Assembly (NCBI GenBank): GCA_963727525.1
Contig: CAVSGO010000006.1
Span: forward strand, 146,828 to 210,827
Reading direction: 5' to 3'
From: an uncultured bacterium
Lineage (GTDB): Bacteria > Krumholzibacteriota > Krumholzibacteriia > LZORAL124-64-63
Length of the DNA: 64,000 nucleotides
Translations under genes and position numbers: made by a program
The notes under the pieces: generated by a model
The model's input: the letters and a program-made list of their open reading frames with translations, nothing else
What the model was told of the DNA's origin: nothing
The model's database searches: none
Shown: positions 1-64,000 of the stretch, piece after piece
Numbering within the stretch: position 1 is the first letter of the stretch
Layout of the letters: every line of letters begins with the position of its first letter

Positions 1-451
1 GCGTGAGCATGCCGGCGAGGAACTTTTCCGTCGCCAGACTCGCCCGGAACGTGCGCTCGGCATGGCGCACGTTCGTGATCTCGGCGAGCGACCCGATCCA
101 GCCGCCTTGAGGGCCAGCGAGCGGCCGGCTGAGCCGATCCATCGTGACCTGGTACACGCGGGCGACACCCTCGGCATCCGTCGCCGTGAGTTCGCGTACC
201 CGGGTCCGCGGAGGATCGGGGCCGGGCGCAACGGCCAGGGCCGCGAGGGAGACCACGATGTCTGCGAGTGCGGCCGGCAACTCGTCCGGCTCCCGCCCGG
301 GAAAGAGCGCCGCGAAGGCATGGTTCTCGCGGTGCATCCGGCCGTCGTCGTCAATGACGAACACGGGCACGGGAAGGTCCAAGAGGGCCGGGTCGCGAAA
401 TACCGCACCCGATTCCAGGCGTACGCCGACTTCCATGTTCGTGTCCAACAC
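1..451 (-). CDS. PAS-domain sensor protein, N-terminal part (runs off the window edge)
   Basis: Manual translation of the minus strand is open from GTG451/ATG436 to base 1: MEVGVRLESGAVFRDPALLDLPVPVFVIDDDGRMHRENHAFAALF...GWIGSLAEITNVRHAE, a PAS-like pattern. GGAG lies upstream. Absent from the ORF track because it has no stop in the window. Confidence 0.6.
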   Translation of the reverse strand, partial: MLDTNMEVGVRLESGAVFRDPALLDLPVPVFVIDDDGRMHRENHAFAALFPGREPDELPAALADIVVSLAALAVAPGPDPPRTRVRELTATDAEGVARVYQVTMDRLSRPLAGPQGGWIGSLAEITNVRHAERTFRASLATEKFLAGMLT

Positions 452-675
452 GCCGATACTCCCGGACCGAGGCGTATCTGCCCGAGGTCATTCTCACCCC
501 GAGGGACAGGACTGCTTGACGCTTCGTGGTCCACCGGAATATCGGCGAATCCCCGCAACCCATGAGCCGTTTCTACGTCGAGCCTTTATCATGCGCGAGG
601 CGTCCCGTTGACGGCCCTGCCGACCTGTGGTCCCATGGCAGGCCTCGACCCCACTCTTTCCTGGAGGCGATCGCC

Positions 676-3600
676 TTGAAGTGCAGTCTCGCGCGCCGTC
701 TTGCCACTGGTCTGCTGGTATGCCTGGCCACCGTCGCGGCGCAGGCTGTTTCCGCGGGCCCCGCTGCCGATCACCCGGCGCAGCTCCTGCGCTACGCCGA
801 TGTCAGCGCGGATCGTATCGTGTTCACCTACGAGGACGATCTCTGGCTCGTGCCCATCGGTGGCGGCCAGGCCCGGCGCATCACCACCGGCCATGGCGCC
901 GAGGTGGGGGCCAAGTTCAGCCCCGACGGTCAGTGGCTCGCCTTCACCGGCAACTACGACGGCGGGTACGACGTGTACGTCATGCCCGCTCGCGGTGGCG
1001 TGCCTCGCCGGCTCACGTTCCATCCGGGCAACGATCAGGTGATCGGCTGGCACCCCGACGGCAAGCGCATCCTCTTCCGGTCCGGCCGCGAGCACCCGCT
1101 GGGCGTGTCCGAGTTCTTCCTCGTGTCCGTCGACGGCGGCCTGCCCGAGAAGGTGGCCGTGGACCGCGGTGCGCTGGGCAGCTACGCGCCCGACGGCACC
1201 AAGCTGGCCTACAACCGCATCGCCCGCGAGATGCGCACCTGGAAGCGCTACCGGGGCGGCATGGCGCAGGACGTGTGGATCGCCGACTTCAAGGCCGGTA
1301 CCTACGACAGGATCACCGACTGGACCGGCACCGACAGCTTTCCCATGTGGTGGGGCGACAGCATCTTCTTCATGAGCGACCGCGAGGACGGCACGCTCAA
1401 TCTCTACGCCTACGACACGACGGCCCGTGCCACGCGACGGCTCACGCAGTACAGGACCTACGATGTCAAGTACCCCTCACTGGGCGCGGGCAAGATCGTC
1501 TACCAGCTCGGCGGCGATCTGCACCTCTACGACATCGCCAGCGGCGCCGACGTGACGGTGGACATCGATGTCAGCAGCGACCGTGTGCCCATGCGACCCG
1601 AGCTGGTGAACGTGGACCCGAACACCGGCAGCTTCGCGCTCTCGCCGGCCGGCGAGCGTCTCTTGCTGGAGGACCGCGGCGAGATCCTCAACGTGCCTGT
1701 GGAAGACGGCGCCTGGTTCAACGTCTCCCACACCAGTGCCAGCCGCGAGAAGAATGCGGTGTGGTCGCCCGATGGCCGCTGGATCTGTTTCGTCAGCGAC
1801 CGCACCGGCGAGGACCAGCTCTACCTCGCCGACCAGCGCGGCCGCGAAGACTGGACGCAGCTCACGCACCACGACCAGGGCTTGATCCTGCCGGCGGTGT
1901 GGTCGCCCGACTCCAGGCACATCCTCTTCGGCGACAAGTTCATGCGCCTGAACCTGGTGGACGTGCCCGGCGGCAAGACCACCGTCGTCGACCAGGGTAA
2001 GTGGGACGACGCCTGGGAACGCTGGGGCATCCTCGACCACGTGTGGTCGCCCGACAGCAAGTGGGTGGCCTACAGCAAGCAGACCGAGAACATGAACGAG
2101 GTGATCTGCCTCTACAGCCTGGACAGCGGCAAGGTCACCCAGCTCACCGACAACTTCACCGAGGCCTGGTCGCCCGGTTTCGCTCCCGACGGCCGCACCC
2201 TCTGGTTCCTCAGCAACCGCACCTTCAACCCCATCATGGGCCGCCAGGACCAGAACGACGTGTTCCTCGACATGGCCCTGCCCTATGTGGTGCTGCTGCA
2301 GGCCGACGCGCGCTCGCCGTTCTTCGCGGACGAGGGGTTGGTCGAGGCGAAGGCCGAGGATTCCGCGAAGGACAAGAAGGACAAGGAGGATAAGAAGGAC
2401 GAGAAGGCCGCCGCCGCCACGCCCATCGATCTCGACGGCATCGGCGACCGCATCGTCGCCGCGGAGGGCGTGAAGCCCGGCAACTACTTCCGGCTCGAAG
2501 CCACGGACGACGGCTGCCTCATGCTGCGCCGCGACGATCTGGTCTTCAACAAGTACCAGAACGTGGACGACCGCACGAGCGATGACGACCTCACCCTCGT
2601 GTCCTACGACACGAAGGAGAAGGAGACGAAGGACCTCGCGAGCGGTCTCTCCAACTACCACCGCAGTGCTGACGCCAAGAAGCTGGTCTACCGCGCCGGC
2701 GGCCGCTACGGCGTGGTGGACGCCGGCAAGACCTTCAAGGTGGGCGACGGCAAGGTGTCGCTGGGCGGCTTGAACATCCTGGTGAATCGCGACGAGGAGT
2801 ATCGCCAGATCTTCTGGGAAGCCTGGCGCATCGAGCGCGACTTCTTCTACGACAAGAACCTGCACGGCGTGGACTGGAAGAAGATCGGCGACAAGTACGC
2901 CACCTTCCTGCCCTGGTGCGGCACCCGCGGCGATCTCACCTACCTCATTGGCGAGATGATCTCGGAGCTGAACATCGGCCATACCTATGTCTACGGCGGC
3001 GATTACCAGCGCGACGGTGCGCGTCCCGACACCGGCCTGCTGGGCTGCGACTTCGCGCTCGACGCGAAGAGTGGCCGTTATCGCATCGCCCGCATCCTGC
3101 CCGGCCGTAACTGGGATCCGCGCGCGCGCTCGCCCCTGGCCGAACCGGGCGTGGACGTGCACGAGGGCGATGTCCTGCTCGCGGTCGACGGCGTCGCCCT
3201 GAAGGCGCCGACCAATCCGTACGCGCTCCTCGCCGACAAGGTCTCCAACCCGGTGGAGCTGACGGTGGCCGCGAACGCCGACGGCAAGGACACGCGCACC
3301 GTGCTCGTGACGCCGCTGCGCAGTGAGCGCTCCCTGCGCTACCGCGCCTGGGTGGAAGCCAACCGCAAGTACGTGGACGAGAAGACGGACGGGCAGATCG
3401 GCTACCTGCACCTGCCCAACATGACGGAGCCCGGCCTCATCGAGTTCGGTGCCTACTGGTACCCGCAGTTCGCGAAGAAAGCCTTCATCATCGACGAACG
3501 CTACAACGGCGGCGGATTCGTGGGCGACATGATCATCGACCGCCTCGAACGCAAGCTGTGGGCGCTGACGAAGCCGCGCGAGGGCGGCCCCGGCCGCAAC

Positions 3601-4023
3601 CCCGAGCGCGCCTTCCATGGCCCCATGGTCGTGCTCATCAACGAGAACACGGGCAGCAACGGCGAGTTCTTCGCCGAGGCCATCAAGCTCAAGCAGATCG
3701 CCCCGCTCATCGGCATGCGCACCTGGGGTGGCGCCATCGGCATCGAACCCCATGAGGACCTCGTGGACGGCGGCACCACCACCCCGCCCCAGTTCGGCCT
3801 CTACGGCCTGAACGGCCAGTGGCTCATCGAGGGCCACGGTGTCGACCCCGACATCGAGGTCCAGAATGCCCCCGCCCACGTGCTTGCCGGCCAGGACGAC
3901 CAGCTCGACCGCGCCATCGCCGAGCTGCAGGGACGCCTGCAACGCGATGGGACGCAGTGGGCGTTGCCGGCGGTGCCGGCATACCCGGACAAGAGCAAGC
4001 CGGGGGAGAGCGTAAGGAAGTAG
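676..4023 (+). CDS. Tricorn protease homolog (S41 family), secreted
   Basis: GGAGG (663-667) then in-frame TTG676; signal peptide; PD40/beta-propeller repeats (FSPDG, WSPD); LNIGHTY (His), PDZ region, IIDERYNGGG, NENTGSNGE (Ser), GVDPDIEV. Confidence 0.95.
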   Translation: MKCSLARRLATGLLVCLATVAAQAVSAGPAADHPAQLLRYADVSADRIVFTYEDDLWLVPIGGGQARRITTGHGAEVGAKFSPDGQWLAFTGNYDGGYDVYVMPARGGVPRRLTFHPGNDQVIGWHPDGKRILFRSGREHPLGVSEFFLVSVDGGLPEKVAVDRGALGSYAPDGTKLAYNRIAREMRTWKRYRGGMAQDVWIADFKAGTYDRITDWTGTDSFPMWWGDSIFFMSDREDGTLNLYAYDTTARATRRLTQYRTYDVKYPSLGAGKIVYQLGGDLHLYDIASGADVTVDIDVSSDRVPMRPELVNVDPNTGSFALSPAGERLLLEDRGEILNVPVEDGAWFNVSHTSASREKNAVWSPDGRWICFVSDRTGEDQLYLADQRGREDWTQLTHHDQGLILPAVWSPDSRHILFGDKFMRLNLVDVPGGKTTVVDQGKWDDAWERWGILDHVWSPDSKWVAYSKQTENMNEVICLYSLDSGKVTQLTDNFTEAWSPGFAPDGRTLWFLSNRTFNPIMGRQDQNDVFLDMALPYVVLLQADARSPFFADEGLVEAKAEDSAKDKKDKEDKKDEKAAAATPIDLDGIGDRIVAAEGVKPGNYFRLEATDDGCLMLRRDDLVFNKYQNVDDRTSDDDLTLVSYDTKEKETKDLASGLSNYHRSADAKKLVYRAGGRYGVVDAGKTFKVGDGKVSLGGLNILVNRDEEYRQIFWEAWRIERDFFYDKNLHGVDWKKIGDKYATFLPWCGTRGDLTYLIGEMISELNIGHTYVYGGDYQRDGARPDTGLLGCDFALDAKSGRYRIARILPGRNWDPRARSPLAEPGVDVHEGDVLLAVDGVALKAPTNPYALLADKVSNPVELTVAANADGKDTRTVLVTPLRSERSLRYRAWVEANRKYVDEKTDGQIGYLHLPNMTEPGLIEFGAYWYPQFAKKAFIIDERYNGGGFVGDMIIDRLERKLWALTKPREGGPGRNPERAFHGPMVVLINENTGSNGEFFAEAIKLKQIAPLIGMRTWGGAIGIEPHEDLVDGGTTTPPQFGLYGLNGQWLIEGHGVDPDIEVQNAPAHVLAGQDDQLDRAIAELQGRLQRDGTQWALPAVPAYPDKSKPGESVRK

Positions 4024-4050
4024 GATGGGCGCGGTGGCGCCGACTTGTGG

Positions 4051-4098
4051 GGCTTCCCGGGGCGAACGTGGAAATCGGCGTCTTGGGAAGCCTCTTTT
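4051..4098 (+). terminator. Probable intrinsic terminator after the tricorn gene
   Basis: GGCTTCCC (4051-4058) pairs with GGGAAGCC (4085-4092), extendable by G-U pairs, followed by TCTTTT. Confidence 0.5.
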
Positions 4099-4249
4099 CG
4101 TCGGTATTGTGTTGCAACTGCAACGCTGTCGTCACAACGCAACTTTGCAAATGCAGCCATTGGGGACGGTCATGTCTCGAACCAACGACCCAGGAACCTG
4201 AGCGTTCGTCCGTCGAGGACCGGTGACTATTTTCAGCGCCACCGGAGCA

Positions 4250-5011
4250 AATCGTAGTCAATAGATCCATTTCTCGCCGACTCATCACCATGATCTTCCC
4301 GGTGGCGTGGACATCCCCCGACTCCACGCGTACCAGGCAGATCCCGGCGACCACCGGCCTCCCGCGCCGGTCGTTGGTGTCCCAAACGAGCTGGTGCGGT
4401 CCGGCGCCGAGCGGCACATCGACGAGGGAGCGCAGGCGATGACCGGCCGCGTCGTAGATGGACACGCGTGTCGGCGCGCCGTTGGCGAGGCCGAAGTCAA
4501 TCGTCGTACGGCCGGTGGTCGGATTGGGGAACGCCGAGATGATGGGCAGTCCGGTCGGATTCAGTGCCACGCCGCCGTCCTCGACTCCGACTTCCCCGCC
4601 TGTCGTGTAGAAGCGTGCCAGCGCCCGGGCCTTGAACCCGTTCCAGCTGTCATAGCCCGTTGCGATGATCTTACCGTCGTCTCACCGCTCGGCCAGTGAC
4701 AGGGGTTGGGGAAGCAGGTCGGCGGACCGCCGTGCTGCGGCAGCTGCAGCATCGCGAAGACGGTGTGCCCGGCGATCTGACGGCTGCCCGCCGCGTAGAT
4801 CGAGTTGCCCGCACCCAGTGTGAGCGTGTTCAGGTAGTCGGTGCCGCCGAAATCGTAGGTGCGCATGCCGGACCCGCCAAAGGCGCTGCCGAACGAGGGA
4901 TCGAGACCCCGGGTTGGCGTGAACCTTGAGGCACCATGAGGTCCGCAACGCCACGTACGCCAGTATCACGGGGACGTGACGGAGTTTCCGCGCATCGTGG
5001 TGTGTCTTCAT
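4250..5011 (-). pseudogene. Frameshifted secreted delta-60-repeat protein with FlgD-Ig-like C-terminal domain
   Basis: Three fragments: MKTHH...VHANPG (ATG5011 with RBS); shifted frame LDPSFG...YDFGGTDYLNTLTLGAGNSIYAAG; then, after TGA 4684-4682, DDGKIIATG...ALARFY followed by FPNPTTGRTTIDFGL...IYDAAGHRLRSLV...GKIMVM. Confidence 0.7.
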
Positions 5012-5142
5012 GACATACCGCTCCCATTCATCGCTGGTACCGGCGATGTCCGTGCACCTGGCGGCCCGCGCGGCGAACACGTTCGTGCGTCGGCATGCCG
5101 GATCCGGTACCATGTGCCGATCCCACACGGCGGAGGCGTCCC

Positions 5143-5754
5143 ATGACCCAGGAGGGCCGCGGGGGGGCGACTGGCGGCGGACCCACGCCACCCGCACGCA
5201 CGCTCATCACGATCGAGCTTCTCGACCGCGCCAAGCAGGGCGACCTGCAGGCCCTGGCGCGGATCATGGAGCGCTACTCCCCGCGCCTGCGGCGCTGGGC
5301 GCGCGGTCGGTTGCCGGCGTACGCCCGATCGCTCTTCGACACGTCGGATCTCGTGCAGGAGACGCTGGCGCGCACACTCCAGGGGCTGGATCGTGTCGAG
5401 GTCCGGGGGCGCGGGGGCTTCGAGGCCTACGTCCGGCAGGCCATTCTCAACGGCATCAAGGACCAGATCCGGCGCGCCCGCGTCCGGCGTGATCCGGAGG
5501 ACCTTTCCACCGACCTCGTCGACGCGGCGCCGTCGCCGCTCGAGGACGCCATCGGCGCCGATCTGCTGGGACGCTTCGAGCGGGGCATGGCCGCCCTCGA
5601 GCCGGACGACCGCTGCCTCCTGCATCTGCGCCTCGAACTCGAGTTCGACTACGACGAGATCGCGGCCATCACGGACCGCCCGAGCCGCGACGCCGCCCGC
5701 ATGGCGTTCCAGCGCGCGCTCGGGCGCCTTGCGAAGGTGATGGGCCATGCCTGA
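5143..5754 (+). CDS. ECF RNA polymerase sigma factor (kinase-associated type)
   Basis: GGAGG then ATG5143; sigma2 (GDLQALARIMERY, DTSDLVQETL) and sigma4 (YDEIAAITDRPSRDAARMAFQRA); stop overlaps the kinase start. Confidence 0.92.
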   Translation: MTQEGRGGATGGGPTPPARTLITIELLDRAKQGDLQALARIMERYSPRLRRWARGRLPAYARSLFDTSDLVQETLARTLQGLDRVEVRGRGGFEAYVRQAILNGIKDQIRRARVRRDPEDLSTDLVDAAPSPLEDAIGADLLGRFERGMAALEPDDRCLLHLRLELEFDYDEIAAITDRPSRDAARMAFQRALGRLAKVMGHA

Positions 5755-8611
5755 CGACCGGGCGATCGAGGCATTGATCGCCCGCATGGCGCGGGGCGAG
5801 CCCGTCGACTGGGACGACGCGCGGCAGAGCATCGCGAGCGACGAGGGTCGTGCCCATCTCGACGCCCTGCGCGGGATTTCCCGGATCGCGGCCTTCAACC
5901 ACGACCAGTGGGACCACTTCGCGCTCCTGCTCGAACGCGCCCGCGGGCTGGACCCGATCCAGCGCGAAGCCTGGTTGCGCGATCTGGATGGCGCGGACGC
6001 TGCCGACGTGCGTCACGCGCTGGGCGAACACGTGGAACCGACATCGGCCATGCCAGACCCGCCGCATGGGGCCGACGCGGACCTCCTGGCCGGCCAGGTC
6101 ATCGGTGCCTACACCCTCGACGCGTCGCTCGGCGAGGGGGGCATGGGCACGGTCTGGCTCGCGCACCGCAGCGACGGGCGCTTCGAGGGGCAGGTCGCCG
6201 TCAAGCTCCTGCACTTGCCGCGTGTGAGCCGCGACGGGCTGGCGCGGTTCCAGCGCGAGGGTCAGCTGCTGGCGCGCCTGCGCCACGCCAACATCGCCCA
6301 GCTCCTGGACGCCGGCGTGACGCCGCACGGGCAGCCGTACCTCGTGCTCGAGTACGTCGACGGCGAGCCCATCGACCGATACTGCGCCGCGCACGCGCTC
6401 GACGTGCGCGCGCGGATCCGCCTGTTCCTCGCCGTCCTCGCGGCGGTGGCGCACTCGCAGGCCAACCTCGTCGTCCATCGCGATCTCAAGCCGTCGAACA
6501 TCCTCGTCGACCGCGCGGGCACCGTGAAGCTGCTCGACTTCGGCGTCGGCAAGCTCCTAGCCGACGGCGACGCCGAGGCGACGGACACCGAGCTGACGCG
6601 CAGCGCCGGGCGGGCGCTCACGCCCGAGTTTGCGGCGCCGGAGCAGCTCCTCGGCGAGCCCGTGACGACGGCGACCGACGTCTTCGCCGCCGGCGTCGTG
6701 CTCTACCTGCTGCTCACCGGCGTTCACCCCCACGGCGACGCGCAGGGGTCGCCGCTGCCGCGCCTGCGGGGTATCCTCGAAGCGACGCCCCGGCCGGCGA
6801 GCGAGGCGGTGGACAGCGCCTCGCGCCGCCGCCATGAGCTGCAGGGCGACCTGGACAACATCCTGGCCATGGCGTTGCGCAAGGATCCTCGCGATCGCTA
6901 CGCCAACGCGGCCGCCTTCGCCGCCGATCTGCGGCGCTACCTCGAGCAGGAGCCAGTGGCGGCCCGTGCCGATACGATCCGCTACCGGGTCGGCAAATTC
7001 GTGCGCCGCAATCGCGCGGCAGTGGCCGGCGTCAGCGCGGCGATGATCGTGCTCGCCGGCCTGACGCTGTTCTCCCTCGTGGAGCTGCGGGAGGTGCGCC
7101 GCCAGCGCGATGCGGTGCAGGCGCAGATGCAGCGCGCGGAAGGCTTCAACACCGTCGTCACCAGCTTGCTCTCGCAGGTCGGGCCGGGCGGCCGGGCGCT
7201 GTCGCCCGGGGAACTGCTCGACCGCGCCGTCGGCGAGGTGCAGGCGCGGTACGCCGACGATCCGGCCTTCCTCGTCGACATGCTGATCCGGCTCTCCGGT
7301 CGGTACTTCGATCTCGGGGACCACCGGAAGGAGTACACGACGCTCGTGCAGGCGGAGTCGGTGGCGCGGCGGGCGAACGACCCGCGCCTGATCTTCCTGG
7401 TGCAGATCAACACGGTCGAGACGGAGCTCTACCTGGGGCGACGCGAGGCCGCCACGCGGCGCATCGAGGAGGCGCGCCACCTGTTGCCCGGATTGCATCC
7501 CCGGCCGCTGCTCGACGCCTACCTGCGGGCCGAGGCCGAGGTGGCGTGGCAGAACGGCGACGCGCCGGGGGCCATCGCCTACCTCGAGCGCGCCCGCCAC
7601 GAGCTGGAAGCGGACGACGACACGCACGGCAACGCGTACGCCGGACTGCTGAGCGTGCTGCGCCTGTATCACGCGCTCGTGGGCGACCTGCGCGAGGCGC
7701 ACCGGCTGGCGCAGGCGATGGTCGCGTTGCACGAGCGGCATCACCGCGAAACGTCGGCGGCTGGGACGATCTCCCGCGTCGTCCTCGCGATGAGCGACTA
7801 CGACATCGGCGAGGTCACGCTCGCCCGCCGCCTGTATCGGGACACGCTTCCCGAGGTGGACGACCCGCAGGAGGCGCGATCCGGGACGTGGGTCACCTCG
7901 CACTGGATCTACGGCGAGATGCTGAGCCGGCTGGGACGCCACGACGAGGCCCTGCCCCTGATCCACGCCGCGATCGCGGGGTTGCGGCGCGGCGGCAACC
8001 ACCAGAACGAGACGCGCGCGCGCCTGGCCCTCGCGCGCGCGCAGTTCCGCGCCGCGCGGTTGCCGGAGGCGCAGGCGACGCTCGACACGACCCTCGCCGG
8101 CATCGCCGACGACGGCCCCGCCCGCCGGATCTGGCTCATCGAGGCCGACCGGCTCCAGGCCGAGGTACACCTGGCCGAGCACCATCTCGACCGCGCCGCG
8201 GACGAGGCGCAGCGGGCGCTGGCCCTGATCGGAGGTGCCGACCAGCCGAACGGCCCGCGCCTCGGCCCGACGCTGCTGACGCTCGCCGGCATCCAGCTCG
8301 CCCGGAACGATATCGCGTCGGCACGTACGTCGGCCCTCGCCGCCGCCCGGGTCTTCACCCATGCGTGCGAGGATCCTGCGCGGAGTGCCGACCTCGGCGA
8401 AGCGATGCTCGTCGCCGCTCGCTGCGCGGCGGCGGCCGGCGACCGGGCGCAGGCGCGTCGGGACGTGGCGATCGCCGCCCCGGCCCTCGCCAGCGGTCTG
8501 GGCGAGGATCACCAGCTCACACGCGCGGCCCACGATCTCGCGGACGCCCTCGCGGCGGACGACGTGATGGGGGCGCCGGCGGCCGTCCAGCCGGCCGGAC
8601 ATGATCACTAG
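5747..8611 (+). CDS. Membrane Hanks-type Ser/Thr kinase with C-terminal TPR-like domain
   Basis: GEGGMGTV, VAVK, HRDLKPSN, DFG, APE; one TM (AVAGVSAAMIVLAGLTLFSLV); Ala/Leu-rich helical repeats after it. Confidence 0.95.
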   Translation: MPDDRAIEALIARMARGEPVDWDDARQSIASDEGRAHLDALRGISRIAAFNHDQWDHFALLLERARGLDPIQREAWLRDLDGADAADVRHALGEHVEPTSAMPDPPHGADADLLAGQVIGAYTLDASLGEGGMGTVWLAHRSDGRFEGQVAVKLLHLPRVSRDGLARFQREGQLLARLRHANIAQLLDAGVTPHGQPYLVLEYVDGEPIDRYCAAHALDVRARIRLFLAVLAAVAHSQANLVVHRDLKPSNILVDRAGTVKLLDFGVGKLLADGDAEATDTELTRSAGRALTPEFAAPEQLLGEPVTTATDVFAAGVVLYLLLTGVHPHGDAQGSPLPRLRGILEATPRPASEAVDSASRRRHELQGDLDNILAMALRKDPRDRYANAAAFAADLRRYLEQEPVAARADTIRYRVGKFVRRNRAAVAGVSAAMIVLAGLTLFSLVELREVRRQRDAVQAQMQRAEGFNTVVTSLLSQVGPGGRALSPGELLDRAVGEVQARYADDPAFLVDMLIRLSGRYFDLGDHRKEYTTLVQAESVARRANDPRLIFLVQINTVETELYLGRREAATRRIEEARHLLPGLHPRPLLDAYLRAEAEVAWQNGDAPGAIAYLERARHELEADDDTHGNAYAGLLSVLRLYHALVGDLREAHRLAQAMVALHERHHRETSAAGTISRVVLAMSDYDIGEVTLARRLYRDTLPEVDDPQEARSGTWVTSHWIYGEMLSRLGRHDEALPLIHAAIAGLRRGGNHQNETRARLALARAQFRAARLPEAQATLDTTLAGIADDGPARRIWLIEADRLQAEVHLAEHHLDRAADEAQRALALIGGADQPNGPRLGPTLLTLAGIQLARNDIASARTSALAAARVFTHACEDPARSADLGEAMLVAARCAAAAGDRAQARRDVAIAAPALASGLGEDHQLTRAAHDLADALAADDVMGAPAAVQPAGHDH

Positions 8612-8722
8612 CTGTGGCGTGGCGACTTGCGGCGGCGCCGTGAGCCGCCCGGGTTGTCACGGGAACTCCTTGCCGCTAGACTCGTTCACCACGGTCGATC
8701 CTTGCCGAAACCGGAGGCATCC

Positions 8723-9793
8723 ATGCGCCGCATTCTCGTCGCCCTGTCCCTCGCCATGCTCGCGCTGACCTCGGCAACCGCCGTCCGGGCGGCCGGACTC
8801 TGGGATCTCTACCAGCAGAAGCATTACCAGCAGTGCCTCGACCAGGCGACGTTGCGGGTGCGCGAGCATCCCGACAGTCGCGATCTCAACCACCTGATCG
8901 GGCGCTGTCTCGTGGAGCTGGGGCGGCCGCAGGAGGCGCGACCGTACCTCGAGAAGGTGCTCGGGGCCGATGGTATGCGCGACTGGCGGACGTACTGGTC
9001 GCTCTACTACCTCGGGCTCTGCGACTGGTTCGCCGGCGATCGCGACGCGGCGAAGGCCAAGTGGCTCAAGGGGCGCGATGATCCCCAGATGACTGATATC
9101 GCCCAGCACTGCGACGGTCAGCTCAAGCTCAGCGGCATGTCGGAAGACTACGACGGCTGGCCCACCGTCGCGGGCGATCATGTGTTCTGCCGGGTGTCGC
9201 CACATCTGAAGGATTTCGACCCCGCGGCGTATGTGAAGGAGGCCGACGCCACGTGCGAGCGCCTGGCCACGTTCTTCGGGGAAGCTCCGTCACGCGTGAT
9301 CGACATCATCGTGTGGCAGGATGTGCCCGAGGCCAAGGCGATCGCGGGTATCGGCGCCCTCGGCTACGCGCGCCCCGACCTCGCCGTGGTCCACACGATG
9401 GCAGGGACGTCCTGCGGCCGTCAGCTCGCGGAGGTCTTCAACGTCTGGGCGAACCGCGGCGCGCCCCAGGTGGCGTTGATCGACGTGGGCGTGGCTGCGT
9501 ACTGCGATGGCGCCGGCGCCAGCCGCGACGCGGCGCGCGATGCGCTGAAGGCCGCCGACATCTCCGAATTCGATCTGACCCTCTGGTGGCAGGACATGGT
9601 GCGCGTCCCCGCACCGGCATTCGACGCCGTGGCGGGCGCGTGGGTGGCCACCCTGATCGACCGTGGGGGCATGGACAAGTTACATCAACTCCTGCGCGAG
9701 CCCACCTACGTGAAAGCCCGCGACATCTACGGCGCCGCCCTGCTGAGCACATACGTATCCGAGTTCACGCACGCAGTGCTCAAACCATCCTGA
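8723..9793 (+). CDS. Secreted TPR protein with degenerate peptidase MA-like domain
   Basis: GGAGG then ATG8723; signal peptide MRRILVALS...VRA; TPR-like helices (LNHLIGRCLVELGRPQEARPYLEK; YYLGLCDW); the C-terminal domain lacks HExxH. Confidence 0.6.
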   Translation: MRRILVALSLAMLALTSATAVRAAGLWDLYQQKHYQQCLDQATLRVREHPDSRDLNHLIGRCLVELGRPQEARPYLEKVLGADGMRDWRTYWSLYYLGLCDWFAGDRDAAKAKWLKGRDDPQMTDIAQHCDGQLKLSGMSEDYDGWPTVAGDHVFCRVSPHLKDFDPAAYVKEADATCERLATFFGEAPSRVIDIIVWQDVPEAKAIAGIGALGYARPDLAVVHTMAGTSCGRQLAEVFNVWANRGAPQVALIDVGVAAYCDGAGASRDAARDALKAADISEFDLTLWWQDMVRVPAPAFDAVAGAWVATLIDRGGMDKLHQLLREPTYVKARDIYGAALLSTYVSEFTHAVLKPS

Positions 9794-9951
9794 CCCCCAG
9801 CAATCGCGCCGCCGGTGAGGTGCGAGGGGCGCAACGGCAATACCGGCGCGACGCGGGGCAAGTTCGCGTATCCTGCCCGAAGCCGATTCGCGTATACTGT
9901 GGACAGCTTGATCGCGAACGCTCCACCCCACGGCCTGGAGGCACCGTTTCC

Positions 9952-10827
9952 ATGAGCGAACCCATTCTCGTCGTCGGTGCGCGCGGAAAGCTCGGTTCCG
10001 AGGTCATCCACCAGCTCTACGAGGCCGGGGTGCCCACCCGCTGTGCCACGCGCAATCCGGGCTGCTGCGGTCATGATTGTATCGGCGGCAGCTGTGCCCG
10101 CTTCGACTACGATCGCCCCGAGACCTTCGCCCCTGCCGTGGACGGCGTGAGCCATGTCTTCATGATCGCGCGGCCACTCGACACGGCCGCTGGCCATGTG
10201 TTGCCGCCCTTCATCGACGTGTGCCGCGACATGGGCGTGGAGCACATCATCTTCTGCTCGGCGCTCGGCGCCGACGCCACCGAGGCCTCGCCGCTCGCGT
10301 TCGTGGAGCGCTACCTGCAACGCAGTCAGATCGGGTGGACGATTCTGCGTCCCAATTTCTACATGGAGAACCTCTCCCAGGGCTGGATCTTGCCCCAGAT
10401 CCAGAACGACGCCACGATCCGTTTGGCGGCCGGCGATGGTGCCACCAGCTTCATCTCCACCCAGGACGTGGCGGCCGTCGCCGTGCGCATGCTCACCGAG
10501 CCGGGCCACGTGGGCCACTGCTACGACCTCACGGGCGGCGAGGCCCTCGATTACCAGCAGGTGGCCGGCATCCTGAGCGAGGTCGCCGATCGGACCGTCG
10601 TCTATGAGCCGATCAGCGAGGCGCAGATGCAGGCGATGGGATCGAAGGTGGGCATGCCCGGGGGCAAGCTGGAGTACATGCTCTTCCTGTACCGCTCGGT
10701 CCGTGAGCACCGCTGCGCCACCGTCTTGCCGGCGGTCGAGACGCTGCTAGGACGGCCGCCGCGCTCGTTCCGTGAATTCGCCGCCGCCCAGGCGGCCGTG
10801 TGGCGTCAAGGCGACGAGACCCGCTAA
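9952..10827 (+). CDS. NmrA/SDR-like NAD(P)H-binding protein
   Basis: GGAGG then ATG9952; ILVVGARGKLG, WTILRPNFYMEN, SFISTQDVA, YDLTGGEALDY. Confidence 0.9.
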   Translation: MSEPILVVGARGKLGSEVIHQLYEAGVPTRCATRNPGCCGHDCIGGSCARFDYDRPETFAPAVDGVSHVFMIARPLDTAAGHVLPPFIDVCRDMGVEHIIFCSALGADATEASPLAFVERYLQRSQIGWTILRPNFYMENLSQGWILPQIQNDATIRLAAGDGATSFISTQDVAAVAVRMLTEPGHVGHCYDLTGGEALDYQQVAGILSEVADRTVVYEPISEAQMQAMGSKVGMPGGKLEYMLFLYRSVREHRCATVLPAVETLLGRPPRSFREFAAAQAAVWRQGDETR

Positions 10828-10829
10828 CA

Positions 10830-12080
10830 GCAAATTTTAGGTTGTGCCAAGAAGAATGTTGACGAGGCTTCGCACCGAGATCTCTCCCGCTAGGCCCGAC
10901 TTTCTCACTACGCGGCGTACGTCAGCTTGTGCCTCCGGTTCACCTTCAATGGCCGCGTCTCGACCCGTCGCCAGTAGTAGTCATCCCACAACGGCGGCAA
11001 CTCGATATGCGACACGAACAGCCGCCGCGACAACACCTCCTCCTCGGTCAAAGGCTTCGTGGCGATCCCGATCTGCATCGCCGGCGTGCTCCAGCACCGC
11101 TTCTCCCGACGCAACTTGATCGTGTTGCGCCACACCAGGAAGATCGCCAGCCGGTAGATCGAATGCTGCCGTCGCTTCCCGAACGCGATCGTCTCCCGCG
11201 TGTGGTCTTTCAGACAATGCCGCAGCAACATGTCCAGCAAGTTGACCTCGAACAACGGGTTGCGACTCGTCCGCGGCTCACGGGAGTCGATCGTCTCGTG
11301 GATCACCTTGCAATACCGTAGCTTCGCGATCGCGTAGGGATAGGTCTTGTGCTTGTCGCTCCAGATGTGGGCCTCGGCGGCGCCGTCGAGCGAGACCGAG
11401 AGCACCTCGAGCAGCGCCCGCATCAACGACCTGGGGTCCGGCCGGCCATAGTTTTGTTCAAAGAGGGACCGTTTCCATTTCTGCTCGTCGGTCATCGCCC
11501 CGCTGCGTCGCCGCTCGGCCTCGGCGAAGTGGATGATGAAGCTGGAGGGGCGATCGACGGCCGTGACGATCTCGTAGGGGAAGTACTGGGAGTGCTCGAA
11601 GGTGACGAGGCCGTCGATGGCGATGTCCACGAAGGGTGACGCCTGGGACACCAGGTGTCGATGGAAGAGGATGCAGTGTCGGCCGAGGCGGGCGAGGAGG
11701 TTGTCGACGGTCGTCGGCGAGGTGTCGAGGAGCCTGGCGATCTGGCGGTTGGCGGCGCCAGAGACGGCGTGCTTATGGACCTTGGGCAGGAGATCGGCGC
11801 GTTTGAGCCAGTATGTGGTGCGGAAGGTCTGGTCTGAGCAGGTCCTGCCGCAGGCCAGGCAGAGGTAGCGTTGGACGGTGTAGGGTGGGGATTTTCGGGA
11901 GAAGGTGCCGAAGAGCGCGAAGGGCCAGGGTTGCGGCTGAGGCTTGTGGTATTTGCAGTTAGGGTTGGAGCAGTGGGGAGGAAGCGAGGGGCATGAAGTG
12001 AGGGTTTTGGTGTTCATGAAGACGGGCCCAGGCAAGCGCTGGACCCGTCAACATTCTTCGTGGCACCTTAGAAATTTTGC
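10830..12080 (-). mobile_element. Insertion sequence (1251 bp), IS1/IS1595-related
   Basis: 35-bp inverted repeats at 10830-10864 and 12046-12080 (28/35 identical, inner 21 bp 20/21) bracket one transposase-like ORF. No target duplication recognised. Confidence 0.8.
10908..12017 (-). CDS. Transposase (Zn ribbon + HTH + RNase H-like catalytic domain)
   Basis: CSNPNC...CLAC Zn finger; ANRQIARLLDTSPTTV HTH; IAIDG, IWSDKHKTY; LRHCLKDHTRETIAFGK resembles the IS1 InsB C-terminal motif; TPAMQIGI. Confidence 0.8.
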   Translation of the reverse strand: MNTKTLTSCPSLPPHCSNPNCKYHKPQPQPWPFALFGTFSRKSPPYTVQRYLCLACGRTCSDQTFRTTYWLKRADLLPKVHKHAVSGAANRQIARLLDTSPTTVDNLLARLGRHCILFHRHLVSQASPFVDIAIDGLVTFEHSQYFPYEIVTAVDRPSSFIIHFAEAERRRSGAMTDEQKWKRSLFEQNYGRPDPRSLMRALLEVLSVSLDGAAEAHIWSDKHKTYPYAIAKLRYCKVIHETIDSREPRTSRNPLFEVNLLDMLLRHCLKDHTRETIAFGKRRQHSIYRLAIFLVWRNTIKLRREKRCWSTPAMQIGIATKPLTEEEVLSRRLFVSHIELPPLWDDYYWRRVETRPLKVNRRHKLTYAA

Positions 12081-12142
12081 CCCGAACCCGCACGAGGCGT
12101 ACCTTCAGGTACCTTCGTCTTCGACGCCTGTCGGGAGCTTTC

Positions 12143-14818
12143 ATGCGGCGCGCGGCCATTCTCCTCCTCGTGGTCTCGCTGGTGCCGGGTCTCCGTGCGC
12201 TTGCGCGTACCGATCCGCTTCCTCAGGACAAGGCCCACGTGCTCGACGGGAGCACGGTCCTCACCGCCGGCCGACTCTACGTGAACATCACGAACTGGGG
12301 CCTGATCGGCTCGCGCTACGGCGAGCTCAGCACCTTCGCCGACGCACCTTCCGGACAGTGGCCAGGGGGATCGAGCAACGAGTACCTCTTTGCCGGCGGT
12401 CTATGGGTCGGTGGCATGGAGCAAGGGGAGCCTCGCGTGTCCACGGGGCAGCCCGATGCGGAACTGCGGCCCGGCACCAACCCACAGGACACGATGTACG
12501 AGGCGCGCGAGGGGCTCGTGGTTCGCCCGATCGAACCGGGTGCCAGCGGTATTCCGTTCTTCATGCCCGGTGGCGACGACGATGGCGACGGCCGATACGA
12601 TGAGGAGATCCTCGACGGTTACGATCAGGACCACGATGGGCTCATCGACGAGGATTTCCGCCAGTACGGCACGCAGATGTTCAATTGCGTGATGCGCGAC
12701 AATACGCTGCTCGCGCGCCAGATCTACCCCGACCACCGGCCGCTGGACATCAAGGTCGTCCAGCGAGCGTTCTCGTGGCAGACGGTGGGGCAGCAGGACT
12801 TCGTGGTGCTCTCCTACGAGATCACCAACATCGGCGCCTCGGTGATCAACGACGTATACCTCGGCTTCTGGACGGACTGCGACATCGGCCGGCGCGACGA
12901 CCCCGACATCGCGCACAACGACATCGCCGGCGGTTTCGACGAGTACGTCCGCGTGCCGGAAGGGTATTTCCAGCCGGTACGCGGCGGGTACATGCGCGAT
13001 GCCGTGTCCGAGAATCCCCTGCCGGGCTGGTTCGGCGTGCAGGTCATCAATCACACCACCGACCAGACCGAGGTGCGTGCGCCGATGACCGTGCGGATGC
13101 ACGGCATGCATATCATCTCGGCTGGTGGCGCGGTCTGGGGCGGGGGCCCCCCGATCAACGATGCCGATCGCTACCAGCTTCTCGCCACGCCGGGACTCGA
13201 TCCCGACGTGAGCCCCGATCACGCCTACGACTACAGTTTCGTCGTGTCCACCGGCCCGTTCCCGACCTTTGGCCCGGGCGAGACACTCGTTTTCGAGATT
13301 GCCCTCTGCGTCGGCAATAGCCGCGAGGCGTTGCTTTCCTGCTGCGCGACGGCCCAGCAGGCTCAATTCGGACGCTGGGTCGACTTTGACCACAACTACG
13401 CGACCGGACTCGCCGGGCACGAGACGTTAGTCTGTGCCGAGGACTACTACCCCGACTGGAACTCGCCGCTCAATCCCATCTACGGGCGCAACTCCAACCT
13501 CTGGAACCGCGCCTGTCTCGGCGATGCGCTGGTCTTTCCCGACATCACGCCGGACGGGCTTGCCTGGTATCCCGACACTCGCAAGCACTGCATCTGGGTG
13601 AACATGGACAACTGCGAGGAGTGCGAGCGGGCGCAGGGAGTGAACTGCTACGATTTCTACGGCCCCAACGGTGGCGAGACCAAGGCGCTGGATGGTCCCG
13701 GCACGGGCAACGGCGGCCGCGAGACCCACGCGCCGTGGGAGGTGCTGGACCTGCCGCCGCCGGCCCCATCGATGCGTGTGGATGCTGCTGATGGCATCGT
13801 GCGCGTCTTCTGGGACGATCGCAGCGAGTGGACGCCGGACGGCCTCACCGGTTTCACAGATTTCGAGTCGTATCGGTTGTGGCGCTCGGACCAGTGGGCC
13901 CGTCCGCCGGGTTCGTCGCTGATCACGGGGCCGGCGCGCGACAGCTGGCGCCTGATGGCCGAGTACGACCTCGATAATCAGTACCGTGTGAATCTGCCCG
14001 GCAACATCGTCCGCTGGCTCGATTTCGGCAGCAACACGGGTTTAGCCGATATCACCTACGAGCCCGCCTGTCTGAGCGATCCTCTCTATTCCGGTCTCGA
14101 GGAGGCCATGCGCGCCATCATCGAGGCTGACACTGGCGGCCATTATACCTACCGACCCGCTCTGCGCGATGCCGTCGGCACGCCCGTTCCCGGGCTGGAG
14201 ACGCTCCTGCCCTGGGAGACCCACACCGACGTGCTGGACACGTTCTTCGCCGTGATCCCGCGCGAGGGGAACGACGGCGCGGTTCCGAAGCGCGGCATCC
14301 ACTACTACCAGTACACGGATACCGAGGTGCACAACGGCTACATCTATTTTTACGCCGTGACCACCACCGATCACCAGATGCTGAACGACGGCGTCACCAT
14401 CATCGGTCCGGGTATCCAGGGCGCGCCCGGCGCGAACTTCGCCCACGCCCAGCCGCGTTTCCAGGCAAACGACCCGCATGCCGGCGCGCAGGACGAGGTC
14501 TACGTCTATCCGAATCCGGCCACGCGCGATGCGCTGGCGCAGTTCCAGCAGATGGCGTCCACCGACGGCGACCCTACCGGCGTACGCGTGGCGTTCGCCC
14601 ATCTGCCGGCATGCCTGAGCACGATCCAGATCTACACGGTATCCGGCGACCAGGTGGCCACCTTCGATCACGACGGGACCGGTGGCAATGGCCAGGCCTA
14701 CTGGAACCTCATGTCCCGGAACAACCAGGAGATCACCAGCGGCATCTACCTGTTCGTGGTCACTCCGCACGACACGCGCTTCACGCCGTCCATCGGCAAG
14801 TTCGTGGTGGTGCGCTGA
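12143..14818 (+). CDS. Large secreted protein with Asp-rich Ca-binding-like repeats, Fn3-like region and C-terminal sorting-like domain
   Basis: Signal peptide; NITNWGLIGS, EYLFAGGLWVG; DDDGDGRYDEE/DQDHDGLIDED; Cys-rich insert; C-terminus VYVYPNP...IYTVSGDQV...WNLMSRNNQEITSGIYLF...GKFVVVR. Confidence 0.75.
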   Translation: MRRAAILLLVVSLVPGLRALARTDPLPQDKAHVLDGSTVLTAGRLYVNITNWGLIGSRYGELSTFADAPSGQWPGGSSNEYLFAGGLWVGGMEQGEPRVSTGQPDAELRPGTNPQDTMYEAREGLVVRPIEPGASGIPFFMPGGDDDGDGRYDEEILDGYDQDHDGLIDEDFRQYGTQMFNCVMRDNTLLARQIYPDHRPLDIKVVQRAFSWQTVGQQDFVVLSYEITNIGASVINDVYLGFWTDCDIGRRDDPDIAHNDIAGGFDEYVRVPEGYFQPVRGGYMRDAVSENPLPGWFGVQVINHTTDQTEVRAPMTVRMHGMHIISAGGAVWGGGPPINDADRYQLLATPGLDPDVSPDHAYDYSFVVSTGPFPTFGPGETLVFEIALCVGNSREALLSCCATAQQAQFGRWVDFDHNYATGLAGHETLVCAEDYYPDWNSPLNPIYGRNSNLWNRACLGDALVFPDITPDGLAWYPDTRKHCIWVNMDNCEECERAQGVNCYDFYGPNGGETKALDGPGTGNGGRETHAPWEVLDLPPPAPSMRVDAADGIVRVFWDDRSEWTPDGLTGFTDFESYRLWRSDQWARPPGSSLITGPARDSWRLMAEYDLDNQYRVNLPGNIVRWLDFGSNTGLADITYEPACLSDPLYSGLEEAMRAIIEADTGGHYTYRPALRDAVGTPVPGLETLLPWETHTDVLDTFFAVIPREGNDGAVPKRGIHYYQYTDTEVHNGYIYFYAVTTTDHQMLNDGVTIIGPGIQGAPGANFAHAQPRFQANDPHAGAQDEVYVYPNPATRDALAQFQQMASTDGDPTGVRVAFAHLPACLSTIQIYTVSGDQVATFDHDGTGGNGQAYWNLMSRNNQEITSGIYLFVVTPHDTRFTPSIGKFVVVR

Positions 14819-15003
14819 GCCGCCCGGGAGGGCTGGCGGACGATTTCGTCCTGGACGGCGGCTCGATCGAGGCACTGATTTCCCAGGAGATTGCTACGGT
14901 TGACCTGTAGATGGGAACTCATCGACAGGTGAACAGCTTTCCGGCTGGACCCGATGGGCCGACTCTTGTTTATATTGTTGCGGCTCCAACCCCGCGAGGA
15001 AAT

Positions 15004-18000
15004 GTGAAAAAGATCTTCCAGAATCGTGTTCTCGCCGCCCTTTCGTCGCTCCGACTGGCGAGCGTCCTCCTGCTGATCTTCGCCGTCTCCATCGGCTCGG
15101 CCACGTTTCTCGAGGCGCGATGGGGGAGGACCGGGGCTTACGCCCTGGTTTACGGCGCTCGCTGGTTCGAGATCGTGCTCGGTCTCCTCACGCTGAACCT
15201 GCTCCTGTCCCTCCTACGCCACTTCCCTTACCGGGCTCGGCACACCGGGTTCTTTCTGTTGCACCTGAGCATGATCATCATTCTCGTGTCGGCCGGCCTC
15301 ACGCGGTACTTCGGCTACGAGGGCACGATGCACATCCGAGAAGGCGACAGTACCGACTTCCTCTTTTCCAGCGAGACCTATGTGAAGGCTTCGTGGCAGG
15401 GCGACACCAAGGCTTTCCGCGTGCGCCTCTACAAGCCCGGCCCGCAGCACGTGGAGCACAAGGTCGATTTCGCCGGCCGTACCTGGACGCTCGGCGTGAG
15501 CGAGTACTTCCCGCACTACGAGGAGCAGTGGGTGCCCGCGCCCGGCGGTGTGGCGGCGCTCAGTTTCGGAGTGCGCGGCGGCGAGGGGCTGCAGATGAAG
15601 ACCCTGCTCGAGGGCGAGCAGCAAGAGGTGGGCACCATCCCGCTGCGCTTCGTGACCGGGCCGCTGAGCGAGCAGGCACCAACGTCCACGTACGGCGACG
15701 TCCGAGTGCACGTGGGTGGCGAGTCATGCACGTTCGCGGTGCAGCCGAAGGCGGGACCTCTCGGCACCTGCGGCGGCTACACGTTTGCCCAGGCCGAGTT
15801 CCATCCCGACTACAAGGTGGGTGTCACCGATGACGACCCCGACGGCCCCATGCTCAACCCCATGGTCCGGCTCAGCGTCACGACGCCCGACGGTACGAAG
15901 GGTGAGCGTCTGCTCTTCTCGATGCATCCCGACTTCGCCATGACCCACTCGGGTCAGGACGACCAGTTCGCCAAGCTCGACCTGCTCTACAGCGTGAACG
16001 CGTCGGTGAACGTGGCGCGCGGCGACGGCGGCCTGGTGATGCGCGCGCCCTTCCCGGTCACCATGACCGACATGACGGGCGAGGTGGATCCGGCCGACTA
16101 CCCGGCCGGCGCGATCATCCCGCTCCACGAGAGCCGCCTCTACGCGAACGACGCCAGCGGCTTCAAGTTCGTTCCCTCGGACATCGAACTCTCGGTGGTG
16201 CAGCAGCCGGCGGCCAGCGACAACCCCAACGCGCCCGCGGCGGCGCGCGTGTCCATCGCCTCGGGCAACGACCGCGCTGACGCGCTGGTCGTGAAGGACG
16301 GTCAGCCGGTGACGGTGGATGTCGGCGGCCAGTCGATCGCCCTCGACTATGGAGCTCTCATCATGCCCCTGACCTACAGCCTCACGCTGGAGGATTTTGT
16401 CTTGAAGACCTATCCAGGCAGCGACAACCCGGCTAGCTACGAGAGCTTCCTCAAGCTGAACGACCCGGCCAACGGCGTCGTGGATCGGCCGGTGCACATC
16501 TACATGAACCATCCGCTCAATTACGCGGGCAGCAAGCACTTCCAGTCGAGCTACGACCAGGATCGCCACGGCACGATTCTTTCCGTGAATCACGATCCGG
16601 GCAAGTGGCCCACCTACCTCGGCTACGCCATGCTCACGCTGGGCTTCCTGCTCATCCTGTTGCGCGACACGATCTGGGGCCGCGTGGACAGCAAGGGCCA
16701 ACCCGAAGCGCCGGTGGCCCCGTCGAAGCCGCGGCGTCAGGCCATACACGTCGGCATGGCCCTGCTGATCGCGCTGCCGCTACTCGCCACCGGCGGCGTG
16801 GCCCGCGCGCAGGACGCGCAAGAGCAGGGTGGTCATGTGGTGCTGAGCGACGTGGCACGACAGGAAGCGCAGCAGCTCATCGTGCAGGACTTCCAGGGAC
16901 GCATGAAGCCCCTGGACACCCTCGCACGCGAGATGGCGATGAAGGTGACCAAGAGCACCCATTTCGAGGGCCGTGACCCCATGGACATGCTGCTCAGCTT
17001 CGCCGTGCAGCCGTCGTACTGGTGGACGCGCCCGGTCATCGCCGTGCGCAACCCCGGTGTGAAGAAGATCCTGGGCGTGGATGCGGCGGTGAAATACGTG
17101 TCGGCCTCGAGCCTCTTCGACGCCAACGGCACCTATATCCTGCAGCAGCAAGTGGAGGACGCGCACCGTGCTCCGGCGCGCGAGCGCACCAAGACGCAGC
17201 AGAAGCTCATCACCTTCGACGAGCGTCTGCACATGCTCTACCTCTCGCTCCAGGGCGAGACGCTGCGTCTGTATCCGGTGCCCGGCGACCCCAAGCACAC
17301 GTGGCTCGGCATCTCCGACGTGGCCGACAAGCTCACCCCGGAACAGAAGACCCAGTACGACGACGCCTTCGCCGCGCTCTTTGGCGGCATGGAGGATGGC
17401 GACCAGGCGAAGATCGTCGAGGGCATCCGCAAAACCGCGGCCATTCAGAAGCAGTATGGCGCCGACGTGCTGCCCAGCAAGCTGGCGGTGAACTCGGAAC
17501 TGCGGCTCAACAAGCTGCAGCCGTTCGTGTGGGCGACGGTGCCGTACCTGGTCGGCTTCGCGATCCTCATCATCGTGTATTTCGTAGGTCTCATGAAGTA
17601 CGGCGTGGCCCAGTGGTCGCTGAAGAACCCGTTCTACCTCATCGGTATGCTCTGCTTCATGGGCGGCCTGGCCTTGCACGCATACGGCTTCGTGCTCCGC
17701 TGGATCGCGTCGGGCCGCGCACCACTGAGCAACGGCCACGAGTCGCTGGTGTTCATCGCCCTGGCCGTGGGCATCGCCGGCCTCATCTTCGAGCTGGTGA
17801 GCCGCTCGGCCGCCGCCAGCGCCCTGAGCTCGCTGCTCACGGCCGTGGTGCTGGGCATCTCGATGATGGGCACCTTCGATCCGGCCATCGGCCCGCTGGT
17901 GCCGGTGCTCGCCTCGTACTGGCTGAACATCCACGTGACCATCATCACCGCGAGCTATGGCTTCCTCGGTCTCTCGGCCTTCCTGGGCGGCCTTACCCTG

Positions 18001-18480
18001 GTGCTGTTCATGGTAGAGGCCGGGGCGAAGCGTGACTTCACGATCCCCATCGCCCGCCTCGATCGCCTGAACGTGGCCGTCATGACCACCGGCCTCGGCA
18101 TGCTGGCCATCGGCACCTACCTCGGCGGCGTGTGGGCCAACGAGTCGTGGGGCCGTTACTGGGGCTGGGACTCCAAGGAGACCTGGGCGCTCGTGTCGGT
18201 GCTGGTGTACGCCTTCGTCCTGCACTTCCGCTGGATCCCCTCCACGCGCAACCCCTTCGTGCAGGCCGCCGGCAGCTTCGCCGCCATCTCGAGCATCGTG
18301 ATGACGTATTTCGGCGTGAACTACTTCCTGTCCGGACTGCACAGCTATGCCGCCGGCGACGCCGCCAAGGTACCCGCCTGGGTACACATCGGCTTCGCCA
18401 TCATGCTGGTGACGATCCTGGTCGGCTACTTCGCCTGGCGCGCGCGTCCGGCGGGACCGAACCGAATCGCGGGGGCGTAG
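15004..18480 (+). CDS. ccsBA: System II cytochrome c biogenesis fusion CcsB(ResB)-CcsA
   Basis: GAGGA then GTG15004; ResB-like N-terminus (LLHLSM His); LKTYPGSDNPASYES; WWD motif WANESWGRYWGWDSKETW; LNIHV and GLHSYA His. Confidence 0.93.
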   Translation: MKKIFQNRVLAALSSLRLASVLLLIFAVSIGSATFLEARWGRTGAYALVYGARWFEIVLGLLTLNLLLSLLRHFPYRARHTGFFLLHLSMIIILVSAGLTRYFGYEGTMHIREGDSTDFLFSSETYVKASWQGDTKAFRVRLYKPGPQHVEHKVDFAGRTWTLGVSEYFPHYEEQWVPAPGGVAALSFGVRGGEGLQMKTLLEGEQQEVGTIPLRFVTGPLSEQAPTSTYGDVRVHVGGESCTFAVQPKAGPLGTCGGYTFAQAEFHPDYKVGVTDDDPDGPMLNPMVRLSVTTPDGTKGERLLFSMHPDFAMTHSGQDDQFAKLDLLYSVNASVNVARGDGGLVMRAPFPVTMTDMTGEVDPADYPAGAIIPLHESRLYANDASGFKFVPSDIELSVVQQPAASDNPNAPAAARVSIASGNDRADALVVKDGQPVTVDVGGQSIALDYGALIMPLTYSLTLEDFVLKTYPGSDNPASYESFLKLNDPANGVVDRPVHIYMNHPLNYAGSKHFQSSYDQDRHGTILSVNHDPGKWPTYLGYAMLTLGFLLILLRDTIWGRVDSKGQPEAPVAPSKPRRQAIHVGMALLIALPLLATGGVARAQDAQEQGGHVVLSDVARQEAQQLIVQDFQGRMKPLDTLAREMAMKVTKSTHFEGRDPMDMLLSFAVQPSYWWTRPVIAVRNPGVKKILGVDAAVKYVSASSLFDANGTYILQQQVEDAHRAPARERTKTQQKLITFDERLHMLYLSLQGETLRLYPVPGDPKHTWLGISDVADKLTPEQKTQYDDAFAALFGGMEDGDQAKIVEGIRKTAAIQKQYGADVLPSKLAVNSELRLNKLQPFVWATVPYLVGFAILIIVYFVGLMKYGVAQWSLKNPFYLIGMLCFMGGLALHAYGFVLRWIASGRAPLSNGHESLVFIALAVGIAGLIFELVSRSAAASALSSLLTAVVLGISMMGTFDPAIGPLVPVLASYWLNIHVTIITASYGFLGLSAFLGGLTLVLFMVEAGAKRDFTIPIARLDRLNVAVMTTGLGMLAIGTYLGGVWANESWGRYWGWDSKETWALVSVLVYAFVLHFRWIPSTRNPFVQAAGSFAAISSIVMTYFGVNYFLSGLHSYAAGDAAKVPAWVHIGFAIMLVTILVGYFAWRARPAGPNRIAGA

Positions 18481-18506
18481 GCGCGGTCGGGGAGACGGAA
18501 CGACTG

Positions 18507-18539
18507 GGGCGGAAGCCGTGGGGCCTTCGCCCTTTCTCT
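18507..18539 (+). terminator. Probable intrinsic terminator after ccsBA
   Basis: GGGCGGAAGCC-gtgg-GGCCTTCGCCC imperfect hairpin followed by TTTCTCT. Confidence 0.55.
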
Positions 18540-18652
18540 ATCCCGCTCATACGTCTCGACTCGACGGCGAGCCATGGCGCCGGCACCGGTGAGCCCGAGC
18601 GAGCAATCAGGGGAGGCCTGGCGGCACTCCCCTGTTGGGTTTCTTCCTCTTG

Positions 18653-20647
18653 CTACTTCTTGGGCTTGTTCAGCATGAAGATGTTGCCGCTGGGACCCTG
18701 CGCGGCGGGACGTGTGTGTCTTTCGGCGTGATCGGGGGCTCCCGCCATGGCAGGCTCGGGTTCCGCCTCGGGGACGGGCTCGGCCTGAGCTTCGGGCGCC
18801 GATTCGGGCTCCGGGGCCGGCTCGGGCTCGGGCGCCGGTTCGTGCGTGGCCGCGGCCGGCTCGGCAGGCGGCGCGGCGGCTGCCAACTTCTTCTTCGGCT
18901 TCAGGATGAAGACGTTCTTGTTGCTGCCCGTCGCCGCCTTCGCCGCGGGCTTGCTCGCGGCCGCTTCAGGTTCAGGAGCCGTCTCGGGCATGGGCTCGGC
19001 AGCGGGCGCGGCATCTTCTTGTGGCTCGCCCGCCGCGGCCACGGCGCTGTCGGCGGCGGCAGCCAGCTCGTCGATGAGGGAGCTGGTGGTATTCGCCAGG
19101 TCGCAGAGCGCGTCCAGGTCGGGCTCAGGCGCCGCAGTGGCGGGCGGCTGCGGCTCAGGCAGCGGCTCAGGCAGCGGCTCGGGCGCCGGCTCGGGTAACG
19201 GCTCGGGCGCCGGCTCAGGCGCTGGGGTGGCTGCTTGTGGGGTTGGCGGGTCGACCGGTGCTGGCGCCACTGGTGCCGGCGCCAATGGTGGCGGCGGTGG
19301 AGCGACGGGGGCCGGTGTGGGCGTCGCGACCGGCTGGGCGTGCTGCGGCGGGTCGAGCATCAGCTCGCCGAAGTGGGCGGCGACGCGGTGGATGGAGCCT
19401 ACGTTCTTGATCACCTGGCCCACCGCCTCCTCGTACTGGCGCTGGTGGGCGAGGATGGCGGCGACGGTGGCCTCGATCTGGGCCGTCGCGGTGGCAGAGG
19501 CGTCGGCCAGTTCGCGCACCTCGCCGGCCACCACGCTGGTGAAGGCCTCACCGGTGGCGCCGGTGCGGGCCGACTCGACCTGGATCAGGCGCGCGATCGA
19601 TTCGCTGTGCTGGGCCAGGCGCTGCACCCGGGAGAGCACCTGCACCATCTCGCGGGCCGAGGCCTGCAACTCGCGCGCCGTGTCGGCGGTGTAGGTCGCC
19701 GCGTTGTTGGCCACGCGTACGATCTTGGCGCCCTCGCCCGTGTCGCTGGCCATCTCGTTGAGGCTGAACAGCATGCCCTGCATGGCCGACGCCACGGCCT
19801 CGACGGCGGCCTGCATCTTGGCCGTGCTGTCGGCGATGGTCTGCATGTCCACGGTGACGCGATCCACCGAGGCGCTGGCCAGGTCCAGGTTCAGCGGCAC
19901 GGTGAAGGCTGGGGCGGGTGTCGGGGCAACGCGGTGGCGTAGCGAGCGCACGGCGGCGGCGGCGGCGGGGGAGAGATCGTCCGCGTCGTCCGCGAGCGAC
20001 ACGTGCCCACTGGCCGGCTGGGGGTGGCGTCGGCGTGCGCCGGCGATCAACAGCACCGTGAGTACCACGGCAAAGGCTCCGGCGAGGGCGCGGCTCAGGC
20101 CCAGCAGATCCTCTTGCAGGCGCCCGCTGCTGACGAGAGTTTCGCGGGTCGTGCTCATGGCACGCATCAGTCGGGGCGCCGCGGTGCCGAGGCTGCTCAG
20201 CAGTTCCTGACCAGCCGCGCTGAAGATGGAGTACTCGCCGGCGGCGAGGTCGGCGAGGTCGGGACCGATCTCCTGCCACGCGGCGCGGGCCTCGCCGAGG
20301 GCTTGCCGGCTGGCGCGGCCGCGCACGGCCGCGATCTCCACCAGCGATCCGTCGGGGGCGGACCAGTTGCCGCCGCGGTCGAGGGCCGAGAGGGCCCGGT
20401 CGATGCCGACGATGGCCTGACCCAGGCGCTGGCGGGCCTCGTGCATGCTCGGCGCATCCGGAGCGGTGCCCAGGGCATCCACCTCGCGTACCAGCGCCGA
20501 CACCTGCTCGATCTCCGTGGAAATCGCCTGCAGGCGCTCGGATTCGCCACCCTGGTGGCCGCCGGTGTACACCATCATGCCCAGCGACCCGGCCAGGAGC
20601 AGAGCCGCACCCACGGTGACTACGGTCATGAGCGATCGCGCCGACAT
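18653..20647 (-). CDS. Atypical methyl-accepting chemotaxis-like protein with Pro/Glu/Ala-rich tail
   Basis: Two TMs around a PilJ-like periplasmic domain; coiled coil with VVAGEVRELA (MCP tip remnant); long PEP-rich tail. Confidence 0.65.
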   Translation of the reverse strand: MSARSLMTVVTVGAALLLAGSLGMMVYTGGHQGGESERLQAISTEIEQVSALVREVDALGTAPDAPSMHEARQRLGQAIVGIDRALSALDRGGNWSAPDGSLVEIAAVRGRASRQALGEARAAWQEIGPDLADLAAGEYSIFSAAGQELLSSLGTAAPRLMRAMSTTRETLVSSGRLQEDLLGLSRALAGAFAVVLTVLLIAGARRRHPQPASGHVSLADDADDLSPAAAAAVRSLRHRVAPTPAPAFTVPLNLDLASASVDRVTVDMQTIADSTAKMQAAVEAVASAMQGMLFSLNEMASDTGEGAKIVRVANNAATYTADTARELQASAREMVQVLSRVQRLAQHSESIARLIQVESARTGATGEAFTSVVAGEVRELADASATATAQIEATVAAILAHQRQYEEAVGQVIKNVGSIHRVAAHFGELMLDPPQHAQPVATPTPAPVAPPPPPLAPAPVAPAPVDPPTPQAATPAPEPAPEPLPEPAPEPLPEPLPEPQPPATAAPEPDLDALCDLANTTSSLIDELAAAADSAVAAAGEPQEDAAPAAEPMPETAPEPEAAASKPAAKAATGSNKNVFILKPKKKLAAAAPPAEPAAATHEPAPEPEPAPEPESAPEAQAEPVPEAEPEPAMAGAPDHAERHTRPAAQGPSGNIFMLNKPKK
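19150..19220 (-). repeat. Tandem 12-bp repeats encoding PEPA/PEPL
   Basis: ggctcaggcagc/ggctcgggcgcc units on the plus strand give PEPAPEPLPEPAPEPLPEPLPEP. Confidence 0.85.
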
Positions 20648-20769
20648 GAAAACTCTCTTTCTTATAGGCGGTTCGCGGTCCTCTTCCCGGTCATTTTCGC
20701 ATTTCTGGGGTGCGCATTGAGGATTATCCTGCGTTCTTGGCTCGCGAACCGTCCCCAGGAGGAGTCGAT

Positions 20770-22689
20770 ATGATCCGCAAGCTCGCGTTTATCCTCATCG
20801 TACCCGTCTTGATGCTGAGTGCGTGTTCTCAGCATCCCGCCACCAGAACCGACGCGCCGGCGCCGCCCGCGCCGACGGCGCCCGCCAAGATCAAGGTGAA
20901 CTCCCTCACCGACTTGCCGGCGCACAGCTACCAGGTGCAGGGCTCGGTCTCGCAGCTCCTGCACGATGACGCCGCGTTCGCCGCCTTCGCTGCCAAGGTG
21001 CGTGCTGATCTCGAGTCGGATCTGGCGACGTACGACATCACCGACCCCAGCACCTTGCAGGGGTACTACGGCGCCCTGGCGAACCTCGATATGCTCGACG
21101 GTCGCTGGAAAGCCCTCGCCGTGGACATCGAGAAGACGCGTGAGCTGGAGAGCAAGCCCGCCGCGCGGGCCACCAGCGGCCTCGTCGGCGATGCGCTCAT
21201 CGCCGTGCACGAGCGGCTCGGCGACGACGTGGCGCTGGAGGCGCTGCGCCCGGCGTTCAAGCGTGAATTCGCCGCACGGGTGGACACGCTGTCATGGGAC
21301 CTGGTGCAGGACACGGTGCAGAAGAACAACGGCCGCCTGCAGATGCTGAGTCCCAACCTGGTCAACGGCATGGTCCAGATGCAGCTCGATCCCATCGTGG
21401 CCCAGAAAGCCGAGCTGAGTGGCGATCTGGCTCGCAACGTGATCGGCCTGAAGGCGGCGCTTGCGACGGTGCTGCCGCTGCGCGATGAGATCACCGCGGT
21501 GTATACCGACTACATCGAGCAAAACCAGAAAGAGAAGGAGAACATCTGGCCGCCGCGCGAGGTGACGCTGGGCGCCGACGGCAAGTATCAGCCGGTGGTC
21601 ATCGGCATCTGGGATTCCGGCGTCGACCTGTCGGTCTACAAGGATCGCCTGTGGACCAATCCGAAGGAGACGGCCGACGGCAAGGATGACGACGGCAACG
21701 GTTTCGTGGACGATGTCCACGGCATCGCCTTCGACGTGAACGCGCAGCCAAGCACCGAGTTGCTGCACCCCCTCGGCGACATGATGGGCCGCGTGGAGAA
21801 GGCCCAGGAGAACATCAAGGGTCTCATGGACCTGCAGGCCTCGGTCGAGAGTCCGGAGGCCCAGTCGCTGCGTCAGATGATGGCCGCCATGCCGCCGGAA
21901 GAGGTGGCGCCGTTCATGGAGTCGCTCAGCTTCTATGGCCTGTACGCCCACGGTTCGCACGTGGCCGGGATCGCGTCGGCCGGCAACCCGTACGCGCGGC
22001 TCCTCTGTGCGCGCATCACCTTCGACTACCACACGCTCCCGCAAGCCATGACCGCGGAGATCGCGCGCCGCTGGGCTGACGACTACGCCCGCACGGTGCG
22101 GTACTTCCAGGCCGCGCATGTGCGCGTGGTGAACATGAGCTGGGGCTGGACCTTCCGCGAGATCGAGTCGGGTCTCGAGGCCAACGGCGTGGGCGCAACG
22201 GCCGAGAAGCGCGCCGAGCTGGCGGGCAAGCTGCTCGACATCCTCGAGGCGGGCCTCAAGGGCGCCATCGAGAGCACGCCGGATATCCTCTACGTCTGCG
22301 CTGCCGGCAACGACGACAACGACGTGGCCTTCGATCGCGTGATCCCCTCGAGCTGGGACTTGCCCAACCTGCTCGTCGTGGGCGCGGTGGACCAGGCCGG
22401 CGATCCCACCGACTTCACCGCCGGCGGCAAGACCGTGCGCGTGTACGCCAACGGGTTCGAGGTGGAGAGCCACGTGCCCGGTGGCAAGGACATGAAGATG
22501 AGCGGCACGTCGATGGCGTCGCCTCAGGTGTGCAACCTGGCGGGCAAGCTCTTCACGGTGCGCCCGGCGCTCACACCGACGCAGGCGGTGGATCTCATCG
22601 TCAAGGGGTGTACCACCAAGCCCGACCACCCGTACATCCCCCTGATCGACCCGCGCAAGTCGCTGGACATGGCGCTGTCCATGCCATAG
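20770..22689 (+). CDS. S8 subtilase, lipoprotein
   Basis: Lipobox LSAC; triad IWDSG, HGSHVAG, GTSMASP; oxyanion AAGND; DDDGNGFVDDVHG. Confidence 0.93.
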   Translation: MIRKLAFILIVPVLMLSACSQHPATRTDAPAPPAPTAPAKIKVNSLTDLPAHSYQVQGSVSQLLHDDAAFAAFAAKVRADLESDLATYDITDPSTLQGYYGALANLDMLDGRWKALAVDIEKTRELESKPAARATSGLVGDALIAVHERLGDDVALEALRPAFKREFAARVDTLSWDLVQDTVQKNNGRLQMLSPNLVNGMVQMQLDPIVAQKAELSGDLARNVIGLKAALATVLPLRDEITAVYTDYIEQNQKEKENIWPPREVTLGADGKYQPVVIGIWDSGVDLSVYKDRLWTNPKETADGKDDDGNGFVDDVHGIAFDVNAQPSTELLHPLGDMMGRVEKAQENIKGLMDLQASVESPEAQSLRQMMAAMPPEEVAPFMESLSFYGLYAHGSHVAGIASAGNPYARLLCARITFDYHTLPQAMTAEIARRWADDYARTVRYFQAAHVRVVNMSWGWTFREIESGLEANGVGATAEKRAELAGKLLDILEAGLKGAIESTPDILYVCAAGNDDNDVAFDRVIPSSWDLPNLLVVGAVDQAGDPTDFTAGGKTVRVYANGFEVESHVPGGKDMKMSGTSMASPQVCNLAGKLFTVRPALTPTQAVDLIVKGCTTKPDHPYIPLIDPRKSLDMALSMP

Positions 22690-22751
22690 CGGTCGTCCCC
22701 GGGAACTTCGCCGCGCGCAGCCGGTTGTTGCGCGCGGCGAAAGGGGATGAC

Positions 22752-23462
22752 ATGCGAACGAGAACGCGCCTTATCATTGTCGCACTGGCGGCCGTCACTT
22801 TGATGGCGGGCGCCCCGGTTTTACACGCCAGGCCGCTACCCGGCGAGCGTGACATCGGGCGGGATGTTCCACCCGATCTCCCACCCCAGGCGCCCCTCGG
22901 CTATCTCATGGTCGAGGACGACCTCTGGTCGCAATACAGCGGCGAACCGGCGAGTTCGTTTCATGACGCCGTCCAGAGCTTTCTGGACGACGATCTCACC
23001 GCCGCGTCCGAGTCGATCGACCGCGGATCGGCCTTCGTGAGGGTGGAGGGATCGCGCGCCGATCCCGACCATCGGGCGGCGATCCAGGGGGCGTCCGACG
23101 CGCTGACGGCGCTGGCGAACCAGGTGCGGGCGGGCCAGGTCACCGACGTGAAGGACATGAACCCCGTCTTCGCGCGCGCCGACCGCGTTCTTGCTGAACA
23201 CCACCTGTTGCTGGCCGACGAGGCCGAGGGCGAAAGCGATGCGCGTCGCGTCGGCCTGCATCTCGAGGCGGCGGCGCAGTGCCTGCGCGAGCTGAACACA
23301 TGGCTCGGCGACGAGTCCGATCGGGTCGCCGGCAAGATTCTCGACCGGTCGCAAAAGCTCGGCAAGCAGCTCGAACAGGGTAAGGCCACGCTCGACGCCG
23401 ACGCGCGCCAAGCATTGACGGAGTGCCGGCGCCTGCTCGTGGCCGCGCGGCAGCCGCGCTAG
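22752..23462 (+). CDS. Secreted helical hypothetical protein (possibly YfdX-like)
   Basis: ATG22752 after GGGGA; signal peptide; internally repeated helical halves. The family call is tentative. Confidence 0.5.
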   Translation: MRTRTRLIIVALAAVTLMAGAPVLHARPLPGERDIGRDVPPDLPPQAPLGYLMVEDDLWSQYSGEPASSFHDAVQSFLDDDLTAASESIDRGSAFVRVEGSRADPDHRAAIQGASDALTALANQVRAGQVTDVKDMNPVFARADRVLAEHHLLLADEAEGESDARRVGLHLEAAAQCLRELNTWLGDESDRVAGKILDRSQKLGKQLEQGKATLDADARQALTECRRLLVAARQPR

Positions 23463-24034
23463 CGCGGCAACGTCAAGCCCAGGGCCGTACGCAGCGAGGA
23501 GTCCGCGGTCGCGTCGAAGGGGCCGAACCAGCGCTGCGTGACGTGGCCGTCGCGGTCGACGAGCAGGGCGGCGATGGCATTGGAGCCGTCGGTGCCGATC
23601 TGGTGCCGGAACCAGTCCTTGTCGAGGTACAGCGTGATCGTACGTTCGCGCTGTTCGCGGTCGGGGATGCCTTGACGCATGCCGCCGTCGATCACGCCCC
23701 GCATCCAGGCCATGCCGCGGCTGATCGTGGGCAGTTCGTAGTACGCGAAGTGAGGCGTTTCGAGGGGAATCTTCGCGAGCGGGCCGAGCCAGGTATCGAT
23801 GTCTGCCTGCTGATCGCGCTCGTAGGCGACGAGGAGCAGGTTGATGTCGCCCGCGAGATCGTCAGGTAGCCGCAGGGTCCGCCCGCGGAGGTTCTCCGCC
23901 TCGAGCACGGGGAAGCGTGCGCCGGCCTCGGCGTCGCGGCGATCGATGATCTTCGTGGCATCGGCCGCGGCGCTGCCGGCGAGCAGCAGCGAGACGAGCG
24001 CGGTGCTGGCGAGGATCGAGGGAGACATGGGCAT
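23459..24034 (-). CDS. Secreted thioredoxin-fold protein resembling the ATP10 family
   Basis: Signal peptide; FPVLEAENLRG..LPDDLAG, QQADIDTW, YELPTI, IDGGMRQGIP; no CxxC. Confidence 0.6.
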   Translation of the reverse strand: MPMSPSILASTALVSLLLAGSAAADATKIIDRRDAEAGARFPVLEAENLRGRTLRLPDDLAGDINLLLVAYERDQQADIDTWLGPLAKIPLETPHFAYYELPTISRGMAWMRGVIDGGMRQGIPDREQRERTITLYLDKDWFRHQIGTDGSNAIAALLVDRDGHVTQRWFGPFDATADSSLRTALGLTLPR

Positions 24035-24116
24035 GGATCCCGTCGTTTCCGGTGGCGTCCGTCACCAACGGATAACCACGGCCCCGATCGCCCGCAAGGT
24101 TCCCGGCGGGAGGCGG

Positions 24117-24812
24117 TCAATGCAACGTCGTGTCGTCGGTACCGCCAGGGATCACGCGTAGGGGCGGAGGCGGAGGTGGCTCCGGGCATGGATCCAGATC
24201 CTCCAGCAACTCCAGATCGTCGAGCCGCGTGTCGAGGCAGTCCTCGGGGTCGCTGAAGGCGATGGTCTTGCAGTCGAAGTGGTTCGGATCGAAGTCGGCG
24301 CCCAGGACGGCGCGCGCGCCGCGCCGGTGCGGGTGGTGCGGATCGGCGACGGTCGCCAGCAGATCGCGGTAGCGCGCGATGTTGCCGCAGCCTTCGGGAG
24401 GGCTCGCGCGGCGACCCCCGATGCACTGTGGATACTCCTGACCGGGATCGCTCGGCATGATGCGTTCCAGCCGGAGCGTGAACGACCATCCGTCACCGCC
24501 ACCGTAGACGTAGTTGCCTCGGCGGCTGTGCACGGTGAAGAACGCCGCGATGGGCACCTCCCAGCCGGGTATGAACGGTGCCAGTTCGTGCTCCTCGTCT
24601 TCGATCGGGATGCCGAGCACGATCTCCGCGCGCACGATGGGCACGGTGGCCACGAAGGCGTGTTCGTGGCGATCGTCCCAGCCCATAACGTCCTGGATGG
24701 CCACGTGCAGGTCCCAGAACGTGGCCGTGCACGGCATGACCAGCCGGCGCCAGATGGGGGGCCGGATGCCGTCGAGGGCGATCCTGAACTGCAGGACATG
24801 GTCGAGTTTCAT
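24117..24812 (-). CDS. Plasmid pRiA4b ORF-3 family protein
   Basis: FRIALDGIRPPIWRRLVMP, LHVAIQDVMGWDD, YPQCIGGRRASPPE, FDPNHFD. Confidence 0.85.
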   Translation of the reverse strand: MKLDHVLQFRIALDGIRPPIWRRLVMPCTATFWDLHVAIQDVMGWDDRHEHAFVATVPIVRAEIVLGIPIEDEEHELAPFIPGWEVPIAAFFTVHSRRGNYVYGGGDGWSFTLRLERIMPSDPGQEYPQCIGGRRASPPEGCGNIARYRDLLATVADPHHPHRRGARAVLGADFDPNHFDCKTIAFSDPEDCLDTRLDDLELLEDLDPCPEPPPPPPLRVIPGGTDDTTLH

Positions 24813-24955
24813 GATGGGCGCACCGTCAGCAGGAGCCGTGCCGCGTGGCTTTCGGGGTTACTGAAGCCATGTTGCGCGCCGCCGCGAACCTGACCCCGTC
24901 TCCGCCAGGCGACGGTGGGAGGTCCCGCGACACCCGGCGTTGACGCCGGTCGGCG

Positions 24956-25774
24956 TCACAAGGTCATGACAAGGCGCACGGCGACGATGAAGAGCAGCGC
25001 CGCGAACGTGCGGCGGAACCACACGCTCGCCACCTTGCGGTTGAGCCACGCGCCCACCTGGGCCATGGGCACGGCCGTGGCTCCGAGGCACAGCGCCGCG
25101 AGGGGGTTGACGTAGCCGAGGAAGCCATCGCCGATAGGCGGTTGCGGGCCGTGGGCCATGTAGCCGAGGGCGGCCGCGAGGGACGAGAAGCAGACGACAC
25201 CGCTGGACGTACCGGCCAGGAAGCGCGACGGCACTCGCCCGATCAGCGCGAGCGCCGGCACCAGCACCACACCGCCGGCGAGGCCGCTGAACCCCGCGAA
25301 GAGTCCCACGCCGAGACCGACGAGCAACCACTGCCACCACGGCGCACGGCGGACGCGCGCCTCGCGGCCGGTGCCGGTCGCGTCCCGCCCGGCCGCCAGA
25401 CGGACGGCGGAGACGACGAGGGCCACGGCCAGGAAAGCCTGTAGCCACTGCCCCCCGATGTGCGACGCCGCCCAGCTTCCGAACCAGGCGCCGGCGATGG
25501 TCGAGGGGACAATGGGCAGAGCCACGCGCCACAGCACGCGCCCGTGGCTCTGGTGCCGCGCGACCGAGGACCCCGTGTTGAATACCGCCACCGTGAGGCT
25601 CGTGGCCATGGCGGCCTGGACCACGGCGTGGTCCGGGAGCCCGAAGGCGCGGTACAGCGCGAGCAGCACCGGTACCATGACGATGCCGCCGCCCACGCCG
25701 GCGAACCCTGCGACGAGACCAGCGAACACGCCGGCTCCAGCGAGCGACAGGATCTGGAGGAGCGAGAGTTCCAC
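24956..25774 (-). CDS. TauE/SafE sulfite exporter family membrane protein
   Basis: GFAGVGGGIVMVP, AMATSL, GFSGLAGGVVLVP, GTSS; multi-TM. Confidence 0.9.
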   Translation of the reverse strand: MELSLLQILSLAGAGVFAGLVAGFAGVGGGIVMVPVLLALYRAFGLPDHAVVQAAMATSLTVAVFNTGSSVARHQSHGRVLWRVALPIVPSTIAGAWFGSWAASHIGGQWLQAFLAVALVVSAVRLAAGRDATGTGREARVRRAPWWQWLLVGLGVGLFAGFSGLAGGVVLVPALALIGRVPSRFLAGTSSGVVCFSSLAAALGYMAHGPQPPIGDGFLGYVNPLAALCLGATAVPMAQVGAWLNRKVASVWFRRTFAALLFIVAVRLVMTL

Positions 25775-25874
25775 GCGGCACCTCGAGTATCGACCGGGCA
25801 GGCACGGGCGAGCCCGCCCAAGATAGACGTCGAGGCGCCCCGCGCGTAGGGCGGACTCCCGCGTGCCGCAAGCA

Positions 25875-28800
25875 TCACCGCGCGAGCAGCATCTTGCCGG
25901 CCGTGATGCCGTCGTCCGTCACCAGCCGGACCAGGTACACGCCCGACGCTACGGTGCGTCCGCGGGCATCCGTTCCGTCCCAGATCACCTCGTGCGATCC
26001 CGCGTCGAGCGTGCCCGCGACCAGCCGGCGCACACGTTTGCCGTCGGGGGCGAACACGTCCAGTGTCGCCGCCATGGCGCGTGGGAGCGAGAAGGCGATG
26101 GATGTCATCGGATTGAACGGATTCGGGTGGTTGCCGCGCAGCTTGACGGCGCCGGGTGTGTCGCCGTCGACCGCCGTGTCTTCCGCCACCTGCAGCGTCA
26201 CCGGGATACGGGTCTCCCCGCCCGCGCTCGTGGTCACCCGCAGCAACGCATCCTGCGTGCCGCTGGAGACGTCCGCCGCGTGCAGCGTGACGACGATCGT
26301 GGCCTCGGCGCCTCCGGGTACCACGCCGTTCGCGAGGCCGGGCTGCACCCAGCTCACGTCGCGGCCCACAGCGAACACGCTGCTCGAGTCCGACAGGGCG
26401 GTGTCCTGCGCGTCGCTCACGCGGATGCGCGCGTATGGTCCGGGGTTGCCCGCCACGAGCCATGTCCACGCACCGGCTGCCGCATCGACATCCGTGGCCA
26501 GGCCACTCCAGGGGCCGGCCTCGTCGCGCTGAATGGCCACGTCCACGAGACCCGACCCATTGCCCGCCGTGAAGGTGATCGGCAGCTCCTGACCGATCAC
26601 CGCCACCGTGCCCGCCACGGGGGTGTGGAGATCGAGGTAGGGCTGGTCGCTCGTGAGCGTGATCGTTCCCACCACCTGATCCGGCTGACCGTAGAGGCCG
26701 ATATCCTCGAGGGAGTAGGCGAAGGTCACCTCGCCCGCGGCATCGGGTGCGAAGCTGACGTTCAGCGTGCCTGTGGCCGTGTTGCCCAGCGGGATGAAGG
26801 CGGAACCTCCGTCGGCCAACCCGTCCCAGACGGTGACCACCTCGTCGCCCGCCGGACCGAGCCAGGTGAGGGTGTCGCCGGTCGCCACCCCGAGATCGGT
26901 GGCGTCGTTGAGCGTGACGCCCGACGGACACTGCAAGGCCACGATCGTCAACAGCGGGAAGATGCCCTCGCCGTCCGCATACACGCTCATCGCGATATCG
27001 ACGGTGGTGCCCGGTTCGAAGCTGGAGGTATCGAAGGTGAGGGTGGATCCGTCGAGGTTCGGAGGCGCCGGCGTGGCGGCGGCCTTGTGCGCGATCTCGG
27101 GCGGCAGCACCGCCGGATCCACCACGGCGACCGCGTAGCCGAGTTGTGATCCCGCCGCACCCGTGTTGGCCACGTGCAACGTGCGCGTGACGTGCCCGCC
27201 GGGCGGTACCGTGACCACGATCGACGCAGGCGTGACCTCGGCCTGAGGCAGGGCGACCGCACCGATGGGTTCGAAGCGGATGGCGCGCCCCGCCTCGAGC
27301 GGCGTACCGCCGGCGGCGTACTGATTCCAGTAAGTGTAGAGCAGGCCGCCGGTGCGGTCGTGGTTCTGGATGCCGACCGTCGCGTAGCCGTCGCGCGTGT
27401 CGGTGTTGTGCACCTCGGCGTATTGCATGATGATGGCGCCGTCGCCCGTCGCCGTGGGATGCCAGGCCGGATCGAGCAGGATGACTTCGAAGTTCTCCCG
27501 CGCGCGCGAGAAGTTGTTGAGCAGGTTGTACCACTGCGCGATGAAGCGATGCTGCGCCGCGTCGTACCAGGTGTACACGTCGGCGTTGCCGATCTGGTAC
27601 AGGTCGTCCCAGAAGACGGCGATCAGGCTGCCGGGACTTCCGGCCGCAGGCAGCGTGACGTTGCGATACTGCACGAGCGGCGTCTCGCCCAGAGCGAGCC
27701 AGCCGTTGGAACAGATCGACACGCGGTCGAACGCGACACCGTAGTAGCGAAACGGGAACGGCAGGTCGATGGTCCGCGTCTGGTCCTGCTCGAAACCCTG
27801 GTCGTCGAGGTCGAGCGACACGCCGGGGCCTCCGCTCACCGGATCGAGAGCCACCCAATCGTAGACCGGCGCGTGGCCACTGGCGACGTCGGTATCGTCG
27901 AAGGCGTAGTAGCCGCCGGCCCCAGGTCCCGTGGGTGCGTCGGTGGCGGCGGTGCCCACGGTCACGGGCACATCGCGGACCGACTGGCCGCCCGCCCCAT
28001 CCGCGATCGTCAGCCGCAACACAGCGAGGTGACCGGGAAAGCAACCGGGCGCGATCGTGAGGCCGAAGGGGTCGAGCGTGTTCGCCGCCGCATCCCCGCT
28101 GCCGATCGCGCCGAAGCTCCCGGTGGTGTCGGTGATCTCGAGCCACGGGCTGTCCGTCGTCAACGTGGCGGCGGCATCGGGAGCGGCGACGCTGCCGTCG
28201 TTGGCGAGCGTGATGACGAGCGTGCCGGTCTGTCCGGGCTCGAACGTCTCGCCCTCGCTCCAGGTCGGATCGGACACGGAGAAGGACGGGCCGTGCACCG
28301 TCGCCTGGACGACATCGGTGAAGGTAAGATCGGTGGCCGTCAGAGGCAGCGGCCACCTCACGACCGCACCATCGGGCGCGCCGGCATCCACCGCGATCGT
28401 GACCGGCGCCGCCGCCCACACCGTGTCGCCGGGCGCGATATCGCCGAAGCTCAGGACACCGGACACCACCCGACCCCAGGGATCGCCGCCGATGAGCGTG
28501 CCGGCCACGGCGGAAGCCGTCGCGGTGCCGAGGTTGGTGATGGCCAGGGAGAGCAGCGCCGTCTCGCCGGGATCGAGCATCCCGTCGCCGTTGCCGGCGC
28601 TGTCGTCGATGGTCATGGCGGCAACCTCGCAGGCGACAGCGACCTCGCCGACGGTGAGGTCGCCGCGATAGGGGATCATCCCCAGCGCCGTCGCCGTCAC
28701 GGTGCACGTGCCGGCGGAGAGAGGCGGTGTGACGAGGGTCGTGGCACCGAATTCGCTGGTGTGGCCGACGACCTGCAGTTCACCCTCGCGGTACAGGCAT

Positions 28801-30566
28801 ACGCGCGCTCCCTGCACGGGAGCGCCGTCGGATACGACGCTGATCGTCACGCTGCCCGCGCCCACCGCGACCTGGGCGGGATAGTAGGCCGCGATCGCAC
28901 TCGGGACGCCGAGCCAGATCGGCGTGGCCGGATCGCCCATGAGGTTGTTCCAGACGGCCCAGATCTCGGCTTTGTCGGGCTCGGCGAGGAAGTAATTGTC
29001 GTAGAGCTCCAGCTTGCCGAGGGTATGCGCCACGCCGATATGCGGGTCGCGCTCGAGTAGTCCGTTCCAGGTGCCCTGGTAGTAGCAGTTGTTGTACCGG
29101 GTATGAGTGCCGACGGTGGCCGTACCGATCGCCGCCACGGCGCCGCCGCCTGACGCCCGCAGGAATGCTTCCGAGTGGCATACATAGGAGCCGTCGAACG
29201 ATCCCGTGTCGCAGGTCGGTATGATCGCCACCGGCAGGCGGCCACCATTCGTCAGCACGCCGATCAGGGCCGGAGAGATGCCGCTCATCTCCAGGTAGCC
29301 GCGGTAGCCGAAGGCGCTCTTGCCCAAGTTCAGCGACGTGAGGAACTGCGTGGAGAAGTCGCCGCCCCAGATCGTGTCGACGGCGCTGTAGCCGCTGGCG
29401 AGGAGCCGGCCCTTCAACCACTGGTTCACGGTGATCGTGGTGATGCCCGAAGAACTCGGGTCGCCGATGAGACACCCCTCGGTGAACCAGTTCGTGTCGT
29501 CCCGGGGAGGTGCCGTCTCGTAGTTCAGGACCTTGTTCACGATGACGCCGGCCGTCTCGAGGTCGGAGAAGCTGAGGCGCCCGATATGCACGTCGGAGAG
29601 GATGTCGTCGCCGTCGAGCAGCGTGTAATAGTGGTCGCCCTCGCCTCCGTACTGGGAGAGGCCCTCGTGCCACGTGGGCACCCCCCAGGGCCCCCACGTG
29701 TCCCCGGCGAGCACCACGTACGTCAGTGGAGGGATGCCGGGATCGTCATACAGCGCCTGGAGCTGGGCCTTCACGTCGGTGTTGGGACCGGGTCCATGGA
29801 TGATTTCCACGTGGTAGCCCTCTTGCCGACGCCAGTCGATGAGTGGCTGGAGGGGCGTCAATGCCGTCTCGTAGCCGTACACGAGGGCCCACGTGCCCGG
29901 GCGGTCGTCCAGGGCGGCTCCGCGACGGCTCGCGGGTGCGGCCTTGCCGTCGGGCGCGTCGAACCGTAGCTCGATCACCACGCGGCTCGCCGCCGCGATA
30001 CGTCCATTCCCAGGATCATATGCCACGGGGATCACGTTCACCGCGACCACGGCCTGTCCTGCCATGATCTGCGCCGCACCCACCAGCACCTGCGCGCCGT
30101 CGACCCGCCCGGCGTGGATCACCGCGGCGGGCGCGGTCACGCGCACCCAGCCGGCACGCGCATATGCGCCGGGATCGATCACCGGCGCCTTCGCACCGGC
30201 CGGCTGCACCGGAAGCAAGCACCCGCCTGGGAGGGCGTCCATCGTCGCATCCACCACGCGGGCGCCCACGCGGGCGCCGGCCGGAACCTCCACGAGGTGC
30301 CCCAGCACCGGCAGTCCCGGCGCGCCCGGTTCGCCGAGGAGCCCAGCGCCGTCGATCGTCAGCGCGGTATAGGTCGTGCCGTCCACGTCGACGATGGTGC
30401 GGTTCGGAGCCGGGATGGCGATCTCGATCCGCGTCGACACGGCGTCGCGCGCGATCACGCGCCAGCGGGCGCGTTCCGACGCACCGGCGGCGGGCAATGC
30501 CGCCAGGACCAGGCTCGTAGTGGTCAACATGCATGCGGCAGCGAGGCCGATACGACGATGGTGCAT
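25875..30566 (-). CDS. C25 (gingipain-like) peptidase with propeptide, Ig-like domains and FlgD-Ig C-terminal domain
   Basis: Signal peptide; GEPGAPGLPV propeptide; WRRQEGY, YVVLAGD, DHYYTLLDGDD..DVHIGRL, PTCDTGSF, NLMGDPA; C-terminus NHPNPFNPMT...WDGTDARGRTVASGVYL...GKMLLAR. Confidence 0.92.
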   Translation of the reverse strand: MHHRRIGLAAACMLTTTSLVLAALPAAGASERARWRVIARDAVSTRIEIAIPAPNRTIVDVDGTTYTALTIDGAGLLGEPGAPGLPVLGHLVEVPAGARVGARVVDATMDALPGGCLLPVQPAGAKAPVIDPGAYARAGWVRVTAPAAVIHAGRVDGAQVLVGAAQIMAGQAVVAVNVIPVAYDPGNGRIAAASRVVIELRFDAPDGKAAPASRRGAALDDRPGTWALVYGYETALTPLQPLIDWRRQEGYHVEIIHGPGPNTDVKAQLQALYDDPGIPPLTYVVLAGDTWGPWGVPTWHEGLSQYGGEGDHYYTLLDGDDILSDVHIGRLSFSDLETAGVIVNKVLNYETAPPRDDTNWFTEGCLIGDPSSSGITTITVNQWLKGRLLASGYSAVDTIWGGDFSTQFLTSLNLGKSAFGYRGYLEMSGISPALIGVLTNGGRLPVAIIPTCDTGSFDGSYVCHSEAFLRASGGGAVAAIGTATVGTHTRYNNCYYQGTWNGLLERDPHIGVAHTLGKLELYDNYFLAEPDKAEIWAVWNNLMGDPATPIWLGVPSAIAAYYPAQVAVGAGSVTISVVSDGAPVQGARVCLYREGELQVVGHTSEFGATTLVTPPLSAGTCTVTATALGMIPYRGDLTVGEVAVACEVAAMTIDDSAGNGDGMLDPGETALLSLAITNLGTATASAVAGTLIGGDPWGRVVSGVLSFGDIAPGDTVWAAAPVTIAVDAGAPDGAVVRWPLPLTATDLTFTDVVQATVHGPSFSVSDPTWSEGETFEPGQTGTLVITLANDGSVAAPDAAATLTTDSPWLEITDTTGSFGAIGSGDAAANTLDPFGLTIAPGCFPGHLAVLRLTIADGAGGQSVRDVPVTVGTAATDAPTGPGAGGYYAFDDTDVASGHAPVYDWVALDPVSGGPGVSLDLDDQGFEQDQTRTIDLPFPFRYYGVAFDRVSICSNGWLALGETPLVQYRNVTLPAAGSPGSLIAVFWDDLYQIGNADVYTWYDAAQHRFIAQWYNLLNNFSRARENFEVILLDPAWHPTATGDGAIIMQYAEVHNTDTRDGYATVGIQNHDRTGGLLYTYWNQYAAGGTPLEAGRAIRFEPIGAVALPQAEVTPASIVVTVPPGGHVTRTLHVANTGAAGSQLGYAVAVVDPAVLPPEIAHKAAATPAPPNLDGSTLTFDTSSFEPGTTVDIAMSVYADGEGIFPLLTIVALQCPSGVTLNDATDLGVATGDTLTWLGPAGDEVVTVWDGLADGGSAFIPLGNTATGTLNVSFAPDAAGEVTFAYSLEDIGLYGQPDQVVGTITLTSDQPYLDLHTPVAGTVAVIGQELPITFTAGNGSGLVDVAIQRDEAGPWSGLATDVDAAAGAWTWLVAGNPGPYARIRVSDAQDTALSDSSSVFAVGRDVSWVQPGLANGVVPGGAEATIVVTLHAADVSSGTQDALLRVTTSAGGETRIPVTLQVAEDTAVDGDTPGAVKLRGNHPNPFNPMTSIAFSLPRAMAATLDVFAPDGKRVRRLVAGTLDAGSHEVIWDGTDARGRTVASGVYLVRLVTDDGITAGKMLLAR

Positions 30567-30643
30567 GGGAGGATACTCCTACGACGATATGAGCCCGAGA
30601 TCGGCATGACGATACGGAGGCCGCCGCTGTACGAGCAACACCG

Positions 30644-31561
30644 TCAGTGCGTGCGACGATTCAGCGCGGCCGCGCCCACGATGAGCAGTCCGCCCACGTA
30701 GCTCAGCACGTCGGGTCGCTCGCGCCAGATCAGGAGGCCGAGAGCAAGGGAGAACAGCACGTGGGCGTACGAGTAGATCGAGATGCGCGCGGCCGGTGCG
30801 TGGTGGTAGGACATGGTGAGGAAGATCTGTCCACCGGCGGCGAACACGCCCGTGCCCAGCAGCGCCAGCCACTGCCAGCCATGCGGCACGGACGTACCGC
30901 GCAGCAGGAAGGGCGCCACCATGACCGTCGAAATGAAGGAGAAGTAGAAGACGATGCGGCTCGGTGATTCCTTGCCCTTGAGCGCGCGCACGACCACGTA
31001 GGCGACCGCCGCGAACAGGCTCGACGCCAGCCCCGCCGCCGCCGGTAGCGGCGCCATGCCCAGCGTGGGCTTGAGCACCAGCGCCGCGCCCGCGAAGGCG
31101 ATCATCACGCCGCCGAGCACGCGCCGCGTGATCCTCTCGCCGAGCACCATGGCCGCCAGTACCAGCACGAAGAATGGCGAGAGCTTGTTCAGAAGGGCGG
31201 CGTCGGCGAGGAAGAGGTGGTCGACCGCGTAGAAGTACGATGCCACCCCCAGCAAGCCCGAAATCGAGCGCAGGATCAGCAGACGCAGGTGGCGCGTCGG
31301 GCCGAACGGATTCTCCCGCCGGGCCGCGAACGCGCCCGCCGTGATCGCCAGCGTCACCAGGTTGCGCGCCATCACCTTCTCGGGCATGGGCAGGTCGCCG
31401 GAGAGCTTCACCATGGCCGCCATGAACGAGAAGCTCGCCGACGACACGAGCATGTACACCACCGCGCGGCCGAAGCGATCGGCGGCCAAGGGCTCGTGCC
31501 CCTCCGGCAGCAGGCGCTCGGGCGACCGGCGTTCCGCGAGTTGTCGTTCGGTTCGTGGCAT
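30644..31561 (-). CDS. DMT/EamA family transporter
   Basis: Two EamA repeats; LLNKLSPFFV, LGERI, HAPAARIS. Start codon uncertain. Confidence 0.9.
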   Translation of the reverse strand: MPRTERQLAERRSPERLLPEGHEPLAADRFGRAVVYMLVSSASFSFMAAMVKLSGDLPMPEKVMARNLVTLAITAGAFAARRENPFGPTRHLRLLILRSISGLLGVASYFYAVDHLFLADAALLNKLSPFFVLVLAAMVLGERITRRVLGGVMIAFAGAALVLKPTLGMAPLPAAAGLASSLFAAVAYVVVRALKGKESPSRIVFYFSFISTVMVAPFLLRGTSVPHGWQWLALLGTGVFAAGGQIFLTMSYHHAPAARISIYSYAHVLFSLALGLLIWRERPDVLSYVGGLLIVGAAALNRRTH

Positions 31562-31647
31562 GCGATGCTGATGGGGTGAGGGTGATGGGCGTGCGACCCG
31601 CAGAAGGTAGGGCTCGCGCTTCCCTGCAGCCAGGACGAGGAGCGCGC

Positions 31648-33039
31648 ATGCGCGACGGCAACGTGACCATGCACTGGGAAGACGCCGCGCTCGGCGCCGT
31701 GGTGGCCGATGTCTGCCGCCGCGTGCGGGACGCCGGCGGCCGCGCCTGGCTGGTGGGCGGCAGCGTGCGCGACACCCTGCGCGGCGAGGCCGCCCACGAC
31801 GCCGACGCCGAGGTCCACGGCCTGACGCCGGATGCCGTCGACGCCGCCTTGCGCGGGGGCAGCTACGTCGTCGACGCCGTGGGCAAGGCCTTCGCCGTGT
31901 TCAAGCTGCACGACTGGCCGGTCGATGTCGCCCTGCCCCGGCGCGAGCGCAAGACGGGCCCCGGCCACCGCGGATTCGACGTGGAGGTCGACCCGCAGCT
32001 CGGACTTCCGGCCGCCGCCGCGCGCCGCGACTTCACGCTCAACGCGATCTATCTCGACCCCCTCACGGGCGAGCTGGCCGATCCGCTCGGCGGCCGGGAC
32101 GATCTCGCTGCCGGTCGTCTGCGCCACTGTTCGGAGGCGTTCGCGGAGGATCCTCTGCGCGTGCTGCGCGCGATGCAGCTCGTGGCCCGCTTCGACCTCG
32201 AGGTCGCGCCCGAGACGGTGGCGCTGTGCCGTGGGCTGCGCGCCGAGGAGCTGCCGGTGGAGCGTGTGGCCGGCGAGTGGGAGAAGCTCCTGTTGCAGGG
32301 TGAGACCCCATCGCGCGGACTGCACTTCCTGCGCGACGCGCACTGGCTGCGATATTACCCCGAACTGGCCCGCCTCGACGGCTGCGGCCAGAACGAGCGC
32401 CACCACCCGGAGGGCGACGTCCTCGTGCACACGGGCCTGTGCCTCGACGCCTTCGCCCGCCGCCGCCTCGGCGACCGCCTCGAGGACCTCATCGTGGGCC
32501 TCGCCGTGCTGTGCCACGATCTCGGCAAGCCCGACACCGTCGCCGTGATCGACGGCGTGATCCGCACCTACAACCACCACGCCGCCGGCGAGGCCCCCAC
32601 CCGGTCCCTCCTCGCCCGCCTGACCCGCCGCCAGGACATCGTGACCCAGGTCCTGCCCCTCGTCCGCCACCACAACGCCCCGAATTTCTTCTTCAAGGAC
32701 GGCGCCGGCCCCGCCGCCATCCGCCGCCTCGCCCGCACCGTCGGCCGCCTCGACAGATTGGTCCGCGTCGCCCGCGCCGACTGGCAAGGCCGTGGCGATC
32801 TCGACTGCCCGTGCCCCGGCTGCGACTGGCTCCTCGAGCGCGCCGCCGACCTGGGCATCAGCGACCATGCGCCCACGCCGCTGGTGCAGGGAAGGCACCT
32901 CATCGCCCTGGGTCTGGAACCGAGCCCCCGGTTCAAGAAGCTCCTCGATGCATGCTACGAAGCCCAGCTCGACGGGATCTTCACGGACGAAGCGGGCGCT
33001 CAGGTGTATGTCGAGGAGATGGTACGCCAGTGGCGATAG
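31648..33039 (+). CDS. cca: tRNA nucleotidyltransferase (CCA-adding class II) with HD domain
   Basis: LVGGSVRD, DAD, RRDFTLNA, EDPLRVLRA, HHPEGDVLVH, HDLGK; GAGGA then ATG31648. Confidence 0.88.
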   Translation: MRDGNVTMHWEDAALGAVVADVCRRVRDAGGRAWLVGGSVRDTLRGEAAHDADAEVHGLTPDAVDAALRGGSYVVDAVGKAFAVFKLHDWPVDVALPRRERKTGPGHRGFDVEVDPQLGLPAAAARRDFTLNAIYLDPLTGELADPLGGRDDLAAGRLRHCSEAFAEDPLRVLRAMQLVARFDLEVAPETVALCRGLRAEELPVERVAGEWEKLLLQGETPSRGLHFLRDAHWLRYYPELARLDGCGQNERHHPEGDVLVHTGLCLDAFARRRLGDRLEDLIVGLAVLCHDLGKPDTVAVIDGVIRTYNHHAAGEAPTRSLLARLTRRQDIVTQVLPLVRHHNAPNFFFKDGAGPAAIRRLARTVGRLDRLVRVARADWQGRGDLDCPCPGCDWLLERAADLGISDHAPTPLVQGRHLIALGLEPSPRFKKLLDACYEAQLDGIFTDEAGAQVYVEEMVRQWR

Positions 33040-33067
33040 CGGGCCGTCTTCTAGGCCGTTGGTATTT

Positions 33068-33156
33068 GACGAACCGTTTGGCCAGCCGGATCGGCCCGGT
33101 CACGTCGCTGGCAGGATCCGGCGCCGCGTCAGGACCGCCCGCTGCTCAACGTAGGC
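33068..33156 (+). other. Degenerate integron attC-like imperfect hairpin
   Basis: GACGAAC...CAGCCGG...(GTCACGTCGC)...CCCGCTG-CTCAAC-GTAGGC resembles the R''/L''/L'/R' layout, but spacing is off and R' lacks a T. Confidence 0.35.
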
Positions 33157-33198
33157 GTCGGGTACTGGAGACTCTGGAAGATTCAAAGGAGGTATTGC

Positions 33199-33579
33199 AT
33201 GAAGCGAGTCACCGGGATCGGAGGAGTATTTTTCAGGGCCAAGGACCCAGGGGCGCTGCAGATCTGGTACAAGACACACCTCGGCATCGACGTTCAGGAA
33301 TGGGGTGGCACCGCGTTTCGCTGGGTCGACGATGCTGGCACTCCAGCGAACGGCATGACCGTCTGGTCGATCGGGGATGGCTCGAACTTCGTTCCGGGTA
33401 CGGCCCCCTTCATGATCAACTATCGGGTTGCGGACCTTCATGCACTGATGGAAGCACTCCGCAATGAGGGGTGCCAGGTTCTTGATAAGGTGGATGAATC
33501 AGAATTCGGGAAGTTCGGGTGGGTCGTCGATCCGGAAGGAAACAAGGTCGAGTTGTGGCAGCCGCCGGAGGGCCAGTAG
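33199..33579 (+). CDS. VOC/glyoxalase family protein
   Basis: MKRVTGIGGVFF, MINYRVADL, GKFGWVVDPEGNKVELWQP; AAGGAGG RBS. Confidence 0.92.
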   Translation: MKRVTGIGGVFFRAKDPGALQIWYKTHLGIDVQEWGGTAFRWVDDAGTPANGMTVWSIGDGSNFVPGTAPFMINYRVADLHALMEALRNEGCQVLDKVDESEFGKFGWVVDPEGNKVELWQPPEGQ

Positions 33580-33654
33580 CCCCACGGCCTGCCGCGGCCC
33601 TAGAGGCAGCTTGCCGGTCGGGGCGCGCCACATTTCACCGAGGCGCGCCGGTCG

Positions 33655-34902
33655 CTAGTCCTGGCAACGCACCTCGACCCGGCGGTTCATGGCGCGGCCG
33701 CACTCGTCGTCGTTCGACGCGACCGGTCGCGCCTCGCCTGCGCCGGCGGCTGAGAGTCTGCCGGCTTCTACGCCACGTGCGACGAGGTCGGCCACGACCG
33801 CGATCGCCCGGCGCTCGGAGAGGGTCTGGTTGTAGGCCGCCTCGCCCTCACTGGACGTGTGCCCCTCGATGAGCACCGTCGCCGACGCTTCGGCCTGCAG
33901 CCCGCGCGCGAGCTCGGCCAGGACCGGCGCCGACTCGGGCCGGATGACGTCGGAATCGAAGTCGAAGGTGATGCCCTGGATCACCGAGCCGCACCCGAGC
34001 CGCGGCGGTGCCGGATCCGCACAGTCGCTCACCGGATCGGTGTCCGTGGGCGCGCCGGTGTAGAGCGCGAAAGGTGCGCCGTTGGTCGACCGCACGCCGC
34101 GAATGGTCCCGTCATCGGTGACGCCCAGGATGAACAGGCTGACCACGCCGTCGCTGCGGCCGGTGCCGGTGGCGCGTAGGATGCTCCCGGTGACGGTGCC
34201 CTCGAGACGCGACCCGTCGTCGTAGCAGCCGGCGACCAGGGCCCCTTCCTGCACCAGCCGCAGGTGCACGCCGCGATCGCGCCACATGCCCGTGAATGCG
34301 GTGGAGAGCGCGGGTGTCTCCTGCGTGCCATTGCCGATGATCTCGCTGAACTCGAGGAACATCTGATCGCGGTCCATCGCGATGCCGCCTTGCAGGCGTA
34401 CGCGCACCCATTGCACCGGCATCGTCGCCTGCAGGGCGAGGTCGGTCACCTGGCCGCGCCGCGCATGCGTGGTGAGCGTGCCGCGGGCAAGCAGGGTCCA
34501 CGGCCCGTCCGGGCCCGCGGCCGAACCGTGGACCTCGACCTTCCGCGTGAAGGTCTGCGACGGGCTCGGCGTCTCGAGCACCTCGGGCACGGCGAGCCGG
34601 TCGAAGGTGGTGGGCGCCGGCAACGCGAAGACGAACCCGGTCACCGTGGTCGAGTCGGCCCGGTTCACCAGCGGGAAGTCGCCGGGATAACCGTCGACGA
34701 TCTGCAGAGCGTGGGTGAGATTCGTACCCTTGCCCGCTCCCGAGCTTTCCACGCGCAATGGTACGGCACCGCGGGCGAGCGTGAGGTAGTCGATCCGCGA
34801 TGGCGGATCCTCGCGGTCACGGATGGTGGGGGAGTCTGCCTGGGCCAGGCCGAACGAGGTGGCAGACATGGCGAGGGCGAGGGTGACGGCGATGAGGCGC
34901 AT
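33655..34902 (-). CDS. Secreted OmpA-family protein with discoidin-like N-terminal domain
   Basis: Signal peptide; ITFDFDSD, IEGHTS, YNQTLSERRA, GAGEARPVASN, NRRVE. Confidence 0.88.
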   Translation of the reverse strand: MRLIAVTLALAMSATSFGLAQADSPTIRDREDPPSRIDYLTLARGAVPLRVESSGAGKGTNLTHALQIVDGYPGDFPLVNRADSTTVTGFVFALPAPTTFDRLAVPEVLETPSPSQTFTRKVEVHGSAAGPDGPWTLLARGTLTTHARRGQVTDLALQATMPVQWVRVRLQGGIAMDRDQMFLEFSEIIGNGTQETPALSTAFTGMWRDRGVHLRLVQEGALVAGCYDDGSRLEGTVTGSILRATGTGRSDGVVSLFILGVTDDGTIRGVRSTNGAPFALYTGAPTDTDPVSDCADPAPPRLGCGSVIQGITFDFDSDVIRPESAPVLAELARGLQAEASATVLIEGHTSSEGEAAYNQTLSERRAIAVVADLVARGVEAGRLSAAGAGEARPVASNDDECGRAMNRRVEVRCQD

Positions 34903-34988
34903 CCCATCTCCGATCGAGGGGGTGGCGATACGTCGAGATGAGAGGGCAAAATATCATACCAGATTGATCGCGGAAAGCGAATCCCGTC

Positions 34989-35645
34989 CTACGTCGCCGC
35001 GGCGGCATCCTGCTCGGAGAAGTAGCTGGCGAACTGGTCGGCCAGCGCGAGGCGGGCGGCCGCCAGGGCCGTCGCGGCCGTTTCGAATTCGCTTCGACGC
35101 AGCGACTCCGCGAGGCCATGCCAGGTCTCGAGCCAGCCACCGGCGTCCCAGCCGCGATCAACGGCCGCGCTGATGTAGCGCAAAGTGAGCCGGTTCTGGC
35201 GCAGGGCGAGGGTGCGCAGGGTGAGGTTGCGGCAGCCGTCGAGCGTGATGCGCGTGAGCAGGTAGAACGTTTCCACGAGACCATCGCGGTCGGTGCGGCC
35301 GAGGCGGGCGCGGGAGAGCAGATTCTGCAGTTCCATCACCGCGCGGCCGTCGAGCGGGTCGCGATCGCGCAGTGCGGCGGGCTCGATGACGGCGAGCACG
35401 CGGCAGAGTTCGTTGATCTCGCGCGCGGTGAGCGGCGGTACCTGGAAACCTCGGCCCATGAACGACAGCAACACGCCCTCGGCCTGCAGGCCGAGCATGG
35501 CCTCGCGCAGGGGGGTGCGGCTGATACCCAGGTCCTGCGACACGCGCGACTCATTCAGGTGCATGCCCGCCGGCAGGCGACCGTCGACGATGCGCGCGAG
35601 GATCTCGGCGCCGACGTCCGTTCGCAGGGGTTTGCGCTCAAACAT
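34989..35645 (-). CDS. GntR family transcriptional regulator (FCD-type)
   Basis: LPAGMHLNESRVSQDLGISRTPLREAM..L..EG. Confidence 0.9.
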   Translation of the reverse strand: MFERKPLRTDVGAEILARIVDGRLPAGMHLNESRVSQDLGISRTPLREAMLGLQAEGVLLSFMGRGFQVPPLTAREINELCRVLAVIEPAALRDRDPLDGRAVMELQNLLSRARLGRTDRDGLVETFYLLTRITLDGCRNLTLRTLALRQNRLTLRYISAAVDRGWDAGGWLETWHGLAESLRRSEFETAATALAAARLALADQFASYFSEQDAAAAT

Positions 35646-35678
35646 GCCACGTCCTTGCCGGGGCGTCGGCGACGCGCC

Positions 35679-35987
35679 TCAGACCCGCACGACCGAGTTC
35701 TCGGCACCCTCGAAGCCACTGGGGCAGTACCGATCAGCACCGTCGTCGTTCTGCCAGGTCTTGCCGTCGAGGAGGTAGCGGTACTGGTACTCGCGTCCCA
35801 CCTCGAGGTCGAGCGTCACCTTGAATTCGCCGCTCTTCAGCTTCTCCAGCGGTGTGGCGCGGGGGTTCCAGTCGTTGAACTCGCCGACGAGGCTGACCTT
35901 CCCGGCCCCGAGGGCCAGATCCTTGGGCAGCCGGAACGTCACCTTGCACACCGGCTTGCTCTTGAGAGGTTTCTTGATGACGCTCAT
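35679..35987 (-). CDS. Isoamylase early-set (CBM48-like) domain protein
   Basis: MSVIKKPLKSKPVCKVTF, LVGEFNDW, YQYRYLLDGKTWQND; GGAGG RBS. Confidence 0.9.
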   Translation of the reverse strand: MSVIKKPLKSKPVCKVTFRLPKDLALGAGKVSLVGEFNDWNPRATPLEKLKSGEFKVTLDLEVGREYQYRYLLDGKTWQNDDGADRYCPSGFEGAENSVVRV

Positions 35988-36074
35988 GGACGAATCCTCC
36001 GTATAAAGACCCTCGATCTCATCTTTGGGCGCAAGATAGAGCCGATCCGGTCCAGGCGTCAAATCACGTCTCCG

Positions 36075-37391
36075 TCAATTCGCCGTGCCCAGTTCCAGCA
36101 TGTACCCCGCCACCGCCTTGAGCTTCTCGTCGCCGAGCTTGAAGGCGGGCATCTGCGGAAAGCCCGCCCGCTTCTTGCCGGGGCTGCTCGCCCAGGTCAC
36201 GATGCCGTCGGGATTGTCGGCATAGATCTTCGCAATCTCGCGCAGCGACGGGCCCACGAGCACACGGTCGGTCGTATGGCATGCCGCGCAGGTGCCCTGG
36301 AAGATCTTCTGGCCCAGGGGCACCTTCACGAGCGTCTGGCCCGTGGCTTCGCGCCACTGCGCGGCCGCCACTTGCCAGCCCAAGTCGCGCGTGTGGGCCG
36401 CGACGAGACGACGATGCTCGTTCAGCGCGTTCTCCCGGTAGACGTGGCGGCCGTAGCCCATGGCGAAGGCCGTGAGCGTGAGGAGTGTGAAGACGAGCAC
36501 GCCGCGCGGCAGGGCTCGCGCGGCAGGCCGCGTCACCTCCCGCCACATCGTCACCGTGGCCACGATGGCCAGCGTCACGCCCACGCTGATGATCCCGATG
36601 AGGTACCAGCTCACGCCCTGGGCCGGCAGCGTCAACAACAACAACGGCCCGAACACCACCTGCATTGCCGTGGCGCCCAGGGTGATGCCATAGAAGAGGC
36701 GGCGCAGCGCGCGGCGATCGAGCTCCTGGAAGCGCGTCTCCACGTGGTAGCTGTCGCGCAGGAAGAACACGAGCAGAAAGAGTCCGGCGATCGCCACGCT
36801 CGCCGTGAGGAAGTGGAAGTATCGTGGCCACACGTTGGGCAGGGCCAGCGCGGAGACGAAGCCGTGGACCTCGGACCAGCGGCCAGGGAACAGCATCAGG
36901 TTGATGTTGGCCAGGAAGATGAGCGGGATGGCCAGGAACATCGCCGCGCCGGCCATGCCTATCGCGATGTGCAGGCCCTTGGCGTCGGCGAGCCTGTCCC
37001 ATGTGTACTTGTGGATGTACGTCACCAGGAAGGCCACCGTCACGAGCGGGATGATCGCGATCCACGCCGCCCCGGTGAGCGCGTTGGCCGAATAGAAGTA
37101 CACCGTGTACACCAGGTTGAGGGCCAGTAGCGGCCCCACGCCCAGCACCACGGCCAGGCTCTTGTTCACGGTCACGGTGCCGGCGATCTCCCTCGCGAGC
37201 ACGTCGAAATCACGACGCCGGCGGCCGAGCAGCTCGAACACCACCGTGAGCAGCGAGCCGCCCACCATGAGGTTCACGAAGAGGATGTGCCACAGGAAGA
37301 GCAGCACGAGCAGCGTGTTGACGACCACGGAGTCCGCCGGCAGCGGCAGCGGAATGTCGCGCGGCAGGGGCCAGTTGGCGATCGAGTCCAT
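36075..37391 (-). CDS. CydA-like membrane protein fused to C-terminal cytochrome c (subunit B)
   Basis: WHILFVNLMVGG and PRYFHFLTAS (His positions comparable to CydA heme ligands); CAACH, VGPSL, QMPAF. Confidence 0.75.
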   Translation of the reverse strand: MDSIANWPLPRDIPLPLPADSVVVNTLLVLLFLWHILFVNLMVGGSLLTVVFELLGRRRRDFDVLAREIAGTVTVNKSLAVVLGVGPLLALNLVYTVYFYSANALTGAAWIAIIPLVTVAFLVTYIHKYTWDRLADAKGLHIAIGMAGAAMFLAIPLIFLANINLMLFPGRWSEVHGFVSALALPNVWPRYFHFLTASVAIAGLFLLVFFLRDSYHVETRFQELDRRALRRLFYGITLGATAMQVVFGPLLLLTLPAQGVSWYLIGIISVGVTLAIVATVTMWREVTRPAARALPRGVLVFTLLTLTAFAMGYGRHVYRENALNEHRRLVAAHTRDLGWQVAAAQWREATGQTLVKVPLGQKIFQGTCAACHTTDRVLVGPSLREIAKIYADNPDGIVTWASSPGKKRAGFPQMPAFKLGDEKLKAVAGYMLELGTAN

Positions 37392-37409
37392 CGTGCGGTT
37401 CTCCTGTGA

Positions 37410-38786
37410 TCAGCGTCCGAAGCCGGCCGTCTGCACCCCGTCCAGGGGAGCGGGGTCGGCACGCAGCGAGATGATGTAGTCGGCGAGCGCGGACTTCTCC
37501 TCCGCGGTGCCCGGCACCGGCGGCATGAAGGGGCGCGCGTTCTGGATGCCATCGAGATAGGTGACCAGGGCGGCGTGGTCCCAGCCTTGCCAGCCGTACA
37601 TCGCGCCGAACTTCTGCACGATACTGTTCACGCCGTGAGTGGTGTGGCAGCGGCTGCACGCGAGGCGGAACATCTCGCGGCCGGCCATGAGTGTATTGTC
37701 GTCGGTGACGTCGTGCACCACGGCGTAGGAGGCGTGGGCCAGCAGGCCGTCTTCCGCGTAGAGCGGGTAGTCCTGGGCGCGCAGCCCGTTGCTGTACATG
37801 TAGGCCTGGACGACCTCGGGCTTGCGGATGAACTCGCGCACGCGCTCGAAGTAGCTGAGCTGCCACACCGCGAAAAGCACCGGCACGATCATCGCCACAG
37901 CAGGCAGGCGGCGTGGCGCCAGCAAACCCCACACGGCGACCAGCACGACCACGCCCACCGAGACCGCGATGACGACGCGTAGCGGATCGTAGAGCTGCTG
38001 GAAGTTCAACGTCGTAAGGGCCACGGGGAGGTTGGCGTGCATGCGTTCGGGGATGACCTTCCAGTACGACCACGCGCCCACCAGCCACGCCGGGCTGAAG
38101 GCCAGGGCCCAACCGCTGATCGCGCGCACGGCGCGACCGCGGAACTCACTGCCGCGCTCGGTGAAGAGCACCGTCAGGAAGAGGGCGAACATGGCGGCCG
38201 TCACCAGAGCCAGTGGTGTGCGGAAGAAGAGCTGCGGTAGGTAGACGGGGTTGAGCGCCGCGGTCCAGAAGCCTGGATTCACCGTCCACACGCCGGTGTC
38301 CATCTGGAAGCTGAGGATGGCCACGATCACGGCCATGGTCAGCCAGGAGGCGACGCTCAGCGCCACGCCCAGCCCGAGGTGCGCCTTCTTGTGCGCCTTC
38401 GCCCACATCGTCTTCCACGACAGCATGTAGATCAGGATGAGGGCCACCTCGGTCACGAAGACCGTCCACTCGAAGAACCACGCCCAGAAAAAGACGCGGA
38501 TCAGGGAGCCTATGGCGTTGGGGTTCACGAGGCTGGTCGACAGCCAGATGCCCACGCCCGTGAGCGCGCCCAGGCTGGTGGTGACGATGAACGCCACGAA
38601 CAGGATGCGATACGCCAGGCGGTCCCACTGCTCGTCGCGAGTGCGGATGCCCAGCCACTCCAGATACGTCACCAGCGGCGCCAGCCCCACGGCCAGCATG
38701 TGGTTGATGATCACGTGGAGGGAGGCGATCACCGCGATCAGCAGGCGGTTGCCGAAGAAGTCGAGGTGAAAGACCGGGAAATCCAT
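37410..38786 (-). CDS. Cytochrome bd subunit I (CydA)-like protein fused to cytochrome c (subunit A)
   Basis: LHVIINH, GALTGVGIW, WFFEWTVFVTE, REFIRKP (GRQPW-like); CSRCH, FMPP; GAGGA then ATG38786. Confidence 0.8.
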   Translation of the reverse strand: MDFPVFHLDFFGNRLLIAVIASLHVIINHMLAVGLAPLVTYLEWLGIRTRDEQWDRLAYRILFVAFIVTTSLGALTGVGIWLSTSLVNPNAIGSLIRVFFWAWFFEWTVFVTEVALILIYMLSWKTMWAKAHKKAHLGLGVALSVASWLTMAVIVAILSFQMDTGVWTVNPGFWTAALNPVYLPQLFFRTPLALVTAAMFALFLTVLFTERGSEFRGRAVRAISGWALAFSPAWLVGAWSYWKVIPERMHANLPVALTTLNFQQLYDPLRVVIAVSVGVVVLVAVWGLLAPRRLPAVAMIVPVLFAVWQLSYFERVREFIRKPEVVQAYMYSNGLRAQDYPLYAEDGLLAHASYAVVHDVTDDNTLMAGREMFRLACSRCHTTHGVNSIVQKFGAMYGWQGWDHAALVTYLDGIQNARPFMPPVPGTAEEKSALADYIISLRADPAPLDGVQTAGFGR

Positions 38787-39090
38787 GACGGGCATCCTCT
38801 TCGGTTGCATGCGCGGGCCAGGTGCGCGCGGCGGGGGCCTTCACGCCGCGTTCCTCGCATATCCGCGTGGCCCACGCCGGAAACCCCACCGGAATCGTGT
38901 GAGTTAAGTCTTTCTCGAAGAAGAAGTTACGCGACGCGGCATGGTAATGGCAAGGCGGGACACACGCCAGCACGCGATAGCCTGGAACACACCGGGGTGG
39001 CGTCCGTAAGGACCGGGTTCGATCTTGGGTACGACGCGTAGCGCCGACCGTCCCGGCCGGCGCGCCTTCCCACGATGGAGGTCGTTTTCG

Positions 39091-40278
39091 ATGCGCAAGT
39101 TCTCCCTCACGTTCCTCGTCGGCCTGGTCGCGGTCCTGGCACTCGCGGCCGGAACGGCGCACGCCCTGCCGGCGGCGCCGATCATCGCCCAGAGCTGGGA
39201 CGAGGCGGTGGCGTTGTCTCAGCAGCACGGTTCGCCGATCGTCATCGACTTCTATACCGACTGGTGACCGAGCTGCAAGGTCTTCGCCCGTGAGGTGGAG
39301 GAGAATCAGCAGCTTCGCGGCTATCTGGCCGGGATCGTGCTCTTCAAGAACAACTGCGAGAAGGGTGCGGGCATCGATGTCGCCAAGAAATACGAAGTGC
39401 ACGTATACCCGACCTTCGCCATGGTCGACGCCAGCGGCGAGGTGACCGATCGCTGGGCCGGCTACCAGGGCGCCGACGGCTTCATCGCCACCGTGGACGC
39501 GGCCCAGGCCGACCCCCGGACGATCAAGGAGAAGGTGGCGGCGTTCGACGAGGAACCGACGGTGGCGCTGTCGCGCTCGCTGGGACAGTACAGCGAGGCG
39601 GTGGGTGCGAACACCGACGCCATCAAGTACTACCGCAAGGCGATGGTCCTTGACTCAACGCTCGCCAAGGAGATGCGCAGCCAGGTCTTCATGGCCGCGT
39701 TCTATGGGTTGCGTTCGGGTGAGGTGACGGGCGATCAGCTCATGGCCGTGGGCCACGAGATCATGGATGCGCCCGGGAGCGATGCGAACGACTATCTCAT
39801 GGTCGCCAGTATCGCCAAGCGCGTGGCGTCGGCCAACGACTACGTGCCGATCCTGCAGAAGGCCCTGACCGCCACGGCGAATTCCGACGATCCGGAGATG
39901 GCGGAGTACCGGCAGGATCTCCTCGTCGACGAGGCTCTCCTGATCAAGAACGACAAGGACGAGGCCCTGCGTCTCAAGCGGGATACGCTCACCGACACGT
40001 GGCGCAACGATCCCGATGAGATCAACAGCTTCGCCTGGTGGTGCTACGAGAACGACCTCAACCTGACCGAGGCCTACGACCTCGCCATGCGCGGCGCCGA
40101 TCTGGCCGCCGACGACGGCACCCGGGCCAACATCCTCGACACGGCGGCCTACATCGCCTTCAAGAAGGGCGACCAGGCCAAGGCTATCGAGCTGGAGACA
40201 CGCGCCGTGAAGTTGGCTCCCGATCGCCAGGGTCTGCAGCGCACGCTGGAGAAGTTCAAGAGCGGGGAGGCCGGCTGA
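39091..40278 (+). CDS. Secreted thioredoxin-like/TPR protein, probable selenoprotein (TGA at codon 59)
   Basis: ORF-track pieces 39025..39267 and 39295..40278 are in the same frame. Read-through gives IVIDFYTDW-(TGA)-PSCK, then VHVYPTFAMVD (cis-Pro loop). GGAGG, signal peptide and TPR-like C-terminus (NSFAW, NILDTAA) present. Confidence 0.85.
39282..39295 (+). promoter_or_regulatory. Candidate bacterial SECIS hairpin
   Basis: CTTC-GCCCGT-GAGG begins 15 nt after the TGA, with a G first in the loop. The stem is short and was not folded computationally. Confidence 0.35.
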
Positions 40279-40303
40279 GACTTCCCGAGACGCCCGTATC
40301 GAT

Positions 40304-40345
40304 GCAAGCGGCCGTGGATCTCTGGATCCGCGGCCGCTTGCTTTT
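40304..40345 (+). terminator. Intrinsic terminator
   Basis: GCAAGCGGCCGTGGATC...GATCCGCGGCCGCTTGC hairpin followed by TTTT. Confidence 0.75.
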
Positions 40346-40383
40346 CGTCGCGGTCTTGCGGGACGTCGCCGTTTCGTGTACCG

Positions 40384-40399
40384 TACCAACCGGTAGGTA
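40384..40399. promoter_or_regulatory. Candidate TetR/NemR-like operator
   Basis: TACC-A-ACCGGT-A-GGTA near-perfect palindrome touching the tetR start codon. Confidence 0.6.
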
Positions 40400-41049
40400 T
40401 GGAAATGCAGGTACAGCGAACACAACACGAATCCAAGCGCAAGCTCCTCGACGCCGCCCTCCGCGTGATCCGTACGAAGGGCTACGAGGCGGCGACGGTG
40501 GAGGATATCTGCCGGGAGGCGGGGCTGACGAAGGGCAGCTTCTTTCACCATTTCAAGGGGAAGGAAGACCTGGCCGTGGCGGCGGCGGAGTACTTCGCCA
40601 CCATGGCCGACGGGCTCTTCGCCGACGCGCCGTACCGGCATCTCGAGGATCCGGTCGAGAGGGTGCTCGGGTATGTCGATTTCCGCCGCGCGATCCTGCG
40701 CGGTGCGTTGCCCGAGTTCACGTGTCTGCTGGGGACGATGGTCCAGGAGACGTACGCGACCCACCCGGCCATCCGCGAGGCCTGCGACACGCACATCAGC
40801 GCGCACGCGGCCGACGTCGCCCGCGATCTCGCGGCGGCACAGGCGCGCGTGCCTTCTTCCCGGGCGAGCTGGAACCCGGAGGATCTCGGCCTCTTCACGC
40901 AGGCCGTGATCCAGGGCGCCTTCGTGCTCGCCAAGGCCCGGGGCGGCCCCGAGGTCGCCGACGCGTGCCTCGCGCACCTGCGGCGGTATCTCGAGCTGCT
41001 CCTCGATCGCCCATTCCCAGCCGCGAAGGACGACGACCATGACGGATAG
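40399..41049 (+). CDS. TetR family regulator (NemR-like)
   Basis: LLDAALRVIRTKGYEAATVEDICREAGLTKGSFFHHFKGKEDL; CLLGT. Confidence 0.93.
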   Translation: MEMQVQRTQHESKRKLLDAALRVIRTKGYEAATVEDICREAGLTKGSFFHHFKGKEDLAVAAAEYFATMADGLFADAPYRHLEDPVERVLGYVDFRRAILRGALPEFTCLLGTMVQETYATHPAIREACDTHISAHAADVARDLAAAQARVPSSRASWNPEDLGLFTQAVIQGAFVLAKARGGPEVADACLAHLRRYLELLLDRPFPAAKDDDHDG

Positions 41050-41815
41050 ACAGCACCCCTTTTGCTGGTACGAGCTGACCACGCCGGACGCCACGGCGGC
41101 CGCGCGATTCTACGGCGACGTGTTCGGGTGGACGGCGCGCGATGCCGGCAACCCCGCGATGCCATACACCCTGCTCGCCTCCGGAGGTCGCGACATCGGC
41201 GGCATCTATCAGTTCCCGGACGATCCGAGCTGCGCCGGCATGAAGCCGGGCTGGCTCGGCTACATCGCCGGCGATGTCGAGACCGACGTACCGCGCGTGC
41301 AAGCGGCGGGCGGCACGGTGCACAAGGCGTGCACGGACATTCCCGGCGTAGGCCGCTTCGCGATCGTCGGCGATCCGCACGGCGCGGCGTTCGTGATCTT
41401 CACGCCTGACCCGATGCCGGGCGACATGCCCGAACCCGTGCCGGCCACCACGCCGGGCCACGTGGGCTGGCACGAGTTGCACGCCGGCAACGGCCTCGAG
41501 GCCTGGGAGTTCTACTCGGGGCTCTTCGGCTGGACGGGACGGGACGGGCTCGATATGGGACCAGCCGGCGTCTACCGGATCTTCGCGATCGACGGCGTGG
41601 ACCGGGGCGGCGTGATGACGAAGATGCCGGAGATGCCCGCGCCGAGCTGGCTCTACTACGTCACTGTGGCGGGCATCGACGCGGCGATCGCTCGCGTGAG
41701 GGCTGCCGGCGGCACGATCATCAACGGACCGCACCAGGTTCCCGACGGCCCATGGATCGCCCAGGGTGCGGATCCTCTGGGTGGGATGTTCGCGATGATG
41801 TCGGAAGCCCGCTGA
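41039..41815 (+). CDS. Two-domain VOC/glyoxalase family protein
   Basis: FCWYELTTPD, GRFAIVGDPHGA, VGWHELHA, WLYYVTV, DPLGGMFA. Confidence 0.92.
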   Translation: MTDRQHPFCWYELTTPDATAAARFYGDVFGWTARDAGNPAMPYTLLASGGRDIGGIYQFPDDPSCAGMKPGWLGYIAGDVETDVPRVQAAGGTVHKACTDIPGVGRFAIVGDPHGAAFVIFTPDPMPGDMPEPVPATTPGHVGWHELHAGNGLEAWEFYSGLFGWTGRDGLDMGPAGVYRIFAIDGVDRGGVMTKMPEMPAPSWLYYVTVAGIDAAIARVRAAGGTIINGPHQVPDGPWIAQGADPLGGMFAMMSEAR

Positions 41816-42833
41816 ACGCGCGGTGCCCCTCGCGGCGGGGCGCCCCCGTGGCGCCCCGCCGCCGATAAGTGCCCGGAGCGACGCCGAGGTAGCGCTTGAA
41901 GACCTTGCTGAAGCTCGCCTCGGCGCGATAGCCGACGCGGTCGGCGACCTGGGCGAGCGTGAGGTGTCCCTCGCGTAGGTGGTTCGCCGCCACCTGCATC
42001 CGCCACCGCGTGAGGTACTGCAAGGGCGACTCGCCCACGAGCCCGCGGAATCGCGATGCAAACGCCGAACGCGACATGCCCACCCGAGCGGCGAGCGACT
42101 GCACCGTCCAGGCATCGTCGGCGTGCGCATGCATCAAGCCGAGCGCCTCGCCGATCAACGGGTCGCGCAGACCGGCCAGCCAGCTCGGGCCAGTGTACGC
42201 CAGTTCCTCGATGGTGGTCTGCAGCACCTGGATGAACAGGGCCTCGGTGAGCCGATCGAAGAGGGCGCCGCGTCCCGGACGCCCCGCGATGGTCTCCTGG
42301 GCGATGAGGTCGAGCGACGATTCCAGCCACGATCGCGCCCGGCCACCCTCGCCCCGGATCGATAGCACCGGCGGCAACACCGACAACAGGGGATGGGCGG
42401 AGCCGTGGTCGAAGCTGAAAAAACCGCAGATCAGGTCGGCCTGCGCCCCGTCGCCGCCGATGCGCAGCGGCGCATGGACCGGGTCCCGCTCGCCCTCGGG
42501 CACATGGGCGAGCAGCTCCTGCAGAGGCACGGCCGGTGTGGCCGGTCCGTCGGCGACCACGTGGGCGTCGCCATGGGGGAGTACCACGATGTCCCCGGCC
42601 GACAGGGCCATCGCGTCGAACCCGCCCGCCACCGACGGGCGCAACCAGCAACTCCCCGCGCGGATGACGTGGAACTGTGCCGCGTCGCTGGCCGGCACCT
42701 CCAGGCCCCAGGGTGCGCGCAGCTCCGAGCGGAAGTACAGGCTGCCGCCCAGATGCACCGATTCGAGGATGCTGGTCAGGGCATCGTGGCTTGCCTGTGG
42801 ACGATCGGACATGAATTCTGCATGAATCGTCAT
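41721..42833 (-). CDS. AraC family regulator with cupin_6 domain
   Basis: DALTSILESVHL, FHVIRAGSCWL, GDIVVLPHGDAH, WTVQSLAARVGMSRSAFA, VGYRAEASFSKVFK; GGAG then ATG42833. Confidence 0.92.
   Translation of the reverse strand: MTIHAEFMSDRPQASHDALTSILESVHLGGSLYFRSELRAPWGLEVPASDAAQFHVIRAGSCWLRPSVAGGFDAMALSAGDIVVLPHGDAHVVADGPATPAVPLQELLAHVPEGERDPVHAPLRIGGDGAQADLICGFFSFDHGSAHPLLSVLPPVLSIRGEGGRARSWLESSLDLIAQETIAGRPGRGALFDRLTEALFIQVLQTTIEELAYTGPSWLAGLRDPLIGEALGLMHAHADDAWTVQSLAARVGMSRSAFASRFRGLVGESPLQYLTRWRMQVAANHLREGHLTLAQVADRVGYRAEASFSKVFKRYLGVAPGTYRRRGATGAPRREGHRAFSGLPTSSRTSHPEDPHPGRSMGRREPGAVR
41832..41862. terminator. Perfect 13-bp hairpin between convergent genes
   Basis: GCGGCGGGGCGCC-cccgt-GGCGCCCCGCCGC; no U-tract. 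Confidence 0.55.
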
Positions 42834-42908
42834 AGCTGCTCCAGTTCCTGGTCCTACCATAACGGCATGATCGCTGACCAACCAGCCCACATCGGAAAAG
42901 AGGAAACC

Positions 42909-43814
42909 ATGAGCATAGTCGTCACCACCCCCACGGGGAACATCGGATCGGTTGTGACCAGCACGTTGCTGGATCGAGGCGCCAAGCCCGTGCTGATCGC
43001 GCGCGATCCTTCCAAGCTCGAGGACGCCGCCCGCCGCGGCGCGACCGTGAAGCAGGGCAGCCACGCCGACGCCGGGTTCCTGGTGGAGGCCACGCAGGGT
43101 GCGGTCGCTCTGTTCGTCGTCACCCCGCCCGACATGCAGGTGCAGGACATCAACGGTCACTACCGGCGCTTCGCCGAGGCCGCGGCGCGGGCCGCGCACG
43201 AGAACGGGATCGGGCATGTGGTCCACCTGTCCAGCGTGGGCGCCGAGCTCGCGAGCGGCAATGGCCCGGTGGCCGGTCTGCACCTGGCCGAGACCATTCT
43301 CGACGGCGCGGGGATTCCGAACCTGACGCACCTGCGGCCGGTCTACTTCATGGAGAACACGCTTGGTCAGATTCCCGGCCTGATCCAGACGGGCAACCTG
43401 TTCACCACGTTCCCGGCCGGTATGCGATTCCCGATGATCGCCACCCGCGACATCGGTGTACGCGCCGCCTCCCTGCTGCACGACCGCGTCTGGTCCGGTC
43501 ACCGGATCCAGGAGCTGCACGGCGCCGAGGAGACGGGCTACGAGGAGGTCGCCAGCATTCTGAGCGACGTGCTGGGACGCGACATCAATCATGTCACCGT
43601 GTCCGGCGAGCAGTTCGTGCAGGCGCTCACCGGCATGGGCATGAGCAAGGTCATGGCCGACGCGCTGGCCGAGCTGAGCGGGGCCCTCGCGTCCGGCAAG
43701 ATCAAGCCCCAGGAGCCGCGCAATGCCGCGAACACCACGCCGACGACCTACCGCAGCTTTGCCGCCACCGTGTTCAAGCCGGCGTACGAGGCGGCGCAGG
43801 TGGCGGCGCGGTAG
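42909..43814 (+). CDS. NmrA-like NAD(P)H-binding protein
   Basis: IVVTTPTGNIGS, VVHLSSVGA, LRPVYFMEN, MIATRDIG. Confidence 0.9.
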   Translation: MSIVVTTPTGNIGSVVTSTLLDRGAKPVLIARDPSKLEDAARRGATVKQGSHADAGFLVEATQGAVALFVVTPPDMQVQDINGHYRRFAEAAARAAHENGIGHVVHLSSVGAELASGNGPVAGLHLAETILDGAGIPNLTHLRPVYFMENTLGQIPGLIQTGNLFTTFPAGMRFPMIATRDIGVRAASLLHDRVWSGHRIQELHGAEETGYEEVASILSDVLGRDINHVTVSGEQFVQALTGMGMSKVMADALAELSGALASGKIKPQEPRNAANTTPTTYRSFAATVFKPAYEAAQVAAR

Positions 43815-43904
43815 CCGCGCGGTCTATCCTGATGACAATCGTCGTCTGTCTGGTATGGTCATCGCCGGGACGCGCGCCGGCGATGACCGGCCAGAAAGGA
43901 CACC

Positions 43905-45287
43905 ATGCACATCACCTTCCACGGTGCCGCGGGGGGCGTCACCGGTTCGAAGCACCTGCTCGAGACCGGGGCGCACAGCCTGCTTGTCGACTGTGGTCTC
44001 TTCCAGGGCCCCAAGGACCTGCGCCAGCTCAACTGGAAACCGCCTCGCTTCGATGTGGCCGGCCTCGATGCGATCCTCCTGACTCACGCGCACCTCGATC
44101 ACACCGGCTGGTTGCCGCGCCTGCTGCAATATGGGTTGCGCGCCCCGGTGTACTGCACCGAGGCCACCGCCGAACTGGCCGAGCTGATCTTGCTGGACAG
44201 CGCCCACCTGCAGGAGGAAGACGCGGCCTGGGCGAACAAGAAGAAGTACTCCAAGCACCAACCGGCCTTGCCGCTGTACACCACCACCGACGCCCTCGCC
44301 GCGCTCAAGCGGCTGCGTCCCGTGCGCTATGAGCAATGGCACGAGGTGGTGCCCGGCGTGCGGGTACGCTGGCATCTGGCGGGGCACATCCTGGGTGCGT
44401 CGTTCCTGGAGCTGGCGATCAAGGAGAACGGGCGCGAGCGCACGGTCGTGTTCAGCGGTGATCTCGGGCGGTACGACGAACCCTTGCACCACGATCCGGC
44501 GCCGCGGCCCGATTGCGACGTGCTCGTGATCGAGTCGACGTACGGTGATCGGTTGCACGACCACGAACCGGTGGAAGACCAGATCGGTCCCGCATTCAAG
44601 GAGACGATCCGCCGGCGCGGCGTGGTGCTGATCCCGGCCTTCGCGGTGGGCCGTGTGCAACTCGTCACGCTGATCCTGCGCGAGCTGATGAAGGACGGCG
44701 ACCTGCCCGAGGTGCCGATCCATATCGATTCGCCCATGGCGATCGACGCCACGGCGGCGTACTCACGCCATCTGCTCGACCACACCCTCGACGAGGACCT
44801 CACCGAGGAGGGGCGTAAACTCCTCTTCCCGCACGACGTGCTCGTGAGCCGCACGGTGCACGACTCGAAGCGGATCAACGCGCTCGATGGCCCCATGGTC
44901 ATCGTATCGAGCAGCGGCATGATGACGGGTGGGCGCATCCTGCACCACCTGACGCGGCGCGTGGGCAAGTACGAGAACCTGATCCTGCTGTCGGGTTACC
45001 AGGCAGTGGGCACGCGTGGCCGGGCGCTGCAGGACGGGGCAAAGACACTGAGGATCCATGGCGACGAGTGGCCCATCGTCTGCAAGGTGCTGACCATCCA
45101 CGGCCTTTCCGCCCATGGCGACTGGCAGGAGATGATGCGCTGGGCCGGCTCGGCCTCGACCCATCCCCGGACGACCTTCGTGGTGCACGGCGAGCCGTCG
45201 CAGGCCGAGAAGTTCGCGGTGCGCATGCGGGCACAGACCGGCGGCGACGTGCACGTGCCCACGCTCGGACAGAGCTTCGAGGTCTGA
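43905..45287 (+). CDS. MBL-fold beta-CASP ribonuclease (YSH1-like)
   Basis: VTGSKHLL, THAHLDH, AGHILG, FSGDLG, ESTYGDR, FAVGR, LSAHGD, VVHGE. Confidence 0.93.
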   Translation: MHITFHGAAGGVTGSKHLLETGAHSLLVDCGLFQGPKDLRQLNWKPPRFDVAGLDAILLTHAHLDHTGWLPRLLQYGLRAPVYCTEATAELAELILLDSAHLQEEDAAWANKKKYSKHQPALPLYTTTDALAALKRLRPVRYEQWHEVVPGVRVRWHLAGHILGASFLELAIKENGRERTVVFSGDLGRYDEPLHHDPAPRPDCDVLVIESTYGDRLHDHEPVEDQIGPAFKETIRRRGVVLIPAFAVGRVQLVTLILRELMKDGDLPEVPIHIDSPMAIDATAAYSRHLLDHTLDEDLTEEGRKLLFPHDVLVSRTVHDSKRINALDGPMVIVSSSGMMTGGRILHHLTRRVGKYENLILLSGYQAVGTRGRALQDGAKTLRIHGDEWPIVCKVLTIHGLSAHGDWQEMMRWAGSASTHPRTTFVVHGEPSQAEKFAVRMRAQTGGDVHVPTLGQSFEV

Positions 45288-45303
45288 ACCGCAAGGCGGC
45301 GCC

Positions 45304-47088
45304 ATGCGATCGACCGCCACGCGCATCGTCCGGTTCCTGCGGCACTGGCGGCTGCGGCCACGGGTGCTGAGCCTGCTGGCCATCCGCATCTGGTTGCTCG
45401 AGAAGTTCCGGATCTCCGATACGCAGCGGGTGCTGTTCTGGGCCGGCGTGGTGGGCGTGCTCGGCGGCCTGGCCACGATCGCTCTGCGCGACGCCATGGA
45501 ACTGCTGCACCACCTGCTCACCCGGCAACCGGGCGGGCTGGTGGAGTCGTTCGCGCGCATGCCCCAGTGGCGGCGCCTGGTCGTGCCCATCGTCGGTGGC
45601 GCGCTCGCGGGAGGCGCGATCCACTTCGGCCGCTGGCTGGGCGAGAGCCGCAACACCACCGACTACATGGAGGCTGTGGCTCTCGGCAAAGGGTCGCTCT
45701 CGTTCCGCCGCAGTGTGGTGAAGATCGTCTCCGCCGCATTCTCCGTGGCCTCGGGCGCGTCGATCGGCCGTGAGGGCCCGCTGGTGCAGCTCTCGGCACT
45801 GGTGGCGTCGCTGGTGGGCAAGTTCCGCAACTGGTCGGCACCACGGCGCCGCGTGATCGTGGCGTGCGGTGCCGCGGCCGGCATCGCGTCGGCCTACAAT
45901 GCGCCCATCGCGGGGGCGCTCTTCGTGTCGGAGATCATGCTGCGCTCGATCTCCATGGAGACCCTCGGCCCCCTCGTGTTCTCGTCGGTGATCGCGACGC
46001 AGGTGGTACGCCACTACCGCGGCGAAGGCCCGCTCTACGCCATCCCGGCGTTCAGCCTGGCCACCGGCTGGGAACTGGTGCTCTACCTCGCCCTCGGCGT
46101 GGTGTGCGGCCTGCTGGCACCTTTCTACCTGCGTTTTCTGCGTGCGAGCGAGTCGCTCTTCGGCCGCGTCCGTGCACCCGCGTTCGTGCGCCTGGCGCTG
46201 GGCGGTATCGTGGTGGGCGTGATCGCCACGCATTACCCGGAGGTGTGCGGTAACGGCTACAGCGTGGTGGTGTCGATTCTCAACGACGCGTGGGTGTGGC
46301 AAACGCTGCTCGTGGTCCTGGTGCTCAAGGTGGTGGCCACCGGCGCCACGTTCGGTTCCGGTGCCGTGGGCGGCGTGTTCACGCCCACGCTGTTCACTGG
46401 CGCGGGCATCGGTTACCTCTTCGCGGCGACGTGCGGGGCGTTCTGGCCCGGGCCGCCGCTGGGGCCGGGCGCGTACGCGCTCGCCGGCATGGGTATGTTC
46501 ATCGCGGCCACCACGCGGGCGCCGCTGATGGCGATCATCATCATCTTCGAGATGACGCTCGATTACCACGTGATCGTGCCGCTGATGATGGGCTGCGTGG
46601 TCGCGTATTACACGGCCAGCGCGATAGAGAGCGAGTCGCTCTACAGCCACGCCCTGGCGCGCAAGGCGGGCGTCGACGTGCAGTACGAGCTGGCCACGCT
46701 TCTGGTGTGCGACCTCATGAAGACCGACCGCATCTTCGTGCGCCTCGGTTCGCGCTTCGCCGAGATCGCGCGCCTGTTCATCACTAACAACATCAAGTAC
46801 ATGTACGTGCTCGACGACGAAGACACCTTCCGCGGCGTGGTGCGCCTGCAGGACACGAAGGCCTACCTCAGCACGCCTGGCCTGGCCGACGTCGTCATCG
46901 CTCTCGACCTGATGCAGGAAGCATTCCCGCGCCTGGCGCCCGACAGCACTCTGAGCGAGGCCCTCGCCACCTTCGCCGCCCACGACGGCGAGAGGTTGCC
47001 CGTGCTCGATGCGGATTCGCAGCGCCTGCTCGGCAGCATCTCGAAGGCCGACGTGCTCTTCGCCCTGGCGCACAGGGCATCGGCGTAG
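45304..47088 (+). CDS. clcB: ClcB-like chloride channel with CBS domains
   Basis: DYMEAV, SIGREGP, YNAPIAGALFVSE, GGVFTPTLF; two CBS domains. Confidence 0.88.
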   Translation: MRSTATRIVRFLRHWRLRPRVLSLLAIRIWLLEKFRISDTQRVLFWAGVVGVLGGLATIALRDAMELLHHLLTRQPGGLVESFARMPQWRRLVVPIVGGALAGGAIHFGRWLGESRNTTDYMEAVALGKGSLSFRRSVVKIVSAAFSVASGASIGREGPLVQLSALVASLVGKFRNWSAPRRRVIVACGAAAGIASAYNAPIAGALFVSEIMLRSISMETLGPLVFSSVIATQVVRHYRGEGPLYAIPAFSLATGWELVLYLALGVVCGLLAPFYLRFLRASESLFGRVRAPAFVRLALGGIVVGVIATHYPEVCGNGYSVVVSILNDAWVWQTLLVVLVLKVVATGATFGSGAVGGVFTPTLFTGAGIGYLFAATCGAFWPGPPLGPGAYALAGMGMFIAATTRAPLMAIIIIFEMTLDYHVIVPLMMGCVVAYYTASAIESESLYSHALARKAGVDVQYELATLLVCDLMKTDRIFVRLGSRFAEIARLFITNNIKYMYVLDDEDTFRGVVRLQDTKAYLSTPGLADVVIALDLMQEAFPRLAPDSTLSEALATFAAHDGERLPVLDADSQRLLGSISKADVLFALAHRASA

Positions 47089-47169
47089 TCGATCCTGGCC
47101 CGCATGGCGTGATCGCGCTATGCTCCGCGGGTTCATCCCCGACGTTGTCCTGCCCCCGGGAGGCCTCGC

Positions 47170-49734
47170 ATGTCTTCGCGCTTTGTCGCCATTTGCCTCG
47201 CTGTCACCCTTGGTTTACCCATTGTTTCCCTGGCGGCCGACGACGCGGTTGTCGCGCTCGACGCGCTCGTCATCGGGCCGTTCCCGGCGGCGCCGGCTCT
47301 GGTGGCCACGCCCCACGTGCCGGGCGATCAGGAACTCGTGCCCGAGATCGATCCCACGGGGTGGATGCCGGAGGAAGGCGACAAGGTGCCGGCGGCGCCG
47401 GGCCACGAGCTGACGTGGCGCAAGGTGGGCGCAGCTGATGGTGGCTTCGCGCTTCCCGATTCGGGCGTGTACTGGTTAGCGGCACGGCTGCAGAGCGATC
47501 GCTGGTCGGAGGTGACGCTGAAGGCCGACGGTGGTTGCGCCATCTACGCCGACGGTACCAAGGTCGCGGCCAACGTGCCGGGAGAACCGGGCGATGACGT
47601 GGAGGGCGACGTCGGTGCCGGCACCGGGGCGCGCTTCGTGTTCGTGCGGGCGTCGGCTGGCAAGGATGGCGGCCACGTGACCCTGAGTGCCACCGGCGAC
47701 GCGACGCTGAGCTGGACGCTCGACGCGCAGCTCGGCCTCAGCGGGATCGACCGGGCGCGCCGGATTGCGATGATCGGCAACCTGGCCGTGTCGCCCAAGG
47801 GAGCGCTCGTGGCCAGGCGGCTGTCGCGTCGGAAGCCGACCGGCGAGGGCTGGCAGCGCGACGTGTCGGTCTTCGCCAGCGACGGCGGCCTGGTGGCCAG
47901 CGATCTCGGCGGAGCGGGTGCGCGGCCCGAGGCCTTCTCGCCCGACGGGCGCCAGCTCCTGTTGCGCCGCAGCGACGGCGGCAACACCGATCTCGTGCTC
48001 TGGACGGCGCCGCTCGGACCGGTGCGCACCGTCGTCGAGGACGAACCCGGCCTGGGTATCGTGCGTTTCTCACCGGACGGGCACTGGCTGCTTATCGCGT
48101 CGACGCGCGGTTTCGACGCGAAGTCCGTCGCCGAGGATCAGGCGCATCGCTGGGACACGCTGGGTCAACGTCTCACTGACTGGGACCCGCTCACGCATCT
48201 GCACCTCGTGAACGTGGCCACAGGCGCGCGCCGGGTGCTCACCCAGCCCGGCGACTGGACGCTCGACGGCGCGGCGTGGCTGCCCGACGGCAAGGCGATC
48301 ATCTACGGGCGCACGCAGCCGCAACCGGAGCGGCCGTGGTTCACGTCGGAGATTCACCGCATCGACCTCGCCACCGGCGACGACACCGTCGTCGCCACCT
48401 TCACCGGTGGCTGGGAGGTGCGGCCGCAGGCGTTCGCGCCGCATCCCGACGGCCGGCGCGTGGCCTTCCTCGGTCCGCCCGAGGCGGTGGGCGATGGGCA
48501 CACCGAGCACAACGTCTACGACAAGCAGGTGTGGATGCTCGACCTTGCGACCGGCAAGACCGAGCGCGCCACGTACGGGTTGCGTGATACCTTCGCCGGT
48601 GGCGGCGGTCTGCCCGCGTGGGAGCCGCGGGGCCGCTGGCTCGTGGTCCCGGCCACGGCCGGTTCACGGGACGTGCTCGTCCAGCTCGAACCCGACGGCG
48701 CGCATTGGAAAGCAACAGAGGTGGCAACCGAGGGCGTGACCGGCGAGGGATGGGCCCTCAGCCCCGACGCCGTGGCCGTGGCGTACACCGCGAGCGGCCT
48801 CGCGCAACCGCCGTCCCTCTGCCTGCAGACGCTCGGCGGCCGTGCGCGGGTGATCGAGGCGCCCAATGCCGCCCTGACGCAACGCTGGCGCCTGGCCGCG
48901 ACGTCCGACGCGTCGTTCACCGGGCCAGGCGGCGAGACCATCGAGGCCTGGTGGTACCGCCCGAGCACGGCAGCGGCCGGCGTCTTCGACCAGCCGGCGC
49001 AGGGGAACGCCGGCAGCGTGCCGCTCATCGTCTATTACTACGGCGGTGCTTCACCCACCATCCGCGGTTTCAATCCCACGCACCAGTTCTGGGCGGCCAA
49101 CGGCTACGCGGTGCTCGTGATCAACCCGCGCGGCGCGTTCGGCTACGGAGACGCATTCGCCGACGCGCACGCCGGCGATTGGGGTACCGAGGCCGGCGCC
49201 GACATCGTGGCCGGTACCGAGGCTCTGCTCGCGCGCTTCCCGCAACTCGACCGCAAGGCCGTGGGCTGCTACGGCGGCAGCTACGGCGGCTTCATGACGA
49301 TGTACCTGGTGAGCCACAGCGACCTCTTCGCTGCAGCCGTCGCCATGTACGGCATCGCCGACCTCGTCACCTACTGGGGGCAGGGCGCCTGGGGCATCAC
49401 CTACGGTGACATGGCGCTCGGCGGCCGCACGCCGTGGGGCGATGCCTCGTACTTCACGCAGCACTCGCCGGTGTACGCGGCCGACCGCATCCACACGCCG
49501 CTGCTGATGCTGCACGGCGCGAGCGATACGAACGTGACTCCGGGCAACTCCGAGGAGATGTTCGCCGCTCTGAAGGTGCTCGGCCGCGACGTGGACATGG
49601 TGACGTTCCCCGGCGAGAACCATGGCATCGCCGGTACGTGGGCCGACTATACGGGCCATCGCACGATGATGCTCGAGTTCTTCGACCGCTGGCTGAAGCA
49701 GCAGCCGCAGGCGTGGGAACATCGCTGGAAGTGA
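47170..49734 (+). CDS. S9 prolyl oligopeptidase family, secreted
   Basis: Signal peptide; propeller repeats; YGGSYGG (Ser), HGASDTNV (Asp), GENHGI (His). Confidence 0.93.
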   Translation: MSSRFVAICLAVTLGLPIVSLAADDAVVALDALVIGPFPAAPALVATPHVPGDQELVPEIDPTGWMPEEGDKVPAAPGHELTWRKVGAADGGFALPDSGVYWLAARLQSDRWSEVTLKADGGCAIYADGTKVAANVPGEPGDDVEGDVGAGTGARFVFVRASAGKDGGHVTLSATGDATLSWTLDAQLGLSGIDRARRIAMIGNLAVSPKGALVARRLSRRKPTGEGWQRDVSVFASDGGLVASDLGGAGARPEAFSPDGRQLLLRRSDGGNTDLVLWTAPLGPVRTVVEDEPGLGIVRFSPDGHWLLIASTRGFDAKSVAEDQAHRWDTLGQRLTDWDPLTHLHLVNVATGARRVLTQPGDWTLDGAAWLPDGKAIIYGRTQPQPERPWFTSEIHRIDLATGDDTVVATFTGGWEVRPQAFAPHPDGRRVAFLGPPEAVGDGHTEHNVYDKQVWMLDLATGKTERATYGLRDTFAGGGGLPAWEPRGRWLVVPATAGSRDVLVQLEPDGAHWKATEVATEGVTGEGWALSPDAVAVAYTASGLAQPPSLCLQTLGGRARVIEAPNAALTQRWRLAATSDASFTGPGGETIEAWWYRPSTAAAGVFDQPAQGNAGSVPLIVYYYGGASPTIRGFNPTHQFWAANGYAVLVINPRGAFGYGDAFADAHAGDWGTEAGADIVAGTEALLARFPQLDRKAVGCYGGSYGGFMTMYLVSHSDLFAAAVAMYGIADLVTYWGQGAWGITYGDMALGGRTPWGDASYFTQHSPVYAADRIHTPLLMLHGASDTNVTPGNSEEMFAALKVLGRDVDMVTFPGENHGIAGTWADYTGHRTMMLEFFDRWLKQQPQAWEHRWK

Positions 49735-50000
49735 TCGTCGTTCTCGGATTCACGGACCGGGGATCGCGACCTCGTTCCCGGTGGATCGACGGCCATTTGG
49801 GCGGGAATCCCGAGGTATTGCCGAAGTTGCGGGGTGTCGATATACTCGTGATCCTGCTGGTGGCCTGAGCAGGCAGGGGGATTGGGGCCGAATCCTAGCG
49901 ACGAGAAGACGCGAACTGTGGCAAGAGTACCGAAACTGGACCACAGCCATCACGAGGCCCTCGTGCGCCGTCGCCCTGGACGACCGCACCGGCATCTCGC

Positions 50001-51641
50001 ATGACCGCGCGCCAGATCTCACCGGTACGCCAAGAGGGCTTCGTCCGCGAGACATTCCGGCACGCCGCCATCTACAGCGGCGCCAACGTCCTCGGCCGCA
50101 TGATCAGCTTCTTCATGCTGCCGTTCTACGCCTACATCCTGCGCGACATCGGCTACGGTGTCATCGGCATGATCGACGCGGGCCTGACTTTCCTGTCCAG
50201 CCTGTTCGCCTACAACTTCCGCGGCGCGATCATCCGCATCTATCACGAGGAGCCCGACCCGGCGCGCAAGCCGATGGCCGTCACCACGGGCATGATCCTC
50301 GAGCTGGCGATCACGGTGCCGGTCATGGGCACGGCGGCGCTGCTGAGCCATCCGATCGCCCACCTGCTGCTCGGCGATTCGTCCTACTGGAACCTGGTCT
50401 GCCTCGCCTTTGCATCGTTCGTGCTGGACATCTTGTCCGGGACCGCTCAGGTCGTCTTCGTCATCCGGCGCAAGTCGATCACGTTCTCCGCGATCAGCCT
50501 CGTGCGGCTGGTGGTCGGCCTGAGTCTGAACATCCTGTTCGTGGTCGTCCTGCGCTGGGACTTGCTGGGGTACTTCGTGGCGGGTCTGGCGACGACCGTG
50601 ATCGGTGCCGTGGTCACGGTCACCGTGGCCCTGCGTGAGTGTGGCGTCGGGCTCGCCTTCGACCGCAAGCTCGCTCGCGATCTGATCAAGTTCCAGCTAC
50701 CGCTCGTGCCCAGCAGCCTGGCGACGTTCGCGTCGCGGCAGGTCGAGCGGATCCTCGTGCGCTTCCAGATCGACATCGCGACCCTCGGTGTCCTGGAGAT
50801 GGGCTACAAGTTCCCCGTGCTGTTGAATATGCTGGTCATCAGACCGTTCATGAACAGCTGGCAGACCAAGCGCACCGAGATCGCCGAGGAGCCTGGCGCG
50901 CCCGAGCGCATCGGCCGCATGTTCGCCTACTTCCTTTTCCTGGCCGCGCTCGGGGGGCTCGTGATCGCAGTCGATATCCGGCTCGTGTTGCAACTCCTGA
51001 CGCCGCCCGAGTTCTGGGGGGCGTTCCGCATCGCCCGCGTCGAGGTTCTCACCACGATCATGATGGGGTGCTACGGCTACCTCCAGTTCGGCCTCTATTA
51101 CGCGAAGAAGACTTCCATCATCGCGCGCACCCGCATCGTCACGGGACTCGCGAAGGTCGGCCTCTCGTACGTCATGATCAGCGTCTGGGGCATCTACGGC
51201 GCTGCTTACTCGGCGCTCGTCATGAACACCGTGCTCACAGTGTGGATCCATTTCCTGTCCAAGCGGTACTACGTGCAGATCATCGAGTGGCGTAAGATCT
51301 TCCTGATCGCAGCCACGGCGGTCATCGTCTTCCTGCTAATCAACCACCTAAAGAATGATACAATAGCCGGCTGGGCCCAGCCGCTGGCGCCGCTGGCGAA
51401 CTCCTGGGTGCAATGGCTGCAGCACACCTGGGTCGGCACCTGGAAGGACGGCAAGGTCATCAGCCTGATCAATGAACGCGGCGACATCGTGCTGGCCATC
51501 GCGGTCAAGACGGTGCTCTGCGCCGTCTTCCTGCTGCTGCTGCCCTTCGTCCACGTGGAGACCCAGCAGCGGATCAGCCGGCGCATCGGGACGTTCGGGG
51601 CGCTCGGGGCGTTAAGGGCGTTCAGGGCGCGCGGCCGCTGA
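50001..51641 (+). CDS. Wzx-like oligosaccharide flippase
   Basis: IYSGANVLGRMISFFMLPFY..L...YG, LIKFQLPL, GIYGAAYS; many TMs. Confidence 0.85.
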   Translation: MTARQISPVRQEGFVRETFRHAAIYSGANVLGRMISFFMLPFYAYILRDIGYGVIGMIDAGLTFLSSLFAYNFRGAIIRIYHEEPDPARKPMAVTTGMILELAITVPVMGTAALLSHPIAHLLLGDSSYWNLVCLAFASFVLDILSGTAQVVFVIRRKSITFSAISLVRLVVGLSLNILFVVVLRWDLLGYFVAGLATTVIGAVVTVTVALRECGVGLAFDRKLARDLIKFQLPLVPSSLATFASRQVERILVRFQIDIATLGVLEMGYKFPVLLNMLVIRPFMNSWQTKRTEIAEEPGAPERIGRMFAYFLFLAALGGLVIAVDIRLVLQLLTPPEFWGAFRIARVEVLTTIMMGCYGYLQFGLYYAKKTSIIARTRIVTGLAKVGLSYVMISVWGIYGAAYSALVMNTVLTVWIHFLSKRYYVQIIEWRKIFLIAATAVIVFLLINHLKNDTIAGWAQPLAPLANSWVQWLQHTWVGTWKDGKVISLINERGDIVLAIAVKTVLCAVFLLLLPFVHVETQQRISRRIGTFGALGALRAFRARGR

Positions 51642-51673
51642 TCAACGATGACTCGAGCCGATCCGCCAGTGGC

Positions 51674-52570
51674 CTATCTGGATCCGAACGCCTCTCCAGC
51701 GATCGGGGTGCCTCTGCGTTCGCGTGCGGCGATGACGCACCCCCAGTCCTCGTCCCACTGCTGCTGAATCGGACCGATGTCGAGCCACGGCTCGCGACCG
51801 GGTCGATTGGGAAGCCAGGCGAGCCGCTGCTGGCAAAGCCCGCGGGGATCGAGGTGCAGGTGCTGGAACAGCCGGTTATTGAGCGTTGGCACGAACCGTA
51901 GGCGACGCAGCCCACCATCGAGTTGATTGAGCTGGCGCAGGATGCGCGCCTGCTGGCGACCCACGCCGACGTTGACGGGTGTGGAGATCAGATCGTCGTC
52001 GGCGCCCGGCGGCACACGGAGGAACGTCCGGAGGTCGCGAATGAAGCGCGGCAGGTTATCCCTGATCTCCTCCTGGGTGTAGACGAAGACTCGATCCCCG
52101 AACAGTCGGCCGAGCAGCTCCAGCCGCGCCGAGAAGGACAGATCGGCCGGCTGCAAGAGACTGCCCGACCGCTCCGGGTCGAAGACGGCACGGATATCCT
52201 CGGTCCCGCCCTCGTGCAGGTACTGCCTGTAGATCGAGGAAATCAGGTCCGCATGGGCGCGAAACCCGATGATGATCCCCGCCTCGGGGAACATGTGTGC
52301 CAGTCCCGCCATGTTGACGCGGAATTGACCGAACCAGTCGCGCTCGTACGGGATGCCCGAAATGCCCTCGTCGCTCACGAGAAGTGTCCCCTGCGATTCG
52401 GCCGCGGGCAACACGGTCCGCACTCGCGCTGGTGGAGGCACGAACGCGACCTCGGTAAGCCCGGGAAACACGCGCCGCTGGAGAAAGGTCGTGGCGGTCT
52501 TGTGGAGGCCGACGTGAAATATGGTCTGCAATCCTGGCACCGTGTTACCCCCGCGCGAACCCGAGGTCAT
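51674..52570 (-). CDS. Sulfotransferase-like protein
   Basis: HVGLHKTATTFLQ (PAPS 5'-PSB-like), LVSDEGIS, SIYRQY. Start may be GTG52540. Confidence 0.75.
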   Translation of the reverse strand: MTSGSRGGNTVPGLQTIFHVGLHKTATTFLQRRVFPGLTEVAFVPPPARVRTVLPAAESQGTLLVSDEGISGIPYERDWFGQFRVNMAGLAHMFPEAGIIIGFRAHADLISSIYRQYLHEGGTEDIRAVFDPERSGSLLQPADLSFSARLELLGRLFGDRVFVYTQEEIRDNLPRFIRDLRTFLRVPPGADDDLISTPVNVGVGRQQARILRQLNQLDGGLRRLRFVPTLNNRLFQHLHLDPRGLCQQRLAWLPNRPGREPWLDIGPIQQQWDEDWGCVIAARERRGTPIAGEAFGSR

Positions 52571-52768
52571 GTGTCTCCGGGTCGATCGTCCGGGCGGGCA
52601 CGGCGCAACACGTCATACGCCGCCGATTCGCCCATATTACGCGAGACGGCAGGGGGCTGCCAGGCGCGATGGCGGCGCCCGAGGCGCGACTTTGACTGCG
52701 AGCGGCTTCACGGGTAGCATGTGGTGCCCGCCCACGCGTTGACAGTGCCTCTGATGGCGGAGAGAGTC

Positions 52769-54019
52769 GTGAACCCTGTCGACCACATGCTCCAGCCGTG
52801 TTTGCCCTGTCCGCCCGGACGCCGCCGGCGACCGTCCCGCCGCACGCTACTGCTCGCGGCCCTGCTCGCACTCATCGTCTTGTCCGGGGGGTGTGGACGC
52901 GGGTCGGTCGCGGAGTTCAGTCCCGGTCAGCTCACCGAGCAGACGCTGTTCACCGGCGGAACGGGGGGCTACTTCATCTATCGTGCGCCGGTGCTGCTGG
53001 TCACCGAGGCAGGAACCGTCCTCGCATTTGCCGAGGGTCGCCGTAACAGCCGACGCGACAACGGCGATATCGACTTCCTGCTGCGTCGATCGCAGGACGG
53101 TGGACAAACCTGGTCGCCGCCGCAACTTTTGATCGATTTCGGGCCCGACACGTGCGGCAACCCTGCCGCCGTCCAGGATCGCGACACGGGCACGATCTGG
53201 CTGTTCGTCGTCTGGAACCGCGGCGAGGACGAGGAAAGCGAGATCGTCCGCGGCGAATCCCGCGATACCCGGCGCCCTTATGTGTTCGCGAGTCGCGACG
53301 ACGGCCGGACCTGGTCGCCGCCGCGGGAGATCACGGACGAGGTCAAGAGCTCGGAGATGCGCTGGTACGACATCGGTCCTGGCCGGGCCATCCAGCTGCG
53401 CTACGGTCCTCATCGTGGTCGTTTGCTCGTGCCCGGCGACCACAGCTATCCCGTTGCGAACGGGAAGTTCCACGGCGTCGCGGACATGGGCGGCCACGTG
53501 TTCTACAGCGACGATCATGGCGAGACCTGGCACCTGGGCGGGATGATCCGCCCGGGCGCCGCCGAACCACAGCTCGCCGAGCTCGCTGGCGGGCAGGGCC
53601 GGGTCCTCGCGAACCTCAGGTCGTTCGGGCGCAATGGGCACCGCCTCCAGGCGATCAGTGACGACGGCGGCGATACGTGGACCGCGCCGCGTGAGATGAG
53701 ATCCCTCATCGAACCCAGGTGCCAGGGGAGTCTTCTGCGATACTCGTGGCCCCAGGACCCCACCGGCGACCTGCTGCTGTTCACCAATCCGGCCAGCCGC
53801 CAGCGCGAGAACCTCGTGGTGCGTGCGAGTCGCGACGGCGGCCGGACGTGGCCCCGCGGGCTGGTGATCCATCGGGGACCGGCCTCCTACTCCTGCCTTG
53901 CCCGCATGTCCGCCGGTCGCGTGGGCTGCCTCTACGAGGCGGGGGACTCGCGTCTCTACGAGCGGATCGTCCTGGCGACGTTTCCCGTCGCGGCACTCGG
54001 CGGAGACCAGCCGCGCTGA
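52769..54019 (+). CDS. Exo-alpha-sialidase (GH33-like), probable lipoprotein
   Basis: YRAP (FRIP-like), AEGR, five Asp boxes (SxDxGxTW), ASYS; LSGGC lipobox-like. Start uncertain (52721/52769/52787). Confidence 0.88.
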   Translation: MNPVDHMLQPCLPCPPGRRRRPSRRTLLLAALLALIVLSGGCGRGSVAEFSPGQLTEQTLFTGGTGGYFIYRAPVLLVTEAGTVLAFAEGRRNSRRDNGDIDFLLRRSQDGGQTWSPPQLLIDFGPDTCGNPAAVQDRDTGTIWLFVVWNRGEDEESEIVRGESRDTRRPYVFASRDDGRTWSPPREITDEVKSSEMRWYDIGPGRAIQLRYGPHRGRLLVPGDHSYPVANGKFHGVADMGGHVFYSDDHGETWHLGGMIRPGAAEPQLAELAGGQGRVLANLRSFGRNGHRLQAISDDGGDTWTAPREMRSLIEPRCQGSLLRYSWPQDPTGDLLLFTNPASRQRENLVVRASRDGGRTWPRGLVIHRGPASYSCLARMSAGRVGCLYEAGDSRLYERIVLATFPVAALGGDQPR

Positions 54020-54161
54020 CGGCCTCGTGATCCAGCCCTTTTTCGTGGGCCCACGAGTTGCAAGAGTGTGGGCGTGCACCCTGCCCTGAGGAAATCATGA
54101 GGCTGGGTGAGGAAGATCCGGAAGGGCCACGGCAGGCGGAATGACATAGGGGAACTGCACC

Positions 54162-54770
54162 ATGCGTATCATCGTTGCAAAGCTCAATGCTGTTACCGCC
54201 CGGTTGCGTGGACCGCGGCTCGTGACGGCCCCCGGCTCCACATTCCAGGTGGGTCGGAAGAGTCCCCAGTACCGCAACAAGCAACTCGCCAATGCCAACC
54301 GTCTGCTCGAGATGGGCGAGTTCGAGACGGCCGAGCCGATCCTGCGCCGACTCGTGCAGGAGAAGCCGCGCGAGGCGGAGTTCCTGGCGAGTCTCGCAAT
54401 CTGCGTCGCGCAGAGCCAGGGCCGCTACGTCAGCGCCGAGAAGCTGGCGGAGAAGGCCCGGCGGCTCTCGCCCGACCAGGCCTGCGGTTGGTTCGCGCTG
54501 GGGTACATCAACCTGCTGGGATCGCGGCTCGAGCGCGGTCACTACTTCCTGAGCGAGAGCCGCAAGCGCGACCCGCGCGACCCGCGAGTCCGCTACGGCC
54601 TGGATGCGTGGCAACGGCGTCGGCCGCCGGTGATCGCCGACCTGGCGCACGATCACATCGTGAACCGACTGCTCGGCGGCATCCGGCGCATCTTCACCGA
54701 TCGCCGGGTGATGCTGGCGAGCGCGGGGTGGTTGGCGTACCAGCTCATGGCGCTGGTCATGATTCGCTGA
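54162..54770 (+). CDS. TPR-like protein with C-terminal membrane anchor
   Basis: Helical repeats (AEPILRRLV, WFALGYINL); hydrophobic C-terminus. Confidence 0.55.
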   Translation: MRIIVAKLNAVTARLRGPRLVTAPGSTFQVGRKSPQYRNKQLANANRLLEMGEFETAEPILRRLVQEKPREAEFLASLAICVAQSQGRYVSAEKLAEKARRLSPDQACGWFALGYINLLGSRLERGHYFLSESRKRDPRDPRVRYGLDAWQRRRPPVIADLAHDHIVNRLLGGIRRIFTDRRVMLASAGWLAYQLMALVMIR

Positions 54771-54825
54771 GTCGGGCTTGCCGGCCGGCAGCAACGGTGC
54801 GAAGCTGGCGGCGAGGAGGTTCGTC

Positions 54826-55551
54826 ATGCCCGACCGGCACCCGTTCGCCGCCCTGGTCCTCGGAATCTGCCTGATCGCCGCCGCGGCGATCCTGGCGACG
54901 ACGTGGCGCGGCAACGTCAAGATCGCCCAGACGCTCGACGTCGTCGGTTCGGCCAAGATGGACCTGATGTCCGATCTGGGCCGCCTCACCTGCAGCCTGC
55001 AGGCCAGTGGCAGCACCGCCGAGGCCGCGTATACCGCGTTGCAGGGGCAGATCCCCATCCTGACCGAATACCTCGCGGGCATGGGTCTCACCGGCGACGC
55101 CATCGAGCCGTCGCCGATCAATACCTGGACCGTCGACGAATTCGACAGCAACGGTCGGCCCACCGGTCGCGTGCTGTCGTACGAGGCGCAGCAGCAGTTC
55201 GTGGTGGAATCGAAGGATGTCGACCTGATCAAGCGCGTCTCCCTCGACCTGGCCAGCCTCGTGACCAAGGGCGTGGATATCCACACCCAGTCCCCCGAGT
55301 ACCTCTACCTGGAACTCTCCGACGTGAAGGTGGAGGTGCAAGCCCTCGCCGCCAAGGACGCCATGGAACGCGCCCGCCGCATCGCCGAGGCCAGCGGCGC
55401 GAAGATCGGGCCGATCCGCGACGCCACCGTGGGGGTGTTGCAGATCACGCCTCAGCATTCGACGATGGTGTCGGATTACGGGATCAACGACAACTCGTCG
55501 ATCGAGAAGCAGATCACCGCCGTGGTGCATGCGAAGTTCGCGATCCAGTAG
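54826..55551 (+). CDS. SIMPL (DUF541) domain protein
   Basis: LDVVGSAKMDLMSD, KDAMERARRIA, GVLQITP, SIEKQITAVV; GAGGAGG RBS. Confidence 0.9.
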   Translation: MPDRHPFAALVLGICLIAAAAILATTWRGNVKIAQTLDVVGSAKMDLMSDLGRLTCSLQASGSTAEAAYTALQGQIPILTEYLAGMGLTGDAIEPSPINTWTVDEFDSNGRPTGRVLSYEAQQQFVVESKDVDLIKRVSLDLASLVTKGVDIHTQSPEYLYLELSDVKVEVQALAAKDAMERARRIAEASGAKIGPIRDATVGVLQITPQHSTMVSDYGINDNSSIEKQITAVVHAKFAIQ

Positions 55552-55635
55552 GGGCGGATTCGACGTAGTTGCGCGCAAAGATTCGTCGTCCGCGCGCGAT
55601 GTCCCGCCGCACGGCCTCGAGAAAACCACCCTGGA

Positions 55636-56070
55636 CTAGGGACGCGTGAAGTCACACAGCGGTGGTGACGTCGTTTCCTCGCGCAGCAAATCCTCGATGG
55701 ACGATCCCGCGAACGCGATTTCCATGGCTTCGGCCGCCATGTCGAGGCGTCGGTGCAGCGGGCAAAGCGTCGTGCCGTGGCTCGTCAGACCCAGGGGGCA
55801 GCTGTGGATGCGGCGGATGGGATCCACCGCATTGACCACATCGAGCACCGAGATCTCCGCCGGCGGCCGGGCGATGCGGAAACCGCCACCGCGCCCGGGG
55901 GCGGACGTCACCAGGCCGGCTCGGGCCAACTTCTGCAACACCTTCGCGAGATAGCCGGCCGGCACCTGGGATACCCGGGCGATCTCAGGCGTGCCGTGGG
56001 GGGCGTCCGATGCCGAAGCCAGCCAGACCACGGCTCTCAGGGCATATTCGGCAGTTTGGGAGATCATCAT
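55636..56070 (-). CDS. Rrf2 family transcriptional regulator
   Basis: MISQTAEYALRAV, YLAKVLQKL..AGLV.S..GRGGGF; C-x11-C-x2-H. Confidence 0.92.
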   Translation of the reverse strand: MMISQTAEYALRAVVWLASASDAPHGTPEIARVSQVPAGYLAKVLQKLARAGLVTSAPGRGGGFRIARPPAEISVLDVVNAVDPIRRIHSCPLGLTSHGTTLCPLHRRLDMAAEAMEIAFAGSSIEDLLREETTSPPLCDFTRP

Positions 56071-56119
56071 CCGGAGGTCCCTTCTCTCGCGATCCTGCCT
56101 CACAAGATCCACAAAAAGG

Positions 56120-56173
56120 ACCTTGACGTCCAGGTTTAACTTGTGCAATTTATGTAAACCAAGACGTCTTGGT
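56120..56173. promoter_or_regulatory. Two ACC-N2-GACGTC-N2-GGT palindromes (candidate Rrf2 operators)
   Basis: ACCTTGACGTCCAGGT (56120-56135, contains a TTGACG -35-like hexamer) and perfect ACCAAGACGTCTTGGT (56158-56173). Confidence 0.7.
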
Positions 56174-56207
56174 ATCGTTAAAGCCTGGAAACGACAGGAG
56201 TGTTGTG

Positions 56208-56945
56208 ATGGCCATCGATCTCGAAACCAGCGTCGGCGACCTTGCCGGCAGCCTCCCAGCCCTGATTCCCGTGCTGGAATCACTCGGTATCGACTACTGC
56301 TGTGGCGGCCAGCGATCGCTGGTCGAGGCGTGCCGGTCCGCCAACCGCGATCCCCAGACAGTGCTGGCGGCGCTGGTCCGGGCCGAGCAGCCATCATCGG
56401 CGTCGTCCGTGGCTGCCACCGACTGGCGACAGGCGAGCCTCAACGCGCTCATCGATCACATCGTCGCTCGCCACCATGAATATCTGCGCCAATCGCTGCC
56501 TCGTATCGGCGATCTCATGCAGACCGTCTTGAAAGCCCATGGCGCCAACCACCCGGATCTGGCCGGGGTGTCCGAGCAATTCCAGGCGTTGCGCGCCGAA
56601 CTTGAGAACCATCTGCTCAAGGAGGAGGGCATCCTCTTCCCCATGATCCAGTCGATGGAGGTGACACGGAGTCTGGACGACGTCCATTGCGGCTCCGTTG
56701 CCAACCCCATCACGGTCATGGAGCACGAACACGACAACGCCGGAAACGCCCTGCGCAATCTGCGAGCCTGGACCAACGAGTACCAGCCGCCCGCCGACGC
56801 TTGCCCCACCTATCGTGCGTTGCTCACGGACCTGGCCAACCTCGAGCAAGACCTCCACGAGCATATCCACATGGAGAACAATCTTCTGCACCCCCGCGCC
56901 GTGGCCCTGGAAGCCCGGTTGCGCAACACTGCCGCAGGCGATTGA
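56208..56945 (+). CDS. ric: Iron-sulfur cluster repair di-iron protein
   Basis: GIDYCCGG, HHEYLR, HLLKEE..LFP, EHEH, HIHMENN. Confidence 0.95.
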   Translation: MAIDLETSVGDLAGSLPALIPVLESLGIDYCCGGQRSLVEACRSANRDPQTVLAALVRAEQPSSASSVAATDWRQASLNALIDHIVARHHEYLRQSLPRIGDLMQTVLKAHGANHPDLAGVSEQFQALRAELENHLLKEEGILFPMIQSMEVTRSLDDVHCGSVANPITVMEHEHDNAGNALRNLRAWTNEYQPPADACPTYRALLTDLANLEQDLHEHIHMENNLLHPRAVALEARLRNTAAGD

Positions 56946-56956
56946 AAGGTCGAACC

Positions 56957-59245
56957 ATGAACAATCGCAAACTCTGGGGTACGTTCGTTGCCGTGATCGT
57001 GATCTCGTTTTCCGTGCTCGGATACTTCGGTCACGAGATCTATCGCCAGGCGCCTCCCATTCCCGACCGCGTCGTCGCCGCGTCGGGCGAGGTGCTCTTC
57101 ACCGGTCAGCAGATCCACGACGGTCAGAATGTCTGGCAGTCCACCGGCGGCCATGAGCTGGGTTCGGTCTGGGGCCATGGGTCCTACGTCGCGCCGGACT
57201 GGTCGGCCGACTGGCTTCACCGGGAAGCCGAGCACCTGCTCGGACTGTGGAGCGATCGAGACTATCAGCGCCGTCCCGCAGCGATCAGCGCCGAGCAACT
57301 GGCTGGCCTGAAATCGCGCCTGCAGCAGGAGATGCGCACCAATACCTACGACCCGGCCACCAGGGTCTTGACCCTCGGCAATGACCGCGCCGCCTCGGTG
57401 CTGGCGATCGCCACCTACTACCGGCAGCTCTTCGGAGACGATCCGCAGCTGGCCCGGACCCGCGAGGCGTACGCCATGCAAACGCCCACGGTCAGTGGCC
57501 GCGAACGTCTCGACGACCTGACCGCGTTCTTCTTCTGGACCGCCTGGGCCTGTGTCACGGAACGGCCTGGGCAGGAGATCACCTACACCAACAACTGGCC
57601 GGCCGACGAGCTGGTGGGCAACCATCCGACAGGCAACCTCATCCTGTGGACCGGTTTTTCGGTGATCCTGTTGCTGGCGGGAGTGGCCTTGCTGGGATGG
57701 TACTACGCCACCAACCGTGATCAAGAACCGGACCCGTCGACGTTGCCGGCCAACGATCCGCTCACGGCGCTCGAGCCGACGCCGTCCATGCAGGCCACGC
57801 TCAAGTATTTCTGGGTGGTGTGCGCCCTGCTGGTCGTGCAGGTCGTGCTCGGTGCGGTAACCGCGCATTTCGGCGTGGAGGGTTCGGGCTTCTATGGCCT
57901 CGACCTCGGCCGCATCCTGCCATACAGCGTATCGCGCACCTGGCACGTGCAGCTTGGCATCTTCTGGATCGCCACCTCGTGGCTGGCGACCGGGTTGTTC
58001 ATCGGTCCGGCCGTGGCCGGCCAGGAGCCACGATTCCAGAGGCTCGGCGTCAACGTGCTGTTCGGCGCGCTGATCGTCGTGGTGGGCGGCTCGCTCGTCG
58101 GCGAGTGGCTCGGCATCATGCAGAAGCTCGATCTGGTGCCCAACTTCTGGTTCGGTCATCAGGGTTACGAGTATGTCGACCTGGGCCGGCTGTGGCAGAT
58201 CTTGCTGCTGGTGGGACTGCTGCTGTGGTTGGTGTTGATGGTGCGCGCTCTGCTGCCGGCGTTGCGACGGCGAGACGAGAGCCGCTCGCTACTCACCCTG
58301 CTCGTGATCTCCTGCGTGGCCATTGCCGGCTTCTACGGCGCTGGCCTGATGTGGGGTCGCCAGACCAACCTGGCCATGGCCGAATACTGGCGCTGGTGGG
58401 TCGTGCACCTGTGGGTGGAAGGTTTCTTCGAGGTGTTCGCCACGGTGGTGATCGCCTTCCTGTTCGTGCGGCTGGGCCTCCTGCGAGTGAAACTGGCCAC
58501 GGCCGCCGCGCTGTTCTCCACCAACGTGTTCCTTGCCGGCGGCATCATCGGCACCTTCCATCACCTGTATTTCACCGGTACACCCACGGCCATCCTGGCC
58601 CTGGGGTCGACGTTCTCGGCGCTGGAAGTCGTGCCGCTGGTGCTGCTGGGCTTCGAGGTCTATCACAACCTGCGGCTGAGCAAGGCCACACCGTGGCTCA
58701 CGGCTTACAAGTGGCCCATCTACTGCTTCGTGGCCGTGGCCTTCTGGAACCTGGTCGGTGCCGGCATCTTCGGTTTCCTCATCAATCCGCCCATCGCGCT
58801 GTACTACATGCAGGGCTTGAACACCACGCCAGTGCACGGTCACACGGCCCTGTTCGGTGTGTATGGCATGCTCGGCATCGGGCTCATGCTGTTCGTGCTC
58901 AAGGGCCTGGCCGCGCGCCGGATCTGGAAGGACGGCGTGATACGATTCGCGTTCTGGTCGATCAACGTCGGCCTCCTGCTCATGGTGCTGATCAGTGTCC
59001 TGCCGATCGGTCTGGCCCAGACGGTGGCCAGCGTGAACAAGGGTCTGTGGTATGCACGGTCGTCGGCGTTCATGCAGCAAGACTATCTGCAAACCCTGCG
59101 CTGGCTGCGGGTGATCGGCGACACCATCTTCGCCGTGGGGGCGCTGGCGCTAGGCTACTTCGTGATGGGGCTGAAAACCGGCTGGTCGGTACGGCCCGAG
59201 CACGATCTGCCAGAGCGGGTGGCCGCGAAGGTGTTGGCCCGATGA
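56957..59245 (+). CDS. norB: Quinol-dependent nitric oxide reductase (qNor/NorZ type)
   Basis: GSVWGHGSYVAPDWSADWLH, RTWHVQL, WWVVHLWVEGFFEVF, GTFHHLYF, HGHTALFGVYG. Confidence 0.96.
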   Translation: MNNRKLWGTFVAVIVISFSVLGYFGHEIYRQAPPIPDRVVAASGEVLFTGQQIHDGQNVWQSTGGHELGSVWGHGSYVAPDWSADWLHREAEHLLGLWSDRDYQRRPAAISAEQLAGLKSRLQQEMRTNTYDPATRVLTLGNDRAASVLAIATYYRQLFGDDPQLARTREAYAMQTPTVSGRERLDDLTAFFFWTAWACVTERPGQEITYTNNWPADELVGNHPTGNLILWTGFSVILLLAGVALLGWYYATNRDQEPDPSTLPANDPLTALEPTPSMQATLKYFWVVCALLVVQVVLGAVTAHFGVEGSGFYGLDLGRILPYSVSRTWHVQLGIFWIATSWLATGLFIGPAVAGQEPRFQRLGVNVLFGALIVVVGGSLVGEWLGIMQKLDLVPNFWFGHQGYEYVDLGRLWQILLLVGLLLWLVLMVRALLPALRRRDESRSLLTLLVISCVAIAGFYGAGLMWGRQTNLAMAEYWRWWVVHLWVEGFFEVFATVVIAFLFVRLGLLRVKLATAAALFSTNVFLAGGIIGTFHHLYFTGTPTAILALGSTFSALEVVPLVLLGFEVYHNLRLSKATPWLTAYKWPIYCFVAVAFWNLVGAGIFGFLINPPIALYYMQGLNTTPVHGHTALFGVYGMLGIGLMLFVLKGLAARRIWKDGVIRFAFWSINVGLLLMVLISVLPIGLAQTVASVNKGLWYARSSAFMQQDYLQTLRWLRVIGDTIFAVGALALGYFVMGLKTGWSVRPEHDLPERVAAKVLAR

Positions 59246-59253
59246 GTTGATTC

Positions 59254-59285
59254 CAGGGGGCCCGCCGTTGGCGCCCCCTGATTTT
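59254..59285 (+). terminator. Probable terminator after qNor
   Basis: CAGGGGGC...GCCCCCTG hairpin followed by ATTTT. Confidence 0.6.
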
Positions 59286-59335
59286 GGGCTCCAGATCCAT
59301 CGAACCTTCTGGCATACTCGTGCCAGGAGGTTCCG

Positions 59336-59923
59336 ATGGGGAAGCCGCAGTTCACCGATCCGCGGTTCGTGGATCGGCTGCGATCCGGTGACGCCGTAGC
59401 CATCGAGGCGGTGGTCCATGCCTATCTCCCGCAGATCCTGCGGGCGGCTCGCGGGGCCGGCCTGGATCTCGCGCGGGCTGAGGATGTCACGCAATCCGTC
59501 TTTCTGACCTTCATCCAGACTGTCGCGCGATTCGAGGGGCGGGCCCATGTACGGACGTGGTTGTTCGGTATCCTCTACCGGAAACTCTCGGAGACCTGGC
59601 GTGCCGTCAAGCGGGAGAACGAAGCGGACGATATCGACGGGATCATGGAGGAGCGGTTCGCGCCGAACGGAACCTGGGCGCGTCCGCCCCGCGAGGCGGA
59701 TCAGGAGACACTGGACGCGGAGATCCGGGCTCACCTCGCGGTCTGCCTCGATGGCGTTCCCCAGCGCCAGCGGGTGGCGTTCCTGATGCGGGAGGTCGAG
59801 TGTATGTCGACCGAGGAGATATGTAATGTCATGGAGGTTACCGACACCAACCTCGGGGTGCTCCTGTTCCGGGTCCGCAACCGCCTCCGCGAGTGTCTTG
59901 AGAAGCGGAACGTGAAGGGCTGA
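59336..59923 (+). CDS. ECF sigma factor (resembles Neisseria sigmaE/ECF13 type)
   Basis: AEDVTQ, FEGRAHVRTWLFGIL, RFAPNGTW..P, EEICNVMEVT.TN..VLLFR.R.RLRECL. Confidence 0.92.
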   Translation: MGKPQFTDPRFVDRLRSGDAVAIEAVVHAYLPQILRAARGAGLDLARAEDVTQSVFLTFIQTVARFEGRAHVRTWLFGILYRKLSETWRAVKRENEADDIDGIMEERFAPNGTWARPPREADQETLDAEIRAHLAVCLDGVPQRQRVAFLMREVECMSTEEICNVMEVTDTNLGVLLFRVRNRLRECLEKRNVKG

Positions 59924-59927
59924 TACG

Positions 59928-60203
59928 ATGCTGAAATGCCACGAAGTTTCGCATCTGGCGGCGAGCGGTGGGATCGCCCGGGCGGGGTTGCTCAAGCGAC
60001 TCGAGTTTCGCCTGCACCTCATGATGTGCCGTCACTGCCGCAACTATGTCCGCCAGGTCGCGCGGATCGGCGCCGCGGCCGCGAAGCTCTTCGGCGCCGG
60101 GACCGAGGATGCCGACGCCGTGGCGCGCGTCGAGGCCAGGGTTCTCGCCTCGGTCCGCAAGCCCCCTCCCGATCACGACGGTGGCGCCAGCCACTCCCAC
60201 TAG
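59928..60203 (+). CDS. zf-HC2 (ZAS) anti-sigma factor, soluble
   Basis: MLKCHEVSHL...RLHLMMCRHCRNY (C...HxxxCxxC); no TM; 4 bp after the sigma gene. Confidence 0.9.
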   Translation: MLKCHEVSHLAASGGIARAGLLKRLEFRLHLMMCRHCRNYVRQVARIGAAAAKLFGAGTEDADAVARVEARVLASVRKPPPDHDGGASHSH

Positions 60204-60847
60204 CGCGCCGCTCGCGATTCGTTTGCGCTCCAGCGTCGGTAGACCAGTCCCAGGGCAGTGCCGTAGACGATGTGGGCCAGGATGACGGTGACCGGCATCG
60301 TGGGCATCTGCAGACCAAAGGCGCCGACGCCAAGCGACGTGGCGACAGGGCTGGCCAGGAACCCGATCCCGATCATGACACCGTAGGCGACGGACCAGCG
60401 CAGACGGCGGCGTCCCAGCAGCACCGCAAAGATCAAGCCGAACATCCCGCCATTGGCGAAGTGATATGCCCAGCCCAGGACATCGGAGAGGTGTGACGGT
60501 CCGACCATGAAGCGGTTGGTGAGCAGGACGCCCATCAGACGCGGCATGTCGCCCGGCATGCCGCCGAGCCGGAAGCTCACGATCCGGACGATCTCCAGTC
60601 CGATCGTGGCCACCACACCGGCGGCTGCACCCACCAGCGTTCGCCTGACCAGAATCCGGTGTCCACGGTGGGCGGCAAGGACGACAACCCCGGCGAGCAC
60701 GGCCAGCGCAGGCAACAAGAGGTTCAGGGCGAGCACGGACATGCTCGCGTAGCCCGCCTGTGCAGCGGGGAAGATGTTGGGCGCGATCGCAGCCAGGGCC
60801 AGGATCGTCGCCGCAAAGGCGTTCTGTTCGTTGATGATGCGTCGCAT
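60200..60847 (-). CDS. Uncharacterised multi-pass membrane protein
   Basis: About 5-6 hydrophobic segments; GDMPRLMG, GWAYHFANG, ILAHIVYG (two intramembrane His); GGAG RBS. Confidence 0.75.
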   Translation of the reverse strand: MRRIINEQNAFAATILALAAIAPNIFPAAQAGYASMSVLALNLLLPALAVLAGVVVLAAHRGHRILVRRTLVGAAAGVVATIGLEIVRIVSFRLGGMPGDMPRLMGVLLTNRFMVGPSHLSDVLGWAYHFANGGMFGLIFAVLLGRRRLRWSVAYGVMIGIGFLASPVATSLGVGAFGLQMPTMPVTVILAHIVYGTALGLVYRRWSANESRAAR

Positions 60848-60906
60848 GAGTCATTGTCTCCTCGCTCGAGATCCGGATGCTGAAATCGAATCGCGGTCAA
60901 CGGTAG

Positions 60907-60933
60907 GTGTCGCCTCGCCGCGCTTCCTTACAC
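60907..60933 (-). promoter_or_regulatory. Candidate ECF-dependent promoter for the membrane protein gene
   Basis: GTGTAAGG-aagcgcggcgagg(13)-CGACAC on the minus strand. Confidence 0.7.
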
Positions 60934-60981
60934 GGAGGTTGGCGCGCCCAACCCCGTCGGCGGTCGGTACCGAAAGATTGT

Positions 60982-61008
60982 GTGTAAGGGATGCCTCGCG
61001 TCCGTCAC
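60982..61008 (+). promoter_or_regulatory. Candidate ECF-dependent promoter for the DUF302 operon
   Basis: GTGTAAGG-gatgcctcgcgtc(13)-CGTCAC on the plus strand. Confidence 0.7.
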
Positions 61009-61077
61009 TCACAGGCCGAGAGCGAAATCGTCCGAACCCGGGCGACACAGGAAATTTGCAAACGATCGGAGCGAATC

Positions 61078-61560
61078 ATGAAGACGTCGAATACCCACCT
61101 GGTTCACGCTGGCCTGCTGGCCCTGGTCTTGACCCTGCCTTCACTGACTGCTGGCGCGGCACGGGCTACGGGCGCGGACGATCTGAGCCAGACCGTGGTG
61201 GCGGGTTCGGTAGAGCAGGTGCTGAGCGGCCTGAAGAAGATGGTCGCCGACCACGGGATGATGGTCATGGGCGAGTTGCACCAGGGCAAGGTGCTGGAGA
61301 TGACCGGACTGAAGGTGACGTCCGAGTCGATCTTCGTCGGCAACCCTAACGTGGGGAAGAAGCTCTTCGCCATCGAACCGGGCGCCGGGGTCGCCTTGCC
61401 CGTGCGCGTGAACATCTTCGAGAATGCCGCCGGGCAGACCGTCGTTGCCTACATCCCGCCATCCCGGCAACTCGCCGGCTATCACAACCCCATGCTGGAC
61501 AAGGCTGCCGCCATGCTCGACGAGAAGCTGGCCGGTATGGTCGGCATGATCGGCAAGTAG
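61078..61560 (+). CDS. Secreted DUF302 domain protein, Met-rich
   Basis: Signal peptide; IFVGNPNVGKKL, GVALPVRVNIFE, TVVAY. Confidence 0.85.
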   Translation: MKTSNTHLVHAGLLALVLTLPSLTAGAARATGADDLSQTVVAGSVEQVLSGLKKMVADHGMMVMGELHQGKVLEMTGLKVTSESIFVGNPNVGKKLFAIEPGAGVALPVRVNIFENAAGQTVVAYIPPSRQLAGYHNPMLDKAAAMLDEKLAGMVGMIGK

Positions 61561-61608
61561 CAGTCTCCCGAAGTGCCCCACCAGGCCACGCAAGCAAAGG
61601 AGATAGTA

Positions 61609-63876
61609 ATGAAACGGACTTTGACCCTCCTCGTCGGCATCGGTCTGGTACTACTGGCCGCGTCCGCCTCGGCGCAGCTACGGATCACCGACACGTCGCA
61701 CTACGTGACCGAGACGCAGATGCTCCTCGCCAACGAGATCAACGAGAGCGGCGAACCCTACGCCGAGGCCCTCGGCTACGATCTCGATGTGCTCGACCCC
61801 ATGCAGCCGGGCTTTCCGGATGCGACGGCGTATACGCTCGGCATCGAGAACTACGAGTACTCGCGGTATCAGCTCGGCGTCGTGATCGCACGGTCGGGAA
61901 TCGGCTTGCACATGATGTGGTCTCCCGTGATCCGGGCGCAGGCCGCCATGGAGACCGACCCCGGCTTTGACGGCTCGTTCACCGGTCCGCCGAACGGCTA
62001 CCGCGAGGATGACGAACTGATGAAGGTGGTCATGCATTTCGGTCAGCTCGCGGACCACGTGCCGCCGACCAATGCCTGGCCACAGTTCGGCGAGTTCGTC
62101 GAGGGTGATCCGCACTACGCCCAGCCCGTGGACGCCGACGCGTTCACCCACGACTTCGCCACCTTGCGCTGGGACCGTTCCCGGATGATCAAGGAGCTCT
62201 CGCCGGGAGCCATGGGGCAGACGCTGATGAAACAGTATCTCTGGTCCCAGGACATGCTCAGCGCATTCCACGACACCAACGGCGAGGCCGTCGAGGCCGA
62301 CGGCAGTGTCAGCCCCGACGGCCCGGATGGGGTCTTCGACCCGGACAACGGGATCTTCTACGGGGGTGACGATCTCGACGGTTTCGTGGGACAGGTCCTC
62401 ACGGCCGAGGCCGTCAACAAGGTCAAGAACCTCGTGGACAACCTAGCCTTCGACGGCCGCAATCTCGGGTCGATCGACCTCATGACCTACGATCCGGTGG
62501 CAGGCCTGCGCTACTTTCCCCATCGCATCGCGGTCGATGAGGAGCCGGTACCGGGGCTGCCGCCGCAGGCGGCGGACTACGACGTCGTCGATCCGCGCAG
62601 CGATCTCTTCGACCAGGCATCGTTGCTCTGGGGCGCCGTCCATTTTGCCGACATGATGAATCCGAACAACTCGAGCGATGCTGCGCACCTCGCCTACCAT
62701 GCCGCGTTCGATGGCGATCCGTTTCCCGCAGCAATGAGCGAGACAGGTGTGCCGGGTCCCTTCGACCTCATGAAGGGCACTGCGAAAGCCGTGTTCCTGA
62801 ACCTCATGGCGATGCACTTCGACGCCACCGCCGGATCGTTCGTCGACTTCAGCCGCCCCGTCGGGTTCGGCCGGTCTGATGACGGTGGCGACGATCACGA
62901 CGACGACGGGATCGTTCGCCACGGCGTGCAGCTGGGCAGCCGCCTGTCCACGGTCGACGCAGCCTATCTTCTGGTCGCCCTCGATTCGTTCCTCGGTCAG
63001 TTCTCAAACACGCCGCTCGCAGCCGCGGCTCGGGACGCCATCGCAGCCCAGGCCGATTTCCTGATCGCGTCGGTGGACCACCGCAACCTGTATCGCGAGT
63101 GGGTGCGAGTCGGTGGCCACGACCGCGGCCAGCGCGGCGCCCCGAGCCTCCTGGCGCAGGCCGCGGCCGTCCGCGCACTCTACTCGGCCTATGACGCGCT
63201 CGGCGACGCCCGGTATCGCGACGCGGCGGACTCGGCCTACACGACCATGGTGGAGACCTACTTCCGCGGCGACGCGGGCCTCTTCGCCACCGGTTTCGGC
63301 GGTCGCAAGGCGACCTACGATCCGCAGATCATGGCCATCCTCTCCGGTGCCTTGCGCGAAGCGCGCCTGGTGGGCGACCACGAGGATGCCACCGACATCT
63401 ACGTGTCACTCTGGAACAACGTGGCGAACACGATGCAACTGGCAGAGGGCGCCAACACCGGCGAGACCGGCGGCGACTCCGATGGCGACGGCATTCCGTT
63501 CATTCCTGAGCAGGCTGAAGATCTGGCCCCCGTGTTCGCTCCGCGCGCGGAGGTCTGGCTCGGAAGCCTCGGCGGTGGTCACGACGGCGTATCCCCGGCC
63601 GGTGCGTCGGGAACCGGTACCGTCCCGATGCTCGCCACCCCCAATCCATTCAATCCCGTCACCGTGATTGCCTTCGATCTCCCGCAATCCGCGCACGTGA
63701 CACTCGCCATATACGATGTCCTCGGTCGCGCCGTGCGCCATCTCATCGAGGGTGACCTGCCGTCCGGGGTCCACGAGGTCACGTTCCTCGGAGATGACCT
63801 CTCATCGGGCGTCTACTATTACGTGCTCGACACGGGAGGGAATCGTCAGGTCGGCAAGATGACACTCGTGAAGTGA
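61609..63876 (+). CDS. Uncharacterised secreted protein, possible alpha/alpha toroid, with C-terminal sorting-like domain
   Basis: AAGGAG then ATG61609; signal peptide; helical repeats (DLFDQASLLWG, LLAQAAAVRAL, LGDARYRDAA); C-terminus PNPFNPVTVIAFDL...IYDVLGRAV...SSGVYYY...GKMTLVK. Confidence 0.85.
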   Translation: MKRTLTLLVGIGLVLLAASASAQLRITDTSHYVTETQMLLANEINESGEPYAEALGYDLDVLDPMQPGFPDATAYTLGIENYEYSRYQLGVVIARSGIGLHMMWSPVIRAQAAMETDPGFDGSFTGPPNGYREDDELMKVVMHFGQLADHVPPTNAWPQFGEFVEGDPHYAQPVDADAFTHDFATLRWDRSRMIKELSPGAMGQTLMKQYLWSQDMLSAFHDTNGEAVEADGSVSPDGPDGVFDPDNGIFYGGDDLDGFVGQVLTAEAVNKVKNLVDNLAFDGRNLGSIDLMTYDPVAGLRYFPHRIAVDEEPVPGLPPQAADYDVVDPRSDLFDQASLLWGAVHFADMMNPNNSSDAAHLAYHAAFDGDPFPAAMSETGVPGPFDLMKGTAKAVFLNLMAMHFDATAGSFVDFSRPVGFGRSDDGGDDHDDDGIVRHGVQLGSRLSTVDAAYLLVALDSFLGQFSNTPLAAAARDAIAAQADFLIASVDHRNLYREWVRVGGHDRGQRGAPSLLAQAAAVRALYSAYDALGDARYRDAADSAYTTMVETYFRGDAGLFATGFGGRKATYDPQIMAILSGALREARLVGDHEDATDIYVSLWNNVANTMQLAEGANTGETGGDSDGDGIPFIPEQAEDLAPVFAPRAEVWLGSLGGGHDGVSPAGASGTGTVPMLATPNPFNPVTVIAFDLPQSAHVTLAIYDVLGRAVRHLIEGDLPSGVHEVTFLGDDLSSGVYYYVLDTGGNRQVGKMTLVK

Positions 63877-63894
63877 TATGTCACTTCGCGCCCG

Positions 63895-63920
63895 GGCCGG
63901 GAACGACGCAGTTCCCGGCC
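63895..63920 (+). terminator. Hairpin downstream of the last gene
   Basis: GGCCGGGAAC-gacgca-GTTCCCGGCC; a second hairpin GAAGTGA-tatg-TCACTTC overlaps the stop (63870-63887); no U-tract. Confidence 0.5.
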
Positions 63921-63956
63921 CCGTTCGCCGCTGTCAAGAAGCCAATCAGGGAGTGA

Positions 63957-64000
63957 ATGGATACAGTTGATCGCCGACGGGCCTGGGTCTTGCTTGAACC
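63957..64000 (+). CDS. Possible start of the next gene (truncated by the window)
   Basis: GGGAG then ATG63957, MDTVDRRRAWVLLE; too short to assign. Confidence 0.25.
   Translation, partial: MDTVDRRRAWVLLE

Follow-up and report, generated by a model that had tools for sequence, protein, structure and literature searches.

A tandem gene pair for cytochrome c-fused CydA-like subunits and its placement in the OR-C1 branch of the cytochrome bd superfamily

Which enzyme is specified by two adjacent genes that each encode a CydA-like membrane core joined to a cytochrome c domain? Here we examined such a pair, designated A and B, in a stretch of DNA of 64,000 nucleotides (the window). Both genes are on the minus strand, as are all features for which coordinates are given unless stated otherwise. 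Gene A (37410..38786) encodes 458 and gene B (36075..37391) 438 amino acids; each protein consists of eight transmembrane (TM) helices followed by a C-terminal class-I cytochrome c domain. For A the longest open reading frame extends from 37410 to 38810, but the conserved start is the ATG at 38786, where the homologues all begin with MDFP, and a database protein of 458 amino acids (P0001) is 100% identical to A. The genes are separated by an 18-bp spacer with an AGGAG Shine-Dalgarno/ribosome-binding site (37392..37409, read directly from the sequence). A and B are a tightly coupled operon, and this spacing supports co-expression. The translations contain exactly one CxxCH motif per protein, CSRCH in A (Cys377, Cys380, His381; 37644..37658; PF13442, E 1.7e-6) and CAACH in B (Cys368, Cys371, His372; 36276..36290; PF00034, E 1e-7). 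The original observation of two tandem genes 18 bp apart with a single haem c motif each was confirmed. Rfam reported nothing above threshold between 34800 and 40400, a promoter/terminator scan of the locus gave no informative result, and an alignment of the intergenic regions upstream of A from four related genomes contained no conserved regulatory motif.

Domain libraries do not disclose the membrane part. In Pfam and NCBIfam both proteins matched cytochrome c domains only (PF13442/PF00034 in Pfam) and no bd model; PF01654 and PF02322 failed to match either protein at E<=1. For A the relationship to CydA was nevertheless evident. Its membrane core (residues 1-345; 37752..38786) was aligned with the CydA proteins of G. 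thermodenitrificans and E. coli. As a single sequence A matched G. thermodenitrificans CydA (5doq_A) in phmmer with E 3.2e-8, and with the profile of the A family the E-value was 3.8e-12 (residues 13-231). AF2 modelled A with eight long helices (pLDDT 78.6), and the top 10 PDB matches in Foldseek were all CydA (probability 1.0, TM-score 0.50-0.59). B was different: neither its sequence nor its family profile retrieved CydA from the PDB sequences. A and B aligned in hhalign with a probability of 99.2 over the full length; restricted to the TM cores, the probability was 96.4 and the E-value 1.4e-9. Alignment of the B family with the single E. coli CydA sequence yielded an E-value of 0.12, which is not significant alone, yet the register agreed with the other evidence. 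The AF2 model of B (pLDDT 83.3) likewise has eight helices, and its top 6 PDB matches were CydA chains. Because the direct sequence search of B failed, its homology to CydA rests on A, via hhalign, and on the fold. Judged by these alignments and models, A and B are CydA paralogues. CydA-like TM cores had been noted for both, and structural homology to CydA, on which that reading hinged, was found for both.

In the AF2 models the loop between TM6 and TM7 comprises about 15 residues in A and 7 in B. A Q-loop is absent, as had been noted, which indicates that the pair has no quinol site. The numbers of Lys and Arg in the loops, according to the positive-inside rule, predict an N-out/C-out topology with both haem c domains in the periplasm.

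To which branch of the superfamily does the pair belong? OR-C1a/OR-C1b, defined from genomes, is a widely distributed branch of the cytochrome bd superfamily, and it has already been proposed to be a heterodimer fed by cytochrome c instead of quinol (Murali, Gennis and Hemp, 2021; bioRxiv 10.1101/2021.01.16.426971). A/B shares with it eight TM helices, the absence of a Q-loop, a C-terminal CxxCH motif and adjoining 'a' and 'b' genes. A has homology to CydA in the first four TM helices, which constitute the oxygen-reduction module, the equivalents of His19, Glu99 and Glu107, the six-residue spacing of the Glu residues and a Phe at the His186 position, as OR-C1a does. B, like OR-C1b, is a CydA paralogue without the proton-channel Glu pair and is located next to an OR-C1a gene. 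A direct link was provided by Myroides albus BIT-d1. Residues 1-455 of A are 50% identical to the product of an open reading frame in this species (2199..3644 of the related locus L075) which is Ga0440848_080_2199_3644, listed as OR-C1a in Supplementary Table 7 of Murali et al. (2021). The gene adjoining it is a homologue of B; the OR-C1 'b' subunit is not tabulated in that work. A/B carries one haem c per subunit, whereas the Desulfovibrio type of OR-C1 has up to eight on 'a' and none on 'b'. This one-haem-c-per-subunit variant, too, has been listed, from Bacteroidota, Verrucomicrobium and Sulfurihydrogenibium (Murali et al., 2021). The pair almost certainly belongs to OR-C1. Within OR-C1a/OR-C1b it is an ordinary member and its architecture is not new; the initial description as a cytochrome c-fused bd-superfamily pair of the OR-C type agrees with the published definition and with the listed Myroides homologue. 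The branch is large: relatives of the 'a' subunit were present in at least 588 species genomes, and the core of B matched 929 clusters at 50% identity.

Next to family membership, the conserved residues bear on function. Conservation was counted across 85 species for A and 74 species for B. In alignments His24 (38715-38717), Glu106 (38469-38471), Glu113 (38448-38450) and His136 (38379-38381) of A correspond to His19, Glu99, Glu107 and His126 of CydA, respectively. These four residues as well as His29 and Ser147 were present in all 85 sequences, with six residues between Glu106 and Glu113. The claim that A keeps the first His and the Glu pair was therefore fully corroborated. Cys377, Cys380, His381 and Met421 were also found in 85/85; Met421 (37524-37526) is the probable distal ligand of haem c. 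The place of the b558 His is taken by Phe188-Arg189 (38220-38225), and TM5 of A is devoid of His. Which residue occupies the His186 position depended on the alignment, Phe188 in one and Thr190 in another. The position had been assigned to Arg in the motif FFRTP; the loss of His from TM5 stood up, but Arg189 lies between the two candidates and its choice is within the error range of the alignment. Phe188 is 98% conserved across the 85 species and matches F183 of the published OR-C1a reference at the His186 position (Murali et al., 2021). Counterparts of Met393 and Glu445 are absent from A, judged only from the missing alignment beyond TM5.

In B, His35 (37287-37289) and His141 (36969-36971), equivalent to His19 and His126 of CydA, were invariant (74/74), and His193 (36813-36815), equivalent to His186, was present in 71 of the 74 sequences. 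That B retains both His positions, as originally noted, was thus supported by the alignment of His35 and His193. Candidates for a second ligand are Met311 (36459-36461; 71/74) and His316 (36444-36446). Substitutions of His193 by Glu and of Met311 by Tyr occurred in the same three genomes, probably as a single evolutionary event. In the haem c domain Cys368, His372 and Met414 (36150-36152, the probable distal ligand) are 100% conserved; Cys371 was found in 73/74, and the remaining sequence has an alignment gap at this position. The Glu pair is missing from B, where hhalign placed non-acidic residues opposite Glu106 and Glu113 of A. Read from the sequences, the losses, the b558 His in A and the Glu pair in B, appear as complementary and not redundant. 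Throughout the alignments this partition of ligands between A and B is strictly conserved.

The genomic surroundings were then considered. In 88 of 89 loci B follows A immediately, with order and strand kept at identities of 44-72%. The loci are from Krumholzibacteriota, Planctomycetota, Acidobacteriota, Bacteroidota, Verrucomicrobiota, Zixibacteria, Myxococcota and others; the host of the window is Krumholzibacteriota-like, its closest relatives being 72% identical. Chitinophaga pinensis and Sulfidibacter corallicola are among the cultured carriers. A candidate for a natural A-B fusion (P0358, 807 amino acids) was discarded as most likely a frameshift artefact: its linker is Arg-rich nonsense sequence and its haem c domain is truncated. 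Clustering of the flanking open reading frames from 85 non-redundant loci revealed no conserved partner gene, the best neighbour families being a response regulator (13 loci), SCO1/SenC (9) and AraC (8). For this reason a larger operon common to the family was no longer assumed. In two independent Phycisphaerae genomes the pair divergently adjoins an Alternative Complex III cluster, and in a third a fragment of it; this is rare. Downstream of B, after 87 nt, the window has a gene for a CBM48/AMPK-beta-like protein of 102 amino acids (35679..35987; Pfam AMPK1_CBM, E 2.4e-7). A gene in the same position occurs in L002/L003, a locus from Krumholzibacteria, but in none of the other loci for which genes were called, nor is it one of the recurrent neighbour families. 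Hence, it is a lineage-specific neighbour outside the conserved module. The GntR-family regulator which follows (34989..35645; Pfam GntR, E 6.7e-13) is in the same order in L002/L003, a lineage-specific neighbour and possibly a local regulator. A candidate selenocysteine thioredoxin gene, for a thioredoxin-TPR protein, is next door to the A/B pair. Neither CydB nor a canonical CydA was found among the scanned coding-like open reading frames of the window, in line with the predicted lack of CydB. The window does encode a ResB-CcsA cytochrome c maturation protein.

What, then, does the pair do? Taken as a whole, the data are best explained by an OR-C1 heterodimeric cytochrome c:O2 oxidoreductase, a reading which we consider probable; for the function by itself, the balance tips slightly towards the transfer of electrons from cytochrome c to O2. 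A and B would form a pseudo-symmetric heterodimer in which B substitutes structurally for CydB. Periplasmic cytochrome c, itself reduced by a bc-type complex or by Alternative Complex III, would reduce the fused haem c domains. Electrons would pass to A via a low-spin b-type haem at His193 of B, with Met311 or His316 as the second ligand, and/or directly, and would be received by high-spin haem(s) bound at His24/Glu106. At this site O2 would be reduced to water with cytoplasmic protons delivered along a Glu113-Glu106 path. As in canonical cytochrome bd, the resulting separation of charge, and not a pump, would generate the proton-motive force.

Several points argue for O2 reduction. His24, Glu106, Glu113 and His136 of A are invariant. 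The family occurs in the cultured Bacteroidota Flavobacterium, Myroides, Sphingobacterium, Arcicella and Flectobacillus, which are aerobes. Further points are the Alternative Complex III cluster beside the pair in Phycisphaerae together with ResB-CcsA in the window, the location of the Desulfovibrio vulgaris OR-C1a gene DVU2484 within the operon for the O2-insensitive formate dehydrogenase FDH2, and O2 reduction by CydAA', a related enzyme of two CydA subunits. On the other side, A lacks the counterparts of Met393 and Glu445 and the b558 site, so that OR-C1 may have haems other than the b558/b595/d set. Further, strict anaerobes such as Desulfovibrio have members of the family as well; there the operon partner is a periplasmic formate dehydrogenase, and this partnership fits a role in electron transfer or anchoring as well as O2 reduction. 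A literature search, including related locus tags, retrieved no experimental work or assay for any OR-C enzyme. Of the earlier proposal of a heterodimeric reductase fed by cytochrome c, the core has been maintained, backed by CydA homology, eight TM helices, the missing Q-loop, the haem c domains and the pairing in 88/89 loci; its link to NO has not (see below).

A variant of this reading concerns the distribution of the haems. With its strict partition of ligands OR-C1 may be a 'split' bd-type enzyme with membrane haems in both subunits: the low-spin haem at which electrons enter would have moved to 'b', bound by His193 and either Met311 or His316, while the proton-fed catalytic site would have stayed in 'a', and each subunit would have a haem c port. 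Acceptor and direction might also not be O2 reduction; a cytochrome c-to-quinone or dehydrogenase-anchor module would be conceivable, and membership in the Desulfovibrio FdhM operon hints at such an anchor role. We regard this as a minority possibility. To our knowledge CydB is free of haem in every solved bd oxidase, and a split enzyme would differ in this respect.

A serious competitor, though a somewhat less likely one, is an electron-transfer module which, like the membrane anchors of periplasmic enzymes, would take electrons from periplasmic c-type cytochromes or dehydrogenases and hand them across or into the membrane, e.g. to menaquinone. DVU2484 is annotated as CfdD of the 'membrane-associated' formate dehydrogenase FdhM within the five-gene fdh2 operon DVU2485-2481, the up to eight haems c of Desulfovibrio OR-C1a are typical of electron-wire proteins, and in the absence of a Q-loop and of a b558 site in A the canonical path from quinol to O2 is gone. 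However, two buried Glu residues and the His126 and His19 equivalents are 100% conserved in A, a pattern one would expect of a catalytic haem site that consumes protons, not of a wire. Moreover, the signature of a quinone site is not recognizable, dehydrogenases are absent from the recurrent neighbours in 85 loci, and the family lives in Bacteroidota genera which are aerobes.

Could the cytochrome c-dependent reductase use another small oxidant, such as NO, H2O2 or nitrite? In favour of this are the NO binding and the peroxidase-like side activities of canonical cytochrome bd, an uncertain haem complement in OR-C, and a qNor gene in the window (56687..59245). Its distance to the start of A, 17.9 kb, is close to the 18 kb initially given. 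Yet this gene is on the opposite strand with unrelated genes in between, and the flanks of 89 related loci, up to 8 kb per side, contained no qNor homologue. The suggested link to NO through this qNor is thus rejected. No nir, nor or nos family recurred among the neighbours in 85 loci, and the sequence gives no pointer to NO over O2; this explanation is quite improbable. Finally, that A and B act separately, as homodimers or alone, and are adjacent through tandem duplication would agree with their paralogy and with a haem c domain for each, but is very hard to reconcile with the retention of order and strand in 88/89 loci of many phyla at 44-72% identity, with the complementary losses, with the 18-bp coupling and with the solved bd oxidases, each of which is a heterodimer whose two subunits are related and have eight or nine helices.

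OR-C1 is among the few widespread respiratory-type membrane enzymes still without biochemical characterization. Should it prove to be a copper-free O2 reductase of the bd type which depends on cytochrome c, it would add a class of terminal oxidases that is missed when metabolism is reconstructed from genomes, as the only name it receives from Pfam and NCBI is 'cytochrome c'. The locus in the window is a clean example of OR-C1 with one haem c plus one haem c, and the comparison between species provides a map of candidate haem ligands in both subunits which can be put to the test.

How does the OR-C1 pair compare with known systems? One of these is the FdhM/Cfd operon of D. vulgaris (DVU2481-2485) which contains the OR-C1a member DVU2484 (CfdD). 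In this operon the pair shares its transcript with a periplasmic W/Se formate dehydrogenase, whereas no dehydrogenase is linked to it in the window or in the 85 non-redundant loci. With canonical CydAB (qOR1-3; structures from E. coli, G. thermodenitrificans and M. tuberculosis) A and B have the fold in common, A with the equivalents of His19, Glu99, Glu107 and His126 and B with those of His19, His126 and His186. CydAB has a Q-loop with a quinol site and a CydB partner; A/B has neither and instead a second CydA-like subunit. In CydAB His186, Met393 and the O2 site are united in one subunit; in A/B the b558 His is in B and the catalytic residues are in A. A/B further adds haem c domains, lacks counterparts of Met393 and Glu445 and escapes PF01654 and PF02322. 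CydAA' from Caldivirga maquilingensis (qOR4a/qOR4b), for which O2 reductase activity has been demonstrated (Murali et al., 2021), likewise combines two CydA paralogues without CydB, and its 'b' subunit lacks the proton-channel Glu. Unlike A/B, it is an archaeal quinol oxidase with a Q-loop on 'a' and no haem c. The OR-N 'bd-like oxidases' of Nitrospira and Nitrospinota share paired CydA paralogues, the absence of a Q-loop and the proposed use of cytochrome c. They differ by 10-14 TM helices, a His186 equivalent in 'a' and the absence of fused haem c from the CydA-like subunit, whereas A/B has eight helices, a Phe and a fused haem c.

The two CydA-like subunits are encoded in tandem on the minus strand. 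The longest ORF of A, the OR-C1a-type subunit, spans 37410..38810. We placed its start at the ATG at 38786, as the MDFP opening is common to all homologues; the resulting 458-residue protein (37410..38786) is identical to the database protein P0001. The gene for the OR-C1b-type subunit B (36075..37391, minus strand; 438 amino acids, database protein P0121) follows after an 18-bp spacer, in which AGGAG is located eight nucleotides ahead of the B start. GC3 was 0.92 in A and B alike and matched that of other real genes in the window, which has 67% GC. A class-I cytochrome c domain at the C-terminus was the sole Pfam or NCBIfam match in each protein, and no bd-oxidase model was hit by either at E ≤ 1. 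Because these libraries detect the cytochrome c domain alone, public records name both proteins 'cytochrome c'. CydB was not found among the coding-like ORFs of the window that were scanned. Thus ORFs, spacer and Pfam domains confirmed the original prediction of two cytochrome c-fused genes 18 bp apart, and among the scanned ORFs the predicted lack of CydB was borne out as well.

The original prediction also assumed structural homology to CydA, and this was found for both subunits. Among PDB sequences A matched Geobacillus thermodenitrificans CydA (5doq_A) by phmmer (E = 3.2e-8, residues 21-171), and residues 13-231 matched the same chain with E = 3.8e-12 when a 29-member profile of the A family was used. 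In the AlphaFold2 model of A (pLDDT 78.6), a small helical domain comes after eight long helices; a Foldseek search of the PDB with this model ranked CydA chains in the first ten places (probability 1.0, TM 0.50-0.59) and CydB chains after them. Judged from these alignments the core of A is CydA-like. For B, neither sequence nor profile gave a direct CydA match among PDB sequences; the six best PDB matches of its model (pLDDT 83.3) were CydA chains. Hhalign aligned A and B at full length with a probability of 99.2 (E = 2e-19) and, with the cytochrome c domains removed, at 96.4 (E = 1.4e-9) over 262 columns covering TM1-TM8. By this comparison B is clearly homologous to A. Lys plus Arg counts in the odd loops are 3, 4, 3, 2 in A and 4, 3, 4, 3 in B, against 0, 0, 0, 2 and 1, 0, 1, 0 for the N-terminus and even loops. 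This indicated an N-out/C-out topology with both haem c domains in the periplasm. The TM6-TM7 loop, the site of the Q-loop in CydA, is short (about 15 residues in A, 7 in B), in line with the predicted absence of a Q-loop.

Functional residues were mapped against G. thermodenitrificans CydA and E. coli CydA (from NC_000913). In A, His24 pairs with CydA His19/His21, Glu106 and Glu113 (separated by six residues) with Glu99/101 and Glu107/108, and His136 with His126; the first His and the Glu pair are retained as anticipated. TM5 of A has no His anywhere. The His186 position is occupied by Phe188 in the HMM alignment or by Thr190 in the hhalign comparison with E. coli. Hence, the b558 His is lost as predicted; the Arg noted earlier, Arg189, sits between these two residues and thus within alignment error. 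In B, His35, His141 and His193 pair with His19, His126 and His186, so both His positions noticed earlier are indeed kept, and the positions facing the two Glu of A are non-acidic. For conservation, each species contributed a single sequence: 85 for A, at 48-100% identity to the window's protein, and 74 for B. His24, His29, Glu106, Glu113, His136, Ser147, Arg189 and the CxxCH...Met set were invariant in A; in B this applied to His35, His141 and Met166, followed by His193 and Met311 (96% each) and His316 (88%). Glu193 and Tyr311 occur together in the same three B sequences only, those of Parapedobacter, Sphingobacterium and Sediminibacterium. The co-substitution is probably a single evolutionary event; the coupled swap hints that His193 and Met311 are partners on one cofactor or haem. 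Four invariant features are specific to OR-C1a and without equivalent in CydA: the N-terminal MDFPxFHLD (residues 2-9, about nt 38763-38783), His29, five residues past the His19 equivalent (nt 38700-38702), Arg189 (nt 38220-38222), and the cluster FERxREFxRKP at the periplasmic end of TM8 (residues 313-323, about nt 37818-37850; all minus strand).

In 88 of 89 loci the next gene 3' of A, in the same orientation, is B; the one exception is a contig end. The gaps measure 15-350 nt, plus one of 804. In the window, B is followed on the minus strand by a small cytoplasmic CBM48/AMPK-beta glycogen-binding-like protein (102 amino acids, 35679..35987) and a GntR regulator (34989..35645). The same order (L002 8874..9994 for the two genes after B) is seen in a Krumholzibacteriota MAG (L002/L003, 72% identical), the closest relative for which genes were called; both genes are absent from the remaining loci with called genes. 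Only the A-B pair is kept outside this lineage, and clustering of all flanking ORFs yielded no recurrent family in more than 13 of 85 non-redundant loci. An apparent single-chain OR-C1a-OR-C1b fusion from the representative library, P0358 (807 amino acids), has an Arg-rich, low-complexity joint which curtails the haem c domain; a frameshift or an assembly error is therefore a likelier origin than a genuine fusion.

Divergent from A, in the window as in the Krumholzibacteriota MAG, is a gene for a signal-peptide protein with thioredoxin fold and TPR (39091..40278, plus), which gene callers break into two ORFs. Its single interruption is a TGA (39265-39267) at the first Cys of CxxC (DFYTDW-TGA-PSC); read through, Pfam Thioredoxin spans the stop with E = 6e-12. 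Besides the window, three genomes (L010, L012, L002/L003/L011) have a TGA at this position, and the protein stretches flanking it are 54-57% identical. A fully conserved hairpin, UUCGCC-CGUGA-GGCGAA (about 39283-39299), lies 18 nt 3' of it; its folding energy by itself was not significant. Because of the shared TGA at the CxxC Cys, the flanking identity and the conserved hairpin, the gene is a candidate for a periplasmic selenocysteine (UxxC) thioredoxin. Elsewhere on the plus strand, a fused ResB-CcsA of System II cytochrome c maturation is a single 1189-aa ORF (14911..18480; ResB-like plus CcsA, Cytochrom_C_asm). A gingipain-type Peptidase_C25 of 1563 amino acids with a C-terminal FlgD-Ig domain (25875..30566, minus) and a 767-aa protein with the type IX secretion sorting domain Por_Secre_tail (61573..63876, plus) fit a Krumholzibacteriota-like host of the FCB group. 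ARAGORN reported a 93-nt tRNA-Ala(CGC) at 48400..48492 (plus) within a Peptidase_S9 ORF (47170..49734); over-long and inside a coding region, it is probably a false positive.

A and B are obligatorily co-encoded CydA paralogues with periplasmic haem c which retain the functional residues of CydA in a complementary fashion. We propose that they form a heterodimer in which B takes the place of CydB. The fused haems c would accept electrons from a soluble or tethered cytochrome c, His193 of B would hold a low-spin b haem, and O2 would be reduced at a proton-fed high-spin haem site at His24/Glu106 of A. The charge separation would conserve energy in the manner of cytochrome bd. In two Phycisphaerae genomes the pair divergently adjoins an Alternative Complex III cluster (L004/L005 1..5701; L046 2343..7505) with multihaem ActA, a 1022-aa ActB with Fe-S domains, NrfD-type ActC and ActD; this is expected of a cytochrome c-consuming oxidase, yet rare. 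The main rival is that OR-C1 serves as an electron-transfer anchor. DVU2484 of Desulfovibrio vulgaris, listed as OR-C1a, belongs to the five-gene fdh2 operon DVU2485-2481 and is annotated as CfdD, part of the 'membrane-associated' formate dehydrogenase FdhM. However, FDH2 is reported to be O2-insensitive, and therefore a formate-to-O2 chain fits this operon too. That two buried Glu and the His126 equivalent are absolutely conserved speaks for chemistry which consumes protons and against plain electron wiring. So does the occurrence of the family in aerobic, cultured genera of Bacteroidota. By analogy, the demonstrated O2 reductase activity of CydAA' (10.1101/2021.01.16.426971) points the same way. 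That the pair is a split bd enzyme with haems in both subunits, and possibly not an oxidase, appears rather unlikely to us. The guessed link to NO found no support: the window does have, as noted, a quinol-type NO reductase (qNor, 852 amino acids; NorB cytochrome-c-like domain plus COX1; 56687..59245, plus), yet this gene is 17.9 kb away with unrelated genes between, and the fetched flanks of 89 related loci contain no qNor.

The pair belongs to a family that had been described before, and its original placement as OR-C-type was right. Murali, Gennis and Hemp (bioRxiv 10.1101/2021.01.16.426971) recognised three divisions of the bd superfamily (qOR, OR-C and OR-N) and defined OR-C1a/OR-C1b as neighbouring CydA paralogues that have eight TM helices and C-terminal haem c motifs but no quinol site; 'a' retains His19, Glu99 and Glu107, and 'b' is without the Glu pair. 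Of the OR-C1b proteins that they list, some from Bacteroidota, Verrucomicrobium and Sulfurihydrogenibium carry one haem, and others, from elsewhere, carry none; thus one haem c per subunit was already catalogued. A literature search found no assay of any OR-C enzyme, and papers of 2024-2026 cite the family as a phylogenetic class only. Beyond the published work, we add the residue map of 'b' (His19, His126 and His186 equivalents kept, Glu pair lost), Met311/His316 of B as candidate second ligands, the quantified strictness of A-B pairing and the tie of OR-C1 to the Desulfovibrio FdhM operon. The A profile recovered at least 588 relatives at one genome per species. One, ORF 2199..3644 of Myroides albus BIT-d1, shows 50% identity to A (residues 1-455), is OR-C1a in Supplementary Table 7 (Ga0440848_080_2199_3644; 10.1101/2021.01.16.426971) and has a B homologue immediately downstream (3652..5010). 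In the reference OR-C1a, F183 occupies the His186 position, six residues separate the two Glu, and Met393 and Glu445 are missing (10.1101/2021.01.16.426971). A shows the same pattern, with counterparts of Met393 and Glu445 probably absent, as its alignment to CydA does not extend beyond TM5.

Follow-up and report, generated by a model that had tools for sequence, protein, structure and literature searches.

An in-frame UGA probably decoded as selenocysteine in a predicted exported thioredoxin-TPR protein of Krumholzibacteriota

Background

Does the TGA inside a thioredoxin-like reading frame of an uncultured Krumholzibacteriota bacterium mark a dead gene, separate two genes, or encode selenocysteine (Sec)? 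The question is raised by positions 39091-40278 of the window, that is, the whole 64,000-nucleotide stretch of DNA that was analysed. A preliminary description had proposed that a hidden selenoprotein is located here. The current work indicates that the internal TGA is almost certainly read as Sec, giving one exported thioredoxin-TPR redox protein of 395 residues. The whole explanation, a Sec-decoded monocistronic gene for an exported UxxC thioredoxin-TPR oxidoreductase, is given a probability of about 0.88.

A single reading frame with one internal stop

Translated in one frame, positions 39091-40278 read MRKF...IDFYTDW*PSCKVFAREV...GEAG*, and TGA 39265-39267 is the sole internal stop. This agrees with the earlier claim that the ORF caller had split one gene at this TGA into halves sharing a frame. 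The gene contains the following elements:

39077..39081, + strand: Shine-Dalgarno site GGAGG, 9 nt ahead of the ATG (sequence inspection)
39091..40278, + strand: predicted full-length selenoprotein ORF, 395 codons including UGA-59, with its own stop TGA at 40276-40278 (single-frame translation)
39265..39267, + strand: in-frame UGA, predicted selenocysteine codon U59, attacking residue of U-P-S-C; TGA in 33/33 loci
39274..39276, + strand: TGC, resolving Cys C62 of UxxC; TGC in 29/30 and TGT in 1/30 sequences
40304..40345, + strand: intrinsic terminator, 17-bp stem with 12 G-C pairs, then TTTT (terminator scan)

In the ORF listing of the window, the gene appears as two pieces, one of 80 aa that ends at 39267 and one of 327 aa that starts from GTG 39295; the public gene call of the identical contig is split at the same place (58 aa and 327 aa). 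Nearly all database entries of the Sec clade are 290-340 residues long and named "TPR protein" or "hypothetical protein"; they lack both the signal peptide and the thioredoxin domain's catalytic half. Standard annotation thus misses the full protein, as had been expected, and gene callers have truncated it across databases.

In the window, TGA otherwise serves as an ordinary stop and is the most frequent one, terminating 20 of 37 ORFs, and therefore the genetic code is not reassigned. A second, independent assembly of the region (Logan) matches at 100% identity across 9,570 nt, TGA included, so that the base at issue is the same in both.

Sec and Cys forms among homologues

TGA occupies the homologous codon in each of the 33 related loci with coverage of the site (34-59% protein identity). 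These loci belong to different MAGs, mostly of Krumholzibacteriota, and the motifs around the TGA include FTEW*GGC, YTDW*PSC, YTDW*PGC, YTDY*PSC, YATW*GPC, and GADW*GSC. Sec forms were found in Krumholzibacteriota-type MAGs only. Among 60 more distant full-length (long-form) homologues, 58 have CxxC at the aligned site, which is WCGPC in 36; the Cys codon is TGC in homologues P0002 and P0058, with TGC confirmed in the DNA of loci L035 and L036. The comparison of homologues suggested beforehand has therefore returned both TGA at this codon and Cys forms with TGC, and the outcome that had been named as telling against a selenoprotein, TGA in no homologue, clearly did not occur.

The ORF upstream of the TGA is open in all loci, with an ATG 49-90 codons 5' of the TGA in 31 of 32. 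Coding conservation extends over both sides of the TGA, with synonymous variation at conserved residues. Upstream, for example, D53 is encoded by GAC in 17 sequences and GAT in 12, and the codons of A39 and L40 are varied, implying selection at the protein level. The 27 nt between the two annotated pieces likewise show coding conservation, in the frame of both pieces.

These observations bear on two other readings of the TGA. One is a nonsense pseudogene or a sequencing or assembly error, in which the TGA arose from TGC or TGT by mutation or misreading, in a gene that is dead or misassembled. A single base change from TGC would suffice, and locus L004 does contain a one-off TGA at the Cys of a CxxCH motif that is TGC in five syntenic loci. 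At the site considered here, however, TGA is found in 33 of 33 independent loci with identity down to 34%, the frame is intact with protein-level selection on both sides, the second assembly is identical, and the downstream hairpin described below is conserved. The comparative data effectively refute this reading, and the probability left to it is negligible.

The other is a pair of genes: an exported peptide of 58 residues would end at the TGA, and a TPR protein of 327 residues would start from GTG 39295. Public gene calls contain exactly such a split, and a GTG or ATG is usually present a few codons past the TGA; the position and codon of this downstream start, however, differ between homologues. 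The boundary would also cut a thioredoxin fold mid-way (the Pfam match at residues 33-135 spans the TGA, and the structural model agrees), the 27-nt gap is kept as in-frame coding sequence, and full-length Cys forms are single proteins. Moreover, the downstream piece has no signal peptide, yet it holds the remainder of an exported domain. A pair of genes is very improbable.

A conserved hairpin downstream of the UGA

RNAalifold independently predicts the following consensus element just past the UGA:

39281..39301, + strand: SECIS-like hairpin, 5' arm 39281-39288, loop CGUGA 39289-39293, 3' arm 39294-39301

The hairpin has 8 bp and a 5-nt loop (CGUGA/C), and it begins 13 nt past the UGA. A small hairpin with a G-initial loop at 15 nt had been described earlier. 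The distance is correct for the invariant core UUCGCC, which starts 15 nt after the TGA, and becomes 13 nt with the two outer pairs included; the loop was misdescribed, G being its second base (CGUGA) and not its first.

The six core pairs form in 33/33 sequences. Across the alignment, 94.3% of cells are paired, compared with 38-57% in slid controls, and the covariation score is 0.259 against at most 0.116 in these controls. In pair 22-32, G-C occurs 18 times, G-U 14 times, and A-U once; in pair 18-36, G-C occurs 18 times and C-G 6 times. The covariation is modest, with 3 of the 8 pairs invariant; in shuffle controls, the observed score was reached in 3 of 500 and the observed count of pairs changed on both sides in 43 of 500. 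Synonymous sites within the hairpin are frozen: F65 is TTC in 30/30 sequences, A66 is GCC in 29/29, and R67 is CGT in 29/30. For comparison, other conserved Ala columns have codon entropies of 0.56-1.57, and only 2/24 and 3/27 sequences use CGT at other conserved Arg columns. The hairpin owes most of its support to conservation and frozen synonymous sites rather than to covariation.

The hairpin is the minimum free energy (MFE) structure in 6/6 representatives. The peptide that it encodes, F-A-R, is present in 32/33 Sec forms compared with 6/58 Cys forms, and in the distant Cys form L036 the hairpin is gone (MFE -0.4 kcal/mol). In the window sequence alone, the 27-nt hairpin has z = -1.5 and a wider 79-nt fold z = -0.2; the hairpin is weak evidence there, and its significance comes from the comparative data. 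The long outer stem of the window MFE fold (39270-39276 with 39309-39315) was rejected, with 44.6% pairing across the family, the level of the slid controls. No relevant family match was found in Rfam at gathering or permissive thresholds.

By published criteria, a bacterial SECIS is a stem-loop within the reading frame that directly follows the UGA and carries a G in its small apical loop (PMC9312934; PMC1088965). The structure at 39281-39301 has this location and a small G-containing apical loop. It resembles the canonical bacterial SECIS (bSECISearch consensus, E. coli fdhF type) as an in-ORF stem-loop right after the UGA; unlike the canonical element, it is short, with 6 invariant core pairs and 8 at most, its loop CGUGM is nearly invariant, and no lower stem is conserved. 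With its G-U, this loop is similar to the bases that SelB contacts in the fdhF loop. The hairpin is a compact example of a SECIS that imposes a peptide motif (F-A-R-E/A) on its protein, a motif that decays after the change from Sec to Cys.

The conserved in-frame UGA, the pairing of Sec with Cys forms, the RNA-level constraint on the hairpin, and the domain architecture are directly supported. TGA in 33 of 33 loci, the Cys forms, and the conserved hairpin bear out the proposal of a hidden selenoprotein rather than a pseudogene.

Domain architecture of the predicted protein

Three regions can be distinguished in the protein:

39091..39165, + strand: predicted Sec-type signal peptide MRKFSLTFLVGLVAVLALAAGTAHA, putative AHA/L cleavage (after AHA), with a basic N-terminus, a hydrophobic core, and an AxA motif
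39187..39495, + strand: thioredoxin-fold domain, DsbD-gamma / Thioredoxin_7-like, residues 33-135 (Pfam, PDB sequence, and Foldseek matches)
39523..40266, + strand: C-terminal all-helical TPR superhelix, about residues 145-392 (model of homologue P0002 and Foldseek)

The hydrophobic core of the signal peptide reaches a maximum 12-residue hydropathy of 2.97. Among the 31 loci with an upstream ATG, a comparable hydrophobic N-terminus directly follows the ATG in 26 and follows an internal Met in 5. The mature protein would be formed by signal-peptide cleavage.

With U read as C, Pfam Thioredoxin (PF00085) matches residues 33-135 with an E-value of 6e-12. This match places the TGA at the N-terminal Cys of WCxxC, and the earlier assignment of the TGA to the attacking Cys of W-C-x-x-C (here W-U-P-S-C) is in agreement with it. 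PF13098 (4e-11) and PF13899 (1.6e-10) also exceed their cutoffs in this domain. The cis-Pro P107 (39409-39411; YPTF) is invariant in the family alignment, as are two motifs of the TPR domain, FAWWC (C318) and RANILDTAAE.

The AlphaFold2 model of the Cys homologue P0002 (pLDDT 90.8) shows a strand at 51-56, followed by the active site and a helix at 61-72, with helices over H146-392. In Foldseek searches, the thioredoxin domain matched cDsbD and 2kuc with TMt of 0.63-0.74, and thioredoxins were matched too. The C-terminal domain matched 8-repeat consensus TPR proteins (9qhc, 8chy; TMt 0.52-0.54, probability 1.00) and also OGT, BBSome, and APC TPR subunits (probability 1.00). Pfam TPR matches are below cutoff (TPR_2, 21.8 bits vs 27), so that TPR membership by sequence alone is sub-threshold; the TPR-like repeats mentioned in the preliminary description are confirmed as a TPR superhelix by the fold search. 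Its architecture of signal peptide, thioredoxin, and TPR in 395 aa is equally upheld by the Pfam matches, the P0002 model, Foldseek, and the conserved N-terminus.

Gene neighbourhood and a possible link to cytochromes c

The gene neighbourhood is conserved within clades only. In the clade of the window (7 loci), the gene divergently adjoins two conserved membrane proteins that carry a cytochrome c domain at the C-terminus, and TPR apocytochrome chaperones exist. The same selenoprotein might then serve as a cytochrome c maturation factor, reducing apocytochrome CxxCH as CcmG or ResA does, while its TPR domain would act as a chaperone in the manner of CcmI or NrfG. The more distant Sec clade, however, does not share this synteny, and what lies upstream of the gene there is amidohydrolase-like by eye; because the neighbourhood differs between clades, it gives no consistent functional clue. 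The NCBIfam models do not place the protein in the CcmG/ResA/TlpA family (ResA 18.3 bits vs a cutoff of 170; StoA 19.4 vs 210), and its thioredoxin domain is closer to DsbD-gamma than to the TlpA/ResA class. A role in cytochrome c maturation is unlikely.

Selenocysteine machinery and the inserted amino acid

Neither the 64-kb window nor 34 related loci, which total ~460 kb, yielded a tRNA-Sec, selA, selB, or selD. A motif scan of 524 kb of six-frame translations likewise gave no match to SelA (GDKLLGGPQ-type), SelD (G[C/U]GCK), or an EF-Tu/SelB-type GTPase (GHVDHGKT). The searched loci are a small fraction of each genome, and the missing Sec machinery is therefore uninformative rather than negative. 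Two adjacent ORFs of a size like that of selA and selB (43887-45287 and 45136-47088; ~467 and 651 codons) proved by Pfam to be a beta-CASP metallo-beta-lactamase and a CLC channel. A 93-nt "tRNA-Ala" reported by ARAGORN at 48400-48492 and considered as tRNA-Sec is a false positive, because it lacks Rfam support and falls within a peptidase S9 ORF of 854 aa.

The comparative data show UGA decoding and a role for the hairpin, not which amino acid is inserted. Together with the Sec machinery not found in the window and related loci, this leaves room for recoding to another residue: Cys, through a SelB/SECIS-like route with a Cys-charged UCA-anticodon tRNA, or Trp, through hairpin-stimulated near-cognate read-through. 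Natural UGA-to-Cys recoding has been reported. Against this, Trp at this position would inactivate the enzyme, and, were Cys inserted, there would be little selective reason to keep UGA and a hairpin in place of TGC in 33/33 genomes. The UGA takes the place of the nucleophilic Cys in a CxxC redox motif, the classic position of Sec, and UxxC thioredoxin-fold proteins are the commonest class in the inventory of prokaryotic selenoproteins (PMC13188914). Recoding to Cys or Trp is considered improbable, and Sec remains the preferred residue.

Proposed mechanism and significance

Four points are inferred from these features: that SelB mediates the decoding, that the protein is exported, which way redox equivalents flow, and what the substrate is. 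Positions 39091-40278 would form one monocistronic gene that has a Shine-Dalgarno site and a terminator of its own, and UGA-59 would be decoded as Sec via the standard bacterial route. As the ribosome arrives at the UGA, the hairpin 13 nt downstream would recruit SelB with GTP and Sec-tRNA(Sec); Sec would be inserted, and translation would continue to the true stop, another UGA but one that no such hairpin follows. Export and signal-peptide cleavage would then yield a mature periplasmic thiol-disulfide oxidoreductase, with U59-P-S-C62 on a DsbD-gamma-like thioredoxin fold as its probable redox centre. The fused TPR superhelix most likely holds a protein or peptide substrate, and the enzyme most likely acts on envelope proteins, as a reductase or isomerase of their disulfides or sulfenylated cysteines.

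With Sec at the UGA, a redox enzyme is recovered from truncated database entries; if the reading is true, about 90 database representatives are N-terminally truncated mis-annotations without the catalytic domain. It points to the use of Sec in Krumholzibacteriota, an uncultured phylum of the FCB group, and, if true, would be the first evidence of Sec decoding in this candidate phylum. A literature search found no report of Sec use in Krumholzibacteriota, nor of a Trx-TPR selenoprotein. The gene would represent a natural fusion, in the cell envelope, of a Sec redox centre and a substrate-binding TPR scaffold, and its matched Sec and Cys forms allow one to ask what selenium adds to a periplasmic oxidoreductase. 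Understanding of Sec decoding itself is unchanged. On balance, the family seems to be missing from current inventories, an exported "seleno-chaperedoxin" whose close Krumholzibacteriota relatives are all Sec forms, with a minimal, near-invariant SECIS (6-8 bp, loop CGUGM).

Comparison with known systems

A 2026 inventory lists 119 prokaryotic selenoprotein families, including UxxC Trx (PF00085) and "thiol:disulfide interchange protein" (PF13098); its main text has no entry mentioning TPR (PMC13188914). The present protein shares with UxxC thioredoxin-fold selenoproteins the replacement of the N-terminal Cys of CxxC by Sec, the thioredoxin fold, the same Pfam domains, an in-ORF bacterial SECIS hairpin just past the UGA, and the existence of Cys homologues. 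Unlike the listed UxxC selenoproteins, its thioredoxin domain has a signal peptide and a fused TPR superhelix of about 250 residues. No NCBIfam model matched the gene product above cutoff. The Trx7/PDZ domain-containing selenoprotein (NF041199; PMC13188914) similarly combines a thioredoxin-like selenoprotein domain with a protein- or peptide-binding module; it has CxxU and PDZ, whereas the present gene, which gave no NCBIfam match to NF041199, has UxxC and TPR.

For the thioredoxin domain, the best sequence and fold matches are the DsbD gamma domain, DsbH, and the Bacteroides protein 2kuc (Thioredoxin_7-type). The PDB sequence search gave E-values of 7e-13 for 2kuc and 6e-9 to 6e-7 for cDsbD, and positions 464-572 of the NCBIfam DsbD model match this domain. 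All three are periplasmic and have a CxxC active site and a cis-Pro loop. They differ from the present protein in being Cys proteins, stand-alone or on the DsbD membrane domain, without TPR or Sec.

CnoX/YbbN of E. coli and Salmonella (3qou, 3qdn) also has an N-terminal thioredoxin fold followed by TPR in one chain, and these two structures are the only solved proteins that match both domains (whole-chain Foldseek E 1.8e-6, probability 1.00). E. coli CnoX is not known to have a canonical CxxC. CnoX is cytoplasmic and has 282-285 residues, whereas the present protein is predicted to be exported and has a UxxC centre. The resemblance is purely architectural (identity 16-17%, TM 0.22-0.31, rmsd about 20 A, and a different domain arrangement), and CnoX is not among the 60 matches listed by the PDB sequence search at E <= 0.01. 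Given the location of CnoX and its absence from these listed matches, the present protein is not classed as a member, but it may work like CnoX. It would then be a periplasmic, selenium-dependent architectural counterpart of this cytoplasmic chaperedoxin.

A thioredoxin gene interrupted by TGA

Translated in a single frame, the ORF at 39091-40278 (+) has 395 codons and one internal stop, TGA 39265-39267, surrounded by the residues IDFYTDW*PSCKVFAREV. The ORF listing cuts the gene in two, one part running up to 39267 and the other, of 327 aa, beginning with GTG 39295, and the public gene call on the identical contig makes the same cut (58 aa and 327 aa). The preliminary description had proposed that an ORF caller split a single-frame gene here, which the translation and the listing bear out. 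With the stop read as Cys, three Pfam families exceed their cutoffs: Thioredoxin (residues 33-135, E 6e-12), Thioredoxin_2 and Thioredoxin_7. Because the thioredoxin match spans the TGA, this codon coincides with the first, nucleophilic Cys of W-C-x-x-C, which had been claimed from the sequence alone. The following signals flank the gene:

9 nt 5' of ATG 39091, + strand: Shine-Dalgarno-type GGAGG, read from the sequence
40304-40341, + strand: strong intrinsic terminator directly past the stop codon 40276-40278, from a terminator scan

With GGAGG at its start and a terminator after its stop, the selenoprotein gene is a self-contained unit. TGA ends 20 of the 37 well-supported ORFs in the window, this gene included; UGA is not reassigned in this genome. 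A second assembly of the region, by Logan from run ERR11594398 (L037), is 100% identical to window positions 34555-44124 over 9,570 nt, TGA included.

Conservation of the TGA codon

Searching proteins with the full-length query returned 61 relatives, nearly all of 290-340 residues and starting a few residues past the CxxC position; the only full-length ones are P0002 (WCSSC) and P0058 (WCGPC). A locus scan limited to one genome per species gave 34 loci, almost all from MAGs of Krumholzibacteriota / Krumholzibacteriia, some labelled "uncultured Fibrobacteraceae" or plain "bacterium". The comparison of TGA with TGC/TGT among homologues, suggested as a check in the preliminary description, gave TGA in all 33 loci covering the site, at 34-59% protein identity to the window, within the motifs FTEW*GGC, YTDW*PSC, YTDW*PGC, YTDY*PSC, YATW*GPC and GADW*GSC.

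The frame 5' of the TGA is open in every locus. An ATG lies 49-90 codons upstream in 31 of 32 loci, and a hydrophobic signal-like N-terminus follows it or an internal Met (31/32). Synonymous codons at conserved residues vary on both sides of the TGA, the signature of protein-level selection. Together these observations exclude a sequencing error, a recent nonsense mutation and a pair of separate genes.

SECIS-like hairpin

In an alignment of the 63 nt 3' of the TGA (window plus 32 loci), RNAalifold, given no hint, predicted a single hairpin (columns 17-24 x 30-37, 5-nt loop), which maps as follows:

39281-39288 and 39294-39301, + strand: arms of the SECIS-like hairpin
39289-39293, + strand: its loop

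Six core pairs form in 33/33 sequences. Pair 22-32 is G-C (18), G-U (14) or A-U (1), and a seventh pair switches between G-C (18) and C-G (6). Paired cells amount to 94.3%, compared with 38-57% in controls with slid partners; covariation scores 0.259, and at most 0.116 in those controls. By itself the covariation is modest, because three pairs never vary. The stronger argument is that synonymous sites are frozen inside the hairpin, with TTC for F65 (30/30), GCC for A66 (29/29) and CGT for R67 (29/30), while codon entropy at other conserved Ala columns is 0.56-1.57 and CGT is a minority codon at other conserved Arg columns (2/24, 3/27).

The loops are CGUGA (18), CGUGC (14) and CGGGA (1). Folded singly, six diverse representatives all have this hairpin as their MFE structure (-9.2 to -12.7 kcal/mol). 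The spacing of 15 nt described earlier fits the invariant core, but the loop described as G-initial has its G as the second base. The longer outer stem of the window's own MFE fold was rejected as a family feature (44.6% paired across the family).

The distant Cys form L036 has neither the F-A-R peptide nor the hairpin (MFE -0.4), and F-A-R follows the active site in 32/33 Sec forms against 6/58 Cys forms, which ties the hairpin to the UGA. The close Cys form L035 retains a hairpin with CGT changed to CGG, consistent with a recent Sec-to-Cys switch.

Sec and Cys forms

A profile search over 1.84 billion representatives (E <= 1e-30) found 321 family members. Among the best 150, about 90 are N-truncated, beginning at the profile start, and about 59 are long forms with 50-90 extra N-terminal residues. 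The aligned site is CxxC, behind a signal peptide, in 58 of the 60 long forms inspected (WCGPC in 36) and SxxC or AxxC in the remaining two; the DNA of P0002 and P0058 has TGC at the active-site codon. Because these Cys long forms and confirmed TGC codons stand beside the TGA clade, the family follows the classic selenoprotein pattern, a Sec clade with more distant Cys homologues of identical architecture. Two other Cys forms, P0186 (WCAPCKLFAREV) and P0169 (FCGPCKAFARAV), retain the K-x-F-A-R-E/A-V peptide typical of Sec forms and may be recent Sec-to-Cys conversions with a relic SECIS.

Sec machinery

The 64-kb window gave no tRNA-Sec and no Rfam hit, and Pfam scans of about 30 of its ORFs found no SelA, SelB or SelD. 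ARAGORN called a 93-nt tRNA-Ala(cgc) at 48400-48492, but the call lies within a prolyl oligopeptidase (S9) ORF of 854 aa, lacks Rfam support and is a false positive. None of the 34 related loci contained a tRNA, and 524 kb of sequence contained no SelA or SelD signature; as a small part of each genome, this neither supports nor refutes Sec use. The portions of the literature searched make no mention of Sec use in Krumholzibacteriota.

Protein architecture

AlphaFold2 gave a confident model (pLDDT 90.8, pTM 0.82) of P0002, a Cys homologue of equal length and 55% identity: after a disordered signal peptide (residues 1-29) come a thioredoxin fold and then 14 helices across 146-392. In Foldseek searches of the PDB with this model, the C-terminal domain matched consensus TPR superhelices (TMt 0.52-0.54), in support of the earlier proposal of a thioredoxin fused to TPR-like repeats. 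The thioredoxin domain matched DsbD-gamma, 2kuc, DsbH and thioredoxins (TMt 0.6-0.8); sequence searches concur on these relatives, and no NCBIfam model came near its cutoff. Invariant residues include cis-Pro P107, the TPR-domain Cys C318 (FAWWC) and the motif RANILDTAAE.

In two TGA loci (L006, L008) the ORF runs 527-529 codons past the TGA. These and the proteins P0020, P0028, P0039-P0041 and P0045-P0047 have, as a third domain at the C-terminus, about 190 residues matching PF16036, a chalcone isomerase-like family; a subset of Sec forms is thus Trx(U) + TPR + PF16036. In the N-truncated P0071 (405 aa) and P0102 (403 aa) the profile matched in two stretches and the C-terminal TPR module is present twice (FASWC... 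and VAWWCFEH...), which indicates that the TPR domain was duplicated internally.

Neighbouring genes

Divergent from the selenoprotein gene, 36075-38810 (-) encodes a pair of neighbouring membrane proteins, each about 445-465 residues long. Both end in a cytochrome c domain, preceded by a large membrane part that is uncharacterised. A CBM48-like protein (35679-36074) and a GntR regulator (34989-35678) come next. This block is syntenic in 7-8 loci, and only in the window's clade. In one locus (L004:7200-7202, -) the homologue of 36075-37409 (-) has a TGA at the second Cys of heme-binding CxxCH (EGTCAA*HARD), where five syntenic loci (the window, L005, L006, L007 and L026) have TGC. A selenocytochrome with CxxUH is the less likely reading; this one-off TGA, in contrast to the 33/33 of the selenoprotein gene, has the pattern of a point change and is probably a mutation or assembly error.

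In 16 loci of a more distant Sec clade (L009-L028), a protein of about 580-620 residues is encoded immediately upstream on the same strand, about 0.3-2.1 kb 5' of the TGA. Judged by eye, it resembles an exported amidohydrolase (motifs HCHLYGLG, HAIGD), and its gene may be co-transcribed with the selenoprotein gene. Elsewhere, the 879-residue product of 56606-59245 (+) has NorB cytochrome c-like and COX1 domains and is probably a heme-copper oxidase of the nitric oxide reductase type; the next gene encodes an ECF-type sigma factor (59282-59923).

Proposed function and relation to known systems

SelB would bind the hairpin and bring Sec-tRNA(Sec) to UGA-59, a decoding step that is well supported; for export, redox direction and substrate we infer the following. 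The signal peptide would route the protein via the Sec translocon, and the mature periplasmic enzyme, with a U59/C62 selenenylsulfide couple in a DsbD-gamma-like fold, would reduce or isomerise oxidised cysteines of a client protein held by the TPR superhelix. A role in cytochrome c maturation is a weaker alternative: its sole pointer is the two divergently encoded membrane proteins with cytochrome c domains that adjoin the gene, an arrangement conserved in the window's clade but missing from the other Sec clade.

The thioredoxin-TPR protein represents a real selenoprotein family from a phylum that has been little studied, and its members are systematically mis-annotated. It leaves the principles of Sec decoding unchanged. 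UxxC thioredoxin-fold proteins are the commonest kind of bacterial selenoprotein, and a 2026 inventory of 119 families includes, among others, Trx (PF00085), a thiol:disulfide interchange protein (PF13098) and a Trx7/PDZ fusion (PMC13188914). Neither a TPR-fused form nor Krumholzibacteriota is mentioned in the searched text of that inventory or of the deep-Sep and BSepDB papers. In the PDB, matches to the P0002 model that span both domains are limited to YbbN/CnoX of E. coli (3qou) and the Salmonella homologue (3qdn), in which the domains are arranged differently. By this likeness in architecture, the protein may be regarded as an analogue of the chaperedoxin CnoX that would work in the periplasm and depend on selenium.

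Follow-up and report, generated by a model that had tools for sequence, protein, structure and literature searches.

An ECF (group 4) sigma factor of 195 amino acids is encoded at 59336..59923 (+ strand) of the window, the 64-kb stretch of DNA that was analysed. Its only Pfam matches, Sigma70_r2 (39 bits) and Sigma70_r4_2 (40 bits), cover regions 2 and 4, and this two-region build, its length and a TIGR02937 score of 74.5 (cutoff 42.9) agree with the ECF (group 4) sigma-70 class. The best NCBIfam models, PRK12544 and TIGR02943, score about 101-104 bits, below their cutoffs; for TIGR02943 (Sig70_famx1) the value is 101.3 bits against a cutoff of 162.2. Orthologues of the sigma factor are 69-85% identical within the clade and 30-36% identical in other phyla. 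Among those in orthologous context, L038 (177.3) and L035 (163.1) pass TIGR02943, and L008 (151.5) and L019 (115) miss it.

Four nucleotides downstream lies the gene for a soluble ZAS-type anti-sigma factor of 91 amino acids (59928..60203, + strand), the short gap suggesting that the two are co-transcribed. Its ZAS motif reads H30LMMC34RHC37, and Cys4, His30-x3-Cys34-x2-Cys37 are invariant in 18 aligned orthologues of 80-100 amino acids (that of the window and 17 others), none of which has a transmembrane segment. The best model for the window protein is NCBIfam NF052368 ('antisigmaE'); its score of 47.4 bits falls short of the cutoff of 50, which orthologues in L038, L035 and L019 pass with 59-63 bits. 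Pfam zf-HC2, which matches the L038 anti-sigma, gives no match to that of the window at E ≤ 0.01.

On the opposite strand, 60200..60847 (-) encodes an inner-membrane protein of 215 amino acids with six predicted transmembrane helices. Residues 68-211 match Pfam DUF6789 (PF20587; 40.1 bits, gathering cutoff 27.1); residues 1-67, which form two helices in the AF2 model (pLDDT 92), lie outside the match. Homologues of this protein share 55-71% identity across phyla; 61 columns of their alignment are invariant, among them the motifs GGMPGD-PRL-G, RFM-GPS and YHF-NG as well as His129 and His192. The model has no fold match in the PDB (best E 0.6, TM 0.24), and it places Glu85, Arg88, Asp122, Tyr128, His129, Asn132 and His192 inside putative membrane-spanning helices. 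Divergently, 61078..61560 (+) encodes a periplasmic protein of 160 amino acids belonging to Pfam DUF302 (PF03625; 37.0 bits, gathering cutoff 23). A signal peptide is present in every DUF302 orthologue examined, and this subfamily is marked by the motifs nGMMVM, MTG and FvGNP. The Met-rich conserved motifs of both proteins are predicted to face the periplasm. The last gene, 61609..63876 (+), encodes a secreted protein of 755 amino acids. The gene calls of a preliminary description of this DNA, from the ECF sigma and the 91-residue HxxxCxxC protein to the 755-residue protein, stand.

Of 80 species-level genomes, representing more than 10 phyla, 76 have DUF302 and DUF6789 side by side. With few exceptions the pair is read as DUF302→DUF6789 on one strand, in L028 and L062 of Krumholzibacteriia too, and the divergent layout is confined to the window, L002, L003, L006, L082 and L087-89. 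The back-to-back layout is explained by an inversion, specific to this clade, of what was ancestrally a DUF302→DUF6789 operon: in this Krumholzibacteria-like clade DUF302 was turned round, which left each gene with a promoter copy of its own. The sigma and anti-sigma genes stand beside the pair in about 20 of the 80 genomes, that is, in about a quarter and in several phyla, and about 60 have no sigma gene within 8 kb. The expectation that all the genes would occur together elsewhere thus holds for sigma, anti-sigma, DUF302 and DUF6789; the 755-residue protein joins them only in this lineage.

The sequence GTGTAAGG-N13-CG(T/A)CAC has exactly two exact matches in the window, and both lie back to back between the divergent genes, as had been described. 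The candidate promoter of DUF302 and the 755-residue protein gene (60982..61008, +) reads GTGTAAGG GATGCCTCGCGTC CGTCAC and that of DUF6789 (60907..60933, -) reads GTGTAAGG AAGCGCGGCGAGG CGACAC, the spacer being 13 nt long in each; 48 bp lie between the two -35 boxes, and the copies face outward, toward DUF6789 and DUF302. With up to two mismatches allowed, four matches are found in the 64 kb against 0.70 expected, a number reached by none of 100 shuffles. A relaxed, clade-level pattern gives only three matches on both strands of the window (128 kb), all of them within the locus and none elsewhere. In the register of the clade the DUF6789 promoter is TGTAAGG-N15-ACAC CTAC, conserved in L002, L003, L006, L082, L087 and L089, and the DUF302 promoter is TGTAAGG-N15-TCAC TCAC, likewise conserved in the intergenic alignment of the clade. 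The -35 and -10 elements are the sole invariant blocks of that alignment (five sequences, 56% mean column identity). Although the -10 element had been read correctly in the window as CGWCAC, its CGWC part is particular to the window, since the five clade members keep NCAC followed by (T/C)CAC, of the GCACTCAC type.

Upstream of DUF302, 32 of 77 loci, spread over more than 10 phyla, have a motif of the type TGTAAGG-N15/16-CG(A/T)C, where about 2 would be expected (0.025 per upstream region); in the other 45 upstream regions it was not found. It is bipartite, directional and single-copy and is situated 65-195 nt upstream of the gene. The -35 GTAAGG recurs throughout, and the -10 element is CG(A/T)C in the other phyla. 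Four clade-specific variants can be distinguished (TGTAAT/NCAC, TGTAAC/NGAC, TGTAAGG/CGWC and TGTCAKG/CGWC), each of which is common to the target promoter of a clade and to a site inside its own sigma gene, a correspondence difficult to account for if the motif were not recognised by this sigma family. The earlier suggestion that both motifs function as promoters of the ECF type gains from the invariant blocks and from the motifs upstream of DUF302 across phyla, and the comparative data support their assignment as putative promoters of the adjacent ECF sigma.

The third and last match to the relaxed pattern is a candidate internal promoter (59822..59847, +; TGTAATG-N15-ACAC) in the DNA coding for region 4.2 of the sigma factor, about 80-100 nt ahead of the anti-sigma gene. 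Of 21 sigma orthologues, 17 have a counterpart of this site; a stricter pattern is matched in 13 of 21, against 3.3 of 21 expected from synonymous-codon resampling. The orthologues represent only about 4-5 independent clades. Within the site the Cys codon is TGT in 17/17 orthologues, although TGT makes up only 14-29% of Cys codons where GC is high; the window copy of the site falls in the rare-codon run ATA-TGT-AAT. Its -35 and -10 variants co-vary with the DUF302 promoter of each clade, and no motif occurs within 400 nt upstream of the sigma gene in any of 21 orthologous loci. Taken together, the internal site, the empty upstream regions, the TGT codon and the tracking of variants suggest that the sigma factor induces its own anti-sigma but not itself.

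The internal site overlaps a conserved coding sequence, I-C-N/K-x-x-E-V/I-S/T-x-T-N, and its conservation is thus partly at the protein level. It may then be a by-product of conserved region-4.2 amino acids with no promoter activity, the anti-sigma being merely co-transcribed with the sigma gene, as the 4-nt gap would suggest in any case. C-K-(D/E) yields TGTAAGGA whenever Cys is encoded by TGT, the L034 anti-sigma has one similar chance match at its N-terminus, and by synonymous resampling the match is not rare for any single sequence (per-locus P 0.11-0.52). Against this stand the use of TGT in all 17 orthologues with the Cys, including loci at 65-75% GC, the co-variation with target promoters, the spacing of about 75-130 nt between site and anti-sigma gene, which resembles that of target-gene leaders, and the complete absence of autoregulatory motifs upstream of sigma. 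A by-product is accordingly a real but minority prospect, and a working promoter is preferred.

It is likely that the locus is a switch of the same type as sigmaE-MseR of Neisseria, made up of an ECF sigma and a soluble zinc-cysteine (ZAS) anti-sigma. In unstressed cells the 91-residue anti-sigma (Cys4, His30, Cys34, Cys37) would sequester the sigma factor, whose gene would be transcribed from a promoter of a different type and not be autoregulated. A thiol-reactive agent (an oxidant, electrophile or thiophilic metal) may modify the Cys/Zn site and free the sigma, which would then read TGTAA(G/T)(G/A)-N15-NCAC promoters at three sites of the window. From two of these it would express DUF6789 on one side and DUF302, with the 755-residue protein behind it, on the other; from the third, in the 3' coding region of sigma, an anti-sigma-only transcript would provide negative feedback without self-amplification. 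The core output would be the DUF302-DUF6789 pair, a periplasmic protein with a signal peptide and a six-helix membrane protein. Such a switch would mean that a real stress response drives a gene pair found in many bacterial phyla. The label 'envelope stress', given to the system previously, fits these outputs and not the input, as the anti-sigma is soluble and the sensor would be cytoplasmic.

Besides being outputs, DUF302, DUF6789 or both could take part in sensing and pass a signal from the envelope to the switch. Genomic context alone cannot tell regulators from targets (PMC7826278), and the pair alone is universally linked to this sigma family. This arrangement is nevertheless improbable, for the anti-sigma has no membrane anchor, three quarters of the DUF302-DUF6789 pairs lack a sigma, and both genes lie behind a sigma-type promoter. 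Slightly less probable again is that the motifs are true promoters read by another ECF sigma whose gene lies elsewhere, in which case the sigma and anti-sigma genes at the locus would be unrelated neighbours. Besides the large share of loci without a nearby sigma, at least nine loci (for example, L014, L022, L032, L040 and L074) have the motif without an adjacent sigma. However, where none adjoins, the sigma gene may sit elsewhere in the genome; moreover, the adjacent sigma family recurs beside the DUF302-DUF6789 pair in at least four phyla, and the sigma gene of each clade holds the motif variant of its target promoter. It is very unlikely that the inverted GTGTAAGG...CAC elements are operator half-sites of a dimeric transcription factor, despite the inverted pairing at 48 bp in the window and a small palindromic, hairpin-like element in the DUF302 leader, because outside the clade there is a single directional copy with fixed -35/-10 geometry (N15-16), always toward DUF302, because the spacer between the two copies is conserved in neither length nor sequence, and because L002 has three tandem copies of the -35 box on one side and not on the other.

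The preferred sigma/anti-sigma switch has its closest described counterpart in sigmaE (RpoE, NMB2144) and MseR (NMB2145) of N. meningitidis and N. gonorrhoeae, where a soluble ZAS protein is likewise encoded directly after the sigma factor. By published description, the MseR residues (Cys4/His30/Cys34/Cys37) occupy the same positions as in the window anti-sigma and its 17 orthologues (PMC2893595). The Neisseria sigmaE promoter has a -35 GTMAGBWTT and a -10 CGTCTAAH separated by 12-13 nt, so that the GTAAG...CGTC-type promoter given for it in the preliminary description was correct (PMC2893595). The window -35 is identical to the Neisseria -35 GTAAGGTT with similar -35/-10 spacing, GTAAGG(TT) is shared, and the regulon is very small in both (PMC2893595). 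The Neisseria operon is positively autoregulated through a promoter that precedes all of its genes, whereas here the candidate copy is inside sigma, with none upstream in the 21 loci; this clade has a -10 of NCAC(T/C)CAC where Neisseria has CGTCTAA, and the targets would be DUF302, DUF6789 and a T9SS protein, not msrAB. Neisseria sigmaE was induced by no oxidant tested (PMC2893595). The ECF classification merges ECF13 into ECF293 (PMC7826278).

Cytoplasmic ZAS proteins whose additional N-terminal Cys is in matching register also occur in sigmaR-RsrA of Streptomyces coelicolor and SigH-RshA of mycobacteria; the RsrA residues, as cited in PMC2893595, are C11/H37/C41/C44. Compared by residue pattern, the window anti-sigma may be an RsrA-type thiol/redox switch. 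The likeness to sigmaR extends to the regulon of planctomycete relatives, which includes thioredoxin-system genes, whereas sigmaR has another promoter consensus and is positively autoregulated, and the core outputs here are envelope proteins. A further counterpart is found in TIGR02943/NF052368 systems: L038 and L035 each have an orthologous sigma above the first cutoff and an orthologous anti-sigma above the second. The window system is a divergent Krumholzibacteria-like branch with a proposed change of -10 preference and scores below the cutoffs.

A thiol-reactive metal or oxidant may be the inducer, and the thiol/metal theme of co-regulated or neighbouring genes counts toward the proposed switch. 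In the planctomycete L038 the motif precedes a thioredoxin, an FTR-beta-like protein with a thioredoxin, and a methyltransferase, and MerR and MerC are adjacent. Genes for peroxiredoxin, AhpD-like (CMD) and DsrE-like proteins are recurrent neighbours, a GR-like flavoprotein disulfide reductase directly follows DUF6789 in five loci, and a true MerA is present in L019. In architecture, one operon that codes for a signal-peptide protein and a small polytopic membrane protein, DUF302-DUF6789 may be likened to MerP/MerT and CopC/CopD, in which a periplasmic binding protein is paired with a membrane protein, as also in the cytoplasmic disulfide reductase or mer genes found nearby in some loci. There is, however, no sequence or fold relationship to these, and conservation falls on Met, His, Asp and Glu instead. 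No invariant Cys occurs in the homologue alignments of either protein, which argues against Mer-like thiol chemistry, and the conserved Cys pairs that serve as Hg ligands in a Mer-type Hg(II) uptake pair (MerP/MerT) are lacking in both DUF6789 and DUF302.

To call the regulon 'self-contained' was too strong, because relatives carry further motif-driven genes, for a Met-rich DUF6789-like protein of 156 amino acids and, in planctomycetes, for the thioredoxins and FTR-like protein. Nor is there support for a nitrosative role drawn from the position of the locus directly after qNor: qNor/NsrR/RIC adjoin none of the related loci examined, and in the window a hairpin and a T-run stand between qNor and the sigma gene. 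In the 5' leader of DUF302 a small conserved hairpin (61033..61050, +; CGTCCG-AACC-CGGGCG) is weakly indicated by RNAalifold on five clade sequences (7 pairs, 2 with compensatory changes), and it matches no Rfam family.

The 755-residue protein is predicted to be a T9SS-secreted (α/α)6-barrel protein. It carries a C-terminal T9SS type A sorting domain (TIGR04183, 28 bits, cutoff 23; Pfam Por_Secre_tail, 22.1, is below its cutoff of 27), and the AF2 model (pLDDT 75) has a C-terminal beta-sandwich. At the level of fold, Foldseek relates the model to glucose/cellobiose 2-epimerases (E 5e-6, TMt 0.54, 10-13% identity), and an AGE/cellobiose-2-epimerase profile matches over about 65 residues (E 3e-4). 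Its gene is probably co-transcribed with DUF302, from which it is separated by 48 nt, and is followed by a GC-rich hairpin with no U-tract (63894..63921, +; GGGCCGGGAAC-gacgca-GTTCCCGGCCC). Homologues of the protein, with 48-66% identity along their full length, make up a large family in the FCB group. Membership of the 755-residue protein in the regulon, as proposed earlier, applies in this lineage and not beyond it; its homologues in L028 and L083 each have a motif copy of their own.

The five genes of the locus are as the preliminary description had them. The ECF sigma factor gene (59336-59923, plus strand) is followed by the gene for its putative anti-sigma, a soluble 91-aa HxxxCxxC protein of the zinc/cysteine (ZAS) type (59928-60203, plus strand). 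A DUF6789 membrane protein is encoded on the minus strand (60847-60200), and the plus strand carries genes for a DUF302 protein with a signal peptide (61078-61560) and for a 755-aa protein (61609-63876) that bears a T9SS sorting domain. The identical locus is present on one Logan contig. The anti-sigma and DUF6789 genes are convergent and their 3' ends share 4 nt (60200-60203), which leaves no space for an intervening terminator. No Rfam family was found in 59200-64000, the sole match, mir-679, being noise (E 0.085). Just past the right end of the window lies a sulfotransferase gene (L001, 595-1341) on the same strand as the 755-aa gene, with a hairpin (63894-63921) between the two.

Back-to-back motif copies lie between the DUF6789 and DUF302 genes, as previously proposed: GTGTAAGG-gatgcctcgcgtc-CGTCAC at 60982-61008 (plus strand) and GTGTAAGG-aagcgcggcgagg-CGACAC at 60933-60907 (minus strand). 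The window has no other exact match; allowing up to two mismatches gave four matches compared with 0.70 expected, and none of 100 shuffles reached four. A site at 23378 (two mismatches) was rejected as it is outside the clade register (the clade being the window and its nearest Krumholzibacteria-like relatives) and missing from the relaxed scan. In an alignment of five intergenic sequences, with a mean column identity of 56%, only GTGTAA(G/T) and CAC(T/C)CAC on each side were invariant, apart from a short leader hairpin. This hairpin (61033-61050; 7 bp, 4-nt loop) is in the DUF302 5' leader and also in the leaders of the related loci L082, L002, L003 and L006, with compensatory changes in two pairs across the five sequences and no Rfam match.

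A generalised pattern, [TC]GT[AC]A[GCT][GA]-N15/16-(CGWC / NCAC / [CGA]GAC), matched 32 of 77 DUF302 upstream regions across phyla, compared with 0.025 expected per region. On this comparative sequence evidence the motif has two parts and a fixed orientation, and it is conserved. Planctomycetes, Balneolales and Zetaproteobacteria have CG(A/T)C as the -10, and the window clade has NCAC; thus the CGWCAC first put forward as the -10 coincides only in part with the conserved signal. In L002, a relative with 66% protein identity, the DUF6789 promoter has its -35 box in tandem triplicate (GGTGTAAGGGCAC three times, 7860-7895), and only the last copy is correctly spaced from a -10.

The DUF302-DUF6789 pair is present in at least 193 of approximately 185,000 species genomes (one genome scanned per species). 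The 80 loci fetched come from Krumholzibacteriota, Gemmatimonadota, Acidobacteriota, Planctomycetota, Bacteroidota, Balneolales, Zetaproteobacteria, Cloacimonadota, Desulfobacterota and others. DUF302 adjoins DUF6789 in 76 of them, the four exceptions being three loci truncated at a contig end and one merged ORF. A cultured carrier is Adhaeretor mobilis HG15A2 (L022). Gene order is DUF302 then DUF6789 on one strand in almost all loci, including other Krumholzibacteriia (L028 and L062), and the divergent arrangement is limited to the window, L002, L003, L006, L082 and L087-L089. As divergence is restricted to the window and its nearest relatives, the back-to-back promoters result from an inversion particular to this lineage, with each gene then keeping or acquiring a copy of the promoter.

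An ECF sigma gene adjoins the pair in approximately 20 of the 80 loci, from several phyla, its product showing 69 to 85% identity within the clade and 30 to 36% elsewhere. In most cases a small ORF lies behind it. The small anti-sigma proteins are 80 to 100 aa long without a transmembrane segment, and all have Cys4 and H30xxxC34xxC37. The same positions (Cys4/H30/C34/C37) are reported for MseR, the anti-sigma of Neisseria sigmaE, by Hopman et al. (PMC2893595), with C11/H37/C41/C44 as their counterparts in RsrA (PMC2893595). Sigmas of L038 and L035 pass the cutoff of NCBIfam TIGR02943, and anti-sigmas of L038, L035 and L019 pass that of NF052368. The window sigma scores clearly, and the anti-sigma just, under these cutoffs, and the window pair is best placed as a divergent branch of the TIGR02943/NF052368 family rather than as a curated member. 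A PDB sequence search with the anti-sigma gave nothing meaningful.

The published -35 of Neisseria sigmaE, GTAAGGTT (PMC2893595), is identical to that of the window motif, and the spacing is equivalent. By analogy, the system would work as sigmaE/MseR does in Neisseria, with a looser resemblance to sigmaR/RsrA. It differs in its -10 element, in its regulon, in the absence of an autoregulatory promoter and in having a candidate intragenic promoter for the anti-sigma. The MseR-type ZAS switch, poorly understood as to its signal even in Neisseria, is thereby extended to uncultured FCB-group, planctomycete and acidobacterial lineages. A literature search gave no paper that connects DUF6789, or DUF302 with an ECF sigma, to a system of this kind.

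A relaxed scan of the whole window gave three matches only, the third being TGTAATG-N15-ACAC (59822-59847), which is in the sequence coding for sigma region 4.2, approximately 80 nt upstream of the anti-sigma start. An equivalent internal site is present in 17 of 21 sigma orthologues, which represent only about four to five independent lineages, whereas none of the 21 has the motif within 400 nt upstream of sigma. Although the site encodes a conserved peptide, a stricter pattern was found in 13 of 21 compared with 3.3 of 21 expected when codons were resampled from local usage with the protein sequence fixed. The Cys codon of the site is TGT in 17 of 17, including loci at 65 to 75% GC, where TGT comprises 14 to 29% of Cys codons, and in the window the site is a run of rare codons, ATA-TGT-AAT.

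Variants of the internal site match the target promoter of their own clade: the shared form is TGTAAT/G…NCAC in the window clade, TGTAAC…NGAC in L019, L031 and L034, TGTAAGG…CGWC in planctomycetes and Balneolales, and TGTCA(G/T)G…CGWC in L064 (a Bacteroidales MAG). It is reasonably likely, from these sequence patterns, that the internal site is a promoter read by sigma and serving only the anti-sigma, so that feedback would be negative and sigma would not amplify itself. The sigma family may thus carry its own promoter inside the DNA encoding the helix-turn-helix that reads the -35. Active sigma would induce only its anti-sigma, in an ECF circuit with negative feedback only, which would be conserved, and co-evolving with promoter specificity, in at least four clades. 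No element common to the regions upstream of clade sigma genes was found, and a scan of 59150-64000 for sigma-70-type promoters, including one for the sigma gene itself, was empty. A literature search on internal anti-sigma promoters gave nothing relevant, although absence of precedent is not claimed. If real, the intragenic promoter makes for a compact arrangement, with an ECF sigma inducing its inhibitor without inducing itself, and the co-varying -35/-10 variants would offer naturally occurring data on sigma-promoter specificity and on how to construct orthogonal switches.

Close relatives of DUF6789 are 55 to 71% identical, with 61 invariant columns. The model is confident (pLDDT 92) and has six long helices. 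A structural comparison with the PDB gave no relative (best E 0.6), and DUF6789 would be a membrane fold without a solved relative. By the positive-inside rule, its N- and C-termini are predicted to be cytoplasmic; the invariant loops GGMPGD(L/M)PRLMG…RFMxGPS and MPxMP would face the periplasm, and the outer half of the membrane would contain E85, R88, D122, Y128, H129, N132 and H192. Every DUF302 orthologue examined has a signal peptide, and nGMMVM, MTG and FvGNP are shared motifs; the best match in a PDB sequence search was one chain deposited as 'CrcB' (E 0.02).

Conserved Met clusters in the periplasm, together with His, typically mark Cu(I)/Ag(I) sites; alternatively, those of DUF302 and DUF6789 could be oxidant-sensitive. 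Their biochemical role is hypothetical, and in many phyla the pair may form a previously unrecognised periplasm/inner-membrane module for dealing with oxidant damage or with a thiophilic metal (Cu(I), Ag(I) or Hg(II)). That this module and the intragenic feedback promoter both hold is a tentative combination. A Mer-like thiol mechanism was rejected, as neither protein has a conserved Cys. Published work places DUF302, to which no function is attached, next to sox genes and metal-resistance clusters (PMC5037610, PMC7760498), and nothing relevant was found in the literature on DUF6789. The system is chiefly valuable for getting at the function of these two domains, of which DUF302 is widespread, and for the natural series that its co-evolving sigma-promoter pairs provide; the condition that fires the switch should indicate what DUF302-DUF6789 does.

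The preliminary description suggested envelope stress, perhaps nitrosative. The outputs are indeed envelope proteins, but the sensor is cytoplasmic. An NO-handling cluster (54778-59245) lies directly upstream of the sigma locus and encodes a SIMPL/DUF541 protein (54778-55551), an Rrf2-family (NsrR-like) regulator (55636-56100, minus strand), a ScdA/RIC di-iron hemerythrin protein (56169-56945) and a quinol-type NorB with a fused cytochrome-c-like domain (qNor; 56960-59245). It ends in a hairpin followed by TGATTTT (approximately 59256-59285), which divides qNor from sigma. A functional linkage to qNor, RIC and the Rrf2 regulator was rejected, as their genes are beside the system in the window alone and no related locus has them nearby; the nitrosative idea thus lacks comparative support.

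The expectation that all five genes occur together held for sigma, anti-sigma, DUF302 and DUF6789 in approximately 20 of 80 loci, but the 755-aa protein was not seen beside DUF6789 in other phyla. Homologues in the Krumholzibacteria-like lineage have their own motif copy (L028, divergent from DUF302; L083, at an unlinked site), making the 755-aa protein a lineage-specific regulon member. Its model (pLDDT 75) matches (α/α)6-barrel glucose/cellobiose 2-epimerases (E 5e-6, TMt 0.54), with the C-terminal sorting domain after the barrel, and its family is large in the FCB group. In L084-L086 (contigs with P0191, named Ignavibacteria by source), a gene for a 733-aa homologue is divergent from merR-merT-merA and is followed by genes for a peroxiredoxin, histidine kinase, Rieske/FMN reductase, AhpD-like protein, glutaredoxin-like protein and Crp, with an integrase adjoining.

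Richer regulons in some lineages hint at thiol stress, with thioredoxins and FTR-like proteins. L038 and L029 (Planctomycetia/Pirellulales MAGs) have five to eight motif copies per 10 to 16 kb, and their predicted local regulon is much larger than that of the window. In L038 the motif precedes genes for a methyltransferase, a thioredoxin (then a patatin gene), a conserved 110-aa unknown protein, DUF302-DUF6789, and an FTR-beta-like protein with thioredoxin; genes for MerR and MerC adjoin. Directly 3' of DUF6789, on the same strand, five loci (L041, L048, L050, L058 and L073) encode a glutathione-reductase (GR)-like flavoprotein disulfide reductase (active site CA(L/N/Q)RGC, C-terminal YAYPTxxSDxPYM), and L019 has a bona fide MerA (12947-14926; 560 bits, cutoff 454) approximately 5 kb downstream. 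Peroxiredoxin, AhpD-like (CMD) and DsrE-like genes are recurrent neighbours of the pair. Naive ORF clustering of neighbours fused families via shadow ORFs and served only to choose Pfam candidates.

A very Met-rich membrane protein of 147 to 156 aa, with weak similarity to DUF6789/DUF2938, is encoded divergently from sigma in the nearest relatives (L003, 11268-11738; L087, 10437-10907; L088, 8830-9300; L089, 4659-5102). Its gene has a separate motif copy in three of these loci (L003, L087 and L089), and there is no counterpart in the 64-kb window. Clade relatives repeatedly have DUF3179 genes, absent from the window locus, directly 3' of DUF6789, and planctomycetes have them close by (L003, 9059-9625; L087, 7720-8631; L089, 1420-2331; L009, 3460-4593). 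Downstream of DUF302, on the same strand, L082 (2382-3236) and L087 (4711-5565) encode a 284-aa group-2 RpoS-like sigma, which suggests a putative cascade from the ECF to the RpoS-like sigma in these two loci. An AhpD-like CMD gene lies between DUF302 and the RpoS-like sigma in L087, and the corresponding position in the window is occupied by the 755-aa gene.
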